Shown here: piece by piece, positions 1 to 64,000 of the stretch
Layout: each line of letters begins with the position of its first letter
Numbering within the stretch: position 1 is the stretch's first letter
Assembly: GCA_020850535.1 (NCBI GenBank)
Contig: JADZEM010000116.1
Span: 45,419 to 109,418, forward strand
Direction: 5' to 3'
DNA: 64,000 bases
DNA from: Chloroflexota bacterium
GTDB lineage: Bacteria; Chloroflexota; UBA6077; JACCZL01
Translations under genes and position numbers: made by a program
Notes under the pieces: model-generated
The model's input: the letters and a program-made list of their open reading frames with translations, nothing else
Database searches by the model: none
What the model was told of the DNA's origin: nothing

Positions 1-470
1 CTCGGGGCCGTCAGCTCGTTCTGCATCTTCATGGCCGAGAGCACGACCAGCGTCGCCCCGCGCGTCACGACCTGGCCCCTGTCTACGGGAATGCTGACGA
101 CCAGCCCCGGCATCGGCGCGCGCACGGCCGCCTCGACGTGGCGATGCCGCCCGCCGGCGGCCGCGCTGGCGAGTCTGGCGGCGCGCTCGTCCAGCACCAG
201 CGCCGACACCAGTTGCCCATCCAGCGCCATCGTCACGCGGTCATCCTGCCGCCCGATCAGCCCCCGCAGCACCGATCCACCGACCAGCACCGACAGCTCA
301 CCGTCAGTCGTCGTGGCAAGGACGTCGATCCGTTGCTCGTCGCCCTCGTCCAGGCGCACGTAGCGACCGTCCTCGCGGTCCACCACCGTCACCGTGACGG
401 TGCGCTCGCCGATCTCGACGCGATACGCCGTCGAGGCCAGCAGTCGGGAGACGCCGTTCCCTTCGCTCAT
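1..470 (-). CDS. Biotin carboxyl carrier protein (BCCP subunit of acyl-CoA carboxylase), 3' end runs off the window.
   Basis: Minus-strand translation from the ATG at 470-468 reads MSEGNGVSRLLASTAYRVEIGERTVTV...GATLVVLSAMKMQNELTAP. It contains the biotinyl-lysine motif AMKM in a biotin/lipoyl attachment context. The ATG overlaps the stop of the upstream biotin carboxylase (ATGA at 467-470). No ORF was called in the track because it lacks a stop within the window. Confidence 0.7.
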   Translation of the reverse strand, partial: MSEGNGVSRLLASTAYRVEIGERTVTVTVVDREDGRYVRLDEGDEQRIDVLATTTDGELSVLVGGSVLRGLIGRQDDRVTMALDGQLVSALVLDERAARLASAAAGGRHRHVEAAVRAPMPGLVVSIPVDRGQVVTRGATLVVLSAMKMQNELTAP

Positions 471-1975
471 GGCACGCGCAACCCGGCGCGTCGGGCGAAC
501 TGGAGCCAGCGCGGCTCCGGCTCGGCCGGCGCGACCGCCACTGCCGCGGCACGCCCCTGTCCCAGGTGCTCGGAGAGGGCCGCCAGGATCGCTGCGCGCG
601 CCAGCAGGTCGTCTGGTACGTTGTCGGCCGGCTGCCACTCGCGCGCCACCAGCTCGGTGTCGAGGTCGCCAACGACAAACGGCGGATGGCGCATCAGCCA
701 CCGGTGGAACGGCGTCGTCGTGCTGACGCCGAGGATGCCGTACTCGCCAAGCGCCCGGTGCATCCGCTCCAGCGCGCGGGGCCGGTCCTCGGCCCAGACG
801 ATCAGCTTGGACAGCAGCGAGTCGTAGAGCGGCGTGACATCCTGGCCGGGTTCGAGCGCGCCATCGATTCGGATGCCGGGGCCGGCCGGCTCGCGCACGG
901 AGGTGACCCGGCCCGTCGAAGGGAAGAACCGCCGGAACGGGTCTTCGGCCTGGATGCGGCACTCGACGGCGTGCCCACGGATCTGCACGTCGTCCTGCCT
1001 GAAGCCGAGCGGCTCGCCGGCCGCGACGCGCAGCTGCCAGTGGACGAGGTCGATGCCCGTCACCAGCTCCGTCACCGGGTGCTCGACCTGGAGGCGGGCG
1101 TTCACCTCAAGGAAGAAGAACTCACCGCTCTGGTCGAGCAGCATCTCGCAGGTGCCGGCGTTGGTGTAGCCCACGGCCTGCGCCGCCCGCACCGCGACAT
1201 CGCCCATACGCGCCCGCAGCTCCGGGCCAACGGCCGGCGACGGCGCTTCCTCGACCAGTTTCTGGTGCCGGCGCTGGACACTGCACTCGCGCTCGCCCAG
1301 GTGCACCACGTTGCCGTGATGGTCCGCAAGGATCTGGATCTCGACGTGCCGGGGCCGAACCACCAGCCGTTCCAGGTACATCGACGGATCGCCGAACGCC
1401 GCCAGCGCCTCGTCGGACGCCTGCCGGAACGACGCGACGAGGTCCTCCGGCCGCTCGACGACCCGCATGCCCTTGCCGCCACCGCCCGAGACGGCCTTCA
1501 GGGCGATGGGGTAGCCGATCCCCTCCGCGATCCTGGCGGCCTCCTCGGGCGTCGGGATCGGATCGAGGGTACCGGGCACGACCGGGACGCCGGCCGCCTG
1601 CATCACCGTCCGGGCGGCCGTCTTGCTGCCCATCGCGCGCATCGCGGCGGGCGGCGGCCCGACGAAGACCAGCCCGGCGTCGGCGCACGCCTGCGCAAAG
1701 TCCGGGTTCTCGGCCAGGAAGCCGTAGCCAGGATGGATCGCCTCGGCGCCGGCCGCCCGCGCGATCTCGATGATGCGGTCGCCCCGCAGGTAGCTTTCGG
1801 CGGCCGTCAATCCGCCCAGCGGGTACGCCTCGTCGGCAGTCCGCACGTGCAGCGCCGCGCGGTCAGGGTCGCTGAAGACGGCGACGGTCCGGACGCCCAG
1901 CTCGCGGCAGCCGCGCATCACCCGCACGGCGATCTCGCCCCGGTTGGCGACCAGCAGCTTGGAAAACGGCGGCAT
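467..1975 (-). CDS. accC: Biotin carboxylase (alpha subunit of acetyl/propionyl-CoA carboxylase, ATP-grasp).
   Basis: 502 aa. N-terminus MPPFSKLLVANRGEIAVRVMRGCRELG is the classic biotin carboxylase start. ATP-grasp and biotin carboxylase C-terminal regions are present. It has high GC3 codon usage and sits between the carboxyltransferase and BCCP genes. Confidence 0.9.
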   Translation of the reverse strand: MPPFSKLLVANRGEIAVRVMRGCRELGVRTVAVFSDPDRAALHVRTADEAYPLGGLTAAESYLRGDRIIEIARAAGAEAIHPGYGFLAENPDFAQACADAGLVFVGPPPAAMRAMGSKTAARTVMQAAGVPVVPGTLDPIPTPEEAARIAEGIGYPIALKAVSGGGGKGMRVVERPEDLVASFRQASDEALAAFGDPSMYLERLVVRPRHVEIQILADHHGNVVHLGERECSVQRRHQKLVEEAPSPAVGPELRARMGDVAVRAAQAVGYTNAGTCEMLLDQSGEFFFLEVNARLQVEHPVTELVTGIDLVHWQLRVAAGEPLGFRQDDVQIRGHAVECRIQAEDPFRRFFPSTGRVTSVREPAGPGIRIDGALEPGQDVTPLYDSLLSKLIVWAEDRPRALERMHRALGEYGILGVSTTTPFHRWLMRHPPFVVGDLDTELVAREWQPADNVPDDLLARAAILAALSEHLGQGRAAAVAVAPAEPEPRWLQFARRAGLRVP

Positions 1976-2003
1976 CAGCGCGCCGCCTCGCCCTGTCGGC
2001 CGG

Positions 2004-3599
2004 TCACAGCGGGATGTTCCCGTGCTTCTTCGGCGGGTTCGTGTCCCTCTTCGTGCGCACCACTTCCAGGGCCGCGATCAGCTTCCGACGCGTCTCGCGC
2101 GGCAGGATCACCTCGTCCACGTAGCCGCGCGCCGCCGCCTCGTAGGGGTTCGCGTGGCGCTCGCGGTACTCACGGGTCAGTTGGGCGCGCTCCGCGTCCG
2201 GGTCGGCAGCCTTCGCGATGCGGTCGCGGAAGATGATGTTGACCGCTCCCTCCACGCCCATCACTGCGATCTCAGCCGTGGGCCACGCGAAGTTGGCATC
2301 CCCGCGAATGTGCTTGCTCGACATCACGTCGTAGGCGCCGCCGTAGGCCTTGCGGGTGATCACCGTCAGCTTCGGCACGGTCGCCTCGCAGTAGGCGTAG
2401 AGCAGCTTCGCGCCGTGCCGGATGATGCCGTTGTGCTCCTGGCCGACGCCCGGCAGGAAGCCGGGCACGTCCACGAACGTCACCAGCGGGATGTTGAAGC
2501 AGTCGCAGAAGCGGACGAAGCGGGCGGCCTTCGTCGACGAGTCGATGTCGAGGACGCCGGCCAGCACGCTGGGCTGCTGCGCCACGATGCCGATGGGCCG
2601 GCCGTTCAGCCGCGCGAACCCGACGATGATGTTGCGGGCGTAGTGCTCCTGCACCTCCATGAACTCGCCGTCGTCCACCACCGCGCCGATGACGTTGTGC
2701 ATGTCGTAGGCACGCGTCGGGTCGTCGGGAATGATCGCGTCGAGGTCGGGCGCTTCTCGGTCCGGACGGTCAGTTGGCTGGGTCCGTGGCGGGTCATCCA
2801 CGTTGTTCGAGGGCAGGTATGCCAGCAGGCGACGGATCTCCTGCAGGCAGGAGACTTCGTCGTCCACGGCGAAGTGCGCGACGCCGCTCCGCCCGTTGTG
2901 GGTCATCGCGCCGCCAAGCTCCTCGAAGTCCACGACCTCGTGGGTCACGGTCCGCACGACATCCGGCCCGGTCACGAACATGAAGCTGGTGTCCTTGACC
3001 ATGAACGTGAAGTCGGTGATGGCCGGCGAGTAGACCGCGCCGCCGGCGCACGGCCCCATGATGGCGCTGATCTGCGGCACGACCCCTGATGCCAGCGTAT
3101 TTCGCAGGAAGATCTCAGCGTACGCACCGAGGCTGACGACACCCTCCTGAATCCGCGCGCCGCCGGAGTCGTTCAGGCCCACCACCGGCAGCCCGGACTT
3201 CGTCGCCAGATCCATCAGCTTGCAGATCTTCTCGCCGTACGCCTCCGACAGCGAGCCGCCGAAGACGGTGAAATCCTGCGAGAACACGGCGACCGGGCGG
3301 CCGTCCACTCGGCCGACGCCCGTGACGACGCCATCACCCAGGAATCTCGGGAGGCTCGCGTCGGCGGACCGGTGCACCACCAGGGCGTCGATCTCCTGAA
3401 ACGTGTCAGGGTCGAGCAGCAGCTCCAGCCGCTCGCGCGCCGTCAGCTTGCCGGCGTTGTGCTGGCGCTCGATGCGGGCCTGCCCGCCGCCTAGCCTCGC
3501 CTGACGCCGCAGCTCCTCAAGGCGCGCCAGCTTGGCAGCCGTCGTCTCGACGGCCGGCAAGCTGGTCTCCTGCACGTCGTCGGATGGGTGTACTGACAC
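2004..3599 (-). CDS. Acyl-CoA carboxylase carboxyltransferase beta subunit (propionyl-CoA carboxylase / methylmalonyl-CoA carboxyltransferase family).
   Basis: 531 aa. N-terminal region ...[33 protein letters not shown] is typical of PccB/AccD5-type carboxyltransferases. It is first in the minus-strand operon with accC and BCCP. Confidence 0.9.
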
Positions 3600-3755
3600 G
3601 TCACGCTCCGGTGCGGGGCTGCGAGCGACAGGTCGCCGCCGTCGAGCGCCGTCGTGGCGCAGACGGTGGCCTCGTCGCGGAACGGATGCTACACAGGCCG
3701 CGAACGCGCCGACAAGGCAGCCGTCGTTCGCCCGAGAAGCCCCAGCCGCACCCGC

Positions 3756-6161
3756 TTACAGCTCCTGCAGCACCTTGCGGAGGTCTGGGAGGCGGTACGG
3801 CTTCGCGATGACCGCACGCACGCCCCGTTCCAGTGCCTCGTCGGGATCGATCTCTGCGCCCCAGCCGGTGGTCAGGATGAACTGAGGCGGGTGGGGCTGC
3901 TGCTGCACCGCCGCGGCCAGGTCCCAGCCGTTCATTCCCGACCCCATACCCAGGTCGGAGATCACCACGTCGACGGAGGAGGTCGCCAGCAGCGACAGCG
4001 CCTCCTCACCGGACATCGCCACGAGGACCGTGTGGCCGTCAGACTCCAGGATCCGCGAGAGCATCGTGACCAGGGCCGGCTCATCATCCACCACCAGGAT
4101 GGTTTGCGGGCGCACCGCGTCCGGACGCTCGTCAGGCGGCCTCGCCGGCTCCCCCTGCGCTGCGATCGGGAAGACCAGCTCGAAGGTCGTTCCCTCGCCC
4201 AGCTCGCTGCGGACCGCGATCGAGCCGTCGTGGCGCTCCACGATCCCGAACACGATGGCGAGGCCCAGCCCGGAGCCGCCCTCACCCTTCGTGCTGAAGA
4301 ACGGCTCGAACAGCTTCTCTCGGGTTTCCGGCGTCATGCCAACCCCGGAGTCGATTACCTGAACGACCACGTGCGAGGCCAGCGTGACCGCCCGCAGCCG
4401 AATCAATCCACCATCGGGCAGCGCGTCCACCGCGTTGAGCAGGAGGTTCGTGAAGGCCTCGCGCAGGTCGCTGGGCCAGCCATCGATGGCAACATCGCCT
4501 TCGACCTCCAGGCTCACCTGAATCGTGCGGCCCTCCTGCTGGGCCGCGTCTCGCCAGCGGGGAGCCGTGAGCTTGGCAACCTGGCGCAGCACGTCGTCCA
4601 GATCCACGCGACTCTTGGTGCCCTCAGCGTCCGGGCGAGCGAACAGCAGCAGGCGCCGCACGGCCTCGGCCCCGTCGACGGCCGCGCGAATCATGGTGTG
4701 CACCGAATCCTGCACGCTGTCCAGGTCGAGCGCCGGCCGTTCAAGCTCCTGGAGCGCCAGGTCGCCGTACCCGACGACCAGTCCGAGGTACTGGTTCAGG
4801 TCGTGCGCAACGCCGCCCGCCAGTTGGCCGAGCGCGCGCAGCTTCGCGCCCTGGGCAACCTGCCGCTCGCGCGCGACCTCGTCCGTGATGTCGTGGACGA
4901 CGTGCACCGCGCCGGCGATCTGCCCGGTCTCGTCCCGCACGGGCGCGCTCGCCGCCCGTACCACGAGATCGCGGGCATCTGCCGTCTTCATCCGGTAGAC
5001 GGCGCTGAACTGCTCTCCGCGCAATGCGCGAATGATCGGGCGGTCCTCAAGCGCGACCGGCAGGCCCTGCTCGTCCAGGGTCTGCCACGACTGACGGTGG
5101 ATCGGCAGGCCGACAAGCTGCTCGGAATCCACGCCCAGCACCTGCCCGGCCGCGGCATTGACGAGGACGATTCGCCCGTCTCGGTCGGTGACAATCACCG
5201 CGTCGAGCATCTGCTGCAAGATCAGCGACTTTTCCGTCGCCTCACGGCGGGTCTCGGCAATCGCCTGCCGCTCCCGTTCGAGCAGCAGCAGGCGCTCCTC
5301 CTCCGCCCGCAGCCGCTCGCCGATGTCGCGCATCATGCCCGTGAACAGGCGGCGGCCACCCAGTCGGATCTCGCTGACGGCAAGATCGATCTTGACGGCG
5401 GCGCCGTCCTTGCGCCGCCCCTCGACGATCCGCCCGATGCCGATGATGTGCGGCTCGTCGGTCTCGAGATAACGGGCCAGGTAGCCGTCATGCTCGACGG
5501 CGATGGCTGACGGCATCAGCATCGAGACGTTCTTTCCGATCAGCTCACGCGGCTCGTACCCGAAGACGGCCATCACCGCCGGATTGACCGATTCCATGAT
5601 GCCGTGCACGTCTATCGTGACGATGACGTCCGACGCACCCTCGACAATCACCCGGTGACGCGCCTCGTTCTCGAAAAGCGCCTGTTCCGCGCGTCGGCGG
5701 GCAGCCCGCTCGTCCGCCGTCTTGAGCGCGGCGCTGACCGCCGCAGCCAGCCGCCCGCTTTGGTCAGGCCCTTTCCGCAGGTAGGCGTCAAAGCCGGCCT
5801 GCAGCGCCGAGACGGCCAGATCCTCGTCGCCGTACTCGGTCAGCATCAGGACCGGATGCTCTGGTCGCGCGTTGCGGACGGCGTCGAGCACGCCCAGTCC
5901 GTCCGTCCAGGACAGGCGCGACTCGGTAATGACCACGTCGAACTGGCAATGGGCCAGTGCCTCGCAGAGCGCAGCCTCGCCGGGCGCCTGGTGCACTTCG
6001 GCGAGCGGGAGATCCCCACAGATCCAGTCCGAAACGCGGGCTTCGGCTCCTGGCGACTCGTCGACGAGCAGGATCCGCAGCGGCGAGCCCTTGCTCACAG
6101 CGACACGTCCCCCGTCAATCTCTCTGCTGAAGCGTCGGTACGTTCCTTGTACCACAAGCAA
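3756..6161 (-). CDS. Hybrid sensor histidine kinase: N-terminal receiver-like domain, PAS domains, HisKA, HATPase_c, and C-terminal receiver.
   Basis: 801 aa. H-box GGVAHDLNQYLG. ATP-binding G-boxes GSGLGLAIVFGIVERHDGSIAV. C-terminal REC ILVVDDEPALV...VDVVISDLGMGSGMNG with phospho-acceptor Asp. The N-terminal REC-like segment LRILLVDESPG...FDVVITESRL has Glu where the acceptor Asp is expected. The exact start is uncertain. Confidence 0.85.
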   Translation of the reverse strand: MLVVQGTYRRFSREIDGGRVAVSKGSPLRILLVDESPGAEARVSDWICGDLPLAEVHQAPGEAALCEALAHCQFDVVITESRLSWTDGLGVLDAVRNARPEHPVLMLTEYGDEDLAVSALQAGFDAYLRKGPDQSGRLAAAVSAALKTADERAARRRAEQALFENEARHRVIVEGASDVIVTIDVHGIMESVNPAVMAVFGYEPRELIGKNVSMLMPSAIAVEHDGYLARYLETDEPHIIGIGRIVEGRRKDGAAVKIDLAVSEIRLGGRRLFTGMMRDIGERLRAEEERLLLLERERQAIAETRREATEKSLILQQMLDAVIVTDRDGRIVLVNAAAGQVLGVDSEQLVGLPIHRQSWQTLDEQGLPVALEDRPIIRALRGEQFSAVYRMKTADARDLVVRAASAPVRDETGQIAGAVHVVHDITDEVARERQVAQGAKLRALGQLAGGVAHDLNQYLGLVVGYGDLALQELERPALDLDSVQDSVHTMIRAAVDGAEAVRRLLLFARPDAEGTKSRVDLDDVLRQVAKLTAPRWRDAAQQEGRTIQVSLEVEGDVAIDGWPSDLREAFTNLLLNAVDALPDGGLIRLRAVTLASHVVVQVIDSGVGMTPETREKLFEPFFSTKGEGGSGLGLAIVFGIVERHDGSIAVRSELGEGTTFELVFPIAAQGEPARPPDERPDAVRPQTILVVDDEPALVTMLSRILESDGHTVLVAMSGEEALSLLATSSVDVVISDLGMGSGMNGWDLAAAVQQQPHPPQFILTTGWGAEIDPDEALERGVRAVIAKPYRLPDLRKVLQEL

Positions 6162-6405
6162 AAGGGGATTTTAGGGCGTCGGCCAGGGGCTCTCAGGCAG
6201 TTTCTGGTGTGAATCCGGTCAAAGAACGTCCGGAAGAAGCCGTCAGCAGGTCGCATTCGACGCTTCCTTGCATCTGATCGAAGCGCACATGCATGTTGCA
6301 CGGATGTCGCTCGCCCGCGCATGCTCCGAGCGTATCGGTCGGGCCTTCGCGGTACCATGCCTGCGTGATCCGGGACGCGGCAGCCATGCGCGGAGGACGG
6401 CGAGT

Positions 6406-7095
6406 ATGACCTACGCCGAGCAGCGACAGCGCCTTCTTGAGGAGCTGCGGGATCAGGGCGTGCGCGACGAGCGGATACTCCTGGCCATCGGTCGGGCGCC
6501 CCGCGAGCGCTTTCTGCCGCCCGAGCTGGCCGCGCGCGCCTACGAGAACACCTCCCTGCCGATTGGCCTGGATCAGACGATCTCTCAGCCCATCGTGGTG
6601 GCCAACATGACCGAAGCGTTGGCGCTGACCGGCGGCGAGCGCGTCCTGGAAATCGGCACCGGGTCGGGCTACCAGGCGGCAGTGCTCGCGGAGATGGGCG
6701 TGTCGGTGACCAGTGTCGAGCGCGTGCCAGCCCTCCGTGAGCGCGCCGCCGCCCTGTTGGCCGAGCTGGGCTACGCGCACGTCGCCGTCCACCAGGCTGA
6801 AGAGCAGATCGGGTGGGCGGCCGGCGCTCCGTACGACCGCATCATCGTGACGGCGGCCGGGCCGTCCGTGCCGATGTCGCTGCTCGACCAGCTTGCCGTT
6901 GGCGGGCGGCTGGTGATGCCCGTCGGGTCGCTGCGGCAGCAGCGGCTGGTGGTGATCGAGCGCACGGCCGGCGGCGTCGACGTCTCGGACCTGGGCCGGG
7001 TGCGCTTCGTGCCGCTGATCGGCAGCGAGGCCTGGACCGAGCAGCAGGTCAGCGCGGACCGCGCAAGCGATCCTGAGGAGGCCGACAGCGCGTAG
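6406..7095 (+). CDS. pcm: Protein-L-isoaspartate(D-aspartate) O-methyltransferase.
   Basis: MTYAEQRQRLLEELRDQGVRDERILLAIGRAPRERFLP, then SQPIVVANMTEALAL and the SAM motif VLEIGTGSGYQAAVLA. The called ORF begins upstream at 6268, but the homologous N-terminus starts at the ATG at 6406. Confidence 0.85.
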   Translation: MTYAEQRQRLLEELRDQGVRDERILLAIGRAPRERFLPPELAARAYENTSLPIGLDQTISQPIVVANMTEALALTGGERVLEIGTGSGYQAAVLAEMGVSVTSVERVPALRERAAALLAELGYAHVAVHQAEEQIGWAAGAPYDRIIVTAAGPSVPMSLLDQLAVGGRLVMPVGSLRQQRLVVIERTAGGVDVSDLGRVRFVPLIGSEAWTEQQVSADRASDPEEADSA

Positions 7096-7110
7096 ACGTC
7101 TTGCGAGCGT

Positions 7111-8697
7111 CTACGGTTTGCGGAGCGGTTCGAGCGGCTCGACGTGTGTGTAGACGTGGTACACAGCGATGGTCTCACGGTCGGCGCGCCCGCCCACGCC
7201 TGCGAGCCGCGCCTGAAACTCGGCGTCGCCGGGCGTGCCCTGCGCGAAGACGAAGGCCGGCCGCTCGGCCACCGAGACCAGATGCGAGTAGACGGCCCGC
7301 CGCCCGAACCCGCTCGACCAGACGGACGGCACGATGCGCTCGCGGCTCTCGAAGGCCAGCGGATACGCCAGCCAGTAGTCGGTATAGATCCGGTCGATGT
7401 CCCGCGCCTGGAGCGCCGCGATCAACTCGGCGCGGTTCGCCGCCGTTGACGCACCGGCGCTCGTCGGCAGCGACAGCCGGTAGTCGCTCGCCAGCAGGCT
7501 ACAGACATTCAACCCGAGCAGCAGCGCCATCAACAGACCGCCGAGGACGCGCCGCCGCCGCCATACCTCCCAGATGATGGCGGTCACCAACGGAGCTGCC
7601 GCGTAGACGGGCAGCGCGTAGCGCGGCTCGGCCCAGAGGTTCGCGAATCGGCTGACGGCGACGAACGGCGGCACCAGCAGGAGTACCAACACGAAGATGG
7701 CCGCTCGGCGGCGCTCGTCCTCGCCACCGGCGACCAGCGCCACCAGCGACCGCCGGTGCCACCAGACGACGCCGAGCGCGAACAACGGGAGCGCCACCGT
7801 CACCAGCCAGCTGCTGCCCGGCCGAGTCGGCCAGTCCAGGGCCAGCAGCTCCCGGGACGGCGTGCCCTCGGCCAGCCCGACCAGCACCGGCAGGCCGTAG
7901 CGGACCAGCCCCCAGAGGTTGACCAGGGCGGCGCGCGGCTCGGTACCGCCCTCGGCGGCGAAGCGGAGGCTCGGGAAACCACCGGCCAGGTTGTGGGCTA
8001 TGGCCGGGCCGAGGCCGATCAGGAAACCGGCCGCCGCCACGCCAAGCGGGAGCGCCAGCCCGACCAGGGCCGTGCGGCTGGCGGCCCACGGTCTGAGCGC
8101 GCCCAGCAGGTAGAGTCCGGCTGCTGCCACCAGCACCGCCGCCATCGGATGGGTCCAGAGCGCCAGCCCGGCCGCCAGCCCGAGCAGTCCCCACCAGCCG
8201 AGGGCGCGCTGGCGCGTGTCCGCTGGCCGGTCAGCCAGCCGCTGGGCGGCCAGCAGACACAGTGTGCCGAGCGCCAGCGCCTCGGGATAGCCGCCTCGGG
8301 CCTTGACGCTCCAGGCCGCGAAGAACGACGGCGGCAGCGCGAGGTACGCAGCACCCAGCAGGGCTGGCCCCGCGCCGAACGCCCCCCGCGCGACGGCGAA
8401 GACGAGGCCGACGAACGCCACGGAGCAGAGGGCCGGCACGAGCTTGAGCGCCCAGGCCGACGGCCCGACGACGGCAAACAGCAGCGCGGCAGTGACCGGC
8501 TCCAGCGTGCCGAGGTAGTGCTGCTCCCAGTAGAACGCCGGCAGCTCCCCGGGCATCTGAAGCGCCATCAATCCGACGACGGCCTCGTCGGCGTCGATCT
8601 CCCCGAACGGGCCTGTAAGCAGCCAGACGCGGAGCCCAAGCCCCGCCAGCAGGATCAGGGCAAGCGCGAGCCGCTCAGTCAGCGTCGCGCGCGTCAC
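7111..8697 (-). CDS. Polytopic membrane glycosyltransferase, GT39/PMT_2 (ArnT/protein-mannosyltransferase-like) family; paralog 1 of 4.
   Basis: About 528 aa from GTG 8697. It has many TM helices (LALALILLAGLGLRVWLL, LLFAVVGPSAWALKLVPALCSVAFVGLVFAV, ...) and a C-terminal soluble domain. It resembles the other three GT39-like proteins in the window. The ORF-track start at 8919 would overlap the ComB-like gene by about 245 nt, so a downstream GTG start is preferred. The start is uncertain. Confidence 0.6.
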   Translation of the reverse strand: MTRATLTERLALALILLAGLGLRVWLLTGPFGEIDADEAVVGLMALQMPGELPAFYWEQHYLGTLEPVTAALLFAVVGPSAWALKLVPALCSVAFVGLVFAVARGAFGAGPALLGAAYLALPPSFFAAWSVKARGGYPEALALGTLCLLAAQRLADRPADTRQRALGWWGLLGLAAGLALWTHPMAAVLVAAAGLYLLGALRPWAASRTALVGLALPLGVAAAGFLIGLGPAIAHNLAGGFPSLRFAAEGGTEPRAALVNLWGLVRYGLPVLVGLAEGTPSRELLALDWPTRPGSSWLVTVALPLFALGVVWWHRRSLVALVAGGEDERRRAAIFVLVLLLVPPFVAVSRFANLWAEPRYALPVYAAAPLVTAIIWEVWRRRRVLGGLLMALLLGLNVCSLLASDYRLSLPTSAGASTAANRAELIAALQARDIDRIYTDYWLAYPLAFESRERIVPSVWSSGFGRRAVYSHLVSVAERPAFVFAQGTPGDAEFQARLAGVGGRADRETIAVYHVYTHVEPLEPLRKP

Positions 8698-9508
8698 CTG
8701 AACCCTGCGCCACCACGACCAGCCGCCCGTCGCGCAGCTCCAGGTGCGGCACCACGGTGGTGACGTCGATCTCCGAGCAGTAGAGCAGGTCGGCCCCGTA
8801 CCCCTTGCTGGGAAGATCGCGTCCGCTTCGCGACTCGGCAAACATGGCGCGGATCGTCTCCGACGAGGCGTGCTTCTCGTGGGGGGCAAGGTACGAGCGG
8901 AACAGCCGGTGGGCCACAATCGCCGAGTCCGACAACCCGAGCGCCATCGGGTCGGTCGCGGCCTCCTCCGGCGGCAGACGGCGCGGGCTGAGCTTCACCA
9001 GTCGCTCGACCAGCATGCCAGCCACAAACGTATCTTCGAGGCTCAGACTGAACGCCCGGTTGTCGCCGGCGCAGAGGATCAGGATGTCCCAGTTGTTCGC
9101 CGTGGCCTCGCGGAGCGCGTGGCGGACCACGGCGACCTCGTTGCGGGGGCTGCCGACCAGCACCAGCGGGGCTTCGGCCACGGCCCGCAGCGCGCCGGTC
9201 CCGTTCGAGGTGACGTAGACGACCTCGCGGCCGGCCAGGTTCGCATCGTCAACCTCGACCGGCGAGTTTCCGAAGTCGAACCCCGGCACCTTCAGCCCGT
9301 CGCGCTCGCCGCAGACCCAGAACTCGTCGCGGCGTCCCTCGGCGATCTCCAGCGCATCCTCCGGCGTCTCCGCCAGCCGCAGCTCGCGTGCGCCCGCCTC
9401 GAACATCGCCAGCATGGTGCTGGACGCCCGCAGCACGTCCAGCATGATGCAGACGCGCCCTTCAACTGACCGAACGCCACGCGCGTTCATCGCCACCGAG
9501 ACGATCAC
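8675..9508 (-). CDS. 2-phosphosulfolactate phosphatase family protein (ComB-like).
   Basis: 277 aa. IMLDVLRASSTMLAMFEAG...VYVTSNGTGAL...ILILCAGDNRAFSLEDTFVAG is the ComB family pattern (DVLRAST). An alternative start is the ATG at 9488 (MNARG...). Confidence 0.7.
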   Translation of the reverse strand: MIVSVAMNARGVRSVEGRVCIMLDVLRASSTMLAMFEAGARELRLAETPEDALEIAEGRRDEFWVCGERDGLKVPGFDFGNSPVEVDDANLAGREVVYVTSNGTGALRAVAEAPLVLVGSPRNEVAVVRHALREATANNWDILILCAGDNRAFSLSLEDTFVAGMLVERLVKLSPRRLPPEEAATDPMALGLSDSAIVAHRLFRSYLAPHEKHASSETIRAMFAESRSGRDLPSKGYGADLLYCSEIDVTTVVPHLELRDGRLVVVAQGSGDARDAD

Positions 9509-9649
9509 CAGACTTGCCCCTTCCTCAGCACGGCTGAGGATACCGGAAACGAGGCGGCCCCCCGGCCGATGACACCGGCCCTCTCGTGGACGCCGCCAGG
9601 ACGCGCGCCAGGCCAGCCCGGGTGTGAGCGGACCTGGCGCAGGCCGCGC

Positions 9650-10882
9650 CTACGAGATCGGCGGGTCGTACTTGAGGCCCATGCCGGTCTGGAACAGCAC
9701 GACCAGCTCGTCGGGCTTGACGAAGCCCGAGGCGACCAGCTTTCTGAGCGCGGCGTAGGTCGCCCCGCCTTCCGGCGCAGCGTAGATGCCGCCGAGCCGG
9801 CCGAGGTCGAGCTGCGCCTCCAGGATCTCGCCCTCGCTGACCGTGAGCGCCGTTCCACCGCTCTCGCGCACAGCGTCCAGGATCAGGTAGTCGCCGATGG
9901 CGACCGGAACGCGCATGCCCGCCGCCGCCGTGTGCGCGTTCTGCCAGAGCTCGGCGTGACGCTCGCCACGGTCGAAGGCCCGCACGATGGGCGCGCAGCC
10001 CTCGGCCTGCACGACGATCATCTTCGGGCGCTTCGGGCCGATCAGGCCCAGCTCCTCCATCTCGGCGAACGCCTTCCACATGCCGACGATGCCGGTGCCG
10101 CCGCCGGTCGGGTAGACGATCGCGTCCGGCAGGGTCCAGCCCAACTGCTCGGCCAGCTCGTACCCCATCGTCTTCTTGCCCTCCTGACGATAGGGCTCCT
10201 TGAGCGTTGACACGTCGAACCAGCCGCGCCGCGGGGCCAGCTCGCGGACCTTCGCGCCGGCGTCGTTGATCAGGCCGTCCACCAGTGTGACGTTCGCGCC
10301 GTACACCAGGCACTCGATGCGGTTGGCGTCTGGCACATCGCGCGGCATGAAGACGTTGACCTCAAGCCCGGCAGCCGCGCCGTACGCCGTGGCTGCCGAG
10401 GCCGCGTTGCCCGCCGACGGCAGCGCGATGGCCTTGACGCCCAGCTCCTTCGCCCGCGAGACCGCACAGCCAAGCCCGCGCGCCTTGAAGGAGCCGGTCG
10501 GGTTCTTCCCCTCGTCCTTGAGCAGCAGCCCGGCCAACCCGAGCGCATCGCCCGCCCGGCGCGCCGGGACCAGCGGCGTCATGCCCTCGCCCAGCGAGAC
10601 CATGTTGGCAGGGTCGCGGACGGGCAGCACTTCCTGGTACCGCCACATGTCCCAGCGCCGCCGCCCCAACGACTCGCGCGTCAACGTGTGCCGGGCACGG
10701 GCCAGATCGTAGCGAGCGTACAGCACCTTGCCGCACGACGCGCAGACCGTTTGCAGGCGATCGGCGTCGTAGCGCTGGTCACAGTACGTGCAGTCCAGGT
10801 GCGTCAGCGTGCTCGGGCCGGCGGGCGTCGGGGAGCCGGCCTGCCCGGAGACGGCGGCAAGGGCATCGCGGAGCGTCGTCAT
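9650..10882 (-). CDS. thrC: Threonine synthase (PLP-dependent).
   Basis: 410 aa from ATG 10882. N-terminal zinc-ribbon-like CTYCDQRYDADRLQTVCASCGKVLYARYDL. PLP lysine context GKNPTGSFKARGLGCAVSRAKELG. The upstream part of the ORF-track (464 aa) lacks homology, so ATG 10882 was chosen. Confidence 0.85.
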   Translation of the reverse strand: MTTLRDALAAVSGQAGSPTPAGPSTLTHLDCTYCDQRYDADRLQTVCASCGKVLYARYDLARARHTLTRESLGRRRWDMWRYQEVLPVRDPANMVSLGEGMTPLVPARRAGDALGLAGLLLKDEGKNPTGSFKARGLGCAVSRAKELGVKAIALPSAGNAASAATAYGAAAGLEVNVFMPRDVPDANRIECLVYGANVTLVDGLINDAGAKVRELAPRRGWFDVSTLKEPYRQEGKKTMGYELAEQLGWTLPDAIVYPTGGGTGIVGMWKAFAEMEELGLIGPKRPKMIVVQAEGCAPIVRAFDRGERHAELWQNAHTAAAGMRVPVAIGDYLILDAVRESGGTALTVSEGEILEAQLDLGRLGGIYAAPEGGATYAALRKLVASGFVKPDELVVLFQTGMGLKYDPPIS

Positions 10883-11064
10883 CGAAAAGCTCCAGGGCGG
10901 GGAGAGTGTGACGAATGATACGCGCCACACCCAGCACGCCTGCCGTGGGAAGGTGGTGGCGCGGTAGAATGCGAGCCGCTGACACGCAAGGGTCGCGAGC
11001 AACAGGCGCACGTGGGGCGGGATCGCCCCGCCGCACGCTCTCACCGAGGAAGGGACGGCGCACC

Positions 11065-11517
11065 ATGCTTCTCGGTCTGCACCACGCTGGCATCACCGTC
11101 TCGGACCTTGACCGAGCCATCGGGTTTTATCGTGACGTGCTCGGCCTGGAGCTGTTCGTCGTCGCCGACCGCGCGGACGAGACTATCGGGCAGATCGTCG
11201 GCTACCGGGGCGCCAGGATCAGGCTGGCGTTCTGTGGCATCCCCGGCGACACTGCCCGCGTCGAGCTGCTCCAGTACCTGCAGCCAACCGGCGCGTCCAA
11301 CGACGGCGAGACGTACCGACCGGCCAGCGGACACGTCTGTTTTCGGGTGGCCGACATCGAGCAGCACTATGCGCGGCTGGTGACCGCCGGGTATGCGCCC
11401 CGCTCCACCGGGCCGGTGACCATCCTCGAAGGGCCGAACACGGGCGCACGTGCCTTCTATGTGCGCGATCCTGACGGCAACACCGTCGAGTTCTTCCAGC
11501 CGCCGCCCGGACGCTGA
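11065..11517 (+). CDS. VOC family protein (glyoxalase / bleomycin resistance / dioxygenase fold).
   Basis: 150 aa. MLLGLHHAGITVSDLDRAIGFYRDVLGLEL...HVCFRVADIE...AFYVRDPDGNTVEFFQ is typical of VOC. The RBS gaggaagg is upstream of ATG 11065. Confidence 0.8.
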   Translation: MLLGLHHAGITVSDLDRAIGFYRDVLGLELFVVADRADETIGQIVGYRGARIRLAFCGIPGDTARVELLQYLQPTGASNDGETYRPASGHVCFRVADIEQHYARLVTAGYAPRSTGPVTILEGPNTGARAFYVRDPDGNTVEFFQPPPGR

Positions 11518-11523
11518 CCGCCG

Positions 11524-13872
11524 GTGATGGACGCGCAGGACGACAGCCCGACCCACCCGCCAGCCACCTCGGCCGAGACGCCAGCCACGCCGGTGGCAGG
11601 CGCGCCAGCGACGGCGAGCGCGCCAGCGTCGAACGCCGGATCCGCCACCGACTCACCAGCGGGGTCGGCCGGGCCTGACGCCGCTGCGCCCGGGCCGATC
11701 GCGCCCGGGCCGATCGCGCCCGGGCCGATCGCGCCCGGGCCGATCGCGCCCGAGCGCGTCCTGCTGGCGTTGCTGCTGGTCGCGGCTGCGCTCGTGCGCC
11801 TCGCCAGCCCCGGCATCTTTGAGCCGAACGTCTCCACGGCTGAGACCGTCCAGCTCGCGGCCGTCGAGGCCATCGCGGCGGATCGCGGGTTCAGCCTGTT
11901 CGGGCAGATGGGGCTGGGCGCATCGGGGCTCGCGCTGCTGCCCGTGACCGTGCTGCGCCTGCTGCGCCCCGAGCCAGAGCTTGCGTTGCGCCTCTACGCC
12001 GCCATCGGCAGCGTGGCGTTCGCCGGACTGTTCTACGCACTCTGCCGGACGCGCTTTGGCGCGGTGGTCAGCCTGACGGCGACGGCGCTGCTGGCGTTCA
12101 GCCCGTGGTCGATCTTCTTCGGACGGAACGGCGAGCTGCAGGCGTTCGCTGGCTGCTGGGCGACCGCCGCGATGCTCCTGCTGCACACCGCGATGCGGCG
12201 CGGCGGCCTGGGGCCGTGGCTCGCCGCCGGCGCGGCCAGCACAGCCGGTCTCTACTGGCATCCCTCGGCGATCTGGACCCTGCCGGTGCTGTGCGTGCCG
12301 GTCGTCTGGATGGCGGCTGTCAACCGCCGCTACCGGTCGCGCCTCTCGGTGGCGCTGTGCTTGCTGCTGGCCGGCGGCCTGCTGGTGGCCGCGCCCCGGG
12401 TTTCGGCGCTGATCTCGGCGCCGCTCTCAACACCCGCCATGCTCGTGGCAGCCGGCGCGCCACTTGACCCGCCCAACACCGTGCGGGCGCGTGCCCAGCA
12501 CCTGATCCGCGCCTTCATCTTCCTGGACCCGAGCGTCCCCGCCGATCAGCGCTACCAGCCGCCAGCTACCGCGCCGCTCGACAGCCTGACCGGCGTGCTG
12601 CTGCTGGCTGGCCTGGGGCTGGCCGCCTGGAAGATGCCATCGCGGGCGCTCCCGCTGGCCGCCCTGCTGATACCGCTGGTCGGCAGTCAGCTGGTCAGCC
12701 CCCGCGTCCCGACGCTTGGGGATGCGCTGGTAGCCCTGCCCGGCCTCTACCTGCTGGTGGCCGAGGCGCTCGAGCGGTTAGTGCTGGTGCTGCCGTTCCC
12801 ATCGATCACCCGGGCCATCCTCCTGGCGGCGATCCCAGCCTACGCCGTGTTCGGCTGGCAGGGGTACGGCGGCTGGATCGGGACGCCGGCCAGCGCACAG
12901 GCCCGCCAGCCCGCCATCGACTATGACGAGATCGACGCCTGGATCGGCGAACTGCAAGCCGGACAGCCAGCGCTGACGGCCAGAGTCTGGCGGGACGAGC
13001 ATCCGCGCCTCTCGACAGGCTCGCGCGTGATCCGCCGGCCGCGTGAGACGGCTGGATCTGCGACGAACACGACGGCGCTGGCGCGACTGGGCCTGCAGCC
13101 GGCCGGGGACGCGCAGGGGGAAGGCGGCGCTCGTGCCGCGCGCACGCTGGCCGCCTCACGGAACGGCGCGGTCTACGCGTCTGACATGACGGGGCACGTG
13201 GCGCGCCTCGACGAGGAACGGCAGCGGCTCACGGCCCTGCAGCAGCGCGCTCCGGCCCTGGAGCAGGTCTCGGACATCGCGGCCGACGCCGACGGGTTCG
13301 TGTACCTCGCCGACTCCGAGCGCTCGCTGATCGTCAAGCTGGCGCCGACCGGCGAGGTCGTGGCGACGCTCGGCGGCGAGTGGGGCATGTACCGCCCTCG
13401 TGGTCTCGCCATCGGGCCAGATGGACGCATCTACGTGGCCGACACCGGCCGCAACCGGCTGGTGATCGGCGAGACCGGCGGCCGGCTCGTCAAGGCCGTC
13501 ACGCCGACGTCGTCGTTCGGGCCGTTCGAGCAGCCGACCGAGGTGGCGGTGGACGCCTCCGGGCGCATCTACGTCGGGCTGCCGGAGATCGGCCGGCTCG
13601 CGATCCTGGACGAGAGCGGCCAGGTGCTGGGCGGCTGGTCGATGGCGAAGGGCAACACCATCGACTCGGCCCGCCTCGCCGTCGTGGCGGACGGCGCGAT
13701 CGCCGTCACCGACCCGCAGGAGTCGAAAGTTCGGCTGCTGGACGCTGACGGTCGCGAGCTGGCGGTGGCCGACGTGCCCGGCAAGCCGTACGGCGTGGCG
13801 TCGGTGGCGGGGCGGCTGTTCGTGGCCGACGCCGCCAGCGGACGGCTGTTCATCTTCGCGCTGGGCCAGTAG
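11524..13872 (+). CDS. Fusion protein: N-terminal GT39/PMT-like polytopic membrane domain plus C-terminal NHL-repeat beta-propeller; paralog 2 of 4.
   Basis: 782 aa. Low-complexity N-terminus with PGPIA x4. The TM-rich region is similar in architecture to the other GT39-like genes. The C-terminus has repeated NHL-like blades: RPRGLAIGPDGRIYVADTGRNRLVI, PTEVAVDASGRIYVG, GVASVAGRLFVADAASGRLFIF. Confidence 0.65.
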   Translation: MMDAQDDSPTHPPATSAETPATPVAGAPATASAPASNAGSATDSPAGSAGPDAAAPGPIAPGPIAPGPIAPGPIAPERVLLALLLVAAALVRLASPGIFEPNVSTAETVQLAAVEAIAADRGFSLFGQMGLGASGLALLPVTVLRLLRPEPELALRLYAAIGSVAFAGLFYALCRTRFGAVVSLTATALLAFSPWSIFFGRNGELQAFAGCWATAAMLLLHTAMRRGGLGPWLAAGAASTAGLYWHPSAIWTLPVLCVPVVWMAAVNRRYRSRLSVALCLLLAGGLLVAAPRVSALISAPLSTPAMLVAAGAPLDPPNTVRARAQHLIRAFIFLDPSVPADQRYQPPATAPLDSLTGVLLLAGLGLAAWKMPSRALPLAALLIPLVGSQLVSPRVPTLGDALVALPGLYLLVAEALERLVLVLPFPSITRAILLAAIPAYAVFGWQGYGGWIGTPASAQARQPAIDYDEIDAWIGELQAGQPALTARVWRDEHPRLSTGSRVIRRPRETAGSATNTTALARLGLQPAGDAQGEGGARAARTLAASRNGAVYASDMTGHVARLDEERQRLTALQQRAPALEQVSDIAADADGFVYLADSERSLIVKLAPTGEVVATLGGEWGMYRPRGLAIGPDGRIYVADTGRNRLVIGETGGRLVKAVTPTSSFGPFEQPTEVAVDASGRIYVGLPEIGRLAILDESGQVLGGWSMAKGNTIDSARLAVVADGAIAVTDPQESKVRLLDADGRELAVADVPGKPYGVASVAGRLFVADAASGRLFIFALGQ
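11693..11755. repeat. In-frame 15-bp tandem repeat (gcccgggccgatcgc) x4 encoding (PGPIA)4 inside the 11524-13872 gene.
   Basis: Four exact direct copies are visible in the sequence at 11693-11755. Confidence 0.9.
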
Positions 13873-13938
13873 GGCCGAGCGTCAGCTTTCGGCGGGCCGA
13901 GCGTCAGCTTTCGGCGGGCCGAGCGTCAGTCCTCGGCG
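13872..13938. repeat. Intergenic 22-bp tandem repeat x3 (gggccgagcgtcagctttcggc; third copy is a variant), each unit hairpin-forming.
   Basis: Seen directly. Copies are at 13872-13893, 13894-13915 and 13916-13938. They lie between convergent genes, and the last copy overlaps the stop of the DUF3090 gene. It probably acts as a tandem terminator. Confidence 0.8.
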
Positions 13939-14466
13939 GCGCGGGCGGCGTGCCCGTTCGAGCGCGGACAGACGTGCTTTCCGGACCCGAGCGGCGCTTC
14001 GCAGGCCGGGCAGCGCGGCCGGCCGGCGGCCAGCAGCGGGACAATCGTCTCGGCCAGCGCCCGCAGCTGCGGACGGGTCGCCTGGCAGCTGAAGCGAGCC
14101 GGACCATCGCCATCGGACTCGACGTCGTGCGCGAGTATCAGGTAGAGCCGCTCGGCCTCGTCGTAGCCGAGCGCAAGCTGCCCGACCTTGAACTCGACGT
14201 CTGGCGAGGCTGCCGCCGCGCCCTCCTGCTGCGGGTTCGACGCCTGACCGCGCGGTGCGGAGGCGCGCAAGTCGAGGGCCGGCAGCCCGGTCAACAGTTG
14301 CTCGATCAGCATCGCGAGGGCCTGTAACTGCTCGCGCTCGACCCACAGCCAGGCCGTCGCGTCGTCACGAATCGCGAGCAGCCGGAACGCGCGCCGCCCC
14401 GGAGGGCCGACCGCGTCTGCCTCAATGCGCACCACGGGACCGAACTCTGTCTGTCCTGACGCCACC
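13926..14466 (-). CDS. DUF3090 family protein.
   Basis: 180 aa from GTG 14466, preceded by the RBS ccaggagg. ...FGPVVRIEADAVGPPGRRAFRLLA...RCPACEAPLGSGKHVCPRSNGH carries the conserved C-terminal Cys/His cluster of DUF3090. The upstream 34 codons of the ORF-track lack an RBS and homology. Confidence 0.7.
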
Positions 14467-14805
14467 TGTTGTCGTGCCTCCTGGTATCGAGCGCGGAAGA
14501 TCAGGATAGCACGCTGCCCGAGGCCAGAGCAGCAACGGCGGGGCGGCAAACGTCCACCTTTGGCCGGCAACGGCCGTTGTCACGGATGAAGCGGCGTCGG
14601 ATCTTGCCTCTCGCGTGCGCGCTTCGCACGGCGACGGGAAACCGAGACGCTCGCATTTGCTACAACAGGGAGCGACTTGTCGCGGCGCAGGGTTGGACAA
14701 CCGCTGGCTGGTGTGGTAACGTAGCCAGCGGCTCGCCTTCCGACTCCCGTGCTGCCCAATTCGAGCCGAAGGAGCGGACCAATAGCACGCTTGACGTTTC
14801 TGTGG

Positions 14806-15669
14806 ATGGCCGCCGTCGTCGCACTGGTCGGCATCCCTCTCACAGCAGTCGCCCAGCAGCTGACTCCACCGGAGCAGCGCATCGTCCAGTTGATCAACCA
14901 GGCGCGTGTGGCGCAGGGCCTCGGCCCGTTGGCGTTGACGCCCGAGTTGAACGCCGCTGCCAAGGGGCACGCACAGGACATGGCGGCGAAGAGCTACATG
15001 GAGCACGAGGGTCTGGACGGCTCGACGCCGCAGTCTCGGGCGCTCAAGGCGGGCTACGGCGCACCGGCCGGCACGGCGTGGCTGGTGCTGGAAGTGATCT
15101 CGGCCCGCCAGACCGCCGAAGCTGCCGCCAACTGGCTCCTCTCTGACCGGCTGCATCGCGGCGTGCTGCTGCGTGGCTACTGGCGCGAGATGGGCGCGGC
15201 CTATGTCGAGGGTGGCCCGTACGGTCAGTTCTGGGTCGTTGAGTTCGGATGCAGGCCGAACGTCCTCCCGATCATCTCCGAGCCGAACACGAGCGGTGGC
15301 GTGACGGTGCGGCTCTCGAATGAAGAGTGCACGCCGGCTGGCTCGACCGAGGCCATCGGCAAGGCGACCGAGGTCATGGTGTCGAACAAGCCGGACTTCG
15401 CTGGCGCGACCTGGGAGCCGTTCGCGACCTCCAAGACGGTGGCCTCCGGCGGCAACGTGTTCGTGCGATACCGCGATGCGAAGGGCCGCGAGACGACAGC
15501 CTCCTCGGGCGGTCAGGGCGGAAGCGCGGTCACCGTGACGGCCGCCTCGGCAGCGACGTCGACGCTCAACCAGGCAGCACCGCCAGCCGGTGGATCAAAC
15601 GAGGCAGAGGACCCGGGCCTGTTCGCCCCGAAGCCGACGTTCGTGTTCCAGCCTGCCACCAGGCCGTAG
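14806..15669 (+). CDS. Secreted CAP (SCP/PR-1-like) domain protein with signal peptide and C-terminal low-complexity tail.
   Basis: MAAVVALVGIPLTAVAQQ signal. CAP-like core ...LNAAAKGHAQDMAAKSYMEHEG...GENI-like...YWREMGAAYVEGGPYGQFWVVEFG. The ORF-track begins at 14749, so the start is uncertain. Confidence 0.65.
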   Translation: MAAVVALVGIPLTAVAQQLTPPEQRIVQLINQARVAQGLGPLALTPELNAAAKGHAQDMAAKSYMEHEGLDGSTPQSRALKAGYGAPAGTAWLVLEVISARQTAEAAANWLLSDRLHRGVLLRGYWREMGAAYVEGGPYGQFWVVEFGCRPNVLPIISEPNTSGGVTVRLSNEECTPAGSTEAIGKATEVMVSNKPDFAGATWEPFATSKTVASGGNVFVRYRDAKGRETTASSGGQGGSAVTVTAASAATSTLNQAAPPAGGSNEAEDPGLFAPKPTFVFQPATRP

Positions 15670-16359
15670 GCGGGCGGGCGCTCGGCCCGCGGGCACACGG
15701 TCGGGCCGACCAGGCAGCCGGCGCCAGGACAGACAAGAGGGCCGCTCCAGTGTTGGAGCGGCCCTCTACGCGTTCTCAGGCGCTACGTGGTCGAGGTGAC
15801 CTTCCGCCCCGCACAGATCGCTGCACGAGGCTTACGTGTCCACCTGCCACCTGCAATGAAGCACAATCGGCTTGATGAGTCGCATACGCTCCTCCTTCAT
15901 TCCGTGTGTTTCGGGGTGGAGGTGCATCCCTGCTGAGAAGCACGCTCCGTCTTTTCACTATACGCATCGACCGGTGGGCCGTCAAGCTATTCTCGTGAGG
16001 AATCGAGTGGCTGTGACATGACCGCAAGGAAGAACGCCGTCAGGCTACCCACGCACCCGTCCTTGCAGATGCGCAATGGAGGCCGTCACCCCGGGCATCA
16101 TTGCGACGTTATACAGGACGAAGCGATGGGATTCCGTGAGGCCTAGGCAACCGCGCGGTATACTTACGTTTACTGGATCGGGAGCGGACTTCCTGTCTGC
16201 CGTACGGCAGGGGCGAAACTGCTGGCAGACACCTGTTCCTGACCCAGACTCCTCAGACCCACGGGCGTTCGAGCAGATGGCTTGAGCGCCTGTGGTCGCT
16301 TCTGGTGCGGCGCGCCTTCGACACGTCGCCCATCCGGGTGACGCCCCGCCTGCAACAGA

Positions 16360-16387
16360 GAAGCCGCCTCAAGGCTGAGACGGCTTC
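16360..16387 (-). terminator. Hairpin just downstream of the tRNA-Leu 3' end: gaagccg-(loop)-cggcttc.
   Basis: Inverted repeat at 16360-16366 / 16381-16387, seen in the sequence. Its position 6 nt past the tRNA 3' end is consistent with a terminator. Confidence 0.45.
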
Positions 16388-16393
16388 GGAGTC

Positions 16394-16478
16394 GGTGGGG
16401 AAGAGGGGACTTGAACCCCTACGCCTTGCGGGCACATGATCCTAAGTCATGCTCGTCTGCCAATTCCGACACTTCCCC
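16394..16478 (-). tRNA. tRNA-Leu (anticodon TAG), class II with long variable arm; CCA not fully encoded.
   Basis: Reverse complement GGGGAAGTGTCGGAATTGGCAGACGAGCATGACTTAGGATCATGTGCCCGCAAGGCGTAGGGGTTCAAGTCCCCTCTTCCCCACC. Acceptor stem GGGGAAG/CTTCCCC. Anticodon loop CTTAGGA. T-loop GGTTCAAGTCC. Confidence 0.8.
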
Positions 16479-16538
16479 AGAGGCGCCCGTCACCGACAGC
16501 TTCGGCCTGGGGCCGGCTCGCCGTCGTGCAGGGGCGGC

Positions 16539-16628
16539 TGGCGGAGAGGGAGGGATTCGAACCCTCGACTCCCGGAGGAGTACGCGATTTCCAGTCGCGC
16601 GCACTAGGCCAGGCTATGCGACCTCTCC
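16539..16628 (-). tRNA. tRNA-Ser (anticodon GGA), class II; CCA encoded.
   Basis: Reverse complement GGAGAGGTCGCATAGCCTGGCCTAGTGCGCGCGACTGGAAATCGCGTACTCCTCCGGGAGTCGAGGGTTCGAATCCCTCCCTCTCCGCCA. Anticodon loop CTGGAAA. Long variable arm. T-loop GGTTCGAATCC. Confidence 0.8.
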
Positions 16629-16770
16629 AGGGCGCACCGGACAGCAGCCCGGGGCCGAGCGTCAGTATAGCATGTCCGGATATCCCTCCTGACGAGCGGC
16701 GTCCGCTCACCCGCGCACGCCCTGACCCTTCGCTACAATCGGCGCGGTACTCTTCGGAGGGGCGCACACG

Positions 16771-18378
16771 ATGTCACTTCCTCGGACCGGCCGGCAGCCG
16801 GTTCTCGCCACCCAGGGGGCCGTCGCCGCGCCCCACCACAACGCCTCCCAGGCCGGCCTCGCCATGCTGCAGCGCGGTGGCTCGGCAGCCGACGCTATCA
16901 TCGCCGCCAACCTCGTGCTGGCCGTGGTCTACCCACACATGGCAGGCGTCGGCGGCGACCTCTTCGCACTGGTCTGGGACGGAAAGACGCGCACCGTCGA
17001 AGGGCTGAACGCCAGCGGGCGCTCGGGCGCGGCAGCCAGCATCGACTGGTACCGCGAGCGCGGCCACTCATCGATCCCGATGCGCGGCCCGCTGGCCTGC
17101 GTCACCGTGCCCGGGGCCGTCGGCGGCTGGTGGGCGCTTCACCAGCGGCTCGGCAAGCTGCCCTGGGCCGACCTGTTCGGGCCGGCGATCCGGCTGGCGC
17201 GGGACGGCTTCGGCGTCCCTGAGAGCCTCGCCGCCTGGTCGATCCCCGACGCCGAGGTGCTCGACGCCGATCCGACCACCCGCGCGACATTCCGGCCGGA
17301 CGGCCAGCCGCTCAGGATGGGCCAGAAGCTGGCGATGCCAGCCCTCGCACGCACCCTCACGGCCATCGCCGCGGGCGGCCCCAACGCCTTCTACCGGGGC
17401 GAGCTGGCCGAGCGCATCGCGGGCTACGTCAGCCCTCTTGGCAGCCTGCTAACCGCCGACGACTTCGCGGCCAACCAGGCAAACTGGGTGCAGCCGATCC
17501 AATCCACCTATCGCGGCCACGCCGCCTACCAGATGCCGCCGAACACCCAGGGCTTCGCAGCGCTGGAGATCCTCGGCATCCTCGACCGCATCGACGTGGC
17601 CGCCCTTGGCGACAGCTCGGCCGCCTACGTCCACACGCTCGCCGAAGCCGCGCGCATCGCCTTCGTGGACCGTGACCGCTACCTGACCGATCCCGACTTC
17701 AACGCGATCCCGCTCGACCGGCTGCTGTCGAAGGAGCACGCGGCATCGCTGCGAGCCCAGCTCGATCCGAACCGCAAGGGCAGCAGTCAGACCGCCCCAA
17801 CTGGCGGCGATACCTGCTACCTCTGCGCCGTGGACGCCGACGGCAACGCCGTCTCGCTGATCCAGAGCGTCTTCTTCGACTTCGGATCGGGCGTCGTGGC
17901 GGGCGACACCGGCGTGCTGCTCCAGAATCGCGGTGCGTTCTTCTCGCTGGACCCGTCCCACCCGAACCGTCTGGAGCCGGGCAAGCGCACCTTCCACACA
18001 CTCATCCCGGCCATGCTGGTCAAGGACGACGCCCTCTCGCTGGTCTACGGCACGATGGGCGGCGAGGGCCAGCCGCAGACCCAGGCGGCCATGGTCACCC
18101 GCATCCTCGACTTTGGGTACGACGTGCAGCGGGCCATCGAGGCGCCGCGCTGGCTGTACGGACGGACCTGGGGCAACGCCTCGCTGGCGCTGAGCCTGGA
18201 GGCCCCGCTTGCCGAGACGGCCGGCCAGCAGCTTGCCGCCATGGGCCACGAGGTCCGCGCCACTCCAGCCTGGAGCGACACCATGGGCCACGCCCAGGCG
18301 ATCCAGATCGACCGCGCGCAGGGCGTGCTCTGGGCCGCCGCCGATCCGCGCAGCGACGGAGCCGCCGCCGGCTGGTAA
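16771..18378 (+). CDS. ggt: Gamma-glutamyltranspeptidase.
   Basis: 535 aa. VLATQGAVAAPHHNASQAGLAMLQRGGSAADA...TGGDTCYLCAVDADGNAVSLIQS...GTMGGEGQPQTQ. Ntn-hydrolase GGT family with a conserved Thr autoprocessing region. Confidence 0.85.
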   Translation: MSLPRTGRQPVLATQGAVAAPHHNASQAGLAMLQRGGSAADAIIAANLVLAVVYPHMAGVGGDLFALVWDGKTRTVEGLNASGRSGAAASIDWYRERGHSSIPMRGPLACVTVPGAVGGWWALHQRLGKLPWADLFGPAIRLARDGFGVPESLAAWSIPDAEVLDADPTTRATFRPDGQPLRMGQKLAMPALARTLTAIAAGGPNAFYRGELAERIAGYVSPLGSLLTADDFAANQANWVQPIQSTYRGHAAYQMPPNTQGFAALEILGILDRIDVAALGDSSAAYVHTLAEAARIAFVDRDRYLTDPDFNAIPLDRLLSKEHAASLRAQLDPNRKGSSQTAPTGGDTCYLCAVDADGNAVSLIQSVFFDFGSGVVAGDTGVLLQNRGAFFSLDPSHPNRLEPGKRTFHTLIPAMLVKDDALSLVYGTMGGEGQPQTQAAMVTRILDFGYDVQRAIEAPRWLYGRTWGNASLALSLEAPLAETAGQQLAAMGHEVRATPAWSDTMGHAQAIQIDRAQGVLWAAADPRSDGAAAGW

Positions 18379-18395
18379 GACTCGCCCCACGCGAA

Positions 18396-18434
18396 GCGCC
18401 CCGCCTCAGCGACCGGTTCGCTGAGGCGGGGCGC
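18396..18434. terminator. Bidirectional hairpin between convergent ggt and HTH regulator genes (gcgccccgcctcagcga ... tcgctgaggcggggcgc).
   Basis: Perfect 17-bp inverted repeat with a 5-nt loop, seen in the sequence. Confidence 0.5.
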
Positions 18435-18469
18435 TCGTCGTCTGTTCGATGTCCGGCGGCGCCCGCGGA

Positions 18470-18793
18470 TCAGGCCAGGGCGACGAGCGTCCCCTCGGCC
18501 CGGCGCACGCCGTTCAGCGTGCCGCGCCCCATGACCGGAGCCAGCAGCTCGCCCAGCGTCAGGGTCGGGAAGGCCGGGTGCCCGACAGACATCTCAGGAT
18601 GGACGGTGTACTGGTTGCGATACCCGCGCTTGCCGATGGTGATGTATCCGCTCTCGGCAAGGTCACGCAGAATGCGGTGGACCGCCCGTTCGGTGATGCC
18701 GAGCGAGAGCGCAAGCTCCCGAGTGGTAACCTCACTGTGGACCGCGAGGAGCATCAGCAGCGACAACTGGTTGGAAAGACACGTGGTGGTCAT
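18470..18793 (-). CDS. Small winged-helix HTH transcriptional regulator (MarR/ArsR-like).
   Basis: 107 aa from ATG 18793, with the RBS GGAGGGGAC immediately upstream. SLLMLLAVHSEVTTRELALSLGITERAVHRILRDLAESGYITIGKRG is an HTH pattern. It is divergent from the folP-folK fusion. Confidence 0.6.
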   Translation of the reverse strand: MTTTCLSNQLSLLMLLAVHSEVTTRELALSLGITERAVHRILRDLAESGYITIGKRGYRNQYTVHPEMSVGHPAFPTLTLGELLAPVMGRGTLNGVRRAEGTLVALA

Positions 18794-19081
18794 GTCCCCT
18801 CCGTCAGACGAGGTGGTACGACTCGCCTCGGGTGCGCCCGTACACCCCACATGACAGGCACATCATGGCTGCAGATACCGTACCGTTCTGTCCTGAGTTG
18901 TCGGTGAATGCCATCTGAACCGTAGTTGAAAGTCTCATGAAAATCGTGACCGGACACCAGTAGCTCTCGGTCGCTGCTACGACCCTGGTCAGCCGCCCTG
19001 CCTGGCCACCGGCACGGCGCGTCACCCCTTTGCAGCCACCTCTCACCCTGAGCAGCCACCTCTCGCCCTGAATGGAGCGGC

Positions 19082-20419
19082 ATGCCATTTCCAGGCGCAC
19101 TCGACCCCCACACACCCGACCTGCGGGCCGGCACGCGCACCCTCGTCATGGGCATTCTGAACATCACGCCGGATTCGTTCTCGGGGGACGGGCTGGCCGG
19201 CGGCCTGGACGCGGCCATCCAGCGGGCGCACCGGCTGGCGGAGGCAGGTGCGGACGTACTGGACCTGGGAGGCGAGAGCACCCGCCCGGGCCACACCACG
19301 ATCTCGGCTGACGAGGAGCTTCGGCGGGTGTTGCCCGTCGTCGCGCGGCTGCGCGGCCAGCTTCCGATTCCGATCTCGATCGACACCCGCAAGGCAGAGG
19401 TCGCGGCGGCGGCGCTCGAGGCCGGCGCATCCATCGTCAACGATGTCAGCGGGCTGACCTTCGACCCACGGCTGGCCGAGGTCGCGGCCCAGGCCGGCGC
19501 AACGTTGATCGTCGGGCACTGGCGCCGCCGCCAACCCGACGATCCAGATGACGTGGTCGCCTGGCTGACCGCTGGCCTCGCGGAGAGCGTTCGAGTCGCG
19601 GCAGCAGCCGGGATGCCCCGCAGTCGGCTGCTGGTCGATCCAGGCCTGGGGTTCGCCAAGCTGCCGCCGGTCAGCATCGCCATCATGCGCCGCCTGCGCG
19701 AGGTGCGGGCGGCGCTCGGGCTGCCGCTGCTGGTGGGCGCGTCCCGCAAAGGCTTTGTCGGGGCTGTCCTCGGGCGGCCGGTCGAGGAGCGGCTGGCCGG
19801 GTCGCTGGCGACCGTGTCGATCTCGGTGGCCGCCGGCGCGGACATGGTCCGGGTCCACGACGTCGAGCCGGCCGTGCAGGTCGCCAGGATGTCCGATGCG
19901 CTGGTCTACGGCTGGGACGGGTCACCGCCGACCTGGACGCCAGTCTACCTGGGCCTGGGCGCAAACCTGGGCGACCGCGCAGCCATCCTCGCGCGGGCGA
20001 TCCAAGAGCTCGACGCCGAGCAGGAGATCCGCGTTCTGCGACGGGCGACCCTCTACGAGACGGCCCCGGTCGGGGTGCTCGATCAGCCGCCGTTTCTGAA
20101 CACCGTCGTCGAGGCGCTGACCACCCTGTCCGGTCGAACGCTGCTCGACACCCTCAAGCGGCTGGAACGCTCGCTTGGGCGTCAGGCCCGCGAGCGCTGG
20201 GGCCCGCGCGAGATCGACATCGACGTGCTGCTGCACGGGGCGTCGCACATCAGCGAGCCGGGCCTTGAGGTGCCCCACCGCCACATGTGGGACCGGCTGT
20301 TCGTGCTTGCGCCGCTCGCCGAGCTGCGTCCCGATCTTCTCGGGCCAGGCGGGCAACCGATTGGGGCGCATCTGCACCGACTCCGCGCACAGCAGGAGGG
20401 ACGCTCGCTCGGCTGGTGA
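19082..20419 (+). CDS. folP: Bifunctional dihydropteroate synthase / 2-amino-4-hydroxy-6-hydroxymethyldihydropteridine pyrophosphokinase (FolP-FolK fusion, DHPS N-terminal).
   Basis: 445 aa. N-terminal DHPS: LVMGILNITPDSFSGDG...DVLDLGGESTRPG...ISIDTRKAEVAAAALEAGASIVNDVSG. C-terminal HPPK: VYLGLGANLGDR...LYETAPVG...REIDIDVL. Confidence 0.85.
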   Translation: MPFPGALDPHTPDLRAGTRTLVMGILNITPDSFSGDGLAGGLDAAIQRAHRLAEAGADVLDLGGESTRPGHTTISADEELRRVLPVVARLRGQLPIPISIDTRKAEVAAAALEAGASIVNDVSGLTFDPRLAEVAAQAGATLIVGHWRRRQPDDPDDVVAWLTAGLAESVRVAAAAGMPRSRLLVDPGLGFAKLPPVSIAIMRRLREVRAALGLPLLVGASRKGFVGAVLGRPVEERLAGSLATVSISVAAGADMVRVHDVEPAVQVARMSDALVYGWDGSPPTWTPVYLGLGANLGDRAAILARAIQELDAEQEIRVLRRATLYETAPVGVLDQPPFLNTVVEALTTLSGRTLLDTLKRLERSLGRQARERWGPREIDIDVLLHGASHISEPGLEVPHRHMWDRLFVLAPLAELRPDLLGPGGQPIGAHLHRLRAQQEGRSLGW

Positions 20420-20427
20420 GCGGCCGC

Positions 20428-21291
20428 CTACACCGTGCGCAGCGGCTCGCCGAACGGCGGTGCGAGCGCCGCCAGCCGCACCGCCACCAGCAGTCGCACC
20501 ACCTTCGCCCAGGCCAGCAGCAGCGCCACCCCCTGACCGTAGGCCAGCGCCGCCAGCAGATCGGTTGCTGACCCGTCGGCGGAGAGCGCCGGCGGGTTGA
20601 TGGCCGCGAAACCGAGGCCCAACGTCGGGAGCGGCAGCGCGAGCCACAGGAGCAGCACCAGCGGGCGGCGGACGACCGCGAGCGCCCGGCTGACCGCCCG
20701 GAAGACACTCCTTGTCTCATCTCTCACTGCGAGAGCGCGGGCCAGCTCCACCCAGCCAGCGATGAGCCCCTGCACCGCCACCACCAGCGCGATCCCCAGG
20801 TCAGACGGCAGCCAGTCGCCCACCAGCGCGAAGGCCACCTGAATCGTGAAGCTCGTGCCCGTCCCGAGCACCCAGCCGAACAGCGACAGGCGGAGCATCG
20901 GCCAGAACCAGCGGCGGCACGCGCTCCTGAAGGTCGCCATGTCGGCGTGGCCCTGCCAGAGGCAGGCCAGCACACCGCCGGCGAGGTACCCATACACCAG
21001 GACGTGGGCCACGGCCACCAGCGGCAACAGCACCACGCCCGCGAGCGCCATCAGCGCCAGCACGCGCGACCCGCCGGCCTGGATCGCCTCCGAGCCAAGC
21101 TCGGCGAGCAGGTTGAGCCAGTTCGGCCCGAGCAACTCGGACCGCCACGGTCGCGCGTCGGCCAGGGAGCTGAACCCGATCAGTACCACCAGCCCTGGCA
21201 GCAACGCCAGCACCAGCGACGCCCCGTAGAGCGGCAGCGCCAGACGGACTGTCCGGACCAGGAGGACGCCAGTGCTCACGCGGGCGATCAC
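20428..21291 (-). CDS. Polytopic membrane protein of unknown function, translationally coupled to the upstream M1 peptidase.
   Basis: About 287 aa from GTG 21291, which overlaps the peptidase stop (GTGA). There are at least 6 predicted TM helices. The N-terminal 430 aa of the 714-aa track ORF is antisense to the peptidase gene and was discarded. Confidence 0.5.
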   Translation of the reverse strand: MIARVSTGVLLVRTVRLALPLYGASLVLALLPGLVVLIGFSSLADARPWRSELLGPNWLNLLAELGSEAIQAGGSRVLALMALAGVVLLPLVAVAHVLVYGYLAGGVLACLWQGHADMATFRSACRRWFWPMLRLSLFGWVLGTGTSFTIQVAFALVGDWLPSDLGIALVVAVQGLIAGWVELARALAVRDETRSVFRAVSRALAVVRRPLVLLLWLALPLPTLGLGFAAINPPALSADGSATDLLAALAYGQGVALLLAWAKVVRLLVAVRLAALAPPFGEPLRTV

Positions 21292-23240
21292 CCGGGCATC
21301 CCCACAAGCAGCGCCGCCTGAACCACTCCGAGCACGCGCGCCAGCAGCGTCGCCAGTGGCAGCGGGCTGGGCGACACGTCCTGACCGTTGTCGAGGCGGT
21401 TCAGCTCCAGGCGAATCTTCCAGGACGGGTCGATCTGGACCCGCGCAAGCTGGCCGGATACCCCGGCGATCCGCAGGCGGCCGGAGACACCGTCCCACGG
21501 CACGAGGTCGGTGCGGCCATCGGCGTAGGTCAGCGCGATCTCGACCGGGAAGGGGACGTCTCCCTGCCGGAGAACAGTCGCCCCTGAGGCTGACACGTCT
21601 TCGAGGCCGTACTCGACGACGCCTGCCCCGAAGACCAGCGGCCCGAAGAACCAGTCCAGCGGCTCGCCAAGGCTCGCTTCGAGTGACTGCTGGAGATCGG
21701 TCGTCGTCGGGTGACGCCAGCGCCAGCGGTCGGCGTGGTCGTGCATGGCCCGCAGGAACCGCTCCTCGCCGTACTGCTTTTCGAGGGTCAGCAGCACCAG
21801 CGCCCCCTTGGAGTAGACGGTCACGCCGTAGGCCAGAAAGTCGGAATACTCCCAGGACGGCTGGGCCAACCGCTCGCGCGCGCCCGCGATCAAGAACTGG
21901 GTGCGGTGCGACTCCTCGTATCCGAAGTGGACCGGTCCGAGGTCGAGCATGGTGCGGTCGGCCGGGAACATCTCGGCCAGCACGCGGATCGTGGCGTAGT
22001 CGGCAAAGCCCTCGTCGAGCCACGCCTCGCGGCCCTCGTTGGACGCCAGTTGCAGCGGCGACCACTGGTGTGCGATCTCGTGCGCCGTCACGATCTCGAC
22101 GATCCGCACACCCTGCTCGATACCGAGCGGCCCATGCACCGGCAGCTCGAGCGTCACCAGCGATGGGTACTCCATCCCGCCCGCCCCTTCGGCATCGTCC
22201 GGCGGCACCACCAGCGTCAGCTTGGGCCAAGGATACGGCCCGAACCACCGTCCGAAGGCGTCGAGGGAGACCTGAGCGGCGGTGAAGTACCGACGCTCGG
22301 TGCTGGCCGGCAACGAACGCGGCGTCAGCAACTCCAGCTCGATGGGCCGCCCGGCCACCTCTACGACCGTCCCCGACAGACGGTACTCGGGCCACGCCGT
22401 CCAGGCGATGTCGCTGACCGACTCGGCAAGGTAGCGCGTCGTGGTGGTGCCGTCCGGGTTCGTCATCGACCCGACGCGCGTCCCCGAGGCCCCGGTCAGG
22501 TAGCTCGACGGGACCGTGAGCGCCAGGCTGTAGCTGCCGAAATCGGCGAAGAACTCGGCGTTGGCGTGCCACGGCTCAGTGTCCCAGGCACCCCGGTCGT
22601 AGACGGCCAGCTTCGGATACCACTGGCCGGCCATGACGAAGTCGCCGGCCACGCCGGTCCGGGCGAAGACGCGCGGCAGCTGGCTCGTCCAGGCGATCTC
22701 GATCTGGACCGTCTCGCCCGGCTGGATCGCGCGGGCAGCCGGCAGCCGGGCCTCCACGGTCGTCGCCAGCGGATCGACCGTCGCCGGCAGCAGGCTCTCG
22801 CCGGTCTGGGCCAGCGTCAGCCGTTCCAGGTCGATCCAGCCGGGCTGGGCGGGATCGTAGTCGCTGCCACGGTGCTGCCCGGACGACTCGCGCATCCAGG
22901 TGGTCTGCTCGCCGCGGAAGGCGTTCAGATAGAGCTTGATCCAGATGCTGCTCAGCACGTCCGGCGAGTCGTTGCGGTAGGTGATCACCCCGGCACCACG
23001 GATCTGGCGGTGAGCCGTGTCCCAGGTCGCTCGCAGATCGTAGGAAGCCCGATCCTGTGAGGCCGGCAAGGCCGGCCCCGTCGGCGCACCGGCCGGCGCG
23101 CGGGGCGTCGGGCTGGCGATGGGCGGGGCAGTCTGGGCCAGCACCGGGACGGGCGACGGTCCGACCGCGACCACCATGACCAGCATCAGCAGCACGGCGA
23201 GCGCGTGCAGGGCCGGCAGACATCGTCGTACTCGCGTCAT
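21288..23240 (-). CDS. M1 family zinc metallopeptidase (aminopeptidase N-like), secreted or anchored.
   Basis: 650 aa from ATG 23240. Signal/TM LPALHALAVLLMLVMVVAVG. HEXXH motif VTAHEIAHQWSP plus the downstream WLDEGFADY glutamate ligand. Confidence 0.8.
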   Translation of the reverse strand: MTRVRRCLPALHALAVLLMLVMVVAVGPSPVPVLAQTAPPIASPTPRAPAGAPTGPALPASQDRASYDLRATWDTAHRQIRGAGVITYRNDSPDVLSSIWIKLYLNAFRGEQTTWMRESSGQHRGSDYDPAQPGWIDLERLTLAQTGESLLPATVDPLATTVEARLPAARAIQPGETVQIEIAWTSQLPRVFARTGVAGDFVMAGQWYPKLAVYDRGAWDTEPWHANAEFFADFGSYSLALTVPSSYLTGASGTRVGSMTNPDGTTTTRYLAESVSDIAWTAWPEYRLSGTVVEVAGRPIELELLTPRSLPASTERRYFTAAQVSLDAFGRWFGPYPWPKLTLVVPPDDAEGAGGMEYPSLVTLELPVHGPLGIEQGVRIVEIVTAHEIAHQWSPLQLASNEGREAWLDEGFADYATIRVLAEMFPADRTMLDLGPVHFGYEESHRTQFLIAGARERLAQPSWEYSDFLAYGVTVYSKGALVLLTLEKQYGEERFLRAMHDHADRWRWRHPTTTDLQQSLEASLGEPLDWFFGPLVFGAGVVEYGLEDVSASGATVLRQGDVPFPVEIALTYADGRTDLVPWDGVSGRLRIAGVSGQLARVQIDPSWKIRLELNRLDNGQDVSPSPLPLATLLARVLGVVQAALLVGMPG

Positions 23241-23331
23241 GTGGTGCGAGTGTACCGTCTGCGAGGTCGGACATTCGGCCATTTCGTGCGATGACGCGCC
23301 ACGGATCGAGCGAAGGCGGCCGAACGGTCGC

Positions 23332-23604
23332 TCAGCGGCGTGGGCCGCCCGACCGCGCCCGGTACTCCAGCACGGCCCGCGTGGCGGCCCAGCCGATCAG
23401 CCAGATGACCAGGAAGATGGCGGCGACGGCCAGCATGTCGAGGATGTTGTCCGAATCCTGGAAGCCGAACAGAACCAGGCGCACCACCAGGACAATCGCA
23501 TAGAGGACCGCGCCGATCTGACAGGCGCGCTTGACGCGGTCTCTGGCGAAGAAGATGCCCAGCGCCAGCAGGACGAACGCCCCGAGGAACAGCAGGTTTC
23601 TCAT
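23332..23604 (-). CDS. Small membrane protein (90 aa, 3 TM).
   Basis: MRNLLFLGAFVLLALGIFFARD...AIVLVVRLVLFGF...LAVAAIFLVIWLIGW. It has high GC3 in frame and is intergenic otherwise. Confidence 0.45.
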   Translation of the reverse strand: MRNLLFLGAFVLLALGIFFARDRVKRACQIGAVLYAIVLVVRLVLFGFQDSDNILDMLAVAAIFLVIWLIGWAATRAVLEYRARSGGPRR

Positions 23605-23644
23605 ACGGCGCCCCCAGGCCGACCGGTATCCCGCCGCCTGGCGT

Positions 23645-24856
23645 TCACGGGCCGTACCGCTCGAAGAGGCGGCGGCCGGGGTGCGCCTTGAGCGGCAGGA
23701 CGCGGCCGTTGACCAGATACGGCGAATCGTACTCGGTGAGGTCGCCGGCGGACTTGCCGGGCACGGGAAACAGCCGGCAGCTCAGCGGCTTCTTCAGGGC
23801 GCAAGCCAGCGCCGTCACGTCCAGCACAATTGCCGCGAGGTCCTCCGCTGTCGCGTCGCCGGGCAGCGGCACAGTATCGAGGCCGGTGCCGCAGACCGCC
23901 GAGTAGAGCAGCAGCTCGGACACGCTGACCATCCCCGCCGACGCCCGCGCTGCCAGCAGGGTGTCCTCCAGGACCGGCAGCATCAGGCCGGAGTAGCCGA
24001 CGTGGGCCAGCGGCAGCCGCTTGACCATCCCCGTGAGCGCCGCCGACGCCGCCAGCGTGCCGGCCGCTCCGAACGTCTCGACGCCGAGGTCTTCGAGCAT
24101 CCCGACCGCGCTGTCGGCGTCGTCCACGAATGGCGCCGGCGTCAGGTCAACCCCGCCGTACAGGACGCCGGTCTCGTCCGCGAGCCGCCGGGACACAGCC
24201 TCGACGTGCTGGACCGCCGCCCCCAGCGTCTCACCGAGCCGCCGCTCCAGCTCGTCCAGGCCGCCGTCCTGGCTGAACGCTCGCCGGACCTCGTCGGCGG
24301 CCTGCAGCCCGATGCTGAAGCGCGGCGGCCCGCAGCTGTGGTAGGCGGCCGGGAAGAAGGGAATGGTCGGCCCGCACTGGGCGATGGCGCAGAAGCGGAA
24401 GTTGCCGAAGCCGCGATCCGTGCCGCGCGCCAGCCGGGCCATGATCCGGCCGGCTGCCAGCGCTGCGCCCCCCGAGGGCCGGCCGTCGACGACGGTGTCG
24501 ATGGCGCCGTTCACGGCCTCAGTGGACACCAGCGCATCGGCCAGGGCGTTCGCGTAGCGCTGTCCGGCCTCGGGTCCGACCACGCCCCAGCGGATCGGCC
24601 CCATCGAGATGAAGCCGATGCTCTCAGCCTTGCAGGCAGCCTCAAGCTCGCGGGCGAACGGTCCGACCCAGGAAGCATCGCCGGCGGGGCCGCCCTCGGC
24701 GAACGGCGTCAGGGCCAGGCGGGTGGTCTGCACGTCGTAGCCGGCCGCGGAGAAGCGCTCAGCCGCTTGCGCCAGGAAGCGCCCGGCCTGCTTGATGGCC
24801 GCCACGTCGACCTGCGGCCCCGACTCGATTCCCAGGCAGACCGATCGGATCTTCAT
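23645..24856 (-). CDS. UPF0210 / DUF711 family protein.
   Basis: 403 aa. MKIRSVCLGIESGP... is a DUF711-like N-terminus. The length is typical of the family. Confidence 0.6.
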   Translation of the reverse strand: MKIRSVCLGIESGPQVDVAAIKQAGRFLAQAAERFSAAGYDVQTTRLALTPFAEGGPAGDASWVGPFARELEAACKAESIGFISMGPIRWGVVGPEAGQRYANALADALVSTEAVNGAIDTVVDGRPSGGAALAAGRIMARLARGTDRGFGNFRFCAIAQCGPTIPFFPAAYHSCGPPRFSIGLQAADEVRRAFSQDGGLDELERRLGETLGAAVQHVEAVSRRLADETGVLYGGVDLTPAPFVDDADSAVGMLEDLGVETFGAAGTLAASAALTGMVKRLPLAHVGYSGLMLPVLEDTLLAARASAGMVSVSELLLYSAVCGTGLDTVPLPGDATAEDLAAIVLDVTALACALKKPLSCRLFPVPGKSAGDLTEYDSPYLVNGRVLPLKAHPGRRLFERYGP

Positions 24857-24961
24857 GCCATCCTCCGTCCTGACAGCGTGAAAGGGTAGCAGGATGCTGC
24901 GGATCGGGCCGCCGGTCGTCTACGATCACCGCAGGGTCGGGTGCTGGAGGGAGGCTGCAAC

Positions 24962-25144
24962 ATGGCGGTGCGCCGAAATCCCGAGTTGAGCGTCGGGGAG
25001 ATCGAGGCGGCGCTGCGCTCAGCCGCCTCGGCGGCCTGGGGCGACGATGCGCTCCCGGAGGTCGAGCAAGCGGTCCCATCCGCCGCGCGCGCCCTCTGGC
25101 GCATCTCGCAGGAGTCGTTCGAGCGGTCCGATATCGAGCCGTAG
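24962..25144 (+). CDS. Small hypothetical protein (60 aa) upstream of the amidase.
   Basis: ATG 24962 is preceded by the RBS GGAGGGAGG with a 7-nt spacer. It is acidic and helical: MAVRRNPELSVGEIEAALRSAASAAWGDDALPEVEQAV... Confidence 0.4.
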   Translation: MAVRRNPELSVGEIEAALRSAASAAWGDDALPEVEQAVPSAARALWRISQESFERSDIEP

Positions 25145-25171
25145 CACCGCGCAGAGACGGAGCCGACGCCC

Positions 25172-26524
25172 ATGAGCGAGCCGCACAACCTGACCGTGGT
25201 GGAGGCCGCCCACCAGATCCGCACTGGCAAACGGTCGCCCATCGAGCTGACCGAGGCGCTGCTGGCACGGATCGAGCGATCCCAGCCGGCCCTGCGGACC
25301 TTCGTAACGGTCGATGCCGAGGGAGCGCGCGCGGCAGCCCGCGCGGCTGACGCAGCCGTCCGCAGCGGTCATCCGCTGGGGCCGCTCCACGGCGTGCCGT
25401 TCGCGGTGAAGGACATCTTCAACGCGGCCGGCCTGCCGACGGTCGCCGGCTATGCGCCGTTCGAGGAGAATCTCGCCCAGGACGACGCCCACGCCGTCGC
25501 GCGGCTCAAGGCAGCCGGCGCCGTGCTGCTGGGAAAGACCGTCACCACGCAGTTTGCGTCCGCCGATCCCTCGCCCACCGTCAACCCATGGCGGGCCGAC
25601 CGCACACCAGGCGGCTCCAGCAGCGGCTCTGGGGCGAGCGTCGGGGCGCGGCTGGTGCCGCTGGCGCTCGGGACGCAGACCGGCGGCTCCATCCTGCGCC
25701 CGGCAGCCTACAACGGGGCGGTGGGCCTCAAGCCGACCTATGGCCGGGTGAGTCGCCACGGCATCCTGCCGCTGGCCTGGAGCCTCGACCACGCCGGTCC
25801 GATCGTGCGGACCGTCCATGACGCCGCGCTGGTGCTCGAAGCGATCGCCGGGCATGACCCGCGCGATCCGCACGCGCTGGATGCGCCGGTCGCCAACTAC
25901 TCGGCCAGCCTCCGCGAGCCGATCTCGCCGCCGCGCCTCGCCCTGCTGACAGACCTCCTGGAGCGCGCCGAACCGGCCGTCGCGGCGCACGTCGAGGCGC
26001 TGGCCCGCCAGTGCGAACGGGCCGGCGCGACCGTCGAGCGGCTCGCCCTGCCGGCCGACTTCGACCTCTACCTCGCGGTGCACGGCATCACCAACCTCTC
26101 GGAGGCCGCCGAAGTCCACGCCGACGCCCTCGGCCGCGACCGCTCGGCGTATCACCCGCGCATCCGCTCGACCACGATGCTCGGACAGGTGCTGCCGGCC
26201 TGGGCCTACCTGCACGCGCAGCGGCTGCGCCGGCAGCTTGCGGCCCAGACGACGGCGTTCATGGCCCCGTATGACGCCCTGCTGCTGCCAACGGCGTCCA
26301 ACCTGCCGCCCGGCCGGGACACCACCGGCGATCCCTCGTTTCAGTCGCCATGGTCGCTGCTCGGATTGCCGTCGATCAGCCTGCCGAGCGGCATCAGCGC
26401 CGATGGCCTGCCGTTCGCCGTGCAACTGGTCAGCCGGCGGCTGGAGGAGCCGACCCTCTTTCGGGCGGCGGCCTGGGTCGAGCGCGAGGTGCAGTTTCAG
26501 GCCCGGCCGCCGGAGGCCTGGTGA
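25172..26524 (+). CDS. Amidase signature family enzyme (GatA-like).
   Basis: 450 aa. PLHGVPFAVKDIFNAAGLPTVAG...GGSSSGSGASVGARLVPLALGTQTGGSIRPAAYNG is the amidase signature (Ser-cisSer-Lys). Confidence 0.8.
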   Translation: MSEPHNLTVVEAAHQIRTGKRSPIELTEALLARIERSQPALRTFVTVDAEGARAAARAADAAVRSGHPLGPLHGVPFAVKDIFNAAGLPTVAGYAPFEENLAQDDAHAVARLKAAGAVLLGKTVTTQFASADPSPTVNPWRADRTPGGSSSGSGASVGARLVPLALGTQTGGSILRPAAYNGAVGLKPTYGRVSRHGILPLAWSLDHAGPIVRTVHDAALVLEAIAGHDPRDPHALDAPVANYSASLREPISPPRLALLTDLLERAEPAVAAHVEALARQCERAGATVERLALPADFDLYLAVHGITNLSEAAEVHADALGRDRSAYHPRIRSTTMLGQVLPAWAYLHAQRLRRQLAAQTTAFMAPYDALLLPTASNLPPGRDTTGDPSFQSPWSLLGLPSISLPSGISADGLPFAVQLVSRRLEEPTLFRAAAWVEREVQFQARPPEAW

Positions 26525-27372
26525 CGGCGCAGCCCCAGGCAGACCCGGCGGCGTCGGTGAAGCGGGACATGCGTGGCGCGTACGATCTCGCCGCGCCACG
26601 CTACGAGCGCCTGATCGCGCCGACGTTCGTGCCCATCGCGCGGCGCGTGGTGTCGCTCGCCCGGCCGCTCAACGACGATATCCACCTGGATCTCGCCACC
26701 GGTACCGGCCTGGTGCCGGCCATGACGGACGACCGACGCACCATCGGCTGCATCGCGCCCTGGCGCGTGGCGATGGACCTCTCGGCCAATATGCTGCGGG
26801 CGGCGCGCCTGGCCTCGCCGCCGACCCGGCTGGTGCAAGGCGATCTGGAGCGGCTGCCGTTCGGCACTGGCGCCATCGATCTGATCACGCTGGCCTTGGC
26901 GCTCCACCACCTGCCGACGCCGCGCCGCGCCCTGGCCGAGCTTCGGCGCATCCTCAGCCCACGCGGTCGGCTGGTGCTGGCGGCCTGGGGCGACGAGCTC
27001 AGCCCCTTGTGGCGCGAGTTCGACCGCTGGTACGGGGCCCAGGGGCTCGGTCCGAGCCGCGCCGCCCCGCCGAACGATCTGCCCATCGACACGCCCGAGC
27101 GGCTGGCGGCGGCCCTCGGCGAGGTCGGCGGCTTCGGCGCGGCTGAGGTGGTCCGCGAGCGCCCGCCGATCCACTTCGCGTCGCTGGCCGAGTTCTGGGA
27201 GTGGCGCATCTCGTTCCCCGCCCCGAACCAGATGTTCGCGCCGATGCCGCCCGACCGGCGGGCGCGCTTGCGTGACGCCTGCCTCGCCGAACTCGCGCCA
27301 CAGGTCACGCTCACCGCCGATGGGCTGATCGACGCATCGCAGGCCGTCCTGTTCGCCGTCGCCCGCCCGTAA
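26521..27372 (+). CDS. Class I SAM-dependent methyltransferase.
   Basis: GTG 26521 overlaps the amidase stop (GTGA). Motif I HLDLATGTGLVPAM; motif post-I LVQGDLERLPFGTGAIDLI. An alternative ATG is at 26569. Confidence 0.65.
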   Translation: MTAQPQADPAASVKRDMRGAYDLAAPRYERLIAPTFVPIARRVVSLARPLNDDIHLDLATGTGLVPAMTDDRRTIGCIAPWRVAMDLSANMLRAARLASPPTRLVQGDLERLPFGTGAIDLITLALALHHLPTPRRALAELRRILSPRGRLVLAAWGDELSPLWREFDRWYGAQGLGPSRAAPPNDLPIDTPERLAAALGEVGGFGAAEVVRERPPIHFASLAEFWEWRISFPAPNQMFAPMPPDRRARLRDACLAELAPQVTLTADGLIDASQAVLFAVARP

Positions 27373-27451
27373 AGCCGGACCGTTTTCGGGGTATCCTCTC
27401 CTGGCCGGTGCGTCTGGCTGGTGTGTAGGTCCGAGCGTCGTCGTCGGGAGG

Positions 27452-27832
27452 GTGCGCGTGAAGATCGGGATTCACCTCGGCAGCAATGGCCCCGCCGCGA
27501 GCGCCGAGTCCATCGGCACGCTCGCCCGCACCGCCGAAACGCTCGGCCTGGACTCGGTCTGGGTCTCCGACCACGTCGCCATTCCGACGGCGATGACGTC
27601 GATGCATCCATACGGTCCGCCCGGCTCGTCCAACCCCGAGGCGACGAAGAACTTCTGGGAGCCGTTCGCCGTCCTGGCGTTCGTGGCCGGCCTGACAACG
27701 CGCGTCGAGCTGGGCACGTCGGTGATCGTGGCGCCGCAACGCCCGCCGCTGCTGATCGCCAAGCAGTGGGCCACGCTCGACGCCATCGAGTTTGTGGCGC
27801 ACGAGGTTCGGCCACACCTGGAGGCCGCATGA
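27452..27832 (+). pseudogene. Truncated LLM-class (luciferase-like / F420- or flavin-dependent) oxidoreductase remnant, 126 aa.
   Basis: The N-terminus MRVKIGIHLGS...TLGLDSVWVSDHV and the C-terminal ...AIEFVAHEVRPHLEAA resemble the termini of LLM enzymes of about 300-350 aa. The middle of the TIM barrel is missing. This is consistent with an internal deletion. Confidence 0.4.
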
Positions 27833-27860
27833 GTGGCGAGCCGCTGCGCAGAGAGACGCC

Positions 27861-28487
27861 ATGCGTGTGATCGCCGGGATGGCGCGCGGCCGGCCGCTGA
27901 GCGCGCCGGACCGCGCGCCCACCCGTCCCACCGGCGACAAGGCTAAGGGGGCGATCTTCTCGATGCTCGAGGCCGAGGCCTTGCGGCGCGGCGTCGAGCC
28001 GGCCTCGGACGACGACGGGGATGGCCGCTTCGCAGCGGCCGTCGCGTGGCCGCGCGTGCTGGAGCTGTACGCCGGCAGCGGCGCGCTGGCCATCGAGGCG
28101 CTGAGCCGTGGCGCGACGCACGCGGACCTTGTCGATTCGAGCGGAGACGCCCGCCGAGCCATCGCGGCCAACCTGGCGAAGACCGGCCTCGCCGGCCGTG
28201 CGCGCGTCCATGCGCTTTCGAGTGAGCGGGCCGTATCGACATTCCGTGAACCCTATGATTTAATACTGCTCGATCCGCCGTACGACGCCGAAGGCGTAGA
28301 ATCTCTGCTTGGTCAACTGGTGACGGGGGGTCTGCTCGCGGAACACGGGGTGCTCATCTGGGAGCATGGCAGCACGACCGAGCCCCCAGACCGAATTGGC
28401 GAAGGCAGCAACGGTCAGTGCCTGCAGCTCCAGCGGTCCCGTCGGCACGGCGCGGCAGCGGTGAGCCTGTACACCCTGGAAGCCTGA
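27861..28487 (+). CDS. rsmD: 16S rRNA (guanine966-N2)-methyltransferase.
   Basis: MRVIAGMARGRPL...RPTGDKAKGAIFSML...ELYAGSGALAIEALSRGA...DLILLDPPY is the RsmD pattern. The conserved rsmD-coaD order is present. Confidence 0.8.
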   Translation: MRVIAGMARGRPLSAPDRAPTRPTGDKAKGAIFSMLEAEALRRGVEPASDDDGDGRFAAAVAWPRVLELYAGSGALAIEALSRGATHADLVDSSGDARRAIAANLAKTGLAGRARVHALSSERAVSTFREPYDLILLDPPYDAEGVESLLGQLVTGGLLAEHGVLIWEHGSTTEPPDRIGEGSNGQCLQLQRSRRHGAAAVSLYTLEA

Positions 28488-28508
28488 GCCTGACTCACGG
28501 AGGACACA

Positions 28509-29033
28509 CTGAGTACCCCGAGCACGCCGCCTGCGAAGCGGCTCGCAATCTACCCGGGCACGTTTGACCCGGTCCACAACGGTCACGTCGACATCGCGCG
28601 GCGGGCGGCGCTGCTGTTCGACGAGTTGATCGTTGCCGTCTATGACCGGCCAGCCAAGTCGCTGCTGTTCAGCCCGGAGGAGCGGATCAAGTTGGCGCGG
28701 CAGAGCATCGGCGACGGCAGCCCGCACGGGCGGATCATCGTCGAGGGCTACTCCGGGCTGACGGTGAAGTACGCGCGCAAGCGGGGCGCTTGCGCCATCG
28801 TGCGCGGCCTGCGTGCCGTCAGCGACTTCGACTACGAGTACCAGATGACGATTATGAACCGTCACCTGGAGTCGGACATCGAGACGCTGTTCCTGATGAC
28901 CTCGCTGCGGTTCGCGTACCTCAGCTCCAGCCGCCTCAAGGAAGTGGCGAGCGGCGGCGCGGAGATCGACGATCTGGTCCCATCGTCGGTGGCAGCCGCG
29001 CTGCGCGAGCGCTACGAGCGAGCGCACTCATGA
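28509..29033 (+). CDS. coaD: Phosphopantetheine adenylyltransferase.
   Basis: ...KRLAIYPGTFDPVHNGHVDIARRAALLFDELIVAV...RGLRAVSDFDYEYQMTIMNRHL. The homologous N-terminus lies upstream of the first in-frame TTG (28626). There is no ATG/GTG/TTG between the in-frame stop at 28491 and 28626. CTG 28509, preceded by GGAGGA, is the proposed start, but it is uncertain. Confidence 0.7.
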   Translation: MSTPSTPPAKRLAIYPGTFDPVHNGHVDIARRAALLFDELIVAVYDRPAKSLLFSPEERIKLARQSIGDGSPHGRIIVEGYSGLTVKYARKRGACAIVRGLRAVSDFDYEYQMTIMNRHLESDIETLFLMTSLRFAYLSSSRLKEVASGGAEIDDLVPSSVAAALRERYERAHS

Positions 29034-29527
29034 CCGGCGAGCCGATGTCCGACGCTGAAGCCGGAGCCGTCGACTTCATGTACCTGCTCGACCGGCTCGA
29101 AGAGACGCTGGTGACCGGCTCGCGCGTGCCACTGATGGCGCGCACCCTGGTAGACGAGCAGGAGTGCCTGGACATCCTGGATCAGCTTCGCGTCGCCATG
29201 CCGAACGAGATCAAGGAGGCCCGGCGGATCATCGCCGAGCGCGACCACCTCCTGGCCCAGGCCCGCGAGGAGACGGAGCGGATCATCCGTGGCGCTGAGA
29301 ACCGCGCGAACCGCATGATCGACGAGCACGCGGTGGTGCGCGGCGCGCAGAACCGCGCCAACCAGATCGAGGAGCAGGCTGAGCGCGAATCACAGCAGGT
29401 GCGCGAGGAGGCCGAGCAGTACGCCGAGACCGTGCTGTCCCGGGTTCAGGAGCGGCTGGAACAGGCGTTGACGAACGTTCGCACCGGTCTGCGCGAGCTT
29501 GAGGCCGGCGACCGCGCACCGCGATAG
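29030..29527 (+). CDS. Coiled-coil protein of unknown function, overlapping the coaD stop (ATGA).
   Basis: 165 aa, highly charged helical sequence (EIKEARRIIAERDHLLAQAREETERIIRGAENRANRMIDEHAV...). It is reminiscent of ATP-synthase-b-like or DivIVA-like coiled coils, but no specific assignment is possible. Confidence 0.5.
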   Translation: MTGEPMSDAEAGAVDFMYLLDRLEETLVTGSRVPLMARTLVDEQECLDILDQLRVAMPNEIKEARRIIAERDHLLAQAREETERIIRGAENRANRMIDEHAVVRGAQNRANQIEEQAERESQQVREEAEQYAETVLSRVQERLEQALTNVRTGLRELEAGDRAPR

Positions 29528-29732
29528 CGCGTCAGCCGGCCCGGCGAGCGCAGTTTCGCCATATGTCAGCCACGACCGCCGGGTTTTCCCTCAGGGCACG
29601 TATATAATTGCCGCCACTTGAGCCCCCGGGCAGCATGTTCGTCCGACTCCCGCGCGACGACTCGGCACGGCCACCTCGCGCCCCTCGGACGCTCGGCGAC
29701 CTCGGCTCCAACGTTCTGAACGGACGGGCCAG

Positions 29733-30458
29733 ATGCACGTCGTCGTCAATCAGAAGCTGATCACCACCCGTGTCAGGTTCGCCAGCGCGGCGCATCTCGG
29801 CGCACTCGCCGTGTTCGCCGTGGGGCTCTACATCTCCTGGTCGAACCCCGAGCCGTCGCTCGAACAGATGGGCATGGCCTACGGGGCCATCATCATCGGC
29901 CTGATCCTCTACAACGTCGGGCAGGTCTTCCTGCGGCGGTTCGGGCCGCGCAACCGGCAGGATGCCGTCCTGGTCAAGACGCTCAAGAGCCTGGACCGAC
30001 GGTTCCACTTCGTCGCCTTCGCCTCCACGAAGCTGCCCGACTATCTGCTCGTCGGGCCAGCCGGCATCCAGGTGATCGTGACGCGGACGCACGACGGCAG
30101 CATCTCCTGCCGCTCGAACACCTGGAGTCGCGACGCGGGGTCGGGGTTCAAGCGGCTCAGCGGCCTGTTCGGCGGGCAGCCGTTCGGCGATCCGGGCGAG
30201 GATGCCGCGAAGGCCATCGCCAGCGTCCGCAAGAAGCTGGCTGAGGGTGGCATCCCCGAGACAAGCCAGCCGCCCGTCGACGCGGTCATCGCGTTCACCA
30301 ACCCGGCCGCCAAACTACGGATCGACGGCAGCACCTACCCCGTCACCAACCTCAAGGGCCTGCGCGGAACGATTCGCGGCGGGGGCGGCAAGGCATCGCG
30401 CGACCGTGCGCTTGACGAGCGGGCGGCCGAGCGGGTGGTGCAGGCGCTCACGGGATGA
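29733..30458 (+). CDS. NERD (nuclease-related) domain membrane protein.
   Basis: 241 aa. Two N-terminal TM helices, then FHFVAFASTKLPDYLLVGPAGIQVIVTRTHDG, which resembles the NERD core. A -10-like TATAAT is at 29604-29609 upstream. The stop overlaps the subtilase start (ATGA). Confidence 0.55.
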   Translation: MHVVVNQKLITTRVRFASAAHLGALAVFAVGLYISWSNPEPSLEQMGMAYGAIIIGLILYNVGQVFLRRFGPRNRQDAVLVKTLKSLDRRFHFVAFASTKLPDYLLVGPAGIQVIVTRTHDGSISCRSNTWSRDAGSGFKRLSGLFGGQPFGDPGEDAAKAIASVRKKLAEGGIPETSQPPVDAVIAFTNPAAKLRIDGSTYPVTNLKGLRGTIRGGGGKASRDRALDERAAERVVQALTG

Positions 30459-33058
30459 ACACCAGCGCTGCTCGCAGCCGTGGCGTCGGTGGCGGGTGGA
30501 GGCGGCTGATCGCAGCCATGCTCACCCTTGCGCTGATCGCTGGCTGCATTCCGAGCAGCGATCCAGCGGCGGAAGCGCCAGCCGGTCAGACCGCCGAGCA
30601 GGCCGACGCGGGCCTCGTTCCGGGGCACGTGGTCGTCATCGTCGGGGCCGATGCATCGCTGCCGGCGGTCCTGGACGACGCGATCGGCGGAAGCATTCGC
30701 CTCCTCGACACGCTCCCCGAGCTGCGGGCTGCCGTCCTTGGCGTGCCGCTCGGGCGGGAGGCGGCGGCCATCGCACAGCTCCAGCACGATCCACGGATCG
30801 TGAGCGCCCAGCGGAGCGCCGTCCTCAGCACGCTGACGGTCCCCGATGACCCGATCTACAAGGAGTTTCAGTGGGGCGTCCGCAAGATCGGCATGGAGAC
30901 CGTCTGGGATGTCACCACCGGCAGCCCTGATGTGATCGTGGCGGTGCTCGACACTGGCGTGGACGAGGCCCACCCCGACCTTGAGCCGAACGTCATCGAC
31001 GGCTACGACTTCGTGAACGACGACCCGGACGCCTGGGACGACTCGTCGCACGGGACGCATGTGGCGGGCGTCATCGCCGCCGTCGGCGACAACGACGAGG
31101 GGACGGCCGGCATGACGTGGCGCTCCAAGATCATGCCGATCAAGGTGCTGGACGCGAAAGGCCTGGGACCGGACGCTGCCGTCTCTAAGGGCATCATCTA
31201 CGCCGTCGAGAACAAGGCGCGGATCATCAACCTCTCGTCCGGGACGCCGTATCAGTCGAAACTGCTGGACGACGCCGTCAAGTTTGCTGAGCGCCGTGGC
31301 GTGCTGGTCGTCGCGGCGGCCGGCAACACCGGCGACAAGGGCAACGAGGTCATCTACCCGGCCGCGTACGCGAATGTACTGGCCGTGGGAGCCACCGACG
31401 AGAAGGACCAGGCGCCGCCATTCTCCCAGCGGCAGCCGTATGTGGCCATCGCGGCCCCCGGCGTCGATATCCCTGGGCCAGCGTGGCGCGACGCCGGCAA
31501 CGGCCCCTACATCCTGCACACCGGCACCTCGGCGGCGGCCCCACACGTCTCCGGCCTCGCAGCCCTGCTGCTCTCGATCCAGCCGACGCTCTCGCCCCAG
31601 CAGATCCGAGACATCATCATCGGCACGGCGGATCAGGTGAACCCACGCTCGCGAGATGCTTTCCTGGGCGCGGGACGCATCAACGCCCTGAAGGCGGTCA
31701 ACTCGCTGCGCCCGATTCCCGTGCCGACGCGCCCGGTCATCCGCCCGACGGCCACGCCCGAGCGGCTGCCAGGGACGCCAGCCGTGCCGCAGGCGCCACG
31801 TATCGTCCTGCCGTCGATCAAGCCGCTGCCACAGCCTGGCCCGCTTCCGGAGGAGCCGATCTCCTGGTTCTTCGCCGAGGGCAACACCACGGCCGGCTTC
31901 GAGACCTGGCTGACCATTCAGAACCCGATGCCCGCGCCGGCCTCGGCGCGCGTGACGTTCATGACCCAGGATGGACCGGTCGCACGGCAGACCGTCGTGG
32001 TGCCGCCCAGCTCCCGCAAGAGCCTGCACGTCAACGAGATCGTGCCGGGCGCGCTGGTGGCGACGCGGGTCGACTCCAACACGCCTGTCTTCGCCGAGCG
32101 CACGGTGTACTTCGGGCACGACGCCATCGGCGGCATCGGCACGCGGTCCGGCGCGCGCTCGTGGTACCTCGCCGAAGGCTCGACGCAGCCGCCGTTTGAC
32201 ACCTGGATTCTCCTGCTGAACCCGAACGACGAGGAGACCGTCGCCCACCTGACGTTCATGCTGGAGAACGGCGGGACCATCGAGGCCACCCAGCCGCTGC
32301 CGCCGCAATCTCGCGTCAGCTTCGACTCGAACGATGTCATCGAGTCGGCCGGGTTCGCCACCGAAGTCCGCGCCGATCTACCCATCGTGGTCGAGCGGTC
32401 GATGTACTTCGGGTCCGGCGGCGGCCACGGGACCATCGGCGTCAAGACGCCCGGCAAGACCTGGTTCCTGGCCGAGGGCGACAGCCGCCCGGGCGTGGAC
32501 ACCTGGATCCTGCTCCAGAACCCGAGCGCCACCGACGTCGCCAACGTCTCCGTCACGTTCATCAAGGACGACGGCACGACCGAGGTCGCCTACTACGCGC
32601 TCGATCCACGCACGCGCTTGAGCCTGTTCGCCGATACCGTGGTGCCGAACACGACGTTCGGGGCGCGCATCGACGCCGACCAGCAGATCATCGTCGAGCG
32701 GTCGATCTACCTCGCCAACGGGGCGGGCGGGCATGCATCAGCCGCCGTGCAGATCCCCGAGACGGAGTGGTTTCTGCCGGAGGGGAGCACTCGCGCCCCC
32801 TACCGTGAGATCATCGCCATCCTGAACCCCAGCCCCGAGCAGACGCAGGTGGACTTGACGTTCACCCAGCCGGACGGGCAGCCGCCCGTCACCCAGAGCT
32901 TCGTCATGGAGCCGACGAGCCGCCTGTCCGTCGAGGCCAACAAGTACGTGCCGGACGCCGACATCTCGACCCGGGTGATCGCAGACCACCCGGTCGTGGT
33001 GGAGCGGTCGATGTACTGGGAGCGCGGGGCGACCAGCTCGCCCGGCCTGACCCGATAG
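30455..33058 (+). CDS. S8 subtilisin-like serine peptidase lipoprotein with five tandem ~100-aa C-terminal repeat domains.
   Basis: 867 aa. Lipobox LALIAGC. Catalytic triad contexts VAVLDTGVDEAHPDL, HGTHVAGVIAA, GTSAAAPHVSGLAALL. After a Pro-rich linker, there are 5 repeats each starting W[FY][FL][AP]EG.T and containing TW[IL].[IL].NP. Confidence 0.85.
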   Translation: MNTSAARSRGVGGGWRRLIAAMLTLALIAGCIPSSDPAAEAPAGQTAEQADAGLVPGHVVVIVGADASLPAVLDDAIGGSIRLLDTLPELRAAVLGVPLGREAAAIAQLQHDPRIVSAQRSAVLSTLTVPDDPIYKEFQWGVRKIGMETVWDVTTGSPDVIVAVLDTGVDEAHPDLEPNVIDGYDFVNDDPDAWDDSSHGTHVAGVIAAVGDNDEGTAGMTWRSKIMPIKVLDAKGLGPDAAVSKGIIYAVENKARIINLSSGTPYQSKLLDDAVKFAERRGVLVVAAAGNTGDKGNEVIYPAAYANVLAVGATDEKDQAPPFSQRQPYVAIAAPGVDIPGPAWRDAGNGPYILHTGTSAAAPHVSGLAALLLSIQPTLSPQQIRDIIIGTADQVNPRSRDAFLGAGRINALKAVNSLRPIPVPTRPVIRPTATPERLPGTPAVPQAPRIVLPSIKPLPQPGPLPEEPISWFFAEGNTTAGFETWLTIQNPMPAPASARVTFMTQDGPVARQTVVVPPSSRKSLHVNEIVPGALVATRVDSNTPVFAERTVYFGHDAIGGIGTRSGARSWYLAEGSTQPPFDTWILLLNPNDEETVAHLTFMLENGGTIEATQPLPPQSRVSFDSNDVIESAGFATEVRADLPIVVERSMYFGSGGGHGTIGVKTPGKTWFLAEGDSRPGVDTWILLQNPSATDVANVSVTFIKDDGTTEVAYYALDPRTRLSLFADTVVPNTTFGARIDADQQIIVERSIYLANGAGGHASAAVQIPETEWFLPEGSTRAPYREIIAILNPSPEQTQVDLTFTQPDGQPPVTQSFVMEPTSRLSVEANKYVPDADISTRVIADHPVVVERSMYWERGATSSPGLTR

Positions 33059-33105
33059 TGGCCTGTCAGTCGTGAACGACCGGGACGGGTCACTCGACGC
33101 TTCCC

Positions 33106-33224
33106 CCGTCATCCCGAGCGGAGTGAGCGTGCGAACGCAGTCGAGGGATCTTCCTCGTCAGTCGTCCCTCACCTGGGGAAGATCCCTCCGCTCCGCTCGT
33201 TCCTCGCCGCGGTCGGGATGACAG
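33106..33224. mobile_element. MITE-like element, copy 1: terminal inverted repeats GTCATCCCGAGCGG ... CCGCGGTCGGGATGAC flanking an internal hairpin (gagggatcttcc...ggaagatccctc).
   Basis: Seen directly. The right end, cgctcgttcctcgcCGcggtcgggatgaca, matches copy 2 at 42907-42936 with 2 mismatches. It is intergenic, immediately after the subtilase stop. Confidence 0.5.
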
Positions 33225-33450
33225 ACGGGAGGGCGTTTCTCGCTGCTGTCAGGTTGACGATGGGCACCGAGCGACCCTGCGATTCACGTCTGCCGAGCCA
33301 CTTGTCCGGCGCCGGACAGTTGCTACGAGAAACTGGCACGGACGTTGCCACCCCTCTTCTGCCAACGTCCGTGCGCGAAGCGCTGCTGCACCGTCGCCGG
33401 TCTCCAAGGCGGCGCTCTCGCCGGGCCATCCTCCGTAGAGGGACACGACG

Positions 33451-33723
33451 ATGGCTCATCACTTCAACGTGCGCTGCATGCTGTGTGGCCGAAACGCCGG
33501 ACTCGTTCGCGCGGGCGTCTTCCATCGACTGCCGGACACTCCACCCCTGACCGCTCGTGGCAGCCGCTCGACGTGCGGCTACTGTCGCGGGAGCCTCTAC
33601 CTCGAACCGGACAACGGCCCCGTGTCACTGGTGGCCTCAACAGCCGAGCCGCAACAGGCTCAGCCTCGACGGTCAGGCCGAGCGGCGGTCGCGCAGCAGA
33701 CGGTGCGCCGCCGCTCGGCCTGA
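33451..33723 (+). CDS. Small zinc-ribbon protein (90 aa).
   Basis: MAHHFNVRCMLCGRN...STCGYCRGSLYLE has two CxxC pairs. The RBS AGAGGGA is 7 nt upstream. The basic C-terminal tail is low complexity. Confidence 0.45.
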   Translation: MAHHFNVRCMLCGRNAGLVRAGVFHRLPDTPPLTARGSRSTCGYCRGSLYLEPDNGPVSLVASTAEPQQAQPRRSGRAAVAQQTVRRRSA

Positions 33724-33801
33724 GGGGAGAGGGCGGCCCGGCCGGCGAGGGCGGACCGGCCTTCTGGCGCGGGCCGCCCTTGCCTCGCGTATCCTTGTAC
33801 C

Positions 33802-34152
33802 GTGACCCACCGAGACGAGCTGGAAGTCCAGGCCCGCGAGCAGGCCGATGTGCTGCTGGAGTACCTCGTCCAGCGGTCGGAACAGGTCGAGTATCGCCAG
33901 GGCACCTACCTGTTGGCCGCGCTGGCCGCCGAGCTTGGCGGCATCGTGCAGCGGCGCTGCTGGGAGTTGGCGAAGGAGGGCGATCCGTCCTGGGAGATGG
34001 CGGCCGGCGAGGCCGAGACGCTGATCAACGCCGCCTGGCGCTGTATGGCCTCGGTGGATGGCCTGATCGAGCAGGACGCCCGCCGCATCCGCGAGCAGGA
34101 GGCCCGGCTCGAACGGGAGCGCCAGCAGCGCGGCGACGAGCCCCCGCACTGA
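33802..34152 (+). CDS. Hypothetical protein (116 aa), helical and charged.
   Basis: GTG start. It has high GC3 in frame and a non-repetitive composition (EYLVQRSEQVEYRQGTYLLAALAAELGGIVQRRCWELAKEGDPSWEM...). The antisense 200-aa ORF is Arg/Gly-rich and was judged spurious. Confidence 0.45.
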   Translation: MTHRDELEVQAREQADVLLEYLVQRSEQVEYRQGTYLLAALAAELGGIVQRRCWELAKEGDPSWEMAAGEAETLINAAWRCMASVDGLIEQDARRIREQEARLERERQQRGDEPPH

Positions 34153-34250
34153 CCGGCCACACGCCGCCGCCCCGCGAACCTGTCCAGAAGTGATGCCGGA
34201 CCGGCCCGCCGGCCCATCCCTCTGCCCTCCATGAGGTCGTTTTTCCTCAT

Positions 34251-34532
34251 GTGAGCAGCAACAATCTCGCATCACCCTCCGAATCTACTCCCGACTTCTC
34301 GGTGCAGATTTCGCTCGGGCCGATCATTGCCGAAGGGCGCGTCCTGGACGCCGTCGCCGGCCGTGACCTGTGCGGAACCCTGGACGATATCGCGGACGCG
34401 CTCGGGATCAGCTACGGCGATCTCCGAACCGCGCTCGACGAGCTGGTCAGCATCGGCTGGGTCTCGCTGGACCTGCGCCGCGACGGCCTGATCGTCCTGA
34501 GCCTCCCAGAAGACGCCCGCGCCGCTAGCTGA
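34251..34532 (+). CDS. Hypothetical small protein (93 aa), possible winged-helix fold.
   Basis: GTG start. RVLDAVAGRDLCGTLDDIADALGISYGDLRTALDELVSIGWVSLD is HTH-like. Confidence 0.4.
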   Translation: MSSNNLASPSESTPDFSVQISLGPIIAEGRVLDAVAGRDLCGTLDDIADALGISYGDLRTALDELVSIGWVSLDLRRDGLIVLSLPEDARAAS

Positions 34533-34569
34533 CCGACCGTCCCGGCAGGCTCCACGGGGGAGCCTGAAT

Positions 34570-35283
34570 CTACCGGGGGATCGGGCTGCCTGGCGCCGCG
34601 TCCGGGATGACCAGGCGCTCGCCGATCCGAAGAATTCGGTTCCGATCCGTGAAGCCGTTCGCCTGCATGATCGCGTCGATGGTGACGCCGTAGCGCTGCG
34701 CGATCCGGTTCAGCGTATCGCCACCCTCCACGACGTGCACCCGCTGCTGCGGCGGCGATGCCACGCTCGACGCGGGCGATGGGGACGGCGACGGAACCAG
34801 GAACGGCGGCGGACTGGAGATCGGGTTCGGGCTGGCGATGGCCGTCGTGCCGGCGGCGACCGGCGTTGGCGTGCCGCTGGCCGTGGACGACCCGGACGAG
34901 TCGAACACCCAGCGCAGCGTGAAGAACAGCACCACCACGCCGACCAGCAGGACGCCAGCCAGAATCCAGGTGTAGGCGCTCATGGCGGCACGGTCGTTGC
35001 GGCCACGGCCAGCCCGCGCCGGCCGGGAACCGCCCATCGGGCGTGCCGCTCCCACGGGCACAGCCTGCGCGCGAAGTCCAGGACGACGGCCAATAGCAGG
35101 ACGCCGCGCTGGCTGGCGAGTCTGGCCCCTGGCGCCTCCCATCAGGCGCGCGCGGACCTTCTCGATCCACTCGCGAGCTTGATCGACGAGGTCTCCGCCG
35201 GTCGAACTCATTGGCGGCACGCGCTCCTCCCCGGCTGTGGAACCGTCGAACCCGGCCGCTGGGCGACCTGGAGCGTGGCGCAT
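34570..35283 (-). CDS. LysM domain membrane protein.
   Basis: C-terminal Lys[47 protein letters not shown]. Single [18 protein letters not shown]. Pro/Ser-rich linker. An alternative start is at 35211. Confidence 0.6.
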
Positions 35284-35420
35284 TATACGTCAACTGCGAT
35301 CAGCCGTCCTGGACCGCACCGGGGAAATCGGTCATCCGGCCGACCCAGCGAGGCAAAATCGCGTCAGGGGCGACGCCTTCGCTGGCATCCACGGCCCCCG
35401 ACGCGGCACAGCTGTGCGCG

Positions 35421-36191
35421 CTACGGCATCGAGATCGAGTAGCCACCGTCGACCGGAATGGCCGTGCCGGTGACGTAGTCGCTGGCCGGAGCGGCCAGGA
35501 AGCAGGCCAGACCCGCCAGGTCATACGGTGTGCCCCAGCGGCCGGCGGGAGTCCGCATGTTGACGCGCGCCTCCAGGTCAGTGCGGTACTTGCGCGCGCT
35601 CTGCGTCAGCTCGGTGTCGATCCAGCCGGGCAGGATACAGTTCACCTGGATGTTCTGCTCGGCCCAGGCCACCGCGATGGACCGGCTCCACTGGACCACC
35701 GCTCCCTTGGAGGCGGCGTAGATCGGGCCGTACGGGTGCCCGAGGAAGCTGGCCATCGACCCGATGTTGATGATTTTGCCACCCCCGGCGTCGCGCATCG
35801 GGAAGTAGGCCGCCTGGCAGCAGAGGAAGATCGACGTCATGTTGGTGTTCATCAACTGGTGGTACTCGTCGAGCGTGTACTCCTCGGGCCGCCGCCGGAT
35901 CCCGATGCCGGCGTTGTTCACCATGATGTGCAGGCCGCCCAGCTGATCCACCGTCCGGCTCACCAGCGCCGTCACCTGCTCGGGGACCGTCACATCGCAC
36001 TCGATGGCGATGGCGGCGCCGGCCCGCGTCCGGTTCAACTGCTCGGCGGCCGCTGCCGACTTCTCGGCGTTGCGCCCGGAGACGACAACCGACGCGCCAC
36101 ACTCGACCAGCCCCTGCGCGATGCCGAGGCCAATGCCGCCGTTGCCGCCGGTGACGATGGCCACGCGGCCCGACAGATCGAACAACTTCAT
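35421..36191 (-). CDS. SDR family oxidoreductase.
   Basis: 256 aa from ATG 36191. MKLFDLSGRVAIVTGGNGGIGLG (TGxxxGxG). Catalytic YAASKGAV (YxxxK). Confidence 0.85.
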   Translation of the reverse strand: MKLFDLSGRVAIVTGGNGGIGLGIAQGLVECGASVVVSGRNAEKSAAAAEQLNRTRAGAAIAIECDVTVPEQVTALVSRTVDQLGGLHIMVNNAGIGIRRRPEEYTLDEYHQLMNTNMTSIFLCCQAAYFPMRDAGGGKIINIGSMASFLGHPYGPIYAASKGAVVQWSRSIAVAWAEQNIQVNCILPGWIDTELTQSARKYRTDLEARVNMRTPAGRWGTPYDLAGLACFLAAPASDYVTGTAIPVDGGYSISMP

Positions 36192-36268
36192 GCAACAACT
36201 CCTGTGCGCCGGGGACACAGCCAGCCGGCCGCCCCGACGCGATGGTGCGGTGTGGGCGTCGCCGGCCG

Positions 36269-36733
36269 CTACTCGGCAGGCTCGTCCGGCAGCTTCAGCT
36301 CGCCGCGCGCTTCGAGAACGTCGGCCAGCAGGCCGGCGCCCGTCATAGTGACGGGGAAGCCAGCGTAGACGCCGCAGTGGATCAGCAGCTCGACCAGCTC
36401 ATCCTTGCTGATGCCGACGTTCAGCGCCGCGTGGAGGTGGGTTGTCGCCTCGCGATCCCGCCCGAGCGCCAGCAGCACGCCGCAGGTGATCAGCTCGCGG
36501 TCCCGCTCGCTGAGTCCCGGCCGGTCGAGAATAGTGCCCCAGGCGAACTCGATCAGAACCTTTTCGAGATCCGGGTGGACAGCTTGCAGCATCCGACGGC
36601 GGCGGGTGCCGGCCCCGCCCACGATGCGGTTCCGGCGAGCCAGCCCTCGACGATACGCCTCGGAGTGGCCGTCATCGGCCGGCAGAGCCTGCTGATCGTT
36701 CTCGTCGCTCACGTGCGCCCCCTTGACCAGCAC
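36269..36733 (-). CDS. Carboxymuconolactone decarboxylase (CMD/AhpD-like) family protein.
   Basis: ...DLEKVLIEFAWGTILDRPGLSERDRELITCGVLLALGRDREATTHLHAALNVGISKDELVELLIHCGVYAGFP is a CMD-family core. Confidence 0.7.
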   Translation of the reverse strand: MLVKGAHVSDENDQQALPADDGHSEAYRRGLARRNRIVGGAGTRRRRMLQAVHPDLEKVLIEFAWGTILDRPGLSERDRELITCGVLLALGRDREATTHLHAALNVGISKDELVELLIHCGVYAGFPVTMTGAGLLADVLEARGELKLPDEPAE

Positions 36734-36802
36734 GAGGATCGCAAAGTGAGGCCGCGGGCGGCAACCAGGGGCGAACGCGCAGCCTGGGCGTTCAGGACTC
36801 CG

Positions 36803-37591
36803 TCACGCCCGCACGAACTCCGCTACGGCCTTCGCGAACTCGCGGGGCCGAGAGGCGTGGACCGCGTGGCGCGCCCCCGGAATCGTCAGCAGCGTGCCGT
36901 GCGGGAGCGCATCCACGGCGCGCTGCGCGGCGTCGGCGCTCATGGCTGCGTCGAGGGCCGGATCGGCGGCGATCAGCAAGGTCTCGGCCTGGACGTTCCG
37001 CAGCATCCCGACAACTGACGGGTAGCCTGCCTCGGCGCGCAGCGCTGCCTGAAACGCACCATCGGCGGCCGACCGGTACAGGTCGGCCAGGGCTTTCGCG
37101 TACAGATCGCCGATGCCCGGCTCGCGGCGCAGCAGCTCGTCCTCCAGCGCCCCCGGGCGGCCGTGACGCAGCCGCTCGACCACCTCGATATGCTCGCGGG
37201 AGCGGGTCGGGTCGAATGGAGGATCCACCAGGATCAGCTTGCCGAGCAGCTCCGGGCGCTCGGCGGCCAGTTGCGCGGCGACGACCGCCCCCAGTGAGTG
37301 CCCGATGACGGCCAGCGGGCGCGACGGCTCGTGTGCCAGCAGCGCGGAGATGTCGCCGACGTAGTCACGAGGGAGGTAGCCGGCCGAGGGCTTGTCGCTC
37401 TCGCCGTGACCGCGCAGGTCGGGTGCCACCAGCCGCCCCAGCTCCCCGATCAGCCGTCCGATACCCTGCCAGACCGCCCCTGAGACGCCTAACCCGTGCA
37501 GCAGCACGATCGGAGCGGCGTCCGCGCCGAGCGTGCGGATCATCAGGGTGACCCCACCCACATCTTCGCGGCGGCGCGTCCACGATGCCAT
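36803..37591 (-). CDS. Alpha/beta hydrolase fold protein.
   Basis: PIVLLHGLGVSGAVWQ, nucleophile elbow VIGHSLGAVVA, C-terminal His region. Confidence 0.8.
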   Translation of the reverse strand: MASWTRRREDVGGVTLMIRTLGADAAPIVLLHGLGVSGAVWQGIGRLIGELGRLVAPDLRGHGESDKPSAGYLPRDYVGDISALLAHEPSRPLAVIGHSLGAVVAAQLAAERPELLGKLILVDPPFDPTRSREHIEVVERLRHGRPGALEDELLRREPGIGDLYAKALADLYRSAADGAFQAALRAEAGYPSVVGMLRNVQAETLLIAADPALDAAMSADAAQRAVDALPHGTLLTIPGARHAVHASRPREFAKAVAEFVRA

Positions 37592-37602
37592 AGGAGATGA
37601 TT

Positions 37603-39075
37603 CTAGCGCGCCGGTTCGGCCGGAGCGTGGCCCGGCTCGGCGGCGGGTCGATGGGTGGCGCTCGGTCTCGTCGCCGGCTCGGACGAGCGCGCCGCCGGGC
37701 GCAGCCGCGCCAGGGCGAGCGTTCCGAGGCTCACCAGGCCGGACACACTCACCAGTGCGATCAGCGGATCCTGCGGAAAGCGGTAGCGCAGCTCGCCGCC
37801 GACCAGCGTGGCCGAGCCGCCGATCAGCGCCAGCGTGGCCAGCGCCGGCAGCAGCAGCCAGCGCTGCCCCGGCACGGCGGCGGCGACCACCACCCCGACC
37901 AGAAAGAGCAGCGGGACAGCCGCGCCCCAGCGTGACGGGTCGTAGACCGACAGGATCGCCTGGGCACGGTTCGCGTCGAGCTTGTAGATCGGGGCGCGCA
38001 GGGCCGCTCGCGCCCGCCGCTCGAAGTCGGCATCGGCGACAGGCACCCCCTCGCGTCGAATGTTGATCGGCTCGCCCACCATGATCTCGACGAACGCCTC
38101 AACGGAGCTGGTCGCGAAGTAGACCGGCCGGTTGCGGATCGCCTCGATGGCGAAGCTCTGCATCAGCGGGTACGCTTCGGCGTCGGTCAGGCCGAGGTCG
38201 TCGCGGAAGCGCTGGGCCACCGAGCCCGGTCGGCGCTTGGCGGCCTCCTCCTGCACGATGTTGCGCGCGGCGGTCGTCCGCTCGTCCTCGACCACGCCGG
38301 CCGGCCTCTCGAAGGTGAAGCCGCCGGGGTCCATCTTCAGGGTGCGGGCCAGCAAGAACCGCCCGCCCCCGGCGATGACGAACTGGCCCTGCGTCGCCTT
38401 GTTATAGGCCATCCACGGCACGACCGCGACGAGCGCCAGGGCGGCGAACAGGCCAGCGGCGGCGGCCCGCCTGCGCCAGCCGCCGGGCAGCAGGAGCAGC
38501 ATGCCGAGCGCCAGCGGCGCCAGGATCTGGCCGGACGGCCGACAGAGCACCAGCAGGCCGAACAGCAGCCCTGACGCCGCCGCCCAGCGCAGGCTCGCGC
38601 GCTTCACCAGGAGCAGCAAGCTGCACAGCAGCGCCAGCAGCAAGATGCCGAACGGGATCTCCGTCATGACGTAGTGCTCGTAGAGCAGCAACGGGCCGGA
38701 GATCGCCACCAGCGTCGCCGCGAGCAGGCTCGCCAGCCGGCCGGTCGTGAGACGGCCCAGCGCGTAGGTCAACAGCACCAGCAGCGGCCCGAAGATGACG
38801 TGCTGGACCGTCACGATCTTCTGAAGATCCTCGCCCACGAACGAGATCACGCCGGCCAGGAACAGCGGGTAGGTCGGCGTGCGCCGCAGGCCGAGTTCGA
38901 AGCCGTCGCCGTAGACGAGGTTCCTCGCCGGCACGTAGTAGCCGGCGCTGTCGGGGTTCAACATCGGGGGTACGACCCCGTAGAAGGCCAGCCGCGCGCC
39001 GATGCACAGCGCCAGCAGCAGTCCCAGCGCGAGGATGTCCAGGCGAGACCCAGCCGCCAACGCCGCCAGCCTCAC
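37603..39075 (-). CDS. GT39/PMT_2-like polytopic membrane glycosyltransferase; paralog 3 of 4.
   Basis: About 490 aa from GTG 39075, which overlaps the stop of the upstream paralog (GTGA). N-terminal TM region with YGDGFELGLRRTPTYPLFLAG. Confidence 0.65.
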   Translation of the reverse strand: MRLAALAAGSRLDILALGLLLALCIGARLAFYGVVPPMLNPDSAGYYVPARNLVYGDGFELGLRRTPTYPLFLAGVISFVGEDLQKIVTVQHVIFGPLLVLLTYALGRLTTGRLASLLAATLVAISGPLLLYEHYVMTEIPFGILLLALLCSLLLLVKRASLRWAAASGLLFGLLVLCRPSGQILAPLALGMLLLLPGGWRRRAAAAGLFAALALVAVVPWMAYNKATQGQFVIAGGGRFLLARTLKMDPGGFTFERPAGVVEDERTTAARNIVQEEAAKRRPGSVAQRFRDDLGLTDAEAYPLMQSFAIEAIRNRPVYFATSSVEAFVEIMVGEPINIRREGVPVADADFERRARAALRAPIYKLDANRAQAILSVYDPSRWGAAVPLLFLVGVVVAAAVPGQRWLLLPALATLALIGGSATLVGGELRYRFPQDPLIALVSVSGLVSLGTLALARLRPAARSSEPATRPSATHRPAAEPGHAPAEPAR

Positions 39076-40538
39076 GTGCCCGATCCGCTCGCCTGGGCGA
39101 CGGCCGGCGACGTCGGGGTCGTGGGTCGGTGAACACGCGTGGCGAGCGCTCCCACCAGGGACGTCAGCCCGCCGGCCGCCAGCACGTTGATGAGCGGGTC
39201 CAGCGGGAAGCGGTACCGCCATTCGATGCCGATCAGCGCCGCGCCGGCCAGCAGCAGCCCGTAGACCAGGACGCCGACCATCACGGCATCCCATCGACGC
39301 TGGCGGGCGGCCAGCACGATGCCGAGCAGGCTCAGCAGGGCCAGGGCCGGCGCGAAGGGGGCCGGATCGTAGAGTGTGGCCAGCCGCTCGGCGGTGGTGA
39401 AGCTGCGCGCCTCGACGGGGGTCGGCTCTGGCAGGAGATGCTGGACGCGCTCCTCCCAGGCGATGTTCCGCCAGGGGAGCCAGTCCTGCCGCAGGCGGAC
39501 CGGCCGACCCACGAAGGTCTGCACGAACATATCCGCCGTGCCCAGCAGGTAGTAGCCCGGCTGCTTCAGGATCGCTTGCAGCGCGAACGTCCGCATGAAG
39601 CGCTCGGCCTCGATCTCGGTGATGCCAAGCTCGACGCGCAGGCGCTTCGCCAACTCGAACGCCGAGCCGTCCTCAGCCTCGTCACGGTAGATGCTGCGCG
39701 CCCGCGAGGTCAGCCGATCAGGGTCACCGCCGGGCGGCGCTTTGAAGTCGAACTTCTGCTCGTAGCGGATCGTTCGGACGGCCAATCCTTCGCCCGAGCC
39801 GCCGGCGATGGCGAACGTCCCCTGCACGGCCTGGTTGCGGAGCATCCAGGGCAGCGCCACCAGCACGAACACGGCGGCCAGCAGGCCAGCGCCGAGCAGG
39901 GCCGGCCGCCAGCGCGGCAGGAGCAGCGGCAAGGCCGCCAACAGCAACGCCAGAACCACCTGCGCGATGGGGCGCGTCAGCGCGGCCAGCGACAGCAGCA
40001 CGCCCGCGAGCGCCAGCAGCCAGAGCCTCGTCGTCAGGCGTTCGACGCGGAGAGCGCCCAGGTAGGTCAGCAGGCTCCCCGCCAGCAGGAGGCCGAACAG
40101 GGTCTCGCTCATCAGGTAGTGCTCGGTGACGATCAGCGGGCCGCTGAGGGCGGTCAGCAATGCCGCCAGCAGGCCAGCACTGGCGCCGAACAGCAGCCGG
40201 CCGATGCCGAACGTCAGCAGCACCGTGCCGACGCCCATCAGGTGCTGCACGAGCATCAGCACCCGCAGCTCCTCGCCGAACGCGGCGATCACCCCGCCGA
40301 TGAACAGCGAGTAGAGCGGCGGACGCTTGAGGATCGGCGCGAACGTGCCGCCATGCACGAGGTCGAAGCCCGGCAGCAGATAGCTGAGACTGTCGTTGGT
40401 GACAAACGGCGGCGCGCGAAACGAGAACGCCACTCGCAGGCCCAACGCCAGCAGCACGATGGCCGCGAGCAGCAGCCAGACGACCCGTCCCTCAGGCAGG
40501 CCCGCCCAGGGCCGGCCAGAACCGGCCGGCCTGGACAT
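39072..40538 (-). CDS. GT39/PMT_2-like polytopic membrane glycosyltransferase; paralog 4 of 4.
   Basis: About 488 aa from ATG 40538 (MSRPAGSG...). LVHGGTFAPILKRPPLYSLFIGG parallels the paralog downstream. There are many TM helices. Confidence 0.65.
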   Translation of the reverse strand: MSRPAGSGRPWAGLPEGRVVWLLLAAIVLLALGLRVAFSFRAPPFVTNDSLSYLLPGFDLVHGGTFAPILKRPPLYSLFIGGVIAAFGEELRVLMLVQHLMGVGTVLLTFGIGRLLFGASAGLLAALLTALSGPLIVTEHYLMSETLFGLLLAGSLLTYLGALRVERLTTRLWLLALAGVLLSLAALTRPIAQVVLALLLAALPLLLPRWRPALLGAGLLAAVFVLVALPWMLRNQAVQGTFAIAGGSGEGLAVRTIRYEQKFDFKAPPGGDPDRLTSRARSIYRDEAEDGSAFELAKRLRVELGITEIEAERFMRTFALQAILKQPGYYLLGTADMFVQTFVGRPVRLRQDWLPWRNIAWEERVQHLLPEPTPVEARSFTTAERLATLYDPAPFAPALALLSLLGIVLAARQRRWDAVMVGVLVYGLLLAGAALIGIEWRYRFPLDPLINVLAAGGLTSLVGALATRVHRPTTPTSPAVAQASGSGT

Positions 40539-40593
40539 CCCTACGGGTTCGGTCTGCCGCGCAGGCGAGAAGCCGACAGGCACCGGGCGTCGG

Positions 40594-40944
40594 CTACCAG
40601 ATGCCCAGCTCGACCTTCGCTTCCTCACTCGCCATCGTGCGCGGATCCCAGCGCGGCGTCCAGACGAGATTCATGTTCACGTCCTTGATGGCCGGGAACG
40701 TCGTGGTCAAGACAGCGTGCGCCTGGGTCTGGATCATCGGGCCGAGCGGGCAGGCCGGGGTGGTGAGCGTCATATCGACGATCACCTTCTTCTCGTCCTC
40801 AACCGTGTTGACGCCGTACACCAGCCCCAAATCGACGATGCTGATGCCCAGTTCGGGGTCGTACACGGCGCGCAACGCCTGCATGATCTCGTGCTCGGAC
40901 GGCAGCGCGGCAGCCTGCGCGGTGCTCTCTTGCTCAGTAGACAT
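40594..40944 (-). CDS. DUF59 / SufT-like (MIP18 family) Fe-S cluster assembly protein.
   Basis: 116 aa. ALRAVYDPELGISIVDLGLVYGV...VDMTLTTPACPLGPMI has the conserved Cys in the TTPxC motif. Confidence 0.7.
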   Translation of the reverse strand: MSTEQESTAQAAALPSEHEIMQALRAVYDPELGISIVDLGLVYGVNTVEDEKKVIVDMTLTTPACPLGPMIQTQAHAVLTTTFPAIKDVNMNLVWTPRWDPRTMASEEAKVELGIW

Positions 40945-41122
40945 TCAGTTCCTCCACGCACCACTCGGCGGCGGTGGTCTCGCACCGGGATTGTACCAGG
41001 GTCTCGGGAGCCGTCCCCCGATTGCCGGGCGAGCCTGCCTCGCTGATCCGGCCAGCCGCCGCTCGCGCGGCCTACAATCCGTACCGCTCTGTCCGTTCAC
41101 CCTGGCGAAAGGACCGCCCGAC

Positions 41123-42344
41123 GATGCCAGCCGACGCCCCGTTGTCCGCCGCTGACGCCCCCCACGCCCTCGAGGGGCTGCATGTCCTCGACCTGTCGAC
41201 GTTCATCGCCGGTCCGTTCTGCGGCGGCCTCCTGGCCGAGTACGGCGCGGACGTGATCAAGGTCGAGCAGCCGGGCAGCGGCGACTCGCTGCGCGAGCTG
41301 GGCCATAAGGCGAAGGGGCGCGGGCTGTTCTGGGCGCTCGAAGCGCGCGGGCGTCGCTCGATCACGTTGAACCTGCGCGAGCCGCGCGGCCAGGAGCTGG
41401 CCCTCAAGCTGATCGCTCAGAGCGACATCGTGATCGAGAACTTCCGTCCGGGCACCCTCGAACGGTGGAATCTGGGCTTCGAGCGGATGCAGTCGGCCAA
41501 CCCGGGCGTGATCCTGGTGCGGGTCTCCGCCTACGGCCAGACGGGGCCGTATGCCAGCCGTCCGGGCTTCGGACGGATCGCGCAGGCGTTCGGCGGCCTC
41601 ACCTACCTGGCAGGGCATCCGGACCGGCCGCCAGTCAACCCTGGATCGGCCACGCTCGCGGACTACGCGGCGGGTCTGTTCTCCACGACGGCAGCCCTGG
41701 CCGCGCTCGACCACCGACGGCGCACGGGCCAGGGTCAGCAGATCGACGTCTCGCTGTATGAGTCGATCTTCCGCCTGTGCGACGTGCTGGCCTTGGAGTA
41801 CGACGCCCTCGGAACGGTCCGTGAGCGCAAGGGCTCGGACGCCCACGCTGCGCCGCATAACCACTACCCGACCGGCGACGACAAGTGGATCGCCATCGCC
41901 TGCACCAACGACCGGCTGTTCCGCCGCCTGAACGGGGTCATGGGTGAGCACGGCTGGGGCGACGACCCGTCTCTTGCGACGATGGGCCTGCGCGCGGCCC
42001 GCCGTGCGGAGCTTGACGAGCGGGTCTCGGCCTGGACGCGCCGCTACACCCTGGCAGAGCTGCGCGACCTGCTGGACGCCGCTGAGGTGCCGAACGCCCC
42101 GATCTCCAGCATCGCGGACATCGTGGCCGAGCCGCACGTCCAGGCACGCGGCACGCTCACCACGATTGACGATCCCGAGATCGGGCCGGTGCTGATGCCG
42201 GCCCCGGTCCCGCGCCTCTCGTTGACGCCGGCGCGGGTGCCGCGCCCGGCCCCGCTGCTCGGGGAGCACAACGGGGAGGTGTACGGATCGCTCGGCCTGT
42301 CGCCTGACGAGATCGAGTCGCTGCGGCGCGAGGGGATCATCTGA
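41123..42344 (+). CDS. Family III CoA-transferase (CaiB/BaiF/Frc-like).
   Basis: 407 aa. LEGLHVLDLSTFIAGPFCGGLLAEYGADVIKVEQPG is the characteristic N-terminus. Confidence 0.85.
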
Positions 42345-42346
42345 TC

Positions 42347-42595
42347 GTGGACGAGCACGAGCGGATGGTCTTCTTCGAGGTCTGGGACACCGAAGTCCAC
42401 CTGATGATCGACGACTTCGACGCGCTGGAGATGGCGCTCGAAGCGGCGCGCGAGATGGTCGCCATCGACCCGCACAAGTACCCGGCCTACCTGGCCATCG
42501 CCCAGGTCAACGAGGACGAGACGACGACCTGGCTGGCCAAGGGCGACAGCCTGGCGGCGCTCCTCGAAGTCCAGCGTCCCACGTCATCCGAATAG
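42347..42595 (+). CDS. Hypothetical small acidic protein (82 aa).
   Basis: GTG 42347 is 3 nt after the CoA-transferase stop. It has high GC3 and is otherwise intergenic. Confidence 0.4.
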   Translation: MDEHERMVFFEVWDTEVHLMIDDFDALEMALEAAREMVAIDPHKYPAYLAIAQVNEDETTTWLAKGDSLAALLEVQRPTSSE

Positions 42596-42837
42596 GCACG
42601 CATGCGTCTGCCCCACGCCTACAGCGGTTCTCTCGGGCCTCGATCCCGACAGTCGTCGCCCTAACCAGGAGGGGCTGACAGGATCAACGGCAAGGAAACC
42701 CGCTGTAGTGCTGTGCTGTGCTGTGCAACGTGCTGGGGAATGCCCACTGGGGGCAGACAAGTCTCCATGATTCTCGGATACGTCACATGATGCTGCACGA
42801 TAGGACAATCTGGAGTAAAAAATGCAACATACCATAT

Positions 42838-42936
42838 CGTCCTGAGCGCAGCGAAGGATCTCACCCAATAACGGTCACTTGTTGCATCAGCGGGTGAGAT
42901 CCCACTTCGCTCGTTCCTCGCGTCGGTCGGGATGAC
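42838..42936. mobile_element. MITE-like element, copy 2 (left end GTCCTGAGCGCAGCGAAGG, internal hairpin gaaggatctcaccc/gggtgagatcc, right end cgctcgttcctcgcGTcggtcgggatgaca).
   Basis: Seen directly. The right end matches copy 1. It is embedded in a low-GC intergenic region. Confidence 0.5.
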
Positions 42937-43005
42937 AAACCAATCGCGTGCGGCGTCGCCAAGAACGAGCCGAGGCCGGTAGGCTCTGTGATGGCGATGG
43001 CCGAT

Positions 43006-44136
43006 CTAGCGAGCCATGAGGGCCGAGTTGACGGCGTCCAGCGTCGGCGGGATCGGCACGGCGCGCCCGCCGTCCGCCGGCAGCCAGCGCTGATCCTTGA
43101 GGCCGGTGCCGCTCACCAGGGCCACCACCGACTCGCCCGACGCCGCCAGCCGGTCGCGGTCCACGATCACACCGGCCAGCGCCGCCGCCCCGGCCGGCTC
43201 AGCCAGCAGGCCGGCGCCGCGGGCGAGCGTCGCGATGGCCGTCCGCAGGTCGTCGTCGGTGACCGACAGCCACGAGCCGCCCGTCCGCTGCACGGCTTCG
43301 AGCGCTTCCTGCCCGAAGTACGGATCGCCGACGTCGATGCCGTCCGCGAACGTCTGTGTGGCCATCGGCTCCCACCGGGTACGGCCGGCCGCCACCGCGC
43401 GCACGAGCGGCGACGCCCCGCTGACCTGCACCCCGACCACGCGCGGCAGTCGGTCGGCGACTCCGCAACGAATCAGCTCCTCGCAGCCGCGGACGAACGC
43501 CGCCAGCGTGACGCCGTCGCCGACGGGCAGGTAGACCACGTCGGGCATCGCCCGGCCAAGCTGCTCCCAGACCTCGAACGCGACGGTCTTCTTCGCCTGC
43601 ATCGGCAGCGGGCTGGTGGCCGTGTTCCGGTTGTACCAGCCGAATCGCTCGCAGGCAGCGTCACAGAGGCGGTAGGCCGTCTCGTAGGGCGCGTCGACCA
43701 GCAGGACCGTCGCCCCGAACGAGCGCATAAACTGGACCTTGGCCGGCGAGACCGTCCGCGCCGAGACGAAGATGTACGCCTGCAAGCCCATCGCCGCCGC
43801 GCCGGCCGCCAGCGAACAGGCCACGTTGCCGCTCGACGCGCAGGCGATCGCGGTCGCTCCGGTCCGAACGGCGTCGACCGCGCACAACGCCGTCGCCCGG
43901 TCTTTGTTTGAGCCGGTCGGCGTGCGCGTCTCGTCCTTGAGCCAGAGGCGCGGCAGCCCGAGCGCCGCCCGCAGCCCCGCCGACCCGACGAGCGGTGTTC
44001 CGCCGATCTGCAGCGGGTAGACGCCGTGGCCGTCGAGCGGCAGGAGCCCCCGCCAGCGCCACATACCCTCGCCAGCGTCTGGCGCGGCAGGGATCAGATC
44101 AGGACCATACGGATAGGTCCGCGGCACGTGAACCAT
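43006..44136 (-). CDS. Threonine synthase-like PLP-dependent enzyme (tryptophan-synthase-beta fold); second paralog in the window.
   Basis: 376 aa from ATG 44136, with the RBS GAGGGGA. ...LWLKDETRTPTGSNKDRATALCAVDAV...ACASSGNVACSLAAGAAAMGL carries the PLP-lysine motif. Confidence 0.75.
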   Translation of the reverse strand: MVHVPRTYPYGPDLIPAAPDAGEGMWRWRGLLPLDGHGVYPLQIGGTPLVGSAGLRAALGLPRLWLKDETRTPTGSNKDRATALCAVDAVRTGATAIACASSGNVACSLAAGAAAMGLQAYIFVSARTVSPAKVQFMRSFGATVLLVDAPYETAYRLCDAACERFGWYNRNTATSPLPMQAKKTVAFEVWEQLGRAMPDVVYLPVGDGVTLAAFVRGCEELIRCGVADRLPRVVGVQVSGASPLVRAVAAGRTRWEPMATQTFADGIDVGDPYFGQEALEAVQRTGGSWLSVTDDDLRTAIATLARGAGLLAEPAGAAALAGVIVDRDRLAASGESVVALVSGTGLKDQRWLPADGGRAVPIPPTLDAVNSALMAR

Positions 44137-44173
44137 GCGCTCCCCTCGAATCGCCAGGGTCGTCGCGGCGCGG

Positions 44174-44803
44174 CTAGCCTGCCGACGCCTTTGGTGCGCC
44201 GTTTGCGTCGGTCGGCAGCAGGTGTGCGTCGCGGCCCGTCCAGTCGCGCTCGAACTCCAGCAGTGCTGCAAGCTGACGGTCGTTCGGGGCGGCCTGCCAG
44301 CGCATCGAGCGCAGCTTGCGGAGGGCGGCGCTGGCCGTCTCCCCCTGCGCCACCATGATTGCCAGTCCCATCAGTGGCCCGCGCCCAACGCCGTGCTTGC
44401 AGTGGGCGTAGACCTGTCCGCCGCGCTGGATGCGCTCCAGCGCCCACTCAGCGCCCGTCCGCAGCTGATCCTGACTGGCGGCGTAGCGGTCCGTTGCCGG
44501 GAGGTGAAGCAGCTCGATACCGTGTTTCGCCAGCGCCGCCTCGTCGTCTTTGGCTTCCTCGCGCAGGTCGATGACCGCCGTCACGCCCATCGCCTTGAGC
44601 CGCCCGTACGAGCGCACCGGGATCGAGCCGCCGACCACCAGTTGCGGCGTGATCCGCGACAGGTTCAGGCTCTGGCGATTGAGCTTCGTGGTGTACTCAA
44701 GAATCCGCGCGACGCCGCGCAGCCAGAGCTTCCCTGCGAAGTTGTACCAGCGCACAACGCCCCGCTCGTCAGCCGCGGCTCCGTAAAAATCAAACTTCCG
44801 CAT
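44174..44803 (-). CDS. Dual-specificity (Cys-based) protein phosphatase.
   Basis: 209 aa. Active-site CX5R in VYAHCKHGVGRGPLM. Confidence 0.7.
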   Translation of the reverse strand: MRKFDFYGAAADERGVVRWYNFAGKLWLRGVARILEYTTKLNRQSLNLSRITPQLVVGGSIPVRSYGRLKAMGVTAVIDLREEAKDDEAALAKHGIELLHLPATDRYAASQDQLRTGAEWALERIQRGGQVYAHCKHGVGRGPLMGLAIMVAQGETASAALRKLRSMRWQAAPNDRQLAALLEFERDWTGRDAHLLPTDANGAPKASAG

Positions 44804-44990
44804 CAGATCTCAGCCACCATCCCCACCACGTCCATCGTCTGCACGCCGGCTGGCGGCAGCGCTGCCCTGCCCCGCTCCGGACCATAATGATACGGGTCGG
44901 CGTCGCCTGCCTTTCGGTCTGTCGGGTAGAATCCGACGCTTCGGGCCGAGGATCCGCCGTCCGTCGCACCGCCGGAGGAGACCGCACCTC

Positions 44991-45897
44991 GATGCCAACC
45001 GCTGCCCCCACGCCGGCCGAGGCCGCTCCTCTGGCCGCATCACGGCTTGCCGACCGCCATCCGGTCGGCCCTGAGCACGAGGTCGTGACCCGCATTCGAC
45101 CGCCGGCCCCAGGTTTCGGCGTCGATCTGGCCGAGCTGTGGCAGTATCGACACCTGTTCGCAGCGCTCGTCTGGCGCAACGTCCGCATCGAGTTCGACGC
45201 CACCCGGCTCGGCTCGATCTGGGCTGTCGCGCGGCCGGTCCTGTTCACCCTGGTGTTCGTACTGTTCCGAGGCTTCTCGGGCGCCAACACCCGGGTTGAC
45301 CTGCCGTATGCGCTCTACGTCTTCAGTGGGCTGGTGCTCTGGACCTACTTTCTGGACGCCGCGACGTCGTCGGCGGGCGCGATCCGGGTGGACTCGGCCC
45401 TGCTGACGAAGGTCTACTATCCGCGCCTGCTGACGCCGCTGGTGCCAGTCGTCGCGGCGTTGATCTCCATCGGGATTGCCGCCGTGCCGCTCATCGGCAT
45501 GATGGTCTGGTTCGGGGTTCATCCCGGCTGGCAGCTGATCCTGCTGCCGCTGGTGCTGGTGCAGGCGATGGCCCTGTCGCTTGGCGTCGGCACCATCATC
45601 TCGTCGATGTCGATTGAGAATCGGGACTGGGAACGGGCGCTGGCCTTCATCCTGAGCGTGGGCCTGTGGATGTCCCCGGTCATCTACGCGCCGAGCATGA
45701 TCCCCGAGCCGTTCTCGACGCTCTACCACCTGAATCCGATGGTCGGCGTGCTGCTGTCGTTCCGGGCCGCCCTCTTCGACGGCTTCCCACTGCCGGCCTG
45801 GGAGTGGGGCTACTCCTGGCTCTGCACACTGGCGATCCTGGCGGTCGGCATCTGGGCGTTCCGACGCTCCGAAGCCTCGCTGGCGGACCGGCTCTGA
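44991..45897 (+). CDS. ABC-2 type polysaccharide/glycan export permease (Wzm/TagG/KpsM-like).
   Basis: 302 aa from ATG 44991. AELWQYRHLFAALVWRNVRIEFDATRLGSIWAVARP is a typical ABC-2 permease N-terminus. Six TM helices. Confidence 0.8.
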
Positions 45898-47276
45898 TGG
45901 CGCCGCAGACGCGGTCGCTGGCGATCTCGGCACGGGGGATCTCGAAGCAGTACACCCGTGGACAGGCGGGCGGCTGGTCCGTCCACGGCGGCCTGCGCGG
46001 CGCGGTCAAGGCGCTGCTCGGCCGGGCCGCGCCGAAGAAGGCGCGGGAGCCTGACACGTTCTGGGCGCTCGACGACATCACGTTTGACATCGCACGGGGC
46101 GAGCGCGTCGGCATCGTGGGGCGAAACGGCGCGGGCAAATCCACGCTGCTCAAAGTGCTCTCGCGCGTCGTCTTCCCGACCTCCGGCGAGGCCGAGATTC
46201 GTGGCCGCCTGACATCCTTGTTGGAGGTCGGGACCGGCTTCAACGAGAACCTGACCGGCCGCGAGAATGTCTACCTCAACGCTTCGATTCACGGCCTCAC
46301 GCGCGCCGAGATCGATGCCCGCTTCGACGAGATCGTGGACTTCGCCGGGGTGCGGCCCTTCCTGGACACGCCCGTCAAGCGCTATTCGAGCGGCATGCAG
46401 ATGCGGCTGGCGTTCGCGGTGGCCGCCCACCTGGACCCTGATATCCTGTTGCTGGACGAGGTGCTGGCCGTCGGCGACCTCTCGTTCCAGCAGAAGTGCC
46501 TGGAGCGGGTGGAGGGGCTGGTCAACGAGGGCCGCACGCTGGTGTTCGTGTCGCACAGCCTGGACGCGATTACCCGCTTCTGCGACCGCTGCCTGTGGAT
46601 CGACGGCGGCAAGCTGCGGATGGACGGCCGGTCCGAGCAGGTGGTCGAGGTCTACCTGGAAGAGCTGGCCGGCATCCGGTCCAGCCGCGACTGGTCGTCC
46701 GGATTGGGATTGCCGTTGTCGGGCCTCGGACGCGCGCCTGCGGCGACTGACAGCCGCCCTGGCGACGACGACGTGCGGCTCGTCGGGGCGCGGATCATCG
46801 GGACGGACGGCGACGAGCGGTCCAGCGTGCCCGTGGATGAGCCGTTCGGCATTGAAGTCACCTTCGACATCCTGCGCGAGGGCAACAACATCCAGCCTGC
46901 CCTGCACTTCAAGGGGCAGACCGACCAGATCCTGTTCGTCGTGGCCTACACGGACGCCGAGTGGCTGGAGCGCCCGCCGCCAGTCGGACGCCACGTCGCG
47001 ACGGCCTGGGTCCCAGCCCACCTGCTGAATGTCGGCATCATCTACGTTACCGTGGTGCTGCAGACGCCAGACCCGTTCCAGACCCATTGCGCCGTAGAAC
47101 GGGCCGTCTCCCTGAACGTCTTCGAGCGGTTCGGGGCGGAGGGCACGGCGCGTGGCCTCTACGCCCGTGAGTTTCCGGGGGCGGTGCGCCCACGCCTGGC
47201 CTGGGACACCCACCGGAGCGTTCCCATCGAGGATACCGCCGCGTCGGCCCCTGCCGCCGAGCCGGTGACCCCATGA
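45897..47276 (+). CDS. ABC transporter ATP-binding protein (Wzt/TagH/KpsT-like) with C-terminal extension.
   Basis: Walker A GRNGAGKST, signature YSSGMQMRLAFA, Walker B ILLLDEVLAVGD. The C-terminal domain of about 200 aa may bind substrate. Confidence 0.85.
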   Translation: MAPQTRSLAISARGISKQYTRGQAGGWSVHGGLRGAVKALLGRAAPKKAREPDTFWALDDITFDIARGERVGIVGRNGAGKSTLLKVLSRVVFPTSGEAEIRGRLTSLLEVGTGFNENLTGRENVYLNASIHGLTRAEIDARFDEIVDFAGVRPFLDTPVKRYSSGMQMRLAFAVAAHLDPDILLLDEVLAVGDLSFQQKCLERVEGLVNEGRTLVFVSHSLDAITRFCDRCLWIDGGKLRMDGRSEQVVEVYLEELAGIRSSRDWSSGLGLPLSGLGRAPAATDSRPGDDDVRLVGARIIGTDGDERSSVPVDEPFGIEVTFDILREGNNIQPALHFKGQTDQILFVVAYTDAEWLERPPPVGRHVATAWVPAHLLNVGIIYVTVVLQTPDPFQTHCAVERAVSLNVFERFGAEGTARGLYAREFPGAVRPRLAWDTHRSVPIEDTAASAPAAEPVTP

Positions 47277-48553
47277 CCGCCCGTCCGCCAGCAGCCACCA
47301 GCGACAGCGCTGCCATGCTCGCTCGGTCGGAGGCGCAGTTGCGGGTGCTCCACGAGCTGCGCGTCGAAGCGCGTCTACGGCCAGACTTCGAGGCCCACTA
47401 CGTCGGCTTCCTACGTGCCCTGCGCGAGCGCCTTCACCCGCGCGGCGTCTACGACGCTCGCACGATTCGCCTGGCGAACGGCCTGACCTTCCAGGTCGAC
47501 CTGGGCGACCGGCTCGGGTGCGACGTGTTCTACGGCTACTACGATGAACGCTTTGAGGCTGGCCTGTTCGTGGAGCTGCTGGCGGCCGGCCAGACGATGT
47601 TCGACGTCGGGGCGAACTTTGGGTACTACGCCGTTCACTGCGCGCACGCCGTTGGCGCGGCAGGCGCGGTCCACGCCTTCGAGCCAGATCCCGCCGCCGC
47701 CGCCCTCCTCCGCGAAAATGCCTGTGCGAACGGGCTGGACGGCTGGCTGACGCACCACGCGGCAGCCGTCTCGGACCACAACGGCGCAACCGAGTACCAC
47801 CTTGCGGAGGAAGCGGCGTTCAGCGGCATGACCTCGACGGGCCGCTCGGCGGTGCGCGGGGTCGTACAGGTGCCGACGCGCAGCCTGGACTCAGTAGCAG
47901 CCGAGCATGGCGTCACGGCAATCGATGCCCTGAAGATCGATGTGGAAGGCCATGAGGCCAAGGTCTTGCGCGGAGCGGCTGGCCTGCTCGAGCGGTCACC
48001 CGACCCGCTGGTCATGCTGGAAGTGAGCGCGAAAAACCTGACGGACGAGGCTCGAAGCGCGCTGACGGCGGCGCTGCGGCCGATCTTTGCCGCTGGTTTC
48101 GTCGGGCTGATCCCCGACCTGTCCTCTGGTGCTGGACTGCGCGCAGTCATCACGCCGACTGAGGCCGCCAGCCTCCCCAGCGCAAACCTTCTCCTGGTCC
48201 GCGCGGGCGGCGAACGCGAGCGGCAGCTCCGGGCAGCGGTCGCCAGGCGACGGTCGACTGCCTCGCCGCTCCTCGACGTCGAGCCGGTCGACGCCGACGC
48301 CCGCGTGCTCCGGCTGGTGGCGGGGCCCGATCCAGAGTTCATCGCCGCCGCCCTGCGGGACAAGTCGGACGCGGAGGGGCGGGCGACCACGCTCGCCGCC
48401 GAGGTCAGCGAGCTGCGCACTGAGATCGGGCGGCTACGGGCCGAGCGCGCCGCGCTGCGGGCTGAGGTGCGTCGTCTGGGCTCCACACCGGTCGGACTGG
48501 CCGTTCGCGCAGCGCTGAAGCTTGCGCGGACGGTGGTGGGCGGTCAGCGCTAG
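47273..48553 (+). CDS. FkbM-family methyltransferase with C-terminal coiled-coil.
   Basis: MFDVGANFGYYAVH...HAFEPDP...KIDVEGHE. The start overlaps the ABC ATPase stop (ATGA). Confidence 0.75.
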   Translation: MTARPPAATSDSAAMLARSEAQLRVLHELRVEARLRPDFEAHYVGFLRALRERLHPRGVYDARTIRLANGLTFQVDLGDRLGCDVFYGYYDERFEAGLFVELLAAGQTMFDVGANFGYYAVHCAHAVGAAGAVHAFEPDPAAAALLRENACANGLDGWLTHHAAAVSDHNGATEYHLAEEAAFSGMTSTGRSAVRGVVQVPTRSLDSVAAEHGVTAIDALKIDVEGHEAKVLRGAAGLLERSPDPLVMLEVSAKNLTDEARSALTAALRPIFAAGFVGLIPDLSSGAGLRAVITPTEAASLPSANLLLVRAGGERERQLRAAVARRRSTASPLLDVEPVDADARVLRLVAGPDPEFIAAALRDKSDAEGRATTLAAEVSELRTEIGRLRAERAALRAEVRRLGSTPVGLAVRAALKLARTVVGGQR

Positions 48554-48568
48554 GCCGGGGCGCACGTC

Positions 48569-49702
48569 ATGCCGAGCCGCTCACTCCGCATCCTCTACGA
48601 CCACCAGATGTTCGCGCTTCAGCGGTTCGGCGGCATCACGCGCATCTTCGTCGAGCTGGCACGGCGGCTCTCGGCGCGCGACGACTGCGAGATCTACTGG
48701 CATCGTGGGTATCACCAGGACGGCTACGACGTCTCCGACTTCCAGGCCCGCCTGGCCCGCTACTGGAGCATCGACCGGCGGCCGCCAGTCATCGGCGGTT
48801 GGCCGCGCGAACGGATCAACCGCCACGCCTTCCGCTGCTTCGCCCGCACGATCTGGGGTGGCGTGGACATCTACCACCCGTCCTACTTCGAGGCTGGCCT
48901 GCTCGACATCCCCAGGACCGGGCACGTCGCCGTGACCGTCTACGACATGATCCTTGAGCGGTTCATGGCCGATCAGCCGCGCGTCCGGGCGCAGATCGCG
49001 GGGAAGCGCCGGCTGGTCGAGCGGGCAGACCTGGTGTTCGTGATCTCGGAGCACACCCGCCGGGACGTCGTCGAGTTGCTGGGCGTCGATCCCGCGCGGA
49101 CGGTCCTCACCTACCCGGCCAGCGACCTCGCCAGCGTGCCGGCCGCATCGCTCCCTCAGGGGTTGGTCGAACGGCCCTACCTGCTCTACGTGGGTCCGCG
49201 CTCGAAGTACAAGAACTTCCCGCTGCTGCTGGAGACGTTCCGTCAGTCTGCGTGGCTGCGGCGTGAGCTTCGCGTCGTCTGCCTGGGCGGCGGACCGTTC
49301 CTGGAGCCGGAGCAGCAGTTCCTGCGCGACCACGCCCTGACGGAGTGCTTCACGCAGGTGAGCGGCGACGACCGCATCCTCAAGGCCCTCTACGAGCGGG
49401 CCGTCGCGCTGGCCTGGACGAGCCACTTCGAGGGGTTTGGCATCCCGCCGCTCGAAGCGATGGAGGTCGGCTGCCCGGTCGTCTGCGCGCCGACCTCCTC
49501 GATGCCGGAGGTTGTCGGAGACGCCGCGCTGTTCTTCGATCCGGACCGCGCCGACGAGTTGGCCGAGCGCCTCCAACAGATCGCAGAGGACACGGCGCTG
49601 CGCCGACGGCTCATCGCCGGCGGCAGGGGCCGGGCGCGGCTGTTCTCGTGGGACGCGATGACGGCGGCCACCCTCGACGGCTACCGCCGGCTGGTACACT
49701 GA
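48569..49702 (+). CDS. Glycosyltransferase family 4 (GT-B, GT1-like).
   Basis: C-terminal EX7E region EGFGIPPLEAMEVGCPVVCAPTSSMPEVVGDAALFFDP. Confidence 0.8.
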   Translation: MPSRSLRILYDHQMFALQRFGGITRIFVELARRLSARDDCEIYWHRGYHQDGYDVSDFQARLARYWSIDRRPPVIGGWPRERINRHAFRCFARTIWGGVDIYHPSYFEAGLLDIPRTGHVAVTVYDMILERFMADQPRVRAQIAGKRRLVERADLVFVISEHTRRDVVELLGVDPARTVLTYPASDLASVPAASLPQGLVERPYLLYVGPRSKYKNFPLLLETFRQSAWLRRELRVVCLGGGPFLEPEQQFLRDHALTECFTQVSGDDRILKALYERAVALAWTSHFEGFGIPPLEAMEVGCPVVCAPTSSMPEVVGDAALFFDPDRADELAERLQQIAEDTALRRRLIAGGRGRARLFSWDAMTAATLDGYRRLVH

Positions 49703-49739
49703 CGCAGAGATCCATGCAGCCGAACGTGAGCGCCGCTCG

Positions 49740-50648
49740 ATGACCGCTTCCCCACCATCTGGCCCCATCCGACCGCTGGTGTCGGTCGTGATTGGCAGCT
49801 ACAACCGCCGACCGTTCTTGCAGCAGGCCATCGAGACCGTGCGCGAGAACGGGGCCAACCTGAGCTACGAGACCATCGTCGTGGACGGCGGCTCGACCGA
49901 CGGCTCGGTCGGCTGGCTGGTGAAGCAGAAGGACGTGGTCACCATCGTCCAGCACAATCGCGGCGAGTTTCGCGGCCAGCCGATCCGCCGCCGAAGCTGG
50001 GGCTACTTCATGAACCTCGGGTTCAAGAGCGCCCAGGGCCACTACATCCTGATGATCAGCGACGACTGCCTGCTGGTCCCCGGAGCGATGGAACGCGGAG
50101 TCGAGCATCTCCAGCAACTTAAGGCGGCCGGACGGAAGATCGGCGGTGGCGCGTTCTACTTCCGGAACTGGCCCAACGAGCGCGACTACTACGTGCAGCG
50201 CACGCTCGGCGGCAAGCTGATGGTCAACCACGGCCTCTACACACGCGTGGCACTGGAGGCGGTCGGCTTCGTGGACGAGGACCGCTACGGCTTCTACAAG
50301 GCAGACGGCGACCTGTGCCTCAAGATGTGGGAGGCCGGCTTCGAGGTGGTGGACTGCCCCGGCGCGTACGTGGAGCACTTCGAGGGCGCGAACCGGGCCG
50401 TTCGCAAGAGCAACCGCGAGCTGCTGGCGCGGGACCGCGAAGCGTATCGTCAGCGCTGGGAGGGCATTTTCTGGGATCCAGAAGGCCCTGAGCTGCGTGA
50501 CCAGTTGACGGCCGCGTTTGACGACCCGCACCGCACGGCCAGCCGCTTCCCGAGCGACGCGCCGCCCCTGCCAAAGCGCCTGGTGCGCCGGGCCGGCTCG
50601 ACCGGCAAGCGCGCGCTCGGCCACCTGACCCGGCTGGTCAATGCCTAG
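49740..50648 (+). CDS. Glycosyltransferase family 2.
   Basis: VSVVIGSYNRRPFLQQAIETV...ETIVVDGGSTDGS is a GT-A DXD-type N-terminus. Confidence 0.8.
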   Translation: MTASPPSGPIRPLVSVVIGSYNRRPFLQQAIETVRENGANLSYETIVVDGGSTDGSVGWLVKQKDVVTIVQHNRGEFRGQPIRRRSWGYFMNLGFKSAQGHYILMISDDCLLVPGAMERGVEHLQQLKAAGRKIGGGAFYFRNWPNERDYYVQRTLGGKLMVNHGLYTRVALEAVGFVDEDRYGFYKADGDLCLKMWEAGFEVVDCPGAYVEHFEGANRAVRKSNRELLARDREAYRQRWEGIFWDPEGPELRDQLTAAFDDPHRTASRFPSDAPPLPKRLVRRAGSTGKRALGHLTRLVNA

Positions 50649-52347
50649 CGCCGCGCGACTGCTCAAGCGGCTGCTGTCACGCCCAAGCGCCCCGCAGCCC
50701 GATCCGCTCCCGTCCGGCCACATCCTGCCAGACTGGAACGCCCTGCTCGACACCGACCGCGCCCTCTGGGAGCGCGCGAAAGCTCAGGCTCAGGCCGGCC
50801 CGGGCGTGCTGCTCGCCACGAACGTCGGCGGGCACTCGCCGGCCACGGTCGTCGAGAGCGTCCTGGCCGTGGCGCTGACGCTGCGCGGCGCACGCGTCCA
50901 CACGCTCGTCTGCGACAAGGTCATGCCGGCGTGCCTGCGAGCGCAGGCGGACAACGTCCTCGATCCCGGCGTCTTCTCTCGCTACGAGCTGCCAGAGAAG
51001 CTGTGCGGCAGTTGCTACCCCATCGGCGAGCACGTTTACGGGCCGCTCGGGCTGCCGCACCACCGATTCTCGGAGCTGCTCTCGCCGGACGAGCAGCGGG
51101 CCTGCCGCGCACTGGCCGACTCGACGCCCTACGAGGCGATCCCTGGCGCCATCGTGGACGGGCTGCCCATCGGGGAGCAGGCCTACGCCGGGGCGCTCCG
51201 CTACTTCGCGCGGGGCGACCTGGACGACGAGCCGTACGGCGAGAGCGTGCTGCGCCGCTACTTCGAGGCCTCGTTGCAGGCCGCCAGCGTGACCCGCTCG
51301 CTGCTCGCCACCCGCCGATTCGAGGCCGCCTGTATGCACCACGGCATCTACGTGCCCCAGGGCGTCAGCAGCGCCGTCGCGCGGCAGCTTGGCGTGCGCG
51401 TCTCGACCTGGAACCCGGCCTACCGCAGCAACTGCTTCATCTTCAGCCTACACGACACCTACCACCACACCCTGTTGGACGAGCCGACGGAGTCGTGGGA
51501 CACGATGCCCTGGACCGCCCAGATGGAAGAGCAGATCCTGAACTACCTCAAGAGCCGCTGGTCCGGCTCGCGTGACTGGATCTGGTTCCACGACCGTCCA
51601 GACGAGGACTTTGCGAAGTACGCCGCCGAGATCGGGCTGGACCTCGGGAAGCCGATCGTCGGGATGCTCTCCAACGTCATCTGGGACGCGCAACTGCACT
51701 ACCGTGCCAACGCCTTCCCGACTATGCTCGCCTGGGTGATCGAGACGATCCGGTACTTCGAGCGGCGGCCAGACCTCCAGCTGCTGCTGCGGGTCCACCC
51801 CGCCGAGCTGCGGGGCACGGCACGCTCGCGCCAGCCGCTGGTGGACGAGATCGCGCGGGCATTCCCGACGCTCCCGCCCAACGTCTTCATCATCCCGCCA
51901 GAGTCACAGGTCTCGACCTACGCCGCGATGGCCCAGGCGAACGCCGTCATCATCTTCGGCACCAAGACCGGCGTCGAGCTGACCTCGATGGGTATTCCCG
52001 TGATCGTGGCCGGCGAGGCCTGGATTCGGAACAAGGGGCTGACCCTCGACGCCAGCTCGGCGGCCGGCTACTTCGAGATCCTCGACGGCCTGCCACTGGC
52101 CGCGCGGATGCCGGCCGAACAGGTCGCCCGCGCCCGCAAGTACGCCTACCATTTCTTCTTCCGGCGGATGGTCCCGCTGGAGTTCATGGAGGTGACCGGC
52201 GCGTGGCCGCCCTACCGCGTGGCGCTCGAATCGCTCGGCGACCTGCTGCCTGGGCGGCACGCCGGGCTGGACATCATCTGCGACGGCATCCTGAACGGCT
52301 CGCCGTTCATCTACCCGGCCGAGGAGCTGGGCGTTCATGACCGCTGA
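50641..52347 (+). CDS. Large GT-B-like protein of unassigned family, paralog A (possibly KpsC/KpsS 'capsule polysaccharide biosynthesis' type).
   Basis: 568 aa and soluble. The C-terminal half has a Rossmann-like NAVIIFGTKTGVELTSMGIPVIVAGEAW. The N-terminal half is Cys-rich: HTLVCDKVMPACLR...CGSCYP. It overlaps its neighbours by 8 and 11 nt. The family assignment is not verifiable from sequence alone. Confidence 0.5.
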   Translation: MPSAARLLKRLLSRPSAPQPDPLPSGHILPDWNALLDTDRALWERAKAQAQAGPGVLLATNVGGHSPATVVESVLAVALTLRGARVHTLVCDKVMPACLRAQADNVLDPGVFSRYELPEKLCGSCYPIGEHVYGPLGLPHHRFSELLSPDEQRACRALADSTPYEAIPGAIVDGLPIGEQAYAGALRYFARGDLDDEPYGESVLRRYFEASLQAASVTRSLLATRRFEAACMHHGIYVPQGVSSAVARQLGVRVSTWNPAYRSNCFIFSLHDTYHHTLLDEPTESWDTMPWTAQMEEQILNYLKSRWSGSRDWIWFHDRPDEDFAKYAAEIGLDLGKPIVGMLSNVIWDAQLHYRANAFPTMLAWVIETIRYFERRPDLQLLLRVHPAELRGTARSRQPLVDEIARAFPTLPPNVFIIPPESQVSTYAAMAQANAVIIFGTKTGVELTSMGIPVIVAGEAWIRNKGLTLDASSAAGYFEILDGLPLAARMPAEQVARARKYAYHFFFRRMVPLEFMEVTGAWPPYRVALESLGDLLPGRHAGLDIICDGILNGSPFIYPAEELGVHDR

Positions 52348-53152
52348 CGCCTTGCTGGATCGACTGGGCCGGCTGCCGGTCGGTCGGCTGGTGTCGCCAG
52401 CGCGCCGCCGCTGGCTGTTGAAGCTGCTGCAGCGGCGCGCGCGTCGGTACGGCTATTCGCTGGTGCCGGCCCCGCCGCCAACGGCTGGCGTGGCACAGTG
52501 GGACATCTGGACGTGGGTGCGCGCCACCTCGACCATCCGGACCGTCGTAGACATCGGCGCGAACGACGGCGTCTACGCCCGCTACCTGAACGAGTTCTTT
52601 CGCCCGGCCGCCGTGCACGCGTTCGAGCCGCTGCCCGGCTGCCAGCCGAAGCTCGCCGCGCTGAAGCGGGAGATGCCAAACGTCACGCTGCATCAACTGG
52701 CGCTCTCCGATCGCGCTGGCGAGGCGACGTTCTACAGCAACGAGTATGCGCCGGCCTCTTCGCTGCTCGAAGTGAGCGCCGTGTCCCGCCGCGCCTTCCC
52801 CGAGACCGAGCGCGCGACGGCCACCGCCGTCCAGGTGGCGCGCCTCGACGACGTGCTGCCAGCAGACTCGCTCGAACGCGACATCCTGGTCAAGATCGAC
52901 GTCCAGGGCGTCGAGGACCGGGTGATCCGGGGCGGGCGCGCGCTCTTCTCGGCGGCATCCGTCGTGCTGATCGAGATGGCCTTCGTCGCCGTCTACGAGA
53001 ACCAGCCGCTCTTCGAGGAAGTCCACACCCTGCTCGCCGGGTGCGGCCTGCGGCTGGCCGGCTTCAAGAATCAGATCGACGACGCCGAGAGCGGCCAGCC
53101 CCTCTTCGCGCACTGCCTGTACCGCCGCCCCGACCACCGAACGCCAGACTGA
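52337..53152 (+). CDS. FkbM-family methyltransferase (second copy).
   Basis: VVDIGANDGVYARYL...HAFEPLP...KIDVQGVE. Confidence 0.75.
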   Translation: MTADALLDRLGRLPVGRLVSPARRRWLLKLLQRRARRYGYSLVPAPPPTAGVAQWDIWTWVRATSTIRTVVDIGANDGVYARYLNEFFRPAAVHAFEPLPGCQPKLAALKREMPNVTLHQLALSDRAGEATFYSNEYAPASSLLEVSAVSRRAFPETERATATAVQVARLDDVLPADSLERDILVKIDVQGVEDRVIRGGRALFSAASVVLIEMAFVAVYENQPLFEEVHTLLAGCGLRLAGFKNQIDDAESGQPLFAHCLYRRPDHRTPD

Positions 53153-53340
53153 CCTGGGAGCCATCGTTGCGGCCTGCTACCGTCTTCCCCGATCGTGGCC
53201 GGTTCGGCCGGTACGTCGGCCATGTCCTATCATCCTCTGCGCGATTCCAGACCGAAAGCCGTAGGTAGACGCTCCTTGCTGGTGAACTCGCTCGATTCAG
53301 GACCGGCCTGTCGCGCGGATCGGCCGCCGCGAGGCCGCTC

Positions 53341-55059
53341 GTGAACCCGATCATCCGCCGAGCGCGGACCGCTGTCGCCCGGGCGCTGGGACGCCGACGC
53401 AAGGGTGTGCCGACAGCGCACGATCCGCGCTTCCCGGACTGGCAACAGATCCTGGCCGCCAACCGCGAGCAGTGGGACGCTGCCCGGCGGCGCGCGGCCG
53501 GCGGCCCGCCGGTGCTGGTCGCCAGCACGGTCGGCGGGTACGGCGCCGGCTCGGTGTTCGAGAGTATGCTGTCTGTGGCGCTGACCCTGCGGGGCGCGCG
53601 CGTGCACACCCTGCTCTGCGACCGCGCCCTGCCCGGCTGCCAGCGGGCCGAGTACACGGACGTGCCAGACCCGCGCGTGCTGGTGGACTACCAGTTGCCG
53701 GACCGCCTCTGCGATGGCTGTTTCGCCACCGGCCGCTACAACTTCGCGCCGCTCGGCCTGAGCGACCACCGGGTCGGGGCGCTGGCGTCGCGGGCTGAGA
53801 AACACGAGGCCCGTCGCATCGCGAACGAGACCCCCATCGGCGAGATCCGGGACTTCGCCTGGAATGGCCTGAACATCGGCGAGCACGCCTACGCTGGCGC
53901 GCTCCGCTACTTCGCGCGGGGCGACCTGGAAGCTGAGGCGCTGGGCGAGCCGGTCCTGCGCCGCTACCTGGAAGCCTCGATCCTGATGGCCGCCGCCTCA
54001 ACCCGGTTGATCCAGCAGGAAGGCATCCAGATCGCCGCGTTCAACCACGGGCTGTACGTGCCGCAGGGCGTCCTCGGGGAGGTCTGCCGGCGGCTCGGCG
54101 TGCGGGTTGCCAACTGGAACCCGGCCTACCGCACCTCCTGCTTCATCTTCAGCCACGGCGACACCTATCACCACACGCTGATGGCCGAGCCAACCGAAGC
54201 CTGGGACACGATGGCGTGGACGCCGGCGCTCGAAGCCCAGATTCAGGCGTACCTGAAGAGTCGGTGGTCGGGCTCGCGGGACTGGATCTGGTTCCACGAC
54301 GAGCCAGACGAGGATTTCGCGGCGTATGCCCGCGAGGTCGGCCTGGATCTCAAGAAGCCGATCGTTGGGCTGCTCACCAACGTGATGTGGGACGCCCAGC
54401 TGCACTACCCGGCCAACGCCTTCCCGAGCATGCTGGACTGGGTGCTCCGCACCATCGAGTGGTTCAAGGGCCGTCCCGATCTCCAGCTGCTGATTCGGGT
54501 GCATCCCGCCGAGATCCGAGGGACAGCCCGCTCGCGGCAGCCCCTGGTGCCGGAGATCGAGAAGGCGTTCCCAGACCTGCCGCCGAACGTCTTCATCATC
54601 CCGCCCGAGTCGCAGATCTCGACCTACGCCGCCGTGGCGACCGTGAACGCGGCCATCATCTACGGCACCAAGACGGGCGTCGAGCTGACCTCGTCCGGCA
54701 TCCCGACCATCGTGGCGGGCGAGGCCTGGATCCGAAACAAGGGCATCACCCTGGACGCCTCGTCCCCAGACGACTATTTCGGCATCCTCGACACGCTGCC
54801 GCTCGCGGGCCGGATGCCGCCCGAGCAGATCGAACGGGCCCGCCAGTACGCCTTTCACTTCTTCTTCCGACGGATGGTGCCGGTGCCGGCGATGGTCCCC
54901 ACCAAAGCCGTTCCGCCGTTCCGCGTCGCCATCGACTCGCTGGACGATCTGCTGCCCGGCAAGCAGCCGGGCCTGGACATCATCTGTGACGGCATCCTGC
55001 GCGGCTCGCCGTTCATCTACCCGGCCGAGACCTACGGGCTCCACGACGATGGACGGTAG
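53341..55059 (+). CDS. Large GT-B-like protein of unassigned family, paralog B.
   Basis: 572 aa, collinear with paralog A. For example, NPAYRTSCFIFSHGDTYHHTLMAEPTEAWDTMAWT versus NPAYRSNCFIFSLHDTYHHTLLDEPTESWDTMPWT. GTG start after a 189-bp gap. Confidence 0.5.
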   Translation: MNPIIRRARTAVARALGRRRKGVPTAHDPRFPDWQQILAANREQWDAARRRAAGGPPVLVASTVGGYGAGSVFESMLSVALTLRGARVHTLLCDRALPGCQRAEYTDVPDPRVLVDYQLPDRLCDGCFATGRYNFAPLGLSDHRVGALASRAEKHEARRIANETPIGEIRDFAWNGLNIGEHAYAGALRYFARGDLEAEALGEPVLRRYLEASILMAAASTRLIQQEGIQIAAFNHGLYVPQGVLGEVCRRLGVRVANWNPAYRTSCFIFSHGDTYHHTLMAEPTEAWDTMAWTPALEAQIQAYLKSRWSGSRDWIWFHDEPDEDFAAYAREVGLDLKKPIVGLLTNVMWDAQLHYPANAFPSMLDWVLRTIEWFKGRPDLQLLIRVHPAEIRGTARSRQPLVPEIEKAFPDLPPNVFIIPPESQISTYAAVATVNAAIIYGTKTGVELTSSGIPTIVAGEAWIRNKGITLDASSPDDYFGILDTLPLAGRMPPEQIERARQYAFHFFFRRMVPVPAMVPTKAVPPFRVAIDSLDDLLPGKQPGLDIICDGILRGSPFIYPAETYGLHDDGR

Positions 55060-55957
55060 GCGGCTGGCGCGTGGGGCGCGACGCGTCGTGCGACGCCTCG
55101 CGCACGAGGTCAAGGAGCAGGTCCGCCCGACCCCTCCCCCGCCCTCCCCCGTCGAGCTGTATCTCGCAGGCGGGCGCGTGCCCTGGAGCGAGGGCTACGG
55201 GCGGTATCGGCGTGAGGTGACCGTCAAGGCCCTCAACGACCCTGACCTGATGCGTCGGTTCCGCGGCGGCGAGCCGCTCCCCGAGGGCTACGGCAGCAAG
55301 CTCGACGAGCGCGTGGTTGAGTATCCGTGGGTGCTCTCGCGGCTGCCTGACGGCCCGGGCACGCTGCTCGACGCCGGCTCGACGCTCAGCTATCCGTTTA
55401 CACTGGAGCTGGCGTCCGTGGCGGCCAAGAAGCTGGTGGTGGTGACACTCGCGCCCCCCGCCCACATGGCCCACGCCGCCAACGTCTCGTACCTGTTCGA
55501 CGACCTCCGCAATCTGATGCTGCGCGACGCCGTGTTTGATACCGTGGTATGCATCAGCACGCTGGAGCACATCGGCCTGGACAACACGCAGCTCTACTCC
55601 GAGGATGCCCGCTTCGCCGAGCACAACCTGTCCGGCTACCAGCCGGCCCTGGACGAGTTGCGCCGCGTCCTGAAGCCGGGCGGCACGCTGCTGCTGACGG
55701 TGCCCTTCGGCAAAGCCGAAGACCACGGCTGGCTGCAGCAGTTCGACCGTGACGGGATCGGGCGGATCGTCGGGCGGTTCGGCGGCGCGCTGGTCAGCGA
55801 GGCGTACTTCGCGCATGGGCCGGCCGGCTGGCAGGTCACGACTGCCGAGGCCTGCGCCGACGCTCACTACTTCAACGTCCACGCCAGCAAGGAGCCGGCC
55901 CCGGACGGCGCCGCCGCCGCGCGCGCGGTGTGCTGCCTGGAGCTGGTCAAATCGTGA
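55049..55957 (+). CDS. SAM-dependent methyltransferase.
   Basis: LLDAGSTLSYPF (motif I-like) ... VLKPGGTLLLTVPFG. ATG 55049 overlaps the upstream gene by 11 nt. Confidence 0.6.
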   Translation: MDGRRLARGARRVVRRLAHEVKEQVRPTPPPPSPVELYLAGGRVPWSEGYGRYRREVTVKALNDPDLMRRFRGGEPLPEGYGSKLDERVVEYPWVLSRLPDGPGTLLDAGSTLSYPFTLELASVAAKKLVVVTLAPPAHMAHAANVSYLFDDLRNLMLRDAVFDTVVCISTLEHIGLDNTQLYSEDARFAEHNLSGYQPALDELRRVLKPGGTLLLTVPFGKAEDHGWLQQFDRDGIGRIVGRFGGALVSEAYFAHGPAGWQVTTAEACADAHYFNVHASKEPAPDGAAAARAVCCLELVKS

Positions 55958-57297
55958 GCACCCCACCGGGCGGCAGCACGGGCCAGAGTCCCCCGACGGG
56001 CCAGAGTCCGCTGACGGTGGCGATCAACGCCCAGGTGAACCCGGCCAACGCCGGCGGCGTCGAGTCAGCGCTCCAGGGGCTGATCACCTACCTCAGCGAG
56101 CTGCCGCTGGAGGAGCGCTATCTGCTGCTCTCGACGGTCAAGTACGCGCCGTCGATGGAGAAGCTGGCGGCCGGCAAGCTCCAGGTCGTCCCCTGGCCCT
56201 TCCCGCAGAAGGCGTACGCGCCATACCGCAGCATGACGCGGCGCTGGTCGCGGTGGCAGGCGCGGGCCGGCGCGCTCGGGCCGGGTGTGGACGCCCTGCA
56301 CTGGAGCTGGTGGCAGGCCCGCCGCGCGATGGCCCGCAACCCGAACGCCCGCCAGTCGGACGCCTTCCTGCACTCCCGCGGGGTCTCGGTGGTGCATTTC
56401 GCCTACGGCGTCCGCTTCGGCACCACGCTGCCGTTCCTGTACGAGCCGTGGGACTTGCAGCACCGTCACTATCCAGAGTTCTTCAAGCCGGGCGAGTGGG
56501 AGTGGCGCGACCAGCTGTACCGTGAGGGGTGCGAGCAGGCGACGCTGGTCGTCACGGCGACACGCTGGACGAAGCGCGACATCATCGAGCAGTACAAGAT
56601 CCCGGCCGAGCGGATCGCCGTGATCCCACGCGGCCCCTGGGTGACGCCGACCATGCCCGGCCCGCGCGATGTCGAGAAGGTCCGCAAGCAGTACGGGCTG
56701 CCGAGCAAGTTCGCGTTCTACCCGGCGATGAGCTTCCCGCACAAGAACCATCTGCGGCTGTTCGAGGCCCTGGCGATCCTGCGCGACCGCCACGGCCTGA
56801 CGCTGCCGCTGGTCTGCACCGGCCGCCAGTACGAACCGTACTGGCCGGAGCTGCTGGCCGGCGTCGAGCGGTTCAACCTGCAACGTCAGGTCTTCCTGCT
56901 GGAGTCGGTGCCGGCCGACACGTTGGCGGCCATCTTCAAGTCCGCGTCGCTGCTGGTGTTCCCATCGCTGTTCGAGGGGCTGGGGCTGCCAGTGATCGAA
57001 GCCCTGGAGTACGAGTTGCCGGTGGTGTCGTCGCGGGCGACCTGCCTGCCGGAGGTGGCCGGCGACGCTGCGCTCTACTTCGACGGCAGCGACGTGGATT
57101 CGATCGTCGATGCCCTGCTGCGGGCCGAACGCGATCCAGACTCGCTCAAGGCCGCCAGACGGGCCGCGCCGGCCGCCCTCGCCCGATTCTCCTGGCCGAA
57201 AGCGGCCCAGACGTTCATCGCCTGCTACCGGGCGGTGGGCGGCGCGCCACTGACGGCGGAGCAGCAAGCCCTCTATCAGGAAGCCATCGAAGCATGA
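55954..57297 (+). CDS. Glycosyltransferase family 4 (second copy).
   Basis: SLFEGLGLPVIEALEYELPVVSSRATCLPEVAGDAALYFD. GTG 55954 overlaps the upstream stop (GTGA). Confidence 0.8.
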   Translation: MSTPPGGSTGQSPPTGQSPLTVAINAQVNPANAGGVESALQGLITYLSELPLEERYLLLSTVKYAPSMEKLAAGKLQVVPWPFPQKAYAPYRSMTRRWSRWQARAGALGPGVDALHWSWWQARRAMARNPNARQSDAFLHSRGVSVVHFAYGVRFGTTLPFLYEPWDLQHRHYPEFFKPGEWEWRDQLYREGCEQATLVVTATRWTKRDIIEQYKIPAERIAVIPRGPWVTPTMPGPRDVEKVRKQYGLPSKFAFYPAMSFPHKNHLRLFEALAILRDRHGLTLPLVCTGRQYEPYWPELLAGVERFNLQRQVFLLESVPADTLAAIFKSASLLVFPSLFEGLGLPVIEALEYELPVVSSRATCLPEVAGDAALYFDGSDVDSIVDALLRAERDPDSLKAARRAAPAALARFSWPKAAQTFIACYRAVGGAPLTAEQQALYQEAIEA

Positions 57298-58244
57298 ATG
57301 CTGCGCCGTTGACGCTGTCGCCTGTCGATCCTTCTGTCAAACTCGCCGTCGTGCTTGGCACCTACAACCGCCTCGACAGTCTCAAGATCTGCATCGACAG
57401 TATCGTTGCCCAGACACGGACGCCGACCATCGTCTACGTGTCCGATGCCGGTTCCACGGATGGCACCGTCGAGTACCTGCAGTCCATCGCCTCGGATCGG
57501 CTGGTGCCGATCCTGGTCGGCAGGAAGCTCGGCCAGGCGCGCGCGTACAACGACGTCTTCATGGCGCTCACCACACCGTACGTCGTCTGGATCTCAGACG
57601 ACAACAAGATCGTGAATCACGGGCTGGACCGTGCGGTAGACATCCTCGACCACATGCCGAAGGTCGGGATGGTCGGCGTAAAGGTGAAGGATGTCGAAGG
57701 GCCGTTCACCGAAGCGCCGTACCTGGGGGCGGTGTCGTCCATCGGCATCCTGAACGTCAACCAGGGGATGCTGCGGACGCACGCGCTCCAGCAGGTCGGC
57801 GGCTTCAGCGAGCGCTTCCGCGACTACGGCATCGACCCTGACCTGACGGCGAAGATCCTGTTCGATGGCTGGGACGTGGCCTACACGAAGGCCGTCGGCA
57901 TCCACCACTACCGGGCCTGGGCAGACGGCTCGGCGGCCAGCGGGGAGCAGCGCGCCCGCCAGCTTGGCTACGTCAACCTCTACGCCGAGAAGTGGGGCCA
58001 GTACGCCCCGCCCGATCTGCTCTGGAAGGCGCGCAAGAAGGCCTGGGGCGCGTTCCAGAAGGCGACCGGCCTGCGGATCAACTCGTCACGCACGATCCTG
58101 GGCCTGAACGGCCGCGACTGGTGCAACCTACTGACGGGGCGCTACATCTGCCTGCTGGACGCCCTCCAGAACCGGCGCCGGCCGTACCACCTGCTCCAGC
58201 GAGCGCCCCGCTGGAGCCGCCCGCTGCCGCCCGACCCTGCCTGA
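57294..58244 (+). CDS. Glycosyltransferase family 2 (second copy).
   Basis: LAVVLGTYNRLDSLKICIDSIVAQTRTPTIVYVSDAGSTDGT. ATG 57294 overlaps the upstream stop (ATGA). Confidence 0.75.
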   Translation: MNAAPLTLSPVDPSVKLAVVLGTYNRLDSLKICIDSIVAQTRTPTIVYVSDAGSTDGTVEYLQSIASDRLVPILVGRKLGQARAYNDVFMALTTPYVVWISDDNKIVNHGLDRAVDILDHMPKVGMVGVKVKDVEGPFTEAPYLGAVSSIGILNVNQGMLRTHALQQVGGFSERFRDYGIDPDLTAKILFDGWDVAYTKAVGIHHYRAWADGSAASGEQRARQLGYVNLYAEKWGQYAPPDLLWKARKKAWGAFQKATGLRINSSRTILGLNGRDWCNLLTGRYICLLDALQNRRRPYHLLQRAPRWSRPLPPDPA

Positions 58245-58387
58245 GACGCCCGTCTGGGGGCGACGTTCGTCACGTCCGCACCTCATATCTCGTTGTCCTG
58301 ACCGGTGAGCAGTTGCGCTCGCCGACGCCGATGACGGCGTGCACGGTCTTTGGCAGCCGCAAGGCACGGCTGTGAGGTGGCGATGCA

Positions 58388-59617
58388 ATGAACGGTCAGG
58401 AGCAGTTGGCGTCTCTCGTCCTGGTGATCGCGGCGGCGGTGCTCGCGCCGGTCATCGTTGACCTTCCGCCGCGACTGCGTCTGCCGGCCGTCGTGGTCGA
58501 GACGGCGCTCGGGATCACGCTCGGGCCACACCTGCTCGGGTTCGTCACGCCCAATCCGCTGCTCGGCCTGTTCGGAACGCTCGGCATGGCATTCCTGTTC
58601 TTCATCGCCGGCCTGGAGCTGGACTTCGGGCGGGTGCGCGGCCAGCCGCTGAAGCTTGCGACGGTAGGCTGGCTCGTGTCGATCGGCCTGGCGCTCGGGA
58701 TCGGCACAGCGCTCCAGAGCGTCGGCTTCATCGTTTCGGGCCTGCTGATCGGCATCGTGCTCTCGACGACGGCGCTCGGAACGCTGGTGCCGATCCTCCG
58801 CGATTCCGGCGATCTCGACACGCGATTCGGCACCCTGGTGCTGGCGGCCGGCACGCTCGGCGAGCTTGGCCCGATCCTGATGATCTCCGTTCTGCTCACG
58901 CGAGAGCACACCAGCCTGGTGCAAAGCGTGCTGCTGGTCGGGTTCGCAGCCGTGGCCGTGCTGGTGGCGTTCGTCGGTCTGCGCTACCACCCGCCGAGAA
59001 TCGTCAGGCTGCTGAACCGGACGATGCACGCCAGCGCGCAGTTGCCAGTCCGTCTCTCGGTGCTGGTGCTGCTGGCGCTGACGTTGCTGGCCGGTGTGCT
59101 GGGTCTGGACATGATCCTCGGGGCGTTCGCAGCCGGCATGGTCGTCGGGCTGGTGGCGCGCGGCGAGGCGGCCGAAGCGCTGCGCGACAAGCTGGACGGT
59201 CTCGGGTTCGGCTTCTTCGTGCCGATCTTCTTCGTGGTCAGCGGCATGAAGTTCGACGTGGCGGCCCTGTTCGACAGCCCGACGGCGATCCTGCGACTGC
59301 CGGTCTTCCTGGCCCTGTTCCTGGTCTGCCGAGGGCTGCCCGCGCTGCTCTACCGACGCGAGCTTCGCGGGCGCGACCGGGTCGCGTTCGGCCTCTTCAC
59401 GTCCACGGCGCTGCCGCTGGTCGTCGCGATCTGCGAGATCGGTGTGGAGACGAACCGGATGCTGCCCGAGAACGCGGCGGCGCTGGTCGGCGCGGGACTG
59501 GTCTCGGTCTTCCTGTTCCCGCTGTTCGGCCTGGGGCTGCGGCAGGCGTCGCGGACACCAGTAGGGGCAGCAGTCACGCCGGCGCACCTGGCGGAGCCAG
59601 AGTCCCGGGCTGCGTAG
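58388..59617 (+). CDS. Cation:proton antiporter (CPA/Kef-type Na+/H+ exchanger family).
   Basis: 409 aa and polytopic. LAPVIVDLPPRLRLPAVVVETALGITLGPHLLG...FLFFIAGLELDF is typical of Na_H_Exchanger family members. Confidence 0.8.
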   Translation: MNGQEQLASLVLVIAAAVLAPVIVDLPPRLRLPAVVVETALGITLGPHLLGFVTPNPLLGLFGTLGMAFLFFIAGLELDFGRVRGQPLKLATVGWLVSIGLALGIGTALQSVGFIVSGLLIGIVLSTTALGTLVPILRDSGDLDTRFGTLVLAAGTLGELGPILMISVLLTREHTSLVQSVLLVGFAAVAVLVAFVGLRYHPPRIVRLLNRTMHASAQLPVRLSVLVLLALTLLAGVLGLDMILGAFAAGMVVGLVARGEAAEALRDKLDGLGFGFFVPIFFVVSGMKFDVAALFDSPTAILRLPVFLALFLVCRGLPALLYRRELRGRDRVAFGLFTSTALPLVVAICEIGVETNRMLPENAAALVGAGLVSVFLFPLFGLGLRQASRTPVGAAVTPAHLAEPESRAA

Positions 59618-59672
59618 GGCGGCAACCTCCGTGGCGGCGCCCCAGGTGGGAGAGTCCTTGCCGACGAGGAAG

Positions 59673-59721
59673 GGCGCTCACCCCCCGGCCTCCGGGGGCC
59701 GGGGGCCGGGGGGTGAGCGCC
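59673..59721. terminator. Bidirectional intrinsic terminator hairpin between convergent antiporter and transketolase genes.
   Basis: Perfect 18-bp inverted repeat ggcgctcaccccccggcc / ggccggggggtgagcgcc with a 13-nt loop, seen in the sequence. Confidence 0.6.
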
Positions 59722-59743
59722 TCGTCCTACGACCGTTGCCAGT

Positions 59744-61660
59744 TCAGGAGCGGTGGCCGAGCGACGACGCGATGGTGTCCGCGAGGCTCCGGGCGTCCAG
59801 GCCGTGGTAGCGCAGCACCTCGTCGTTGGTGCCGCAGGCCGGGATCGAGCGGATGCCCAGCGGCAGGCCGCGCGGCGGCGTCGGCAGGCCGAACCGCGAC
59901 ACCTGGCTGAGCAGGTACTCGCCCTGGCCGCCCCAGACGTAGTGGTTGTCCAGGGTCACCAGCAGCGGGTAGCCATCCACCGTCTGCCGCAGCCACTCCG
60001 AGTCGATGCGGTTCAGCCACGGCAGGTTGACGACCTTCAGGCCGATGCCGCGCTCGGCGAGCAGGCGGGCCGCCTCGACCGCCTGCGGCAGCAGGACCGG
60101 GCCGTACCCGACGAGCACCGCGTCCTTGCCCCCGGTCAGGGCCACGCCGCGCCCCTCGACAAACTCATAGTCGTCCGGCAGCGTGTACGGGATCGTGCAG
60201 GGGATCGAGACGAGGCGCAGGTAGACCGAGTGCCGCGCCTGGGTCAGCGCAAACTCGGTCGCCAATGTCGTCTCGGCCTCGCAGGACGGCTCGATCAGGA
60301 TCAGGCCCGGCACCGACGCCAGCGTCGCGATGTCGCGGACCGACTGATGCGAGTGGCCCGGACCGCCCGGCACCACGCCCGCCAGCGACCCGACGTACAC
60401 GACCTTCGTGCGCTCGGTGGACTGGTTGTAGATCTGCTCGTTCGGACGCGTCGAGAGGAAGCAGGCGAACGAGTGGCAGACCGGCAGCATGCCGGCCAGC
60501 GCCAGGCCGCTGGCCTGGGAGACCATGTCCTGCTCGGCGATGCCGCACTCGATGAAGCGATCCGTGAACCGCTCCTCGAATTCGAGCAGGCCAGTGTCCA
60601 GCACGAGGTCGGCGTCGAGCGCGACGATCTTCGGGTCGTTGGCGGCAGCCGCCACCAGTGCCTTCGAGTAGGCCGGCACCATCCGCTGCACCGTGCCCGG
60701 GGCCGGGCGGTCGGGGAACGGCGCCGACTCCAGCGCCAGCTCGGCCTGCCCGGCTTCGCGGAGGAGCCGGTTGGCGGTAGCGATCAGCTCGTCGGCCATC
60801 TTCTCGTGGACATCGGGGGCCGGCGCGCCGCTGTGGAATTTGTAGAGGCGGTCGGTCGGAGCCATCGCCGTGTGCTCGGCAAACGAGACGCCGCGCCCCT
60901 TGATCGTGTCGGCCACGATGATCTTCGGCTTGTTGCGCTCGGCGCGCACGGCCGTCAGCGCCCGCTTGAAGTCGGCCAGATTGTGGCCGTCGCAGCGGTC
61001 CACGGCCCAGCCGTAGGCCCGCAGCTTCCCGACCAGGTCGCCCAGGCTGTTGACGCGCTCCACCAGCGTGTCAGACTGCACCTTGTTGTGATCCACGATC
61101 ACGGTGATCTCGTGGAGGCCGTGGTTCACGGCGCCGGGCAGGGACTCCCAGAACTGGCCTTCCTGTAGCTCGCCGTCGCCGGTCAGGACATAGACCTCGC
61201 CGTTCCGACCTTGCAGCCGGTTCGCCTGCACGAAGCCTTTCGCCTTCGAGATGCCCATGCCGAGCGAGCCGGTGTTGGCGAAGATCCCCGGTGTGTCGAT
61301 GTCCGGGTGGCCCGGCAGGCCGTCGAGCCGCCGCAGCGTGTGGATGCTCTCGAACGGCAGCCGCCCCAGCCCGATCAGCACCGAGTACAGGGCCGGCACG
61401 TCGTGGCCCTTGGAGCTGAAAAAACGATCCACCGGCGTCTCGCGCTCGTCCGCGAGCCGCAGCTCCTCCAGGTGCAGCCAGGAGAGAATGTCCAGGCTGC
61501 TGAAGGTGCTCCCCAGGTGTCCGGAGCCGGCTTTACCGATCATGTAGAGCGCGTTGATCCGGCAGGCAGCGGCGAAAATGGCGGCACGCTCGACCGCGCC
61601 AACCCGGAGGCTGCGAAGGCGCTCCAACTCGGCGGCCGGGACATAGACAAGCTCGGTCAT
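59744..61660 (-). CDS. Transketolase-family TPP enzyme (N- and C-terminal sections fused in one 638-aa chain).
   Basis: GKAGSGHLGSTFSSLDIL (TPP-binding N-section). GDGELQEGQFWES. The C-section has the Pyr and transketolase C domains (...GSLAGVVPGGPGHSHQSVRDIA...). Confidence 0.8.
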   Translation of the reverse strand: MTELVYVPAAELERLRSLRVGAVERAAIFAAACRINALYMIGKAGSGHLGSTFSSLDILSWLHLEELRLADERETPVDRFFSSKGHDVPALYSVLIGLGRLPFESIHTLRRLDGLPGHPDIDTPGIFANTGSLGMGISKAKGFVQANRLQGRNGEVYVLTGDGELQEGQFWESLPGAVNHGLHEITVIVDHNKVQSDTLVERVNSLGDLVGKLRAYGWAVDRCDGHNLADFKRALTAVRAERNKPKIIVADTIKGRGVSFAEHTAMAPTDRLYKFHSGAPAPDVHEKMADELIATANRLLREAGQAELALESAPFPDRPAPGTVQRMVPAYSKALVAAAANDPKIVALDADLVLDTGLLEFEERFTDRFIECGIAEQDMVSQASGLALAGMLPVCHSFACFLSTRPNEQIYNQSTERTKVVYVGSLAGVVPGGPGHSHQSVRDIATLASVPGLILIEPSCEAETTLATEFALTQARHSVYLRLVSIPCTIPYTLPDDYEFVEGRGVALTGGKDAVLVGYGPVLLPQAVEAARLLAERGIGLKVVNLPWLNRIDSEWLRQTVDGYPLLVTLDNHYVWGGQGEYLLSQVSRFGLPTPPRGLPLGIRSIPACGTNDEVLRYHGLDARSLADTIASSLGHRS

Positions 61661-61720
61661 GCGGATGGTTCCTCAGAATGGGCGCAGAATGAGTGGGCCA
61701 ACCGGTGGCCCCGAGTGAGA

Positions 61721-62488
61721 CTAGACATCGACGGGGTACGGGGTCGCCGTGACTGGCGGCAGGCTCGCCTCGCCGGTCGAGAGCAGGTACTCGGCGTAGA
61801 TCCAGTCGGCCACGTCGTTGACGTCGTACCCCTCGTCGCCCTCGGAGATGAAGGGCACGTACGAGTCGCCGGCGATGGTCCGGTTCTCGAAGATCACCCG
61901 GCTCCAGGCGATCTCCAGACTGGCGTTCTGGATGTAGACCTCGGGGAGCGTCGGGTACTGGCTGCTGTGCCAGGGCTGCTCCTTCGGGCCGATGGGCAGC
62001 AGCGGGAACATCCGGTGTCCACGCACCACCCACATCTTGCCGGGGTGCTGCTTGCACTTCTCGACGGCCCGCAGCGAATCGACGCCGTCCTCAGCCAGGA
62101 AGGTGTCCCAGGCTCGACGAATGGTGTGGGCCTTGCGGAACGGGCTGGTGGGGCGCAAAATCGCGAAGCAGTCGTAGTTGCGGCCCTCGTCGCGCAGCCG
62201 ACCGAGCGTGTACTCGATCCACTCGATGTCGGGGGAGCGGTCGCCGGCGTACTCCTCGGGCCGCAGGAACGGCACGGACGCGCCGTAGTGCGTGGCGATG
62301 TCCGCGAACTGCTGCGAGTCCGTCGAGACGATCACTTCGCCGAAGATACCGCTCTCGACCGCCGCCGCGATGGTATAGGCGATGACGGGGTGGCCGGCCA
62401 GCGGCTTGATGTTCTTGTTCTTGACGCGCTTGGAGCCGGCCCGGGCCGGGATCAGGCCGACGATACTGGGGGTGCGCTCGCGAGGCAT
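61721..62488 (-). CDS. CMP-sugar cytidylyltransferase (CMP-N-acylneuraminate / CMP-Kdo synthetase family, NeuA/KdsB-like).
   Basis: VGLIPARAGSKRVKNKNIKPLAGHPVIAYTI is the signature N-terminus of the CTP_transf_3 family. Confidence 0.8.
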   Translation of the reverse strand: MPRERTPSIVGLIPARAGSKRVKNKNIKPLAGHPVIAYTIAAAVESGIFGEVIVSTDSQQFADIATHYGASVPFLRPEEYAGDRSPDIEWIEYTLGRLRDEGRNYDCFAILRPTSPFRKAHTIRRAWDTFLAEDGVDSLRAVEKCKQHPGKMWVVRGHRMFPLLPIGPKEQPWHSSQYPTLPEVYIQNASLEIAWSRVIFENRTIAGDSYVPFISEGDEGYDVNDVADWIYAEYLLSTGEASLPPVTATPYPVDV

Positions 62489-62527
62489 AGTCGTCCCCTC
62501 CGGCGAAGGAGTGTACCAGAGGAGTTA

Positions 62528-63058
62528 TCAGTCATCCTTCTCCGCGTTCAGAACACCTGGATGCACGGGCGAGACTCGCAGGCCAGCTGCGTGGAGACCT
62601 TTCCAGAGCAGCTTGTGTGTTCGCGCTTCCACCATCGTCGACGGGTCTTCCCACGCAATCGCACTGATCTCGTCCTGATCCTGGCGCCACTGTGGGTCTT
62701 GTTCGCCATCGACATAGCCGTGAAACAGCAACTGCAGCGAGCGCACGAAGCTCTGGTCTCTGTGCATGAGAAAGTTCCACTCAAGGATGCAGAGCGGGTC
62801 GTCGGCGGCAGCGACGAAGCGATACCCTGTTTCCTCCCAGCACTCCCGGATCGCAGCGTCAAACACCGATTCGCCCGGTTCGACCTCGCCGCCCGGTGGG
62901 TCCCATCGGCCCACACCTGGCGTTTCCACGACGAGCACCCTGCCGTCGTCGCGTGCAGCGAGGACGTAGCTGGCAACCCGCCAGGGAACCGGCGAGACAC
63001 CGTCGTACAGCCGCCGCTCACCGAGATGGTTCGAGAAGAGCGTCCCCGCTAGCACCAC
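62528..63058 (-). CDS. NUDIX hydrolase.
   Basis: Nudix box GGEVEPGESVFDAAIRECWEETG. Confidence 0.8.
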   Translation of the reverse strand: MVLAGTLFSNHLGERRLYDGVSPVPWRVASYVLAARDDGRVLVVETPGVGRWDPPGGEVEPGESVFDAAIRECWEETGYRFVAAADDPLCILEWNFLMHRDQSFVRSLQLLFHGYVDGEQDPQWRQDQDEISAIAWEDPSTMVEARTHKLLWKGLHAAGLRVSPVHPGVLNAEKDD

Positions 63059-63121
63059 CGCGACACTCCCTCGTGCAGCAGATCGGCACGATGCACACGC
63101 GTCGGGGACCGAAAGCCCCGC

Positions 63122-63934
63122 CTACCAGACGGTGATACCGCCGTCCACCTGGAGGTTGATGCCCGTCACGTAGGCCGAGGCGTCCGACGCCAGGAAGACC
63201 AGCGGGCCGACCAGATCGCTCGCAACCGCCATCCGGCGCAGCGGGATCTTGGCGTTGAGCTTCGCCTTGAACTCCTCGTCCTGGCCGCCCAGCACGCCGC
63301 CCGGAGAGAGCGCATTGACGCGGACGCCCCGCGGTCCCCAGAACCCTGCCAGGTACTTCGTCATGTTCAAGACGGCCGCCTTCGACGCCCCGTAGGCTGG
63401 CGGCTTCAAGAACGGCGGATCGAAGCCGAGATGGTCGTAGAGGCGCATGTCGGGCGAGATCACGGCGTACATCGAGCCGATGTTGACGATGGACCCGCGC
63501 CCAGCCTTCGCCATCTCGGTGCCGAAGACCTGGGACACCTGGAACGTCCCGAACGTGTTCACCTGCAGCACGCGCTGGAAAACGTCCGGCGGGATCTCGT
63601 CGATCTCGTACTGCGGAGCGTCGGTGTTCGGCGGCTGATCGATCCCGGCGTTGTTCACCAGCACGTGCGGCACGCCGAGATCGGCGAGGATCGCGTCGCG
63701 GGCGGCGTCGAGCTGCGCGCGATCACGCACGTCGGCGCGGTAGAGGCGCAGCCGGTCCTTGCCGTACTGCCCCTGCAGCGTCTCGAACTCGCCCGCGACG
63801 GGCGCACCTGCCAGGTCGACGCCGGCAACCGTCGCGCCGGCGTCGAGCAGGCCGCCGATCCAGATCGGGCCGAGCTTGCCGAGCGCCCCCGTGACGACGC
63901 CGACCCGCCCGGCCAGTGGCTGTGCTTCACTCAC
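63122..63934 (-). CDS. SDR family oxidoreductase.
   Basis: GRVGVVTGALGKLG (Rossmann). YGASKAAV (YxxxK). Confidence 0.85.
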   Translation of the reverse strand: MSEAQPLAGRVGVVTGALGKLGPIWIGGLLDAGATVAGVDLAGAPVAGEFETLQGQYGKDRLRLYRADVRDRAQLDAARDAILADLGVPHVLVNNAGIDQPPNTDAPQYEIDEIPPDVFQRVLQVNTFGTFQVSQVFGTEMAKAGRGSIVNIGSMYAVISPDMRLYDHLGFDPPFLKPPAYGASKAAVLNMTKYLAGFWGPRGVRVNALSPGGVLGGQDEEFKAKLNAKIPLRRMAVASDLVGPLVFLASDASAYVTGINLQVDGGITVW

Positions 63935-63949
63935 GGTCGAATGCCGTCC

Positions 63950-64000
63950 TCAGCGCGCGTCCACGCTGGCAGCGACCGGCGAGGCCGTTGCCCCGAGATG
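63950..64000 (-). CDS. 3' end of an upstream minus-strand gene (partial, about 17 codons in window).
   Basis: A TGA stop is on the minus strand at 63950-63952, 15 nt upstream of the SDR start, and the open frame continues to the window edge. The product is unknown. Confidence 0.25.
   Translation of the reverse strand, partial: HLGATASPVAASVDAR

Follow-up and report, generated by a model that had tools for sequence, protein, structure and literature searches.

The region from 44992 to 58244 on the plus strand of the 64-kb stretch of DNA analyzed here (the window) is an ABC-transporter glycan-assembly operon of 11 translationally coupled genes in a Chloroflexi genome. Two of these genes, big1 and big2, encode proteins of about 570 amino acids that, as judged from sequence comparison and an AlphaFold model, are a widespread, uncharacterised relative of the KpsC and WbbB Kdo transferases. 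A convergent operon on the minus strand, running from 59744 to beyond 64000 and lying outside the region covered by an earlier note on this DNA, encodes enzymes of sugar-acid synthesis and, from its gene content, probably makes the donor sugar of the large proteins. The genes of both operons are listed in Table 1.

The earlier note had described a co-directional, tightly packed gene array at 44991-58244. Such an array is present on the plus strand; the end of this interval is exact, while its start is one base off. Thirteen genes had been claimed, but 11 were found, which is also the sum of the note's own list, and the gaps of the array leave no room for another ORF with coding signal. All ORFs of the array have a GC3 between 0.80 and 0.92. 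The four overlaps previously reported were all found (1 nt for wzm/wzt, 4 nt for wzt/fkbM1, 8 nt for GT2a/big1 and 11 nt for big1/fkbM2), together with two more, of 11 nt for big2/MT11 (with the MT11 start at 55049) and 4 nt for GT4b/GT2b. The sole real gap, 188 nt, lies 5' of big2. A scan of the array identified no promoter-like site whatsoever and no internal terminator-like site on the plus strand, and the locus is syntenic with that of an 85%-identical relative.

Table 1. Genes of the glycan-assembly operon and of the convergent sugar-acid operon, in window coordinates
Gene	Predicted product	Coordinates	Strand	Matches and remarks
wzm	ABC-2 type permease, 301 aa	44992..45897	+	PF01061 E 1.9e-8, above curated cut-off
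wzt	ABC ATPase with ~200-aa C-terminal extension, 459 aa	45897..47276	+	ABC_tran E 2e-23
fkbM1	FkbM methyltransferase with short C-terminal coiled-coil-like helix and amphipathic end, 426 aa	47273..48553	+	PF05050 E 1e-23, TIGR01444 E 4e-32
GT4a	GT-B retaining-type glycosyltransferase, 377 aa	48569..49702	+	Glycos_transf_1 E 3e-25, Glyco_transf_4 E 6e-9
GT2a	GT-A glycosyltransferase, 302 aa	49740..50648	+	Glycos_transf_2 E 1e-15
big1	KpsC/WbbB-like putative CMP-ulosonic-acid transferase, 568 aa	50641..52347	+	
fkbM2	FkbM methyltransferase, 271 aa	52337..53152	+	PF05050 E 3e-21, TIGR01444 E 1e-29
big2	paralog of big1, 572 aa	53341..55059	+	64% aa identity to big1 over 547 residues
MT11	class-I SAM methyltransferase, 302 aa from ATG at 55049	55049..55957	+	Methyltransf_11 E 6e-8
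GT4b	GT-B glycosyltransferase, 447 aa from GTG at 55954 (alternative start 55930)	55954..57297	+	Glycos_transf_1 E 2e-21
GT2b	GT-A glycosyltransferase, 316 aa	57294..58244	+	Glycos_transf_2 E 9e-16
transketolase	transketolase-like TPP enzyme, 638 aa, last gene of operon	59744..61660	-	Transketolase_N, Transket_pyr, Transketolase_C
CMP-sugar synthetase	CTP_transf_3 enzyme, 255 aa	61721..62488	-	PF02348 E 1e-20
SDR	SDR oxidoreductase, sugar-acid type, 270 aa	63122..63934	-	adh_short_C2 E 2e-42
neuB	NeuB-type ulosonic acid synthase, last 16 codons and stop, runs off window	63950..64000	-	translation HLGATASPVAASVDAR, then stop

Profile searches against Pfam and NCBIfam placed every domain call of the earlier note above curated thresholds: ABC2_membrane, ABC_tran, two FkbM domains (PF05050/TIGR01444, passed by both proteins), Methyltransf_11, two GT4 (Glycos_transf_1/Glyco_transf_4) and two GT2 (Glycos_transf_2). 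Its picture of the locus as a glycan assembly system of the Wzm/Wzt kind, including three methyltransferases, two GT4 and two GT2 enzymes and two large GT-B-like paralogs, is supported, and of its overall interpretation the ABC-dependent glycan locus stands, while the duplicated module (see below) and the count of 13 do not. It was also right that Wzx, Wzy and an initiating phosphoglycosyltransferase are missing; none occurs among the 51 ORFs with coding signal in the whole 64-kb window, which encodes no WecA/TagO/WbaP-type initiating polyprenyl-phosphate glycosyl-1-phosphate transferase. Initiating enzymes of ABC-transporter O-antigen systems are normally encoded elsewhere, so that this absence says little and does not exclude membership in such a system. 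The likeness to KpsC and WbbB, the convergent downstream operon, the terminator-like architecture of FkbM1 and the putative carbohydrate-binding tail of Wzt did not figure in the earlier note.

The exporter genes, wzm and wzt, match PF01061 and PF00005 above cut-offs and are followed by glycosyltransferase genes. A GGAGGAG sequence lies 9 nt 5' of the wzm ATG, and the best NCBIfam matches of Wzm are to KpsM and galactan Wzm, each far below cut-off. The window Wzt matches Wzt_C (PF14524) at E 3e-4 and 21.2 bits, under the 30.4-bit cut-off. We scanned 10 Wzt sequences in all, the other nine being orthologs that adjoin the 570-aa gene in other genomes; eight, including the window's own, matched Wzt_C, with one (L063, 40.7 bits) above the cut-off. 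No solved Wzt carbohydrate-binding module (CBM) was found by sequence. This Wzt, with its putative carbohydrate-binding tail, probably exports the chains.

The earlier note had read the operon as a duplicated module. Each half does contain one member of every family, and the large genes are 73% identical in nucleotide sequence over 1.5 kb. However, pairwise comparison revealed only the 570-aa pair as duplicates: FkbM1/FkbM2, GT4a/GT4b and GT2a/GT2b are each about 29% identical in amino acid sequence, with no DNA similarity, and the halves differ in gene order. Moreover, each FkbM, GT4 and GT2 copy has its own ortholog (45-62% identity), and these orthologs neighbor one another in loci of cyanobacteria and Verrucomicrobiota where both members of a pair accompany a single 570-aa gene, so that these pairs are distinct enzymes and not copies. 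Lineage-specific duplication is seen for the 570-aa gene only. It is thus very improbable that a four-gene module (FkbM, GT4, GT2, large paralog) was duplicated and makes two similar repeat structures; duplication is ruled out for all genes but the large pair. By sequence, big1 and big2 are true paralogs and a recent lineage-specific duplicate, big2 forming a sister clade of big1 within this Chloroflexota lineage only and keeping all invariant residues of the family.

Several of the neighboring genes recur beside the 570-aa gene elsewhere. Orthologs of GT2a (60-69% identity) adjoin it in cyanobacteria and Verrucomicrobiota, and a GT2 is fused with the 570-aa protein in P0244 and P0246. Orthologs of fkbM2 lie directly 3' of it in four loci (L045, L071, L009 and L017), and three loci (L063, L076 and L072) repeat the order 570-aa gene, MT11, GT4b. 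A Methyltransf_11 domain is fused to the 570-aa protein in P0327; the length of MT11 given here agrees with its ortholog in L001, the closest relative. FkbM1 has a short amphipathic end and no kinase domain; a methyltransferase domain and a coiled-coil-like tail are retained by its orthologs in other phyla. By the crude composition rule that is the sole basis of the coiled-coil call, this tail is 123-865 aa long in those orthologs and 29 aa long in the window protein, whereas L001 has none (0 aa). FkbM1 is a candidate chain terminator that probably caps the chains.

At least 439 species, belonging to at least 10 phyla, carry the 570-aa family, among them the cultured Moorena and Geminicoccus, and many genomes have a single gene copy. 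Identity across phyla is 53-60%, and invariant residues are spread along the whole length. No significant sequence match to any solved structure was obtained for these proteins. The best matches of the AlphaFold model are the retaining beta-Kdo transferases KpsC, the closest fold, and WbbB, among the top three; these matches span about 280-290 residues and rank first by Z and TM-score, and we conclude from the model that big1 and big2 have the modified GT-B fold of KpsC and WbbB. An hhalign comparison of 34 family sequences with 61 KpsC-N sequences aligned the C-terminal domain only (Prob 79%, E 1.6e-5), placing N345-x3-D349 on KpsC Q156-x3-D160 and HP on HP, and the alignment to KpsS gave the same register. 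N345, D349, H386 and P387 are invariant in the 34 sequences, as is E72 of the N-terminal domain; for the N-terminal half, to which the general base belongs, no alignment with KpsC was obtained. In the known enzymes the His of HP protonates the CMP phosphate, and QXXXD provides the nucleophilic Asp and a carboxylate-binding Gln (PMC10148158, PMC12887879). A strict QXXXD is not present in the 570-aa proteins: Asp349 falls on the KpsC nucleophile and is invariant, but the Gln position is an invariant Asn (NXXXD), and we therefore file these proteins as a related new family and not within GT107 or GT99. PF05159 (Capsule_synth) matches big1 at 16.1 bits, below the 20-bit gathering threshold, and does not match big2; 20 of the 34 members match it at E <=0.1, the best at 3e-6.

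The retaining ulosonic-acid clan comprises KpsC (GT107), KpsS, the N-terminal module of WbbB (GT99), KpsS1 (GT118) and KrkA (GT140). With KpsC the 570-aa proteins share the HP motif, the Asp at the nucleophile position and the Asp-HP spacing, and the paralog pair of the window resembles the two KpsC modules. As in the clan, their genes are accompanied by those of a CMP-sugar synthetase and an ABC transporter. At about 570 aa they are longer than a module of the clan, which has about 320 aa; they have large additional N- and C-terminal parts and four invariant cysteines, and NXXXD in place of an 'absolutely conserved' QXXXD. The putative donor pathway linked to them is NeuB-based with a transketolase and is not the KdsA/KdsB Kdo pathway, and the family is found in Chloroflexota, Cyanobacteria, Acidobacteriota and other phyla, not in the capsule loci of pathogens.

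In this genome a Na+/H+ exchanger gene stands between the two operons. The window ends within the neuB gene, whose predicted C-terminus, HLGATASPVAASVDAR, resembles that of NeuB (HEHIGAAATAATARS) in the close relative L008, where the gene order is NeuB-SDR-CTP3-TK. The other enzymes of the operon score under the cut-offs of their nearest families: the transketolase-like enzyme with NF004559 (350 bits), the CMP-sugar synthetase with PseF-like proteins (E 1e-39; KdsB matches are weaker) and the SDR with mannonate, gluconate-5 and KduD-type dehydrogenases in NCBIfam. Orthologs of the synthetase (56-74% identical) adjoin the 570-aa gene across phyla, and those of the SDR (62-66%) lie in the cassettes of L009, L029, L038 and L044. 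Of 80 GTDB loci, 40 have the transketolase gene no more than 10 kb from the 570-aa gene, in most cases immediately upstream of it, and NeuB, CTP3 or TK is that close in 26 of the 36 fully flanked loci (about 70%). The cassette linked to the family, NeuB / (HAD phosphatase) / SDR / aldehyde dehydrogenase / CMP-sugar synthetase / transketolase, extends over at least 10 phyla; the transketolase is always present, and the SDR and an alpha-ketoglutarate-semialdehyde-dehydrogenase-like enzyme usually are. The order CTP3-TK-570-aa gene occurs in Acidobacteriota, Gemmatimonadota, Chloroflexota, Cyanobacteria, Verrucomicrobiota and Proteobacteria. Aldehyde dehydrogenase and HAD phosphatase genes were found neither in the window nor near the cassette of its closest relative.

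The conserved cassette resembles the CMP-nonulosonate pathways of Kdn and sialic acids in combining a NeuB (TIGR03569-like), a HAD phosphatase, which belongs near the KdsC/Kdn-9-P phosphatase families, and a CTP_transf_3 enzyme, although all three score under equivalog cut-offs. None of the known routes to Neu5Ac, Kdn, Pse, Leg and Kdo includes an equivalent of the transketolase, SDR and semialdehyde-dehydrogenase-like steps; for Kdn we know of no transketolase or aldehyde dehydrogenase step. Searches of an open-access library found no description of a pathway of NeuB, SDR, aldehyde dehydrogenase, CMP-synthetase and transketolase, and the cassette appears to be an undescribed pathway, beside the 570-aa family, for a CMP-activated, sialic-acid-like sugar.

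We consider it rather probable that the locus as a whole assembles, for export by an ABC transporter, a methylated glycan with an acidic ulosonic (sialic-acid/Kdo-like) sugar. The cassette would supply a CMP-activated ulosonic acid, and big1 and big2 would each transfer it with retention, by way of an Asp349-sugar adduct. Two different positions would serve as acceptors, on a lipid-linked glycan built at the cytoplasmic face of the membrane by the GT4 and GT2 enzymes on a primer from an unlinked initiating enzyme. FkbM2 and MT11 would O-methylate residues, and MT11 may have the sugar that big2 adds, or a position beside it, as its target, since its domain is fused to the 570-aa protein in other organisms. 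FkbM1 would cap the non-reducing end and halt growth, as WbdD does, and the C-terminal domain of Wzt would recognise the finished end for export by Wzm/Wzt.

Such a scheme follows the polymerase-terminator-CBM model (PMC11231755) of the O-antigens of E. coli O8/O9a (K. pneumoniae O5/O3, with WbdD) and K. pneumoniae O12, O4 and O7. The window has in common with these systems Wzm/Wzt, the lack of Wzx/Wzy and several glycosyltransferase modules in one operon, and its Wzt may share their C-terminal carbohydrate-binding domain (a sub-threshold match here). As WbdD does, FkbM1 would combine a methyltransferase, a putative coiled-coil (by the composition rule) and an amphipathic C-terminus; unlike WbdD, its methyltransferase is FkbM-type, it lacks the kinase domain and its coiled-coil is very short in this genome. 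In further contrast to the O-antigen producers, the host is a Chloroflexi bacterium that may lack an outer membrane or LPS, and no ligase was found for the window locus. The predicted product also resembles the teichulosonic acids of Actinobacteria, phosphate-free wall polymers of few repeats that contain a nonulosonic acid and are often methylated (PMC11481543, PMC13011467); the host here is high-GC and possibly monoderm. The example likened here, by literature description, is the Kdn-galactose wall polymer of Streptomyces coelicolor (cluster SCO4873-4882).

The large proteins may be read in other ways. A possible but doubtful alternative is priming of the KpsS/KpsC type, in which big1 and big2 would assemble, directly on a membrane lipid (e.g. 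phosphatidylglycerol), a short linker of ulosonic acid that contains two types of linkage; the linker would replace the missing initiating phosphoglycosyltransferase and then be extended by the GT4 and GT2 enzymes. The absence of an initiating enzyme from the window fits this but says little, as such enzymes are normally encoded elsewhere. KpsC is the closest fold, its two modules, which the paralog pair parallels, differ in linkage specificity (PMC10148158), both paralogs have basic N-termini, and the very strong conservation of both 570-aa domains across phyla suggests a conserved acceptor. Priming is at odds with the single copy in many genomes and with the absence of KpsE/KpsD-type partners, and the acceptor is not deducible from sequence. 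The rank of WbbB among the fold matches would also suit a terminal ulosonic acid cap, added by the 570-aa protein and read by the carbohydrate-binding domain of Wzt, with the methyltransferases merely decorating the chain. Capped systems always have a Wzt CBM (PMC11231755), Wzt_C is matched here (below cut-off) and in the orthologs, and 18 of the 36 fully flanked loci have wzm/wzt no farther than 10 kb from the 570-aa gene. Yet we consider a cap unlikely: the coiled-coil, which sits on the terminator in known systems (PMC11231755), is absent from the 570-aa proteins and present in FkbM1 orthologs, one cap needs no two paralogs, and so conserved an acceptor domain would be unexpected if the capped glycans vary between phyla.

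That the 570-aa proteins are generic GT-B or TagF-like (polyol-phosphate) transferases, with an unrelated cassette beside them, appears quite improbable. Their sequence similarity to KpsC is weak, given the sub-threshold Pfam scores and an hhalign match confined to the C-terminal domain, and some ordinary GT-B enzymes equal KpsC and WbbB by Foldseek E-value. However, the KpsC and WbbB matches are long and lead in Z and TM-score, the nucleophile Asp and the HP motif are aligned and invariant, and the cassette linkage, often with overlapping stop and start codons, repeats in many phyla.

We propose, tentatively and with low confidence, that the 570-aa proteins form a new retaining ulosonic-acid glycosyltransferase family (NXXXD) whose donor is an undescribed, chain-edited CMP-sugar acid. 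NeuB would condense PEP with an aldose (phosphate), the SDR would oxidise the penultimate hydroxyl to a ketol, the transketolase would take off the terminal two-carbon ketol unit, and the alpha-ketoglutarate-semialdehyde-dehydrogenase-like enzyme would oxidise the aldehyde so exposed. The second carboxylate formed in this way would make the product an ulosaric (dicarboxylic) acid. If this is true, the chain-editing pathway and its transferase would constitute a conserved, horizontally spread surface-glycan module of the 439 or more species, from 10 or more phyla, that carry the family.

The glycan assembly locus is a run of 11 co-directional genes on the forward strand (44992-58244) of a window with about 69% GC, as delimited by codon-position GC analysis and ORF listing; the earlier note had claimed 13, although its own list also sums to 11. 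The overlaps of 1, 4, 8 and 11 nt that it described are all real, and two further stop/start overlaps, of 11 nt and 4 nt, were found. The sole sizeable intergenic gap in the array is the 188 nt 5' of big2, which encodes the second of two large paralogs (big1, 568 aa; big2, 572 aa). A scan that has low power in this organism revealed no promoter-like sites inside the array and no forward-strand terminator-like sites. Family assignments above curated thresholds (Pfam, NCBIfam) were obtained for all array proteins except the large pair, for which the only match was a sub-threshold one of big1 to Capsule_synth (PF05159, E 0.008); the domain calls made earlier thus stand outside that pair. No Wzx, Wzy or initiating transferase, none of which had been evident in the array, is encoded by the 51 ORFs with coding signal scanned across the 64-kb window, and neither a ligase nor an outer-membrane export component was found there. 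Unlinked initiating enzymes are common in ABC-transporter pathways. Exact-sequence look-ups of window proteins gave no match. The NCBI version of big1 (P0001) starts later (492 aa, 100% identical to big1) and is named 'MAG: capsular biosynthesis protein [Chloroflexi bacterium]'.

Table. Features of the window and FkbM1 orthologs with long tails in loci of other genomes.
Feature	Sequence	Coordinates	Strand	Remark
wzm (ABC permease)	window	44992-45897	+	
wzt (ABC ATPase)	window	45897-47276	+	
fkbM1	window	47273-48553	+	
GT4a	window	48569-49702	+	
GT2a	window	49740-50648	+	
big1	window	50641-52347	+	
C91, C98, C122, C125 of big1	window	~50911-51015		N-terminal domain
fkbM2	window	52337-53152	+	
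big2	window	53341-55059	+	
MT11 (Methyltransf_11)	window	55049-55957	+	
GT4b	window	55954 (or 55930)-57297	+	
GT2b	window	57294-58244	+	
Na+/H+ exchanger	window	58388-59617	+	PF00999, E 6e-51; between GT2b and convergent transketolase
Transketolase	window	59744-61660	-	
Cytidylyltransferase	window	61721-62488	-	
Nudix hydrolase	window	62528-63058	-	between SDR and cytidylyltransferase
SDR	window	63122-63934	-	
NeuB, last 16 codons	window	63950-64000	-	
PMT_2-type GT-C	window	7111-8994	-	
PMT_2-type GT-C	window	11518-13872	+	
PMT_2-type GT-C	window	37603-39672	-	upstream pair
PMT_2-type GT-C	window	39072-40670	-	upstream pair
Region of the 2-phosphosulfolactate phosphatase (ComB-like, PF04029)	window	8675-11092	-	adjoins PLP-dependent enzyme and PMT_2 gene
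PLP-dependent enzyme	window	43006-44271	-	divergent from wzm
Dual-specificity/PTP-type phosphatase	window	44174-44803	-	divergent from wzm
FkbM1 ortholog	L071	3172-6939		
FkbM1 ortholog	L045	6776-9154		
FkbM1 ortholog	L025	6153-7610		
FkbM1 ortholog	L003	7117-8505		

The two large proteins belong to an extensive family of about 570 aa. More than 3,800 proteins were matched in a first search; at E 1e-30 or better, 1,383 clusters at 50% identity were counted, and family members occur in at least 439 GTDB species genomes from at least 10 phyla. Hosts include Chloroflexota, Cyanobacteria (Moorena, Gomphosphaeria, Cyanosarcina), Acidobacteriota, Gemmatimonadota, Proteobacteria (Geminicoccus and others), Verrucomicrobiota, Planctomycetota, Nitrospirota and Armatimonadota. 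Identity to big1 across phyla is 53-60%, with invariant residues spread over the whole length. PDB searches with big1 and with the family profile identified no solved relative, returning chance matches only. An AlphaFold model built from a 34-sequence alignment was confident (pLDDT 88.6, pTM 0.88). For profile-profile comparison, E. coli KpsC and KpsS were retrieved and a 61-sequence KpsC-N alignment was built. Against this alignment the family profile gave a match of Prob 79% and E 1.6e-5 over 122 columns (hhalign); matches to single KpsC or KpsS sequences were weak. The family segment N345-V-I-W-D349 pairs with KpsC Q156-T-F-N-D160, RVHPAE with KVHPDV, and GTKTGVEL...GEAWIRNKGLT with TSQYGFEA...GQPWYAGWGLT; the KpsS alignment has the same register. 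The N-terminal domains, where the general-base Glu is located in the clan, did not align to KpsC, relaxed hhalign yielding zero-confidence columns; E72 is one of the family's invariant acids.

In KpsC, WbbB and KrkA the Asp of the QXXXD motif is the nucleophile, to which Kdo becomes covalently attached as an adduct; the carboxylate of Kdo is bound by the Gln and the CMP phosphate by the HP motif (PMC10148158; PMC12887879). Because D349 and the HP pair align with these KpsC motifs, N345, D349, H386 and P387 are invariant among 34 family sequences, and 20 of the 34 match PF05159 (best E 3e-6), we read the 570-aa family, from its sequences, as a distant and new offshoot within the clan of retaining ulosonic-acid transferases, bearing an NXXXD variant of the motif. 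It falls outside both GT107 and GT99. Four Cys residues in the N-terminal domain of big1 are invariant in the same 34 sequences, which come from several phyla, and may form a structural metal site without a KpsC counterpart.

The arrangement of the array had been said to look like a duplicated module. Comparison of the half-clusters shows instead that only the large gene was duplicated. Big1 and big2 share 64% amino acid identity over 547 residues and 73% DNA identity over 1.5 kb, whereas identity is about 29% within each of the pairs FkbM1/FkbM2, GT4a/GT4b and GT2a/GT2b, which show no similarity at the DNA level. Neighbour-joining of 87 family members places the big1 clade (window, L001 and L006) and the big2 clade (window, L001, L007 and L008) as sisters, and their common ancestor node holds sequences of this Chloroflexota lineage only. 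GT2a and GT2b, like FkbM1 and FkbM2, have an ortholog apiece (45-62% identity), and these are neighbours in loci of cyanobacteria (L003, L025) and Verrucomicrobiota (L045, L071) with a single 570-aa gene, which argues for duplication of one gene and not of a module. The overall interpretation, a methylated glycan exported by an ABC transporter, is supported in part, and its module duplication is rejected.

The entire gene set recurs across phyla, not the 570-aa gene alone. The Opitutaceae locus L071 contains wzm, wzt, fkbM1, MT11, GT2a, a 570-aa gene, fkbM2, GT4a and GT2b, together with NeuB, SDR, aldehyde dehydrogenase, CTP_transf_3 cytidylyltransferase and transketolase genes, all 40-64% identical to the queries, which for NeuB and the aldehyde dehydrogenase were proteins of the Pyrinomonadaceae locus L005 and not of the window. 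Two sub-arrangements recur: GT2a, 570-aa gene and fkbM2 (plus GT4a and GT2b), and 570-aa gene, MT11 and GT4b. The window joins both, one per paralog. Fusion proteins were also identified, including Methyltransf_11-GT2-big (P0244), big-GT2 (P0246) and big-Methyltransf_11/23 (P0327). These GT2 and methyltransferase fusions mirror the gene order in the window and support a predicted physical cooperation of the large protein with GT2 and methyltransferase enzymes. P0256 and P0257 are also among the family's fusion proteins, and other fusion partners are a GSCFA domain and TPR repeats.

The 570-aa gene is frequently accompanied by a sugar-acid cassette. In L005 an overlapping series runs GT2, NeuB, a KdsC/Kdn-9-P-type HAD phosphatase, SDR, aldehyde dehydrogenase, cytidylyltransferase, transketolase and, last, the 570-aa gene. 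A tblastn census of 80 GTDB loci found, within 10 kb of the 570-aa gene, transketolase in 40 loci, aldehyde dehydrogenase in 38, cytidylyltransferase and NeuB in 37 each, SDR in 33 and phosphatase in 19. Full 10-kb flanks were available for 36 loci, and 26 of these contain NeuB, cytidylyltransferase or transketolase; among the remaining ones, several are the second copy of a genome in which the cassette accompanies the other. A cytidylyltransferase-transketolase-570-aa gene order recurs in many phyla. In the window the cassette forms a convergent operon directly downstream of the array, beyond the span that had been described; in the close relatives L001, L002 and L008, GT2b is followed by this operon at once (NeuB-SDR-cytidylyltransferase-transketolase in L008).

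Since the Na+/H+ exchanger gene is missing at this position in those three relatives, it looks like a local insertion splitting the glycan locus from the sugar-acid operon. The cassette slot between SDR and cytidylyltransferase is likewise variable, holding a Nudix gene in the window, an unrelated 182-aa ORF in L001 and nothing in L008. The window Nudix gene is a local insertion; its product could hydrolyse a nucleotide sugar. On the other side of the array, the divergent PTP-type phosphatase and PLP-dependent enzyme genes keep their position in L001 and L002. That this phosphatase stands in for the cassette HAD phosphatase missing in the window is pure speculation. One of the four PMT_2 genes in the window carries a fused NHL/SGL beta-propeller, and the upstream pair, about 4 kb from wzm, is adjacent with overlapping stop-to-stop frames. 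These enzymes could use lipid-linked sugars outside the membrane.

No cassette enzyme reaches the equivalog cut-off for any of the known Neu5Ac, Pse, Kdn or Kdo enzymes, and searches of the open-access literature found no published description of a NeuB/transketolase cassette, of ulosaric acids, or of FkbM/Wzt in Chloroflexi. In a chemically coherent route that we infer from the enzyme families, the SDR would oxidize the penultimate hydroxyl of an ulosonate to a ketol, the transketolase would cut off the two-carbon ketol unit, and the aldehyde dehydrogenase, which is closest to a family acting on 2-oxo-acid semialdehydes, would convert the new aldehyde to a second carboxylate; we hold this chain editing tentatively and judge it rather unlikely. 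Neither an aldehyde dehydrogenase nor a HAD phosphatase gene lies nearby in the window lineage, whose product may therefore differ. As the product, 3-deoxy-D-lyxo-heptulosaric acid (Dha) was dropped, since by our own stereochemical reasoning transketolase cleavage of a Kdn-type precursor would not yield a lyxo-configured acid. Reading the transketolase and cytidylyltransferase as DXS-like, CDP-polyol (teichoic-acid-like) enzymes was set aside because NeuB and a KdsC-type phosphatase occur in the cassette and because the TPP enzyme itself scored as transketolase, not DXS. Two cassette variants were seen, NeuB-HAD phosphatase-SDR-aldehyde dehydrogenase-cytidylyltransferase-transketolase with the SDR type of L005 (L005, L013, L032, L039) and a series without phosphatase and with the SDR type of the window (L009, L029, L038, L071 and the window). 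Their SDR types are only about 40% identical, and the variants may correspond to phosphorylated and free aldose substrates.

Where the acidic sugar would lie in the glycan can be considered together with the candidate terminator. By analogy with KpsS/KpsC it may belong to a lipid-linked primer, a placement that would account as well for the lack of an initiator and for the strong conservation of the acceptor domain, or it may occupy internal residues. It may instead form a cap, as with WbbB; against this, the coiled-coil is on FkbM1 and none is found on the 570-aa proteins. In six orthologs from other genomes the FkbM1 methyltransferase domain is followed by a charged tail, proline-free and coiled-coil-like in cyanobacteria and Verrucomicrobiota, that terminates in a short amphipathic helix. 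Measured tail lengths differ widely, from 0 aa in L001 and 29 aa in the window to 123-144 aa in the cyanobacterial orthologs, 224 aa in that of L045 and about 865 aa in that of L071. Known systems have a coiled-coil ruler protein that carries the terminating activity, and export is limited to capped chains through a carbohydrate-binding module of Wzt (PMC11231755). Because its architecture resembles that of a WbdD-type terminator, although the window's tail is short, we propose FkbM1 as the putative chain-capping enzyme. The window Wzt has a C-terminal extension of about 200 aa with a sub-threshold Wzt_C match. Wzt_C was matched in 8 of 10 Wzt proteins scanned, the window's included, and one of nine Wzt orthologs from 570-aa loci exceeded the gathering threshold; a sequence search of the tail against the PDB gave chance matches only.

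A Wzm/Wzt glycan locus with methyltransferases is as such ordinary. Its unusual side is a combination: the KpsC/WbbB-like family is very large, conserved and uncharacterised and has an altered catalytic motif, and in at least 10 phyla this family is coupled to a NeuB-transketolase cassette for a sugar acid that is itself undescribed. By published description, the teichulosonic acids of Actinobacteria, short wall polymers with Kdn that are often methylated, come closest as a product class for a host that is high in GC and possibly monoderm (PMC11481543; PMC13011467).

Should the FkbM1 tail act as a molecular ruler, the organisms carrying tails of such different length would be expected to make glycans of very different chain length. 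There are few retaining Kdo and nonulosonic-acid transferases; they are extremely divergent and went without annotation for a long time, and to our knowledge GT99, GT107, GT118 and GT140 were each a discovery of its own. The locus points to another, much larger transferase family beside these, mostly in environmental phyla, with targets open to testing: the putative catalytic Asp, the defined set of cassette enzymes, and cultured carriers in which to look for an acidic sugar, possibly a new one, of chloroflexotal, cyanobacterial and acidobacterial envelopes. Such carriers are Geminicoccus harenae CPCC 101083 (L033), Moorena producens 3L (L041), Moorena bouillonii PNG (L040) and filamentous cyanobacterium CCP5 (L009). 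The locus would further carry the polymerase-terminator-CBM model of export past Gram-negative O-antigens.

What the first reader, a model, noticed from the sequence alone, without database searches (positions are those of the whole stretch)
50641..55059. Two paralogous 570-aa soluble GT-B-like proteins of unassigned family
The proteins at 50641-52347 and 53341-55059 are collinear over their full length and about half identical by eye. Both have a Cys-rich N-terminal half (HTLVCDKVMPACLR, CGSCYP / CDGCFATGRY) and a Rossmann-like C-terminal half (FGTKTGVELTS.GIP.IVAGEAWIRNKG). I cannot place them confidently in a known CAZy family from sequence alone. They resemble KpsC/KpsS 'Capsule_synth' beta-Kdo transferases in size and context (a CMP-sugar synthetase and a KpsMT-like exporter are nearby), but this is an inference. 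If correct, it implies a capsule-like glycolipid pathway in a non-proteobacterial lineage. If not, they may be a new glycosyltransferase family.
Basis: inference. Interest (0 to 1): 0.6.

Follow-up and report, generated by a model that had tools for sequence, protein, structure and literature searches.

The report
Paired KpsC-like ulosonic-acid glycosyltransferase paralogues
Two neighbouring genes in a Chloroflexi polysaccharide operon encode very likely sugar-acid transferases that are distant relatives of the capsule enzymes KpsC/KpsS, from a large uncharacterised family that travels across many bacterial phyla with its own unexplained pathway for making an activated sugar acid.

Summary
ORFs 50641-52347 (568 aa, "A") and 53341-55059 (572 aa, "B") are collinear paralogues, 64% identical, with no membrane segment.

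The KpsC/KpsS guess is right for fold and catalytic motifs.
- Profile alignments to E. coli KpsS and KpsC place an invariant Asp on the catalytic nucleophile and an invariant His-Pro on the CMP-binding HP motif.

They are not ordinary members.
- The Kdo-carboxylate-binding Gln is always Asn/Ser/Thr (NxxWD).
- The KpsC/WbbB base position holds no Glu.
- A helical insert carries four nearly invariant Cys.
- Neither protein reaches Pfam's Capsule_synth threshold.

The family has about 4,000 clusters at 50% identity and spans at least ten phyla. In 40 of 52 loci it lies within 10 kb of a conserved NeuB-like / SDR / PseF-like CMP-transferase / transketolase cassette, which is partly present in the window.

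Best reading: retaining CMP-ulosonic-acid transferases that decorate a methylated glycan exported by Wzm/Wzt. The donor is probably not Kdo, and a KpsMT-type glycolipid capsule is not supported. This is a new variant of a known kind, and function is inferred.

The parts
50641..52347 (+). Paralogue A, 568 aa: KpsC/KpsS-like modified GT-B protein, a putative retaining CMP-ulosonic-acid transferase
53341..55059 (+). Paralogue B, 572 aa: same family, 64% identical to A
50911..51015 (+). A: Cys91-x6-Cys98 ... Cys122-x2-Cys125 cluster at the base of a helical insert between N-domain strands 2 and 3; putative structural Zn site
   Evidence: The four Cys are invariant in 47 close relatives and present in 71-73 of 74 diverse relatives. 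They are kept in a 24%-identical Legionella homologue. Metal binding is inferred, not tested.
51673..51687 (+). A: Asn345-Val-Ile-Trp-Asp349, the counterpart of the QxxxD motif; Asp349 is the predicted catalytic nucleophile
   Evidence: hhalign puts N345/D349 on KpsC Q156/D160 and on KpsS QVYND. D349 is present in 73 of 74 relatives. Position 345 is N in 69, S in 4, T in 1 and never Q. The motif follows the first strand of the C-terminal Rossmann domain.
51796..51801 (+). A: His386-Pro387, the HP motif (CMP phosphate binding and leaving-group protonation in relatives)
   Evidence: Aligned with KpsC 'KVHPD' and KpsS 'KHHPMD'. H386 is present in 73 of 74 and P387 in 74 of 74 relatives.
53617..53721 (+). 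B: Cys93, Cys100, Cys124, Cys127 cluster
54379..54393 (+). B: Asn347-Val-Met-Trp-Asp351 motif
54502..54507 (+). B: His388-Pro389 (HP motif)
44887..45897 (+). Wzm-type ABC-2 permease, first gene of the operon
   Evidence: Pfam ABC2_membrane, E 2.6e-8.
45897..47276 (+). Wzt-type ATPase with a C-terminal extension (weak Wzt_C match)
   Evidence: Pfam ABC_tran E 2e-23; Wzt_C E 3e-4, 21 bits, below the cut-off. NCBIfam best hits are TagH/galactan Wzt-like. Start codon refined.
47273..48553 (+). FkbM-family methyltransferase 1
48569..49702 (+). GT4 glycosyltransferase a
49740..50648 (+). GT2 glycosyltransferase a; overlaps the start of A by 8 nt
52337..53152 (+). FkbM-family methyltransferase 2, between A and B; overlaps the end of A by 11 nt
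55049..55957 (+). Class I SAM methyltransferase (Methyltransf_11) immediately after B
   Evidence: The same Fam-MT11-GT4 order is seen in L086.
55930..57297 (+). GT4 glycosyltransferase b
57294..58244 (+). GT2 glycosyltransferase b, last gene of the operon
59744..61660 (-). Short-type transketolase-like ThDP enzyme, part of the donor-sugar cassette
   Evidence: Pfam and NCBIfam. Closest PDB sequences are human-type and split transketolases. Its homologue lies directly upstream of the family gene in 26 of the other 84 family ORFs examined.
61721..62488 (-). PseF-like (NeuA/KdsB superfamily) cytidylyltransferase, the predicted CMP-ulosonic-acid synthetase
   Evidence: CTP_transf_3. NCBIfam PseF full length, 136 bits, below the cut-off of 206; KdsB models match only the first ~70 residues.
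63122..63934 (-). SDR oxidoreductase of the cassette
   Evidence: It co-occurs with the family in 26 of 54 loci.

Best explanation
A and B are cytoplasmic glycosyltransferases with no membrane segment. They belong to the KpsC/KpsS/WbbB-like class of retaining ulosonic-acid transferases, which have a modified GT-B fold.

Proposed mechanism, by analogy with KpsC and WbbB:
1. The C-terminal Rossmann domain binds a CMP-activated 2-ulosonic acid.
2. His386 of the HP motif assists departure of CMP.
3. Asp349 of the NxxWD motif attacks the anomeric carbon and forms a covalent sugar-enzyme adduct.
4. A base in the enlarged N-terminal domain, not yet identified, activates an acceptor hydroxyl. The sugar is transferred with net retention.

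The donor is most likely not Kdo. It is more likely the product of the conserved cassette that travels with the family: a NeuB-like synthase, an SDR, a PseF-like CMP-transferase and a transketolase, sometimes with a KdsC-like phosphatase and an aldehyde dehydrogenase. The window shows the SDR, the CMP-transferase and the transketolase on the opposite strand.

The acceptor is a glycan built by the operon's two GT4 and two GT2 enzymes, O-methylated by three methyltransferases and exported by Wzm/Wzt. A and B keep a nearly common donor half (76% identical) but differ in the acceptor half (58% overall, 46% over residues 91-230). They would therefore add the same sugar in two different linkages or to two different acceptors, as the two modules of KpsC do.

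Four conserved Cys probably hold a structural zinc in the helical insert.

Shown here: paralogy, fold, motif conservation, gene linkage. Inferred: donor identity, retention of configuration, acceptor, zinc binding.
For: Fold.
- Foldseek also ranks KpsC first.

Sequence.
- hhalign of a 74-sequence family profile against E. coli KpsS gives 91.8% probability, E 7e-7, over 246 columns. Against KpsC-N it gives 82.6%, E 1e-5.
- 49 of 74 relatives hit Pfam Capsule_synth, best E 3e-10.

Motifs.
- D349 aligns to the proven nucleophile D160 of KpsC, and HP aligns to HP (PMC10148158). Conservation is 73-74 of 74.
- Both motifs sit after strands 1 and 2 of the C-terminal Rossmann domain. This is the domain where PMC12887879 places them.

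Donor linkage.
- Of 52 loci of at least 15 kb from at least ten phyla, 40 have a NeuB-like, PseF-like or transketolase gene within 10 kb. 26 have at least two of them, and 18 have all three.
- 26 of the other 84 family ORFs lie directly downstream of the transketolase gene on the same strand.
- Cassette proteins are 56-64% identical across phyla, like the family itself (about 55%). Neighbouring GT4, GT2a and Wzm proteins are about 30% identical.
- 24%-identical homologues in cultured Legionella adelaidensis and Azospirillum thermophilum also lie in clusters with an acylneuraminate cytidylyltransferase or with neuB.

Other context.
- Family members occur fused to GT2 and methyltransferase domains, which mirrors the operon.
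- A terminal ulosonic-acid cap read by a Wzt carbohydrate-binding module has a precedent in WbbB (PMC9587256).
Against: - No biochemical data exist for any member that I could find.
- A and B do not themselves reach Pfam's Capsule_synth threshold, and no PDB sequence is detectable by HMM.
- The Gln of QxxxD, described as invariant and as the Kdo-carboxylate ligand, is Asn here.
- The Glu base position of KpsC/WbbB aligns with a non-conserved Asn/Pro. The second half-reaction therefore cannot be mapped.
The spatial arrangement of D349, H386 and the four Cys was not checked.
- NeuB is not visible inside the window.
- The cassette's product is unknown, and the roles of the transketolase and the SDR are unexplained.
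- 12 of 52 loci show no NeuB-like, PseF-like or transketolase gene within 10 kb. 9 of these show neither any cassette gene nor a Wzm/Wzt gene.
Confidence: 0.62

Rival explanations
1. They are genuine beta-Kdo transferases, functional equivalents of KpsC/KpsS. They would build a poly-Kdo linker on a lipid anchor for a capsule-like glycolipid.
For: The best structural matches are KpsC modules. Some family members hit Capsule_synth. The nucleophile Asp and the HP motif are conserved. Two paralogues recall the two Kdo-transferase modules of KpsC. An ABC-2 exporter and a cytidylyltransferase are nearby.
Against: - The Gln that binds the Kdo carboxylate is never present in 74 relatives.
- The neighbouring cytidylyltransferase matches PseF over its full length and KdsB only over about 70 residues.
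- No KdsA, KpsF, KpsE or KpsD-type gene appeared among the operon ORFs scanned.
- The exporter is Wzm/Wzt-like.
- The conserved partner across phyla is a NeuB-based cassette, not the Kdo pathway.
- The family also occurs in Chloroflexota. From general knowledge, not tested here, this phylum is thought to lack LPS and Kdo.
Confidence: 0.1
2. They are not transferases but GT-B-fold enzymes of the sugar pathway itself. Examples would be a hydrolysing 2-epimerase (NeuC-like) or a nucleotide-sugar hydrolase or modifier that supplies the aldose for the NeuB-like synthase.
Against: - KpsC and WbbB score higher and align over both domains.
- The conserved motifs are those of CMP-dependent transferases.
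- Two or three paralogues per cluster are interleaved with GT2, GT4 and methyltransferase genes.
- Fusions are to GT2 and methyltransferase domains.
- Divergence between A and B is concentrated in the N-terminal, acceptor-side half.
Confidence: 0.1
3. They are phosphotransferase-type polymerases (TagF-like or Stealth-like) that use CDP-alditol or UDP-hexose donors to make a teichoic-acid-like or phosphoglycan polymer.
Against: There is no Pfam hit to Glyphos_transf or to Stealth models at E <= 1. The fold scores are clearly below KpsC/WbbB. The neighbouring cytidylyltransferase is of the NeuA/PseF type, not TagD/TarI.
Confidence: 0.05
4. One or both paralogues are catalytically inactive scaffolds or chain-length regulators of the assembly complex.
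For: Paralogue pairs in glycan assembly sometimes include inactive partners (general knowledge). No activity data exist.
Against: Both A and B keep every nearly invariant family residue, including D349/D351, H386-P387/H388-P389, E446/E448 and the four Cys.
Confidence: 0.04

Closest known systems
KpsC and KpsS (CAZy GT107; Pfam PF05159 Capsule_synth), retaining beta-Kdo transferases of group 2/3 capsule linker synthesis
   Same: - Significant profile alignment.
- The nucleophile Asp follows C-domain strand 1 and the HP motif follows strand 2.
- Conserved Glu in the nucleotide-binding 'G-x-E' helix.
- A cytidylyltransferase and an ABC-2 exporter are nearby.
- Paired catalytic units: two modules in KpsC, two genes here.
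   Different: - About 12-15% identity.
- Asn replaces the carboxylate-binding Gln.
- No Glu at the KpsC E66 position.
- The N-terminal half is roughly twice as large, with a ~135-residue helical insert carrying a Cys4 cluster.
- No C-terminal membrane anchor.
- The partner pathway is NeuB/PseF-like/transketolase, not KdsA/KdsB/KpsF.
- The exporter is Wzm/Wzt rather than KpsMTED.
- Found in at least ten phyla, including Chloroflexota and Cyanobacteria.
WbbB N-terminal domain (CAZy GT99), the terminal beta-Kdo capping enzyme of Raoultella terrigena / Klebsiella O12 O-antigen
   Different: WbbB is a domain of a trifunctional membrane-anchored polymerase. It has QxxxD and Glu158, and its donor is CMP-Kdo. 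Whether A or B cap the chain or add in-chain residues is unknown.
KpsS1 of Acinetobacter baumannii (GT118, retaining pseudaminic-acid transferase) and KrkA (GT140, K13 capsule Kdo transferase)
   Different: There is no detectable sequence relationship here. Both keep QxxxD according to the paper. No GT118 structure appeared in the searches, and this family was not compared directly.
NulO (sialic/legionaminic/pseudaminic/Kdn) biosynthesis modules NeuB-NeuA(-KdsC-like phosphatase)
   Same: The cassette linked to the family contains a NeuB/NnaB-like synthase (291 bits), a KdsC/Kdn-9-P-phosphatase-like HAD enzyme and a PseF-like cytidylyltransferase.
   Different: All score below the equivalog cut-offs. 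The cassette lacks the dehydratase, aminotransferase, acetyltransferase and epimerase genes of the Pse, Leg and Neu pathways. It carries instead an SDR, often an aldehyde dehydrogenase, and a transketolase-like enzyme. I found no described counterpart.

Membership tests
Pfam PF05159 Capsule_synth / CAZy GT107 (KpsC, KpsS) | Sequence match to the family model above its curated threshold | tested here: not met
   A scores 16.1 bits, E 0.008, against a cut-off of 20, and B has no hit. Relatives do pass: P0123 scores 32.3 bits, and 49 of 74 relatives hit at E <= 0.01. The family is therefore a divergent branch of the superfamily, but A and B are not members by the curated rule.
Pfam PF05159 Capsule_synth / CAZy GT107 (KpsC, KpsS) | Modified GT-B architecture with global structural resemblance to KpsC | tested here: met
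   [not shown]
Retaining ulosonic-acid transferases (GT99/GT107/GT118/GT140) | [quoted passage not shown] | tested here: met
   D349 (A) and D351 (B) align with KpsC D160 and with the KpsS motif Asp. The Asp is conserved in 73 of 74 relatives. Its catalytic role is inferred.
Retaining ulosonic-acid transferases (GT99/GT107/GT118/GT140) | Gln of QxxxD that binds the Kdo C1 carboxylate (called invariant in PMC9587256 and PMC12887879) | tested here: not met
   Position 345 is Asn in 69, Ser in 4 and Thr in 1 of 74 relatives. It is never Gln.
Retaining ulosonic-acid transferases (GT99/GT107/GT118/GT140) | HP motif (CMP phosphate binding) | tested here: met
   H386-P387 (A) and H388-P389 (B) align to KpsC KVHP and KpsS HHP. 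They are conserved in 73 and 74 of 74 relatives.
GT99/GT107 | General-base Glu at the KpsC E66 / WbbB E158 position | tested here: not met
   The hhalign alignment to KpsS places 'FEEGY' on W257-N258-P259-A260-Y261. Position 258 is variable: N 27, G 14, H 7, E 4. A base elsewhere, as in GT140 and GT118, is possible. Conserved candidates are H275, E281 and D312. This was not resolved.
KpsC/KpsS capsule system | CMP-Kdo supply (KdsA/KdsB/KpsF) and the KpsMTED export machinery in the locus | tested here: not met
   The operon and flanking ORFs scanned contain Wzm, Wzt, FkbM x2, GT4 x2, GT2 x2, MT11, a transketolase, a PseF-like gene and an SDR. None is of the DAHP_synth_1, SIS/CBS, Poly_export or Wzz type.
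Retaining ulosonic-acid transferases | Covalent Asp-sugar adduct and net retention of anomeric configuration | not testable with these tools
   This needs intact-protein mass spectrometry of the wild type and of D349N/C variants with the CMP-sugar, plus NMR of the product.
   [not shown]
Stealth hexose-1-phosphate transferases | Match to the Stealth CR1-CR4 models | tested here: not met
   No Stealth hit at E <= 1 in Pfam.
TagF-like CDP-glycerol/ribitol phosphotransferases | Glyphos_transf sequence match and closest fold | tested here: not met
   [not shown]
Structural zinc site | Four Cys ligands close in space; bound metal | not tested
   Only sequence conservation was shown: a C-x6-C...C-x2-C pattern, 96-99% conserved.

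The most novel reading that the evidence does not exclude
A and B represent a new CAZy-level family of retaining ulosonic-acid transferases. Its signature is NxxWD, R-x-HPAE and a Cys4 helical insert, and it has about 4,000 clusters at 50% identity. Its donor would be a so-far undescribed CMP-activated ulosonic acid, made by a NeuB-like / SDR / (ALDH) / PseF-like / transketolase cassette. Transferase and cassette would have spread together by horizontal transfer through at least ten phyla, including Chloroflexota, Cyanobacteria, Acidobacteriota, Gemmatimonadota, Planctomycetota, Verrucomicrobiota and Proteobacteria. That would imply a widespread, unrecognised acidic sugar on environmental bacterial surfaces.
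Probability: 0.4. Interest if true: 0.7.

Novelty: new variant of a known kind. Interest (0 to 1): 0.55.

Why it matters
Retaining ulosonic-acid transferases are a small, recently recognised class: GT99, GT107, GT118 and GT140. They use an unusual covalent double-displacement mechanism, and known examples come almost only from proteobacterial pathogens.

This family would extend the class to thousands of environmental bacteria, including phyla without classical LPS or capsules. It would also add a variant active-site motif (Asn for the carboxylate-binding Gln) and a new metal-binding insert.

Its tight linkage to an unexplained cassette containing a NeuB-like synthase and a transketolase gives a concrete, testable route to a possibly new activated sugar acid. 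It also gives a marker gene for finding such glycans in genomes.

For annotation, the current label 'capsule biosynthesis protein' could become a specific, testable function.

Tried and rejected
Searches and tools that gave nothing:
- Sequence searches of the PDB with A alone and with the family profile found nothing meaningful. The best hits were a DUF4292 protein at E 0.04-0.3 and TetR.
- NCBIfam gave only a 10-bit hit to TIGR04396.
- The afdb50 fold library was unavailable.
This biases the 80 loci towards close relatives that match two peptide patterns.
- The NCBI contig of the window could not be retrieved through P0001 or P0050. I could not see whether NeuB lies just beyond base 64000.
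- Literature searches for the cassette (NeuB + transketolase + cytidylyltransferase + ALDH; nonulosonic + transketolase) returned nothing. Searches for slr2115 found no functional study.

Ideas considered and dropped:
- That the cassette makes a 3-deoxy-2-ulosaric (dicarboxylic, Dha-like) acid, because the ALDH resembles 2-ketoglutarate-semialdehyde dehydrogenase. I dropped this as a general claim. The ALDH and the phosphatase are missing from several cassettes, including the visible part of the window's and L086's, and the 25 best-ranked of the 78 papers that mention ulosaric acids all concerned plants, algae or gut-bacterial pectin degradation.
- A recent segmental duplication of a four-gene block. 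Only A and B are close (64%). GT4a/b, GT2a/b and FkbM1/2 are 28-29% identical.

Correction to my own gene model:
- ORF 44135-44887 (+), which I first took as the operon's first gene, is a shadow ORF. The real gene is a DSP-phosphatase-like ORF on the other strand.

Full report
**1. Observation**

The window is 70% GC. By an exact protein match it comes from a Chloroflexi metagenome-assembled genome: P0001 is 100% identical, on a 110,833-bp contig.

ORF A (50641-52347, 568 aa) and ORF B (53341-55059, 572 aa) are on the + strand. Both have the GC3 signature of real genes, 0.92 and 0.90. They are collinear and 64% identical (76% similar) over 547 residues with two gaps, E = 0. Neither protein has a hydrophobic segment long enough for a membrane helix.

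The public record's version of A is 492 aa. It lacks 76 N-terminal residues that are conserved in homologues.

**2. Surroundings**

A and B sit in a tightly packed + strand operon. Gaps or overlaps run from -28 to +37 nt, except for 188 nt before B. The gene order is:
- Wzm (ABC-2 permease)
- Wzt (ATPase with a weak Wzt_C-like tail)
- FkbM methyltransferase
- GT4
- GT2
- A
- FkbM methyltransferase
- B
- Methyltransf_11
- GT4
- GT2

The ORF I first placed at the head of the operon (44135-44887) is a shadow of a DSP-phosphatase-like gene on the other strand.

Downstream, on the - strand and converging on the operon, lie an SDR (63125-63934), a Nudix-like ORF, a PseF-like cytidylyltransferase (61724-62488) and a 638-aa short-type transketolase (59747-61660).

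Only A and B are close paralogues. The two GT4s, the two GT2s and the two FkbMs are 28-29% identical.

**3. The family**

A has more than 3,800 relatives among the candidates scored in the 5.8-billion-protein collection. In the library clustered at 50% identity it has 4,181 cluster representatives at E <= 1e-3, of which 758 are at E <= 1e-30.

A scan of one genome per GTDB species with two peptide patterns gave 439 confirmed loci. They come from Chloroflexota, Cyanobacteria (Moorena, Gomphosphaeria, Cyanosarcina, Hydrococcus), Acidobacteriota, Gemmatimonadota, Planctomycetota, Verrucomicrobiota, Nitrospirota, Armatimonadota, Desulfobacterota and Alpha-, Beta- and Gammaproteobacteria. Identity between phyla is still about 55%, which is unusually high.

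In a 74-sequence alignment reaching down to 29% identity, the nearly invariant positions are as follows:
- C91, C98, C122, C125
- R187
- H234, G235, Y237
- Y261
- D312
- N345, W348, D349
- R384, H386, P387, E389
- Y427
- E446
- K465

Sources call the proteins 'capsule biosynthesis protein' or 'hypothetical protein'. I found no experimental work on any member.

**4. Fold and homology**

AlphaFold2 models are confident: A has pLDDT 88.9 and pTM 0.88; B has pLDDT 90.0 and pTM 0.89. Both show two alpha/beta domains. An all-helical insert of about 135 residues lies between strands 2 and 3 of the N-terminal domain, and there is a C-terminal extension.

| Search | Model A | Model B |
|---|---|---|

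By sequence, the family profile aligns with E. coli CFT073 KpsS at 91.8% probability (E 7e-7, 246 columns) and with the N-terminal module of KpsC at 82.6% (E 1e-5). 49 of 74 relatives hit Pfam Capsule_synth at E <= 0.01. A itself is below the threshold and B gives nothing.

Neither is met.

**5. Active-site comparison**

The literature defines the class by three features (PMC10148158; PMC9587256; PMC12887879):
- a QxxxD motif, whose Asp forms the covalent sugar adduct and whose Gln binds the Kdo carboxylate;
- a general-base Glu in the N-terminal part, whose location differs between families.

In the alignments, family N345-x3-D349 falls on KpsC Q156-x3-D160 and on KpsS 'QVYND'. H386-P387 falls on the HP motif. 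The Asp and the HP motif are present in 73-74 of 74 sequences, and in both A and B. The Gln is never present: the position is N in 69, S in 4 and T in 1.

The position aligned with the KpsC/KpsS base ('LEDGF' / 'FEEGY') is W-N-P-A-Y and is not conserved. The machinery for the first half-reaction is therefore conserved, with one systematic change at the carboxylate ligand. The base for the second half-reaction cannot be assigned. I could not inspect model coordinates, so these are alignment-level statements.

**6. Which donor?**

I compared the window's neighbours, and those of locus L003, against 52-54 loci of at least 15 kb.

| Gene type within +/-10 kb of the family gene | Loci (of 54) |
|---|---|
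| NeuB-like synthase | 31 |
| Aldehyde dehydrogenase | 31 |
| Transketolase-like | 27 |
| PseF-like cytidylyltransferase | 26 |
| SDR | 26 |
| KdsC-like phosphatase | 17 |

After removing duplicate loci, 40 of 52 have at least one of NeuB, PseF-like or transketolase. 26 have at least two, and 18 have all three.

The usual order is NeuB - (KdsC-like) - SDR - (ALDH) - cytidylyltransferase - transketolase - family gene. 26 of the other 84 family ORFs lie directly downstream of the transketolase on the same strand.

Cassette proteins are 56-64% identical across phyla. The accompanying GT4, GT2a and Wzm proteins are about 30% identical. The transferase and the cassette therefore behave as one conserved module inside otherwise variable glycan clusters.

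NCBIfam scores for one cassette (L015) are all below the equivalog cut-offs:

| Model | Score (bits) | Cut-off (bits) |
|---|---|---|
| NeuB_NnaB | 291 | 400 |
| KdsC | 124 | 208 |
| PseF | 122 | 206 |
| Transketolase | 395 | 488 |

The product is therefore not assignable to Neu, Pse, Leg, Kdn or Kdo.

Two 24%-identical homologues come from cultured bacteria. Both are again in ulosonic-acid contexts:
- In Legionella adelaidensis the gene lies three genes after an acylneuraminate cytidylyltransferase, in a cluster with Wzz and an O-antigen ligase. This homologue keeps the Cys4 cluster, NxxWD and HPAE.
- In Azospirillum thermophilum it lies near neuB and acetamidino-forming genes.

The window itself shows the SDR, the cytidylyltransferase and the transketolase. 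NeuB may lie beyond base 64000, but I could not retrieve the rest of the contig.

**7. A versus B**

In a clustering of 86 family sequences, A and B group with other Chloroflexota proteins. A-type orthologues reach 72% identity and B-type orthologues 78-79%. One MAG carries three copies. The duplication is therefore old within a Chloroflexota lineage. Two copies within one cluster recur elsewhere (L009, L022, L076, and the Cyanosarcina and Anaerolineales loci).

| Region of A (residues) | Identity between A and B |
|---|---|
| 339-568 (donor half) | 76% |
| 55-338 | 58% |
| 91-230 | 46% |

The pattern fits a shared donor with different acceptors or linkages. This is an inference.

**8. Most likely mechanism**

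- A CMP-activated ulosonic acid is made by the cassette.
- A and B transfer it to a glycan that is assembled in the cytoplasm by the GT4 and GT2 enzymes.
- Transfer uses a KpsC/WbbB-type double displacement: HP-assisted departure of CMP, a covalent adduct on Asp349 (Asp351 in B), then attack by an acceptor hydroxyl, giving net retention.
- The FkbM and class I methyltransferases O-methylate the polymer.
- Wzm/Wzt exports it. The Wzt tail may read a terminal cap, as in the WbbB system (PMC9587256).

I give this 0.62. Fold, motifs, paralogy and gene linkage are shown. Donor, stereochemistry, acceptor and zinc are inferred.

**9. Rivals**

- True Kdo transferases building a KpsC/S-type lipid linker: 0.10. 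Against this are the missing Gln, the PseF-like rather than KdsB-like synthetase, the absence of Kdo or KpsED genes, and the NeuB linkage.
- A pathway enzyme rather than a transferase: 0.10.
- TagF- or Stealth-like phosphotransferases: 0.05.
- Inactive scaffolds: 0.04.

**10. Novelty and verdict**

This is not a new kind of system. It belongs to the known superfamily of KpsC/KpsS/WbbB-like transferases, and databases already label it loosely as capsule-related.

It is nevertheless a distinct, very large and uncharacterised branch. It has a variant catalytic motif, a Cys4 insert and a dedicated, undescribed donor cassette, and it occurs far outside the pathogens where the class was defined. I rate it 'new variant of a known kind', interest 0.55.

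The most novel reading not excluded is a new CAZy-level family transferring a new sugar acid: probability about 0.4, interest 0.7 if true.

Noticed in passing
window 59744-63934 (- strand); loci L015 3117-9879, L016, L026, L027, L032, L039, L076, L003 17268-21728: A conserved cassette lies next to the 570-aa family in many phyla. It contains a NeuB-like synthase, a KdsC-like phosphatase, an SDR, an aldehyde dehydrogenase (2-ketoglutarate-semialdehyde-DH-like), a PseF-like cytidylyltransferase and a short-type transketolase. All score below the NCBIfam equivalog cut-offs. The product is unknown and no paper was found. The window shows only the SDR, a Nudix-like ORF, the cytidylyltransferase and the transketolase.
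   Followed up: partly
window 44135-44887 (+) / 44174-44803 (-): The 250-aa + strand ORF at the head of the operon is a shadow ORF with an Arg/Ala-rich, nonsense-like translation. The real gene is on the - strand and encodes a 209-aa dual-specificity-phosphatase-like protein (Pfam DSPc, E 2e-11), divergent from wzm.
   Followed up: yes
window 7111-8919 (-), 11524-13872 (+), 37603-39294 (-), 39072-40628 (-): Four paralogous PMT_2-type (GT-C, ArnT/PMT-like) membrane glycosyltransferases, one of them fused to NHL repeats. This suggests extensive glycosylation on the outer face using polyprenyl-phosphate sugars.
   Followed up: no
window 50641-50868: The public NCBI protein for A (492 aa) starts 76 residues downstream of the ATG at 50641. 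It omits an N-terminal region that is conserved in homologues (W32, W43, G53, E72).
   Followed up: partly
window 62528-63058 (-): A Nudix-hydrolase-like ORF (176 aa) sits between the SDR and the cytidylyltransferase of the cassette. This is the position occupied in other loci by the aldehyde dehydrogenase.
   Followed up: no
proteins P0122, P0123, P0140, P0223, P0249, P0134; locus L086 8288-9994: Family members occur fused to GT2, Methyltransf_11/23, GSCFA and TPR domains. In L086 the Wzt ATPase next to the family gene is itself fused to a GT2 domain.
   Followed up: partly
L087 2573-4204 (Legionella adelaidensis NZ_LR134429.1) and L089 9947-11536 (Azospirillum thermophilum NZ_CP029359.1): 24%-identical homologues annotated 'hypothetical protein' in cultured bacteria lie in clusters with an acylneuraminate cytidylyltransferase or with neuB. 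The Legionella record is labelled a plasmid but carries housekeeping genes (tilS, rnhB, accA).
   Followed up: partly
literature lead (PMC4594306): Synechocystis PCC 6803 slr2115 is listed as that strain's only Capsule_synth protein. It lies in a cluster with slr2107/slr2108 (Wzm/Wzt), slr2111 (KpsF-like) and slr2122 (CTP_transf_3). I did not check whether it belongs to this family; if it does, a genetically tractable model exists.
   Followed up: no
window 9650-11044 (-) and 43006-44271 (-): Two PALP-family (PLP-dependent, cysteine/threonine-synthase-like) genes with N-terminal extensions. The second lies just upstream of the glycan operon region.
   Followed up: no
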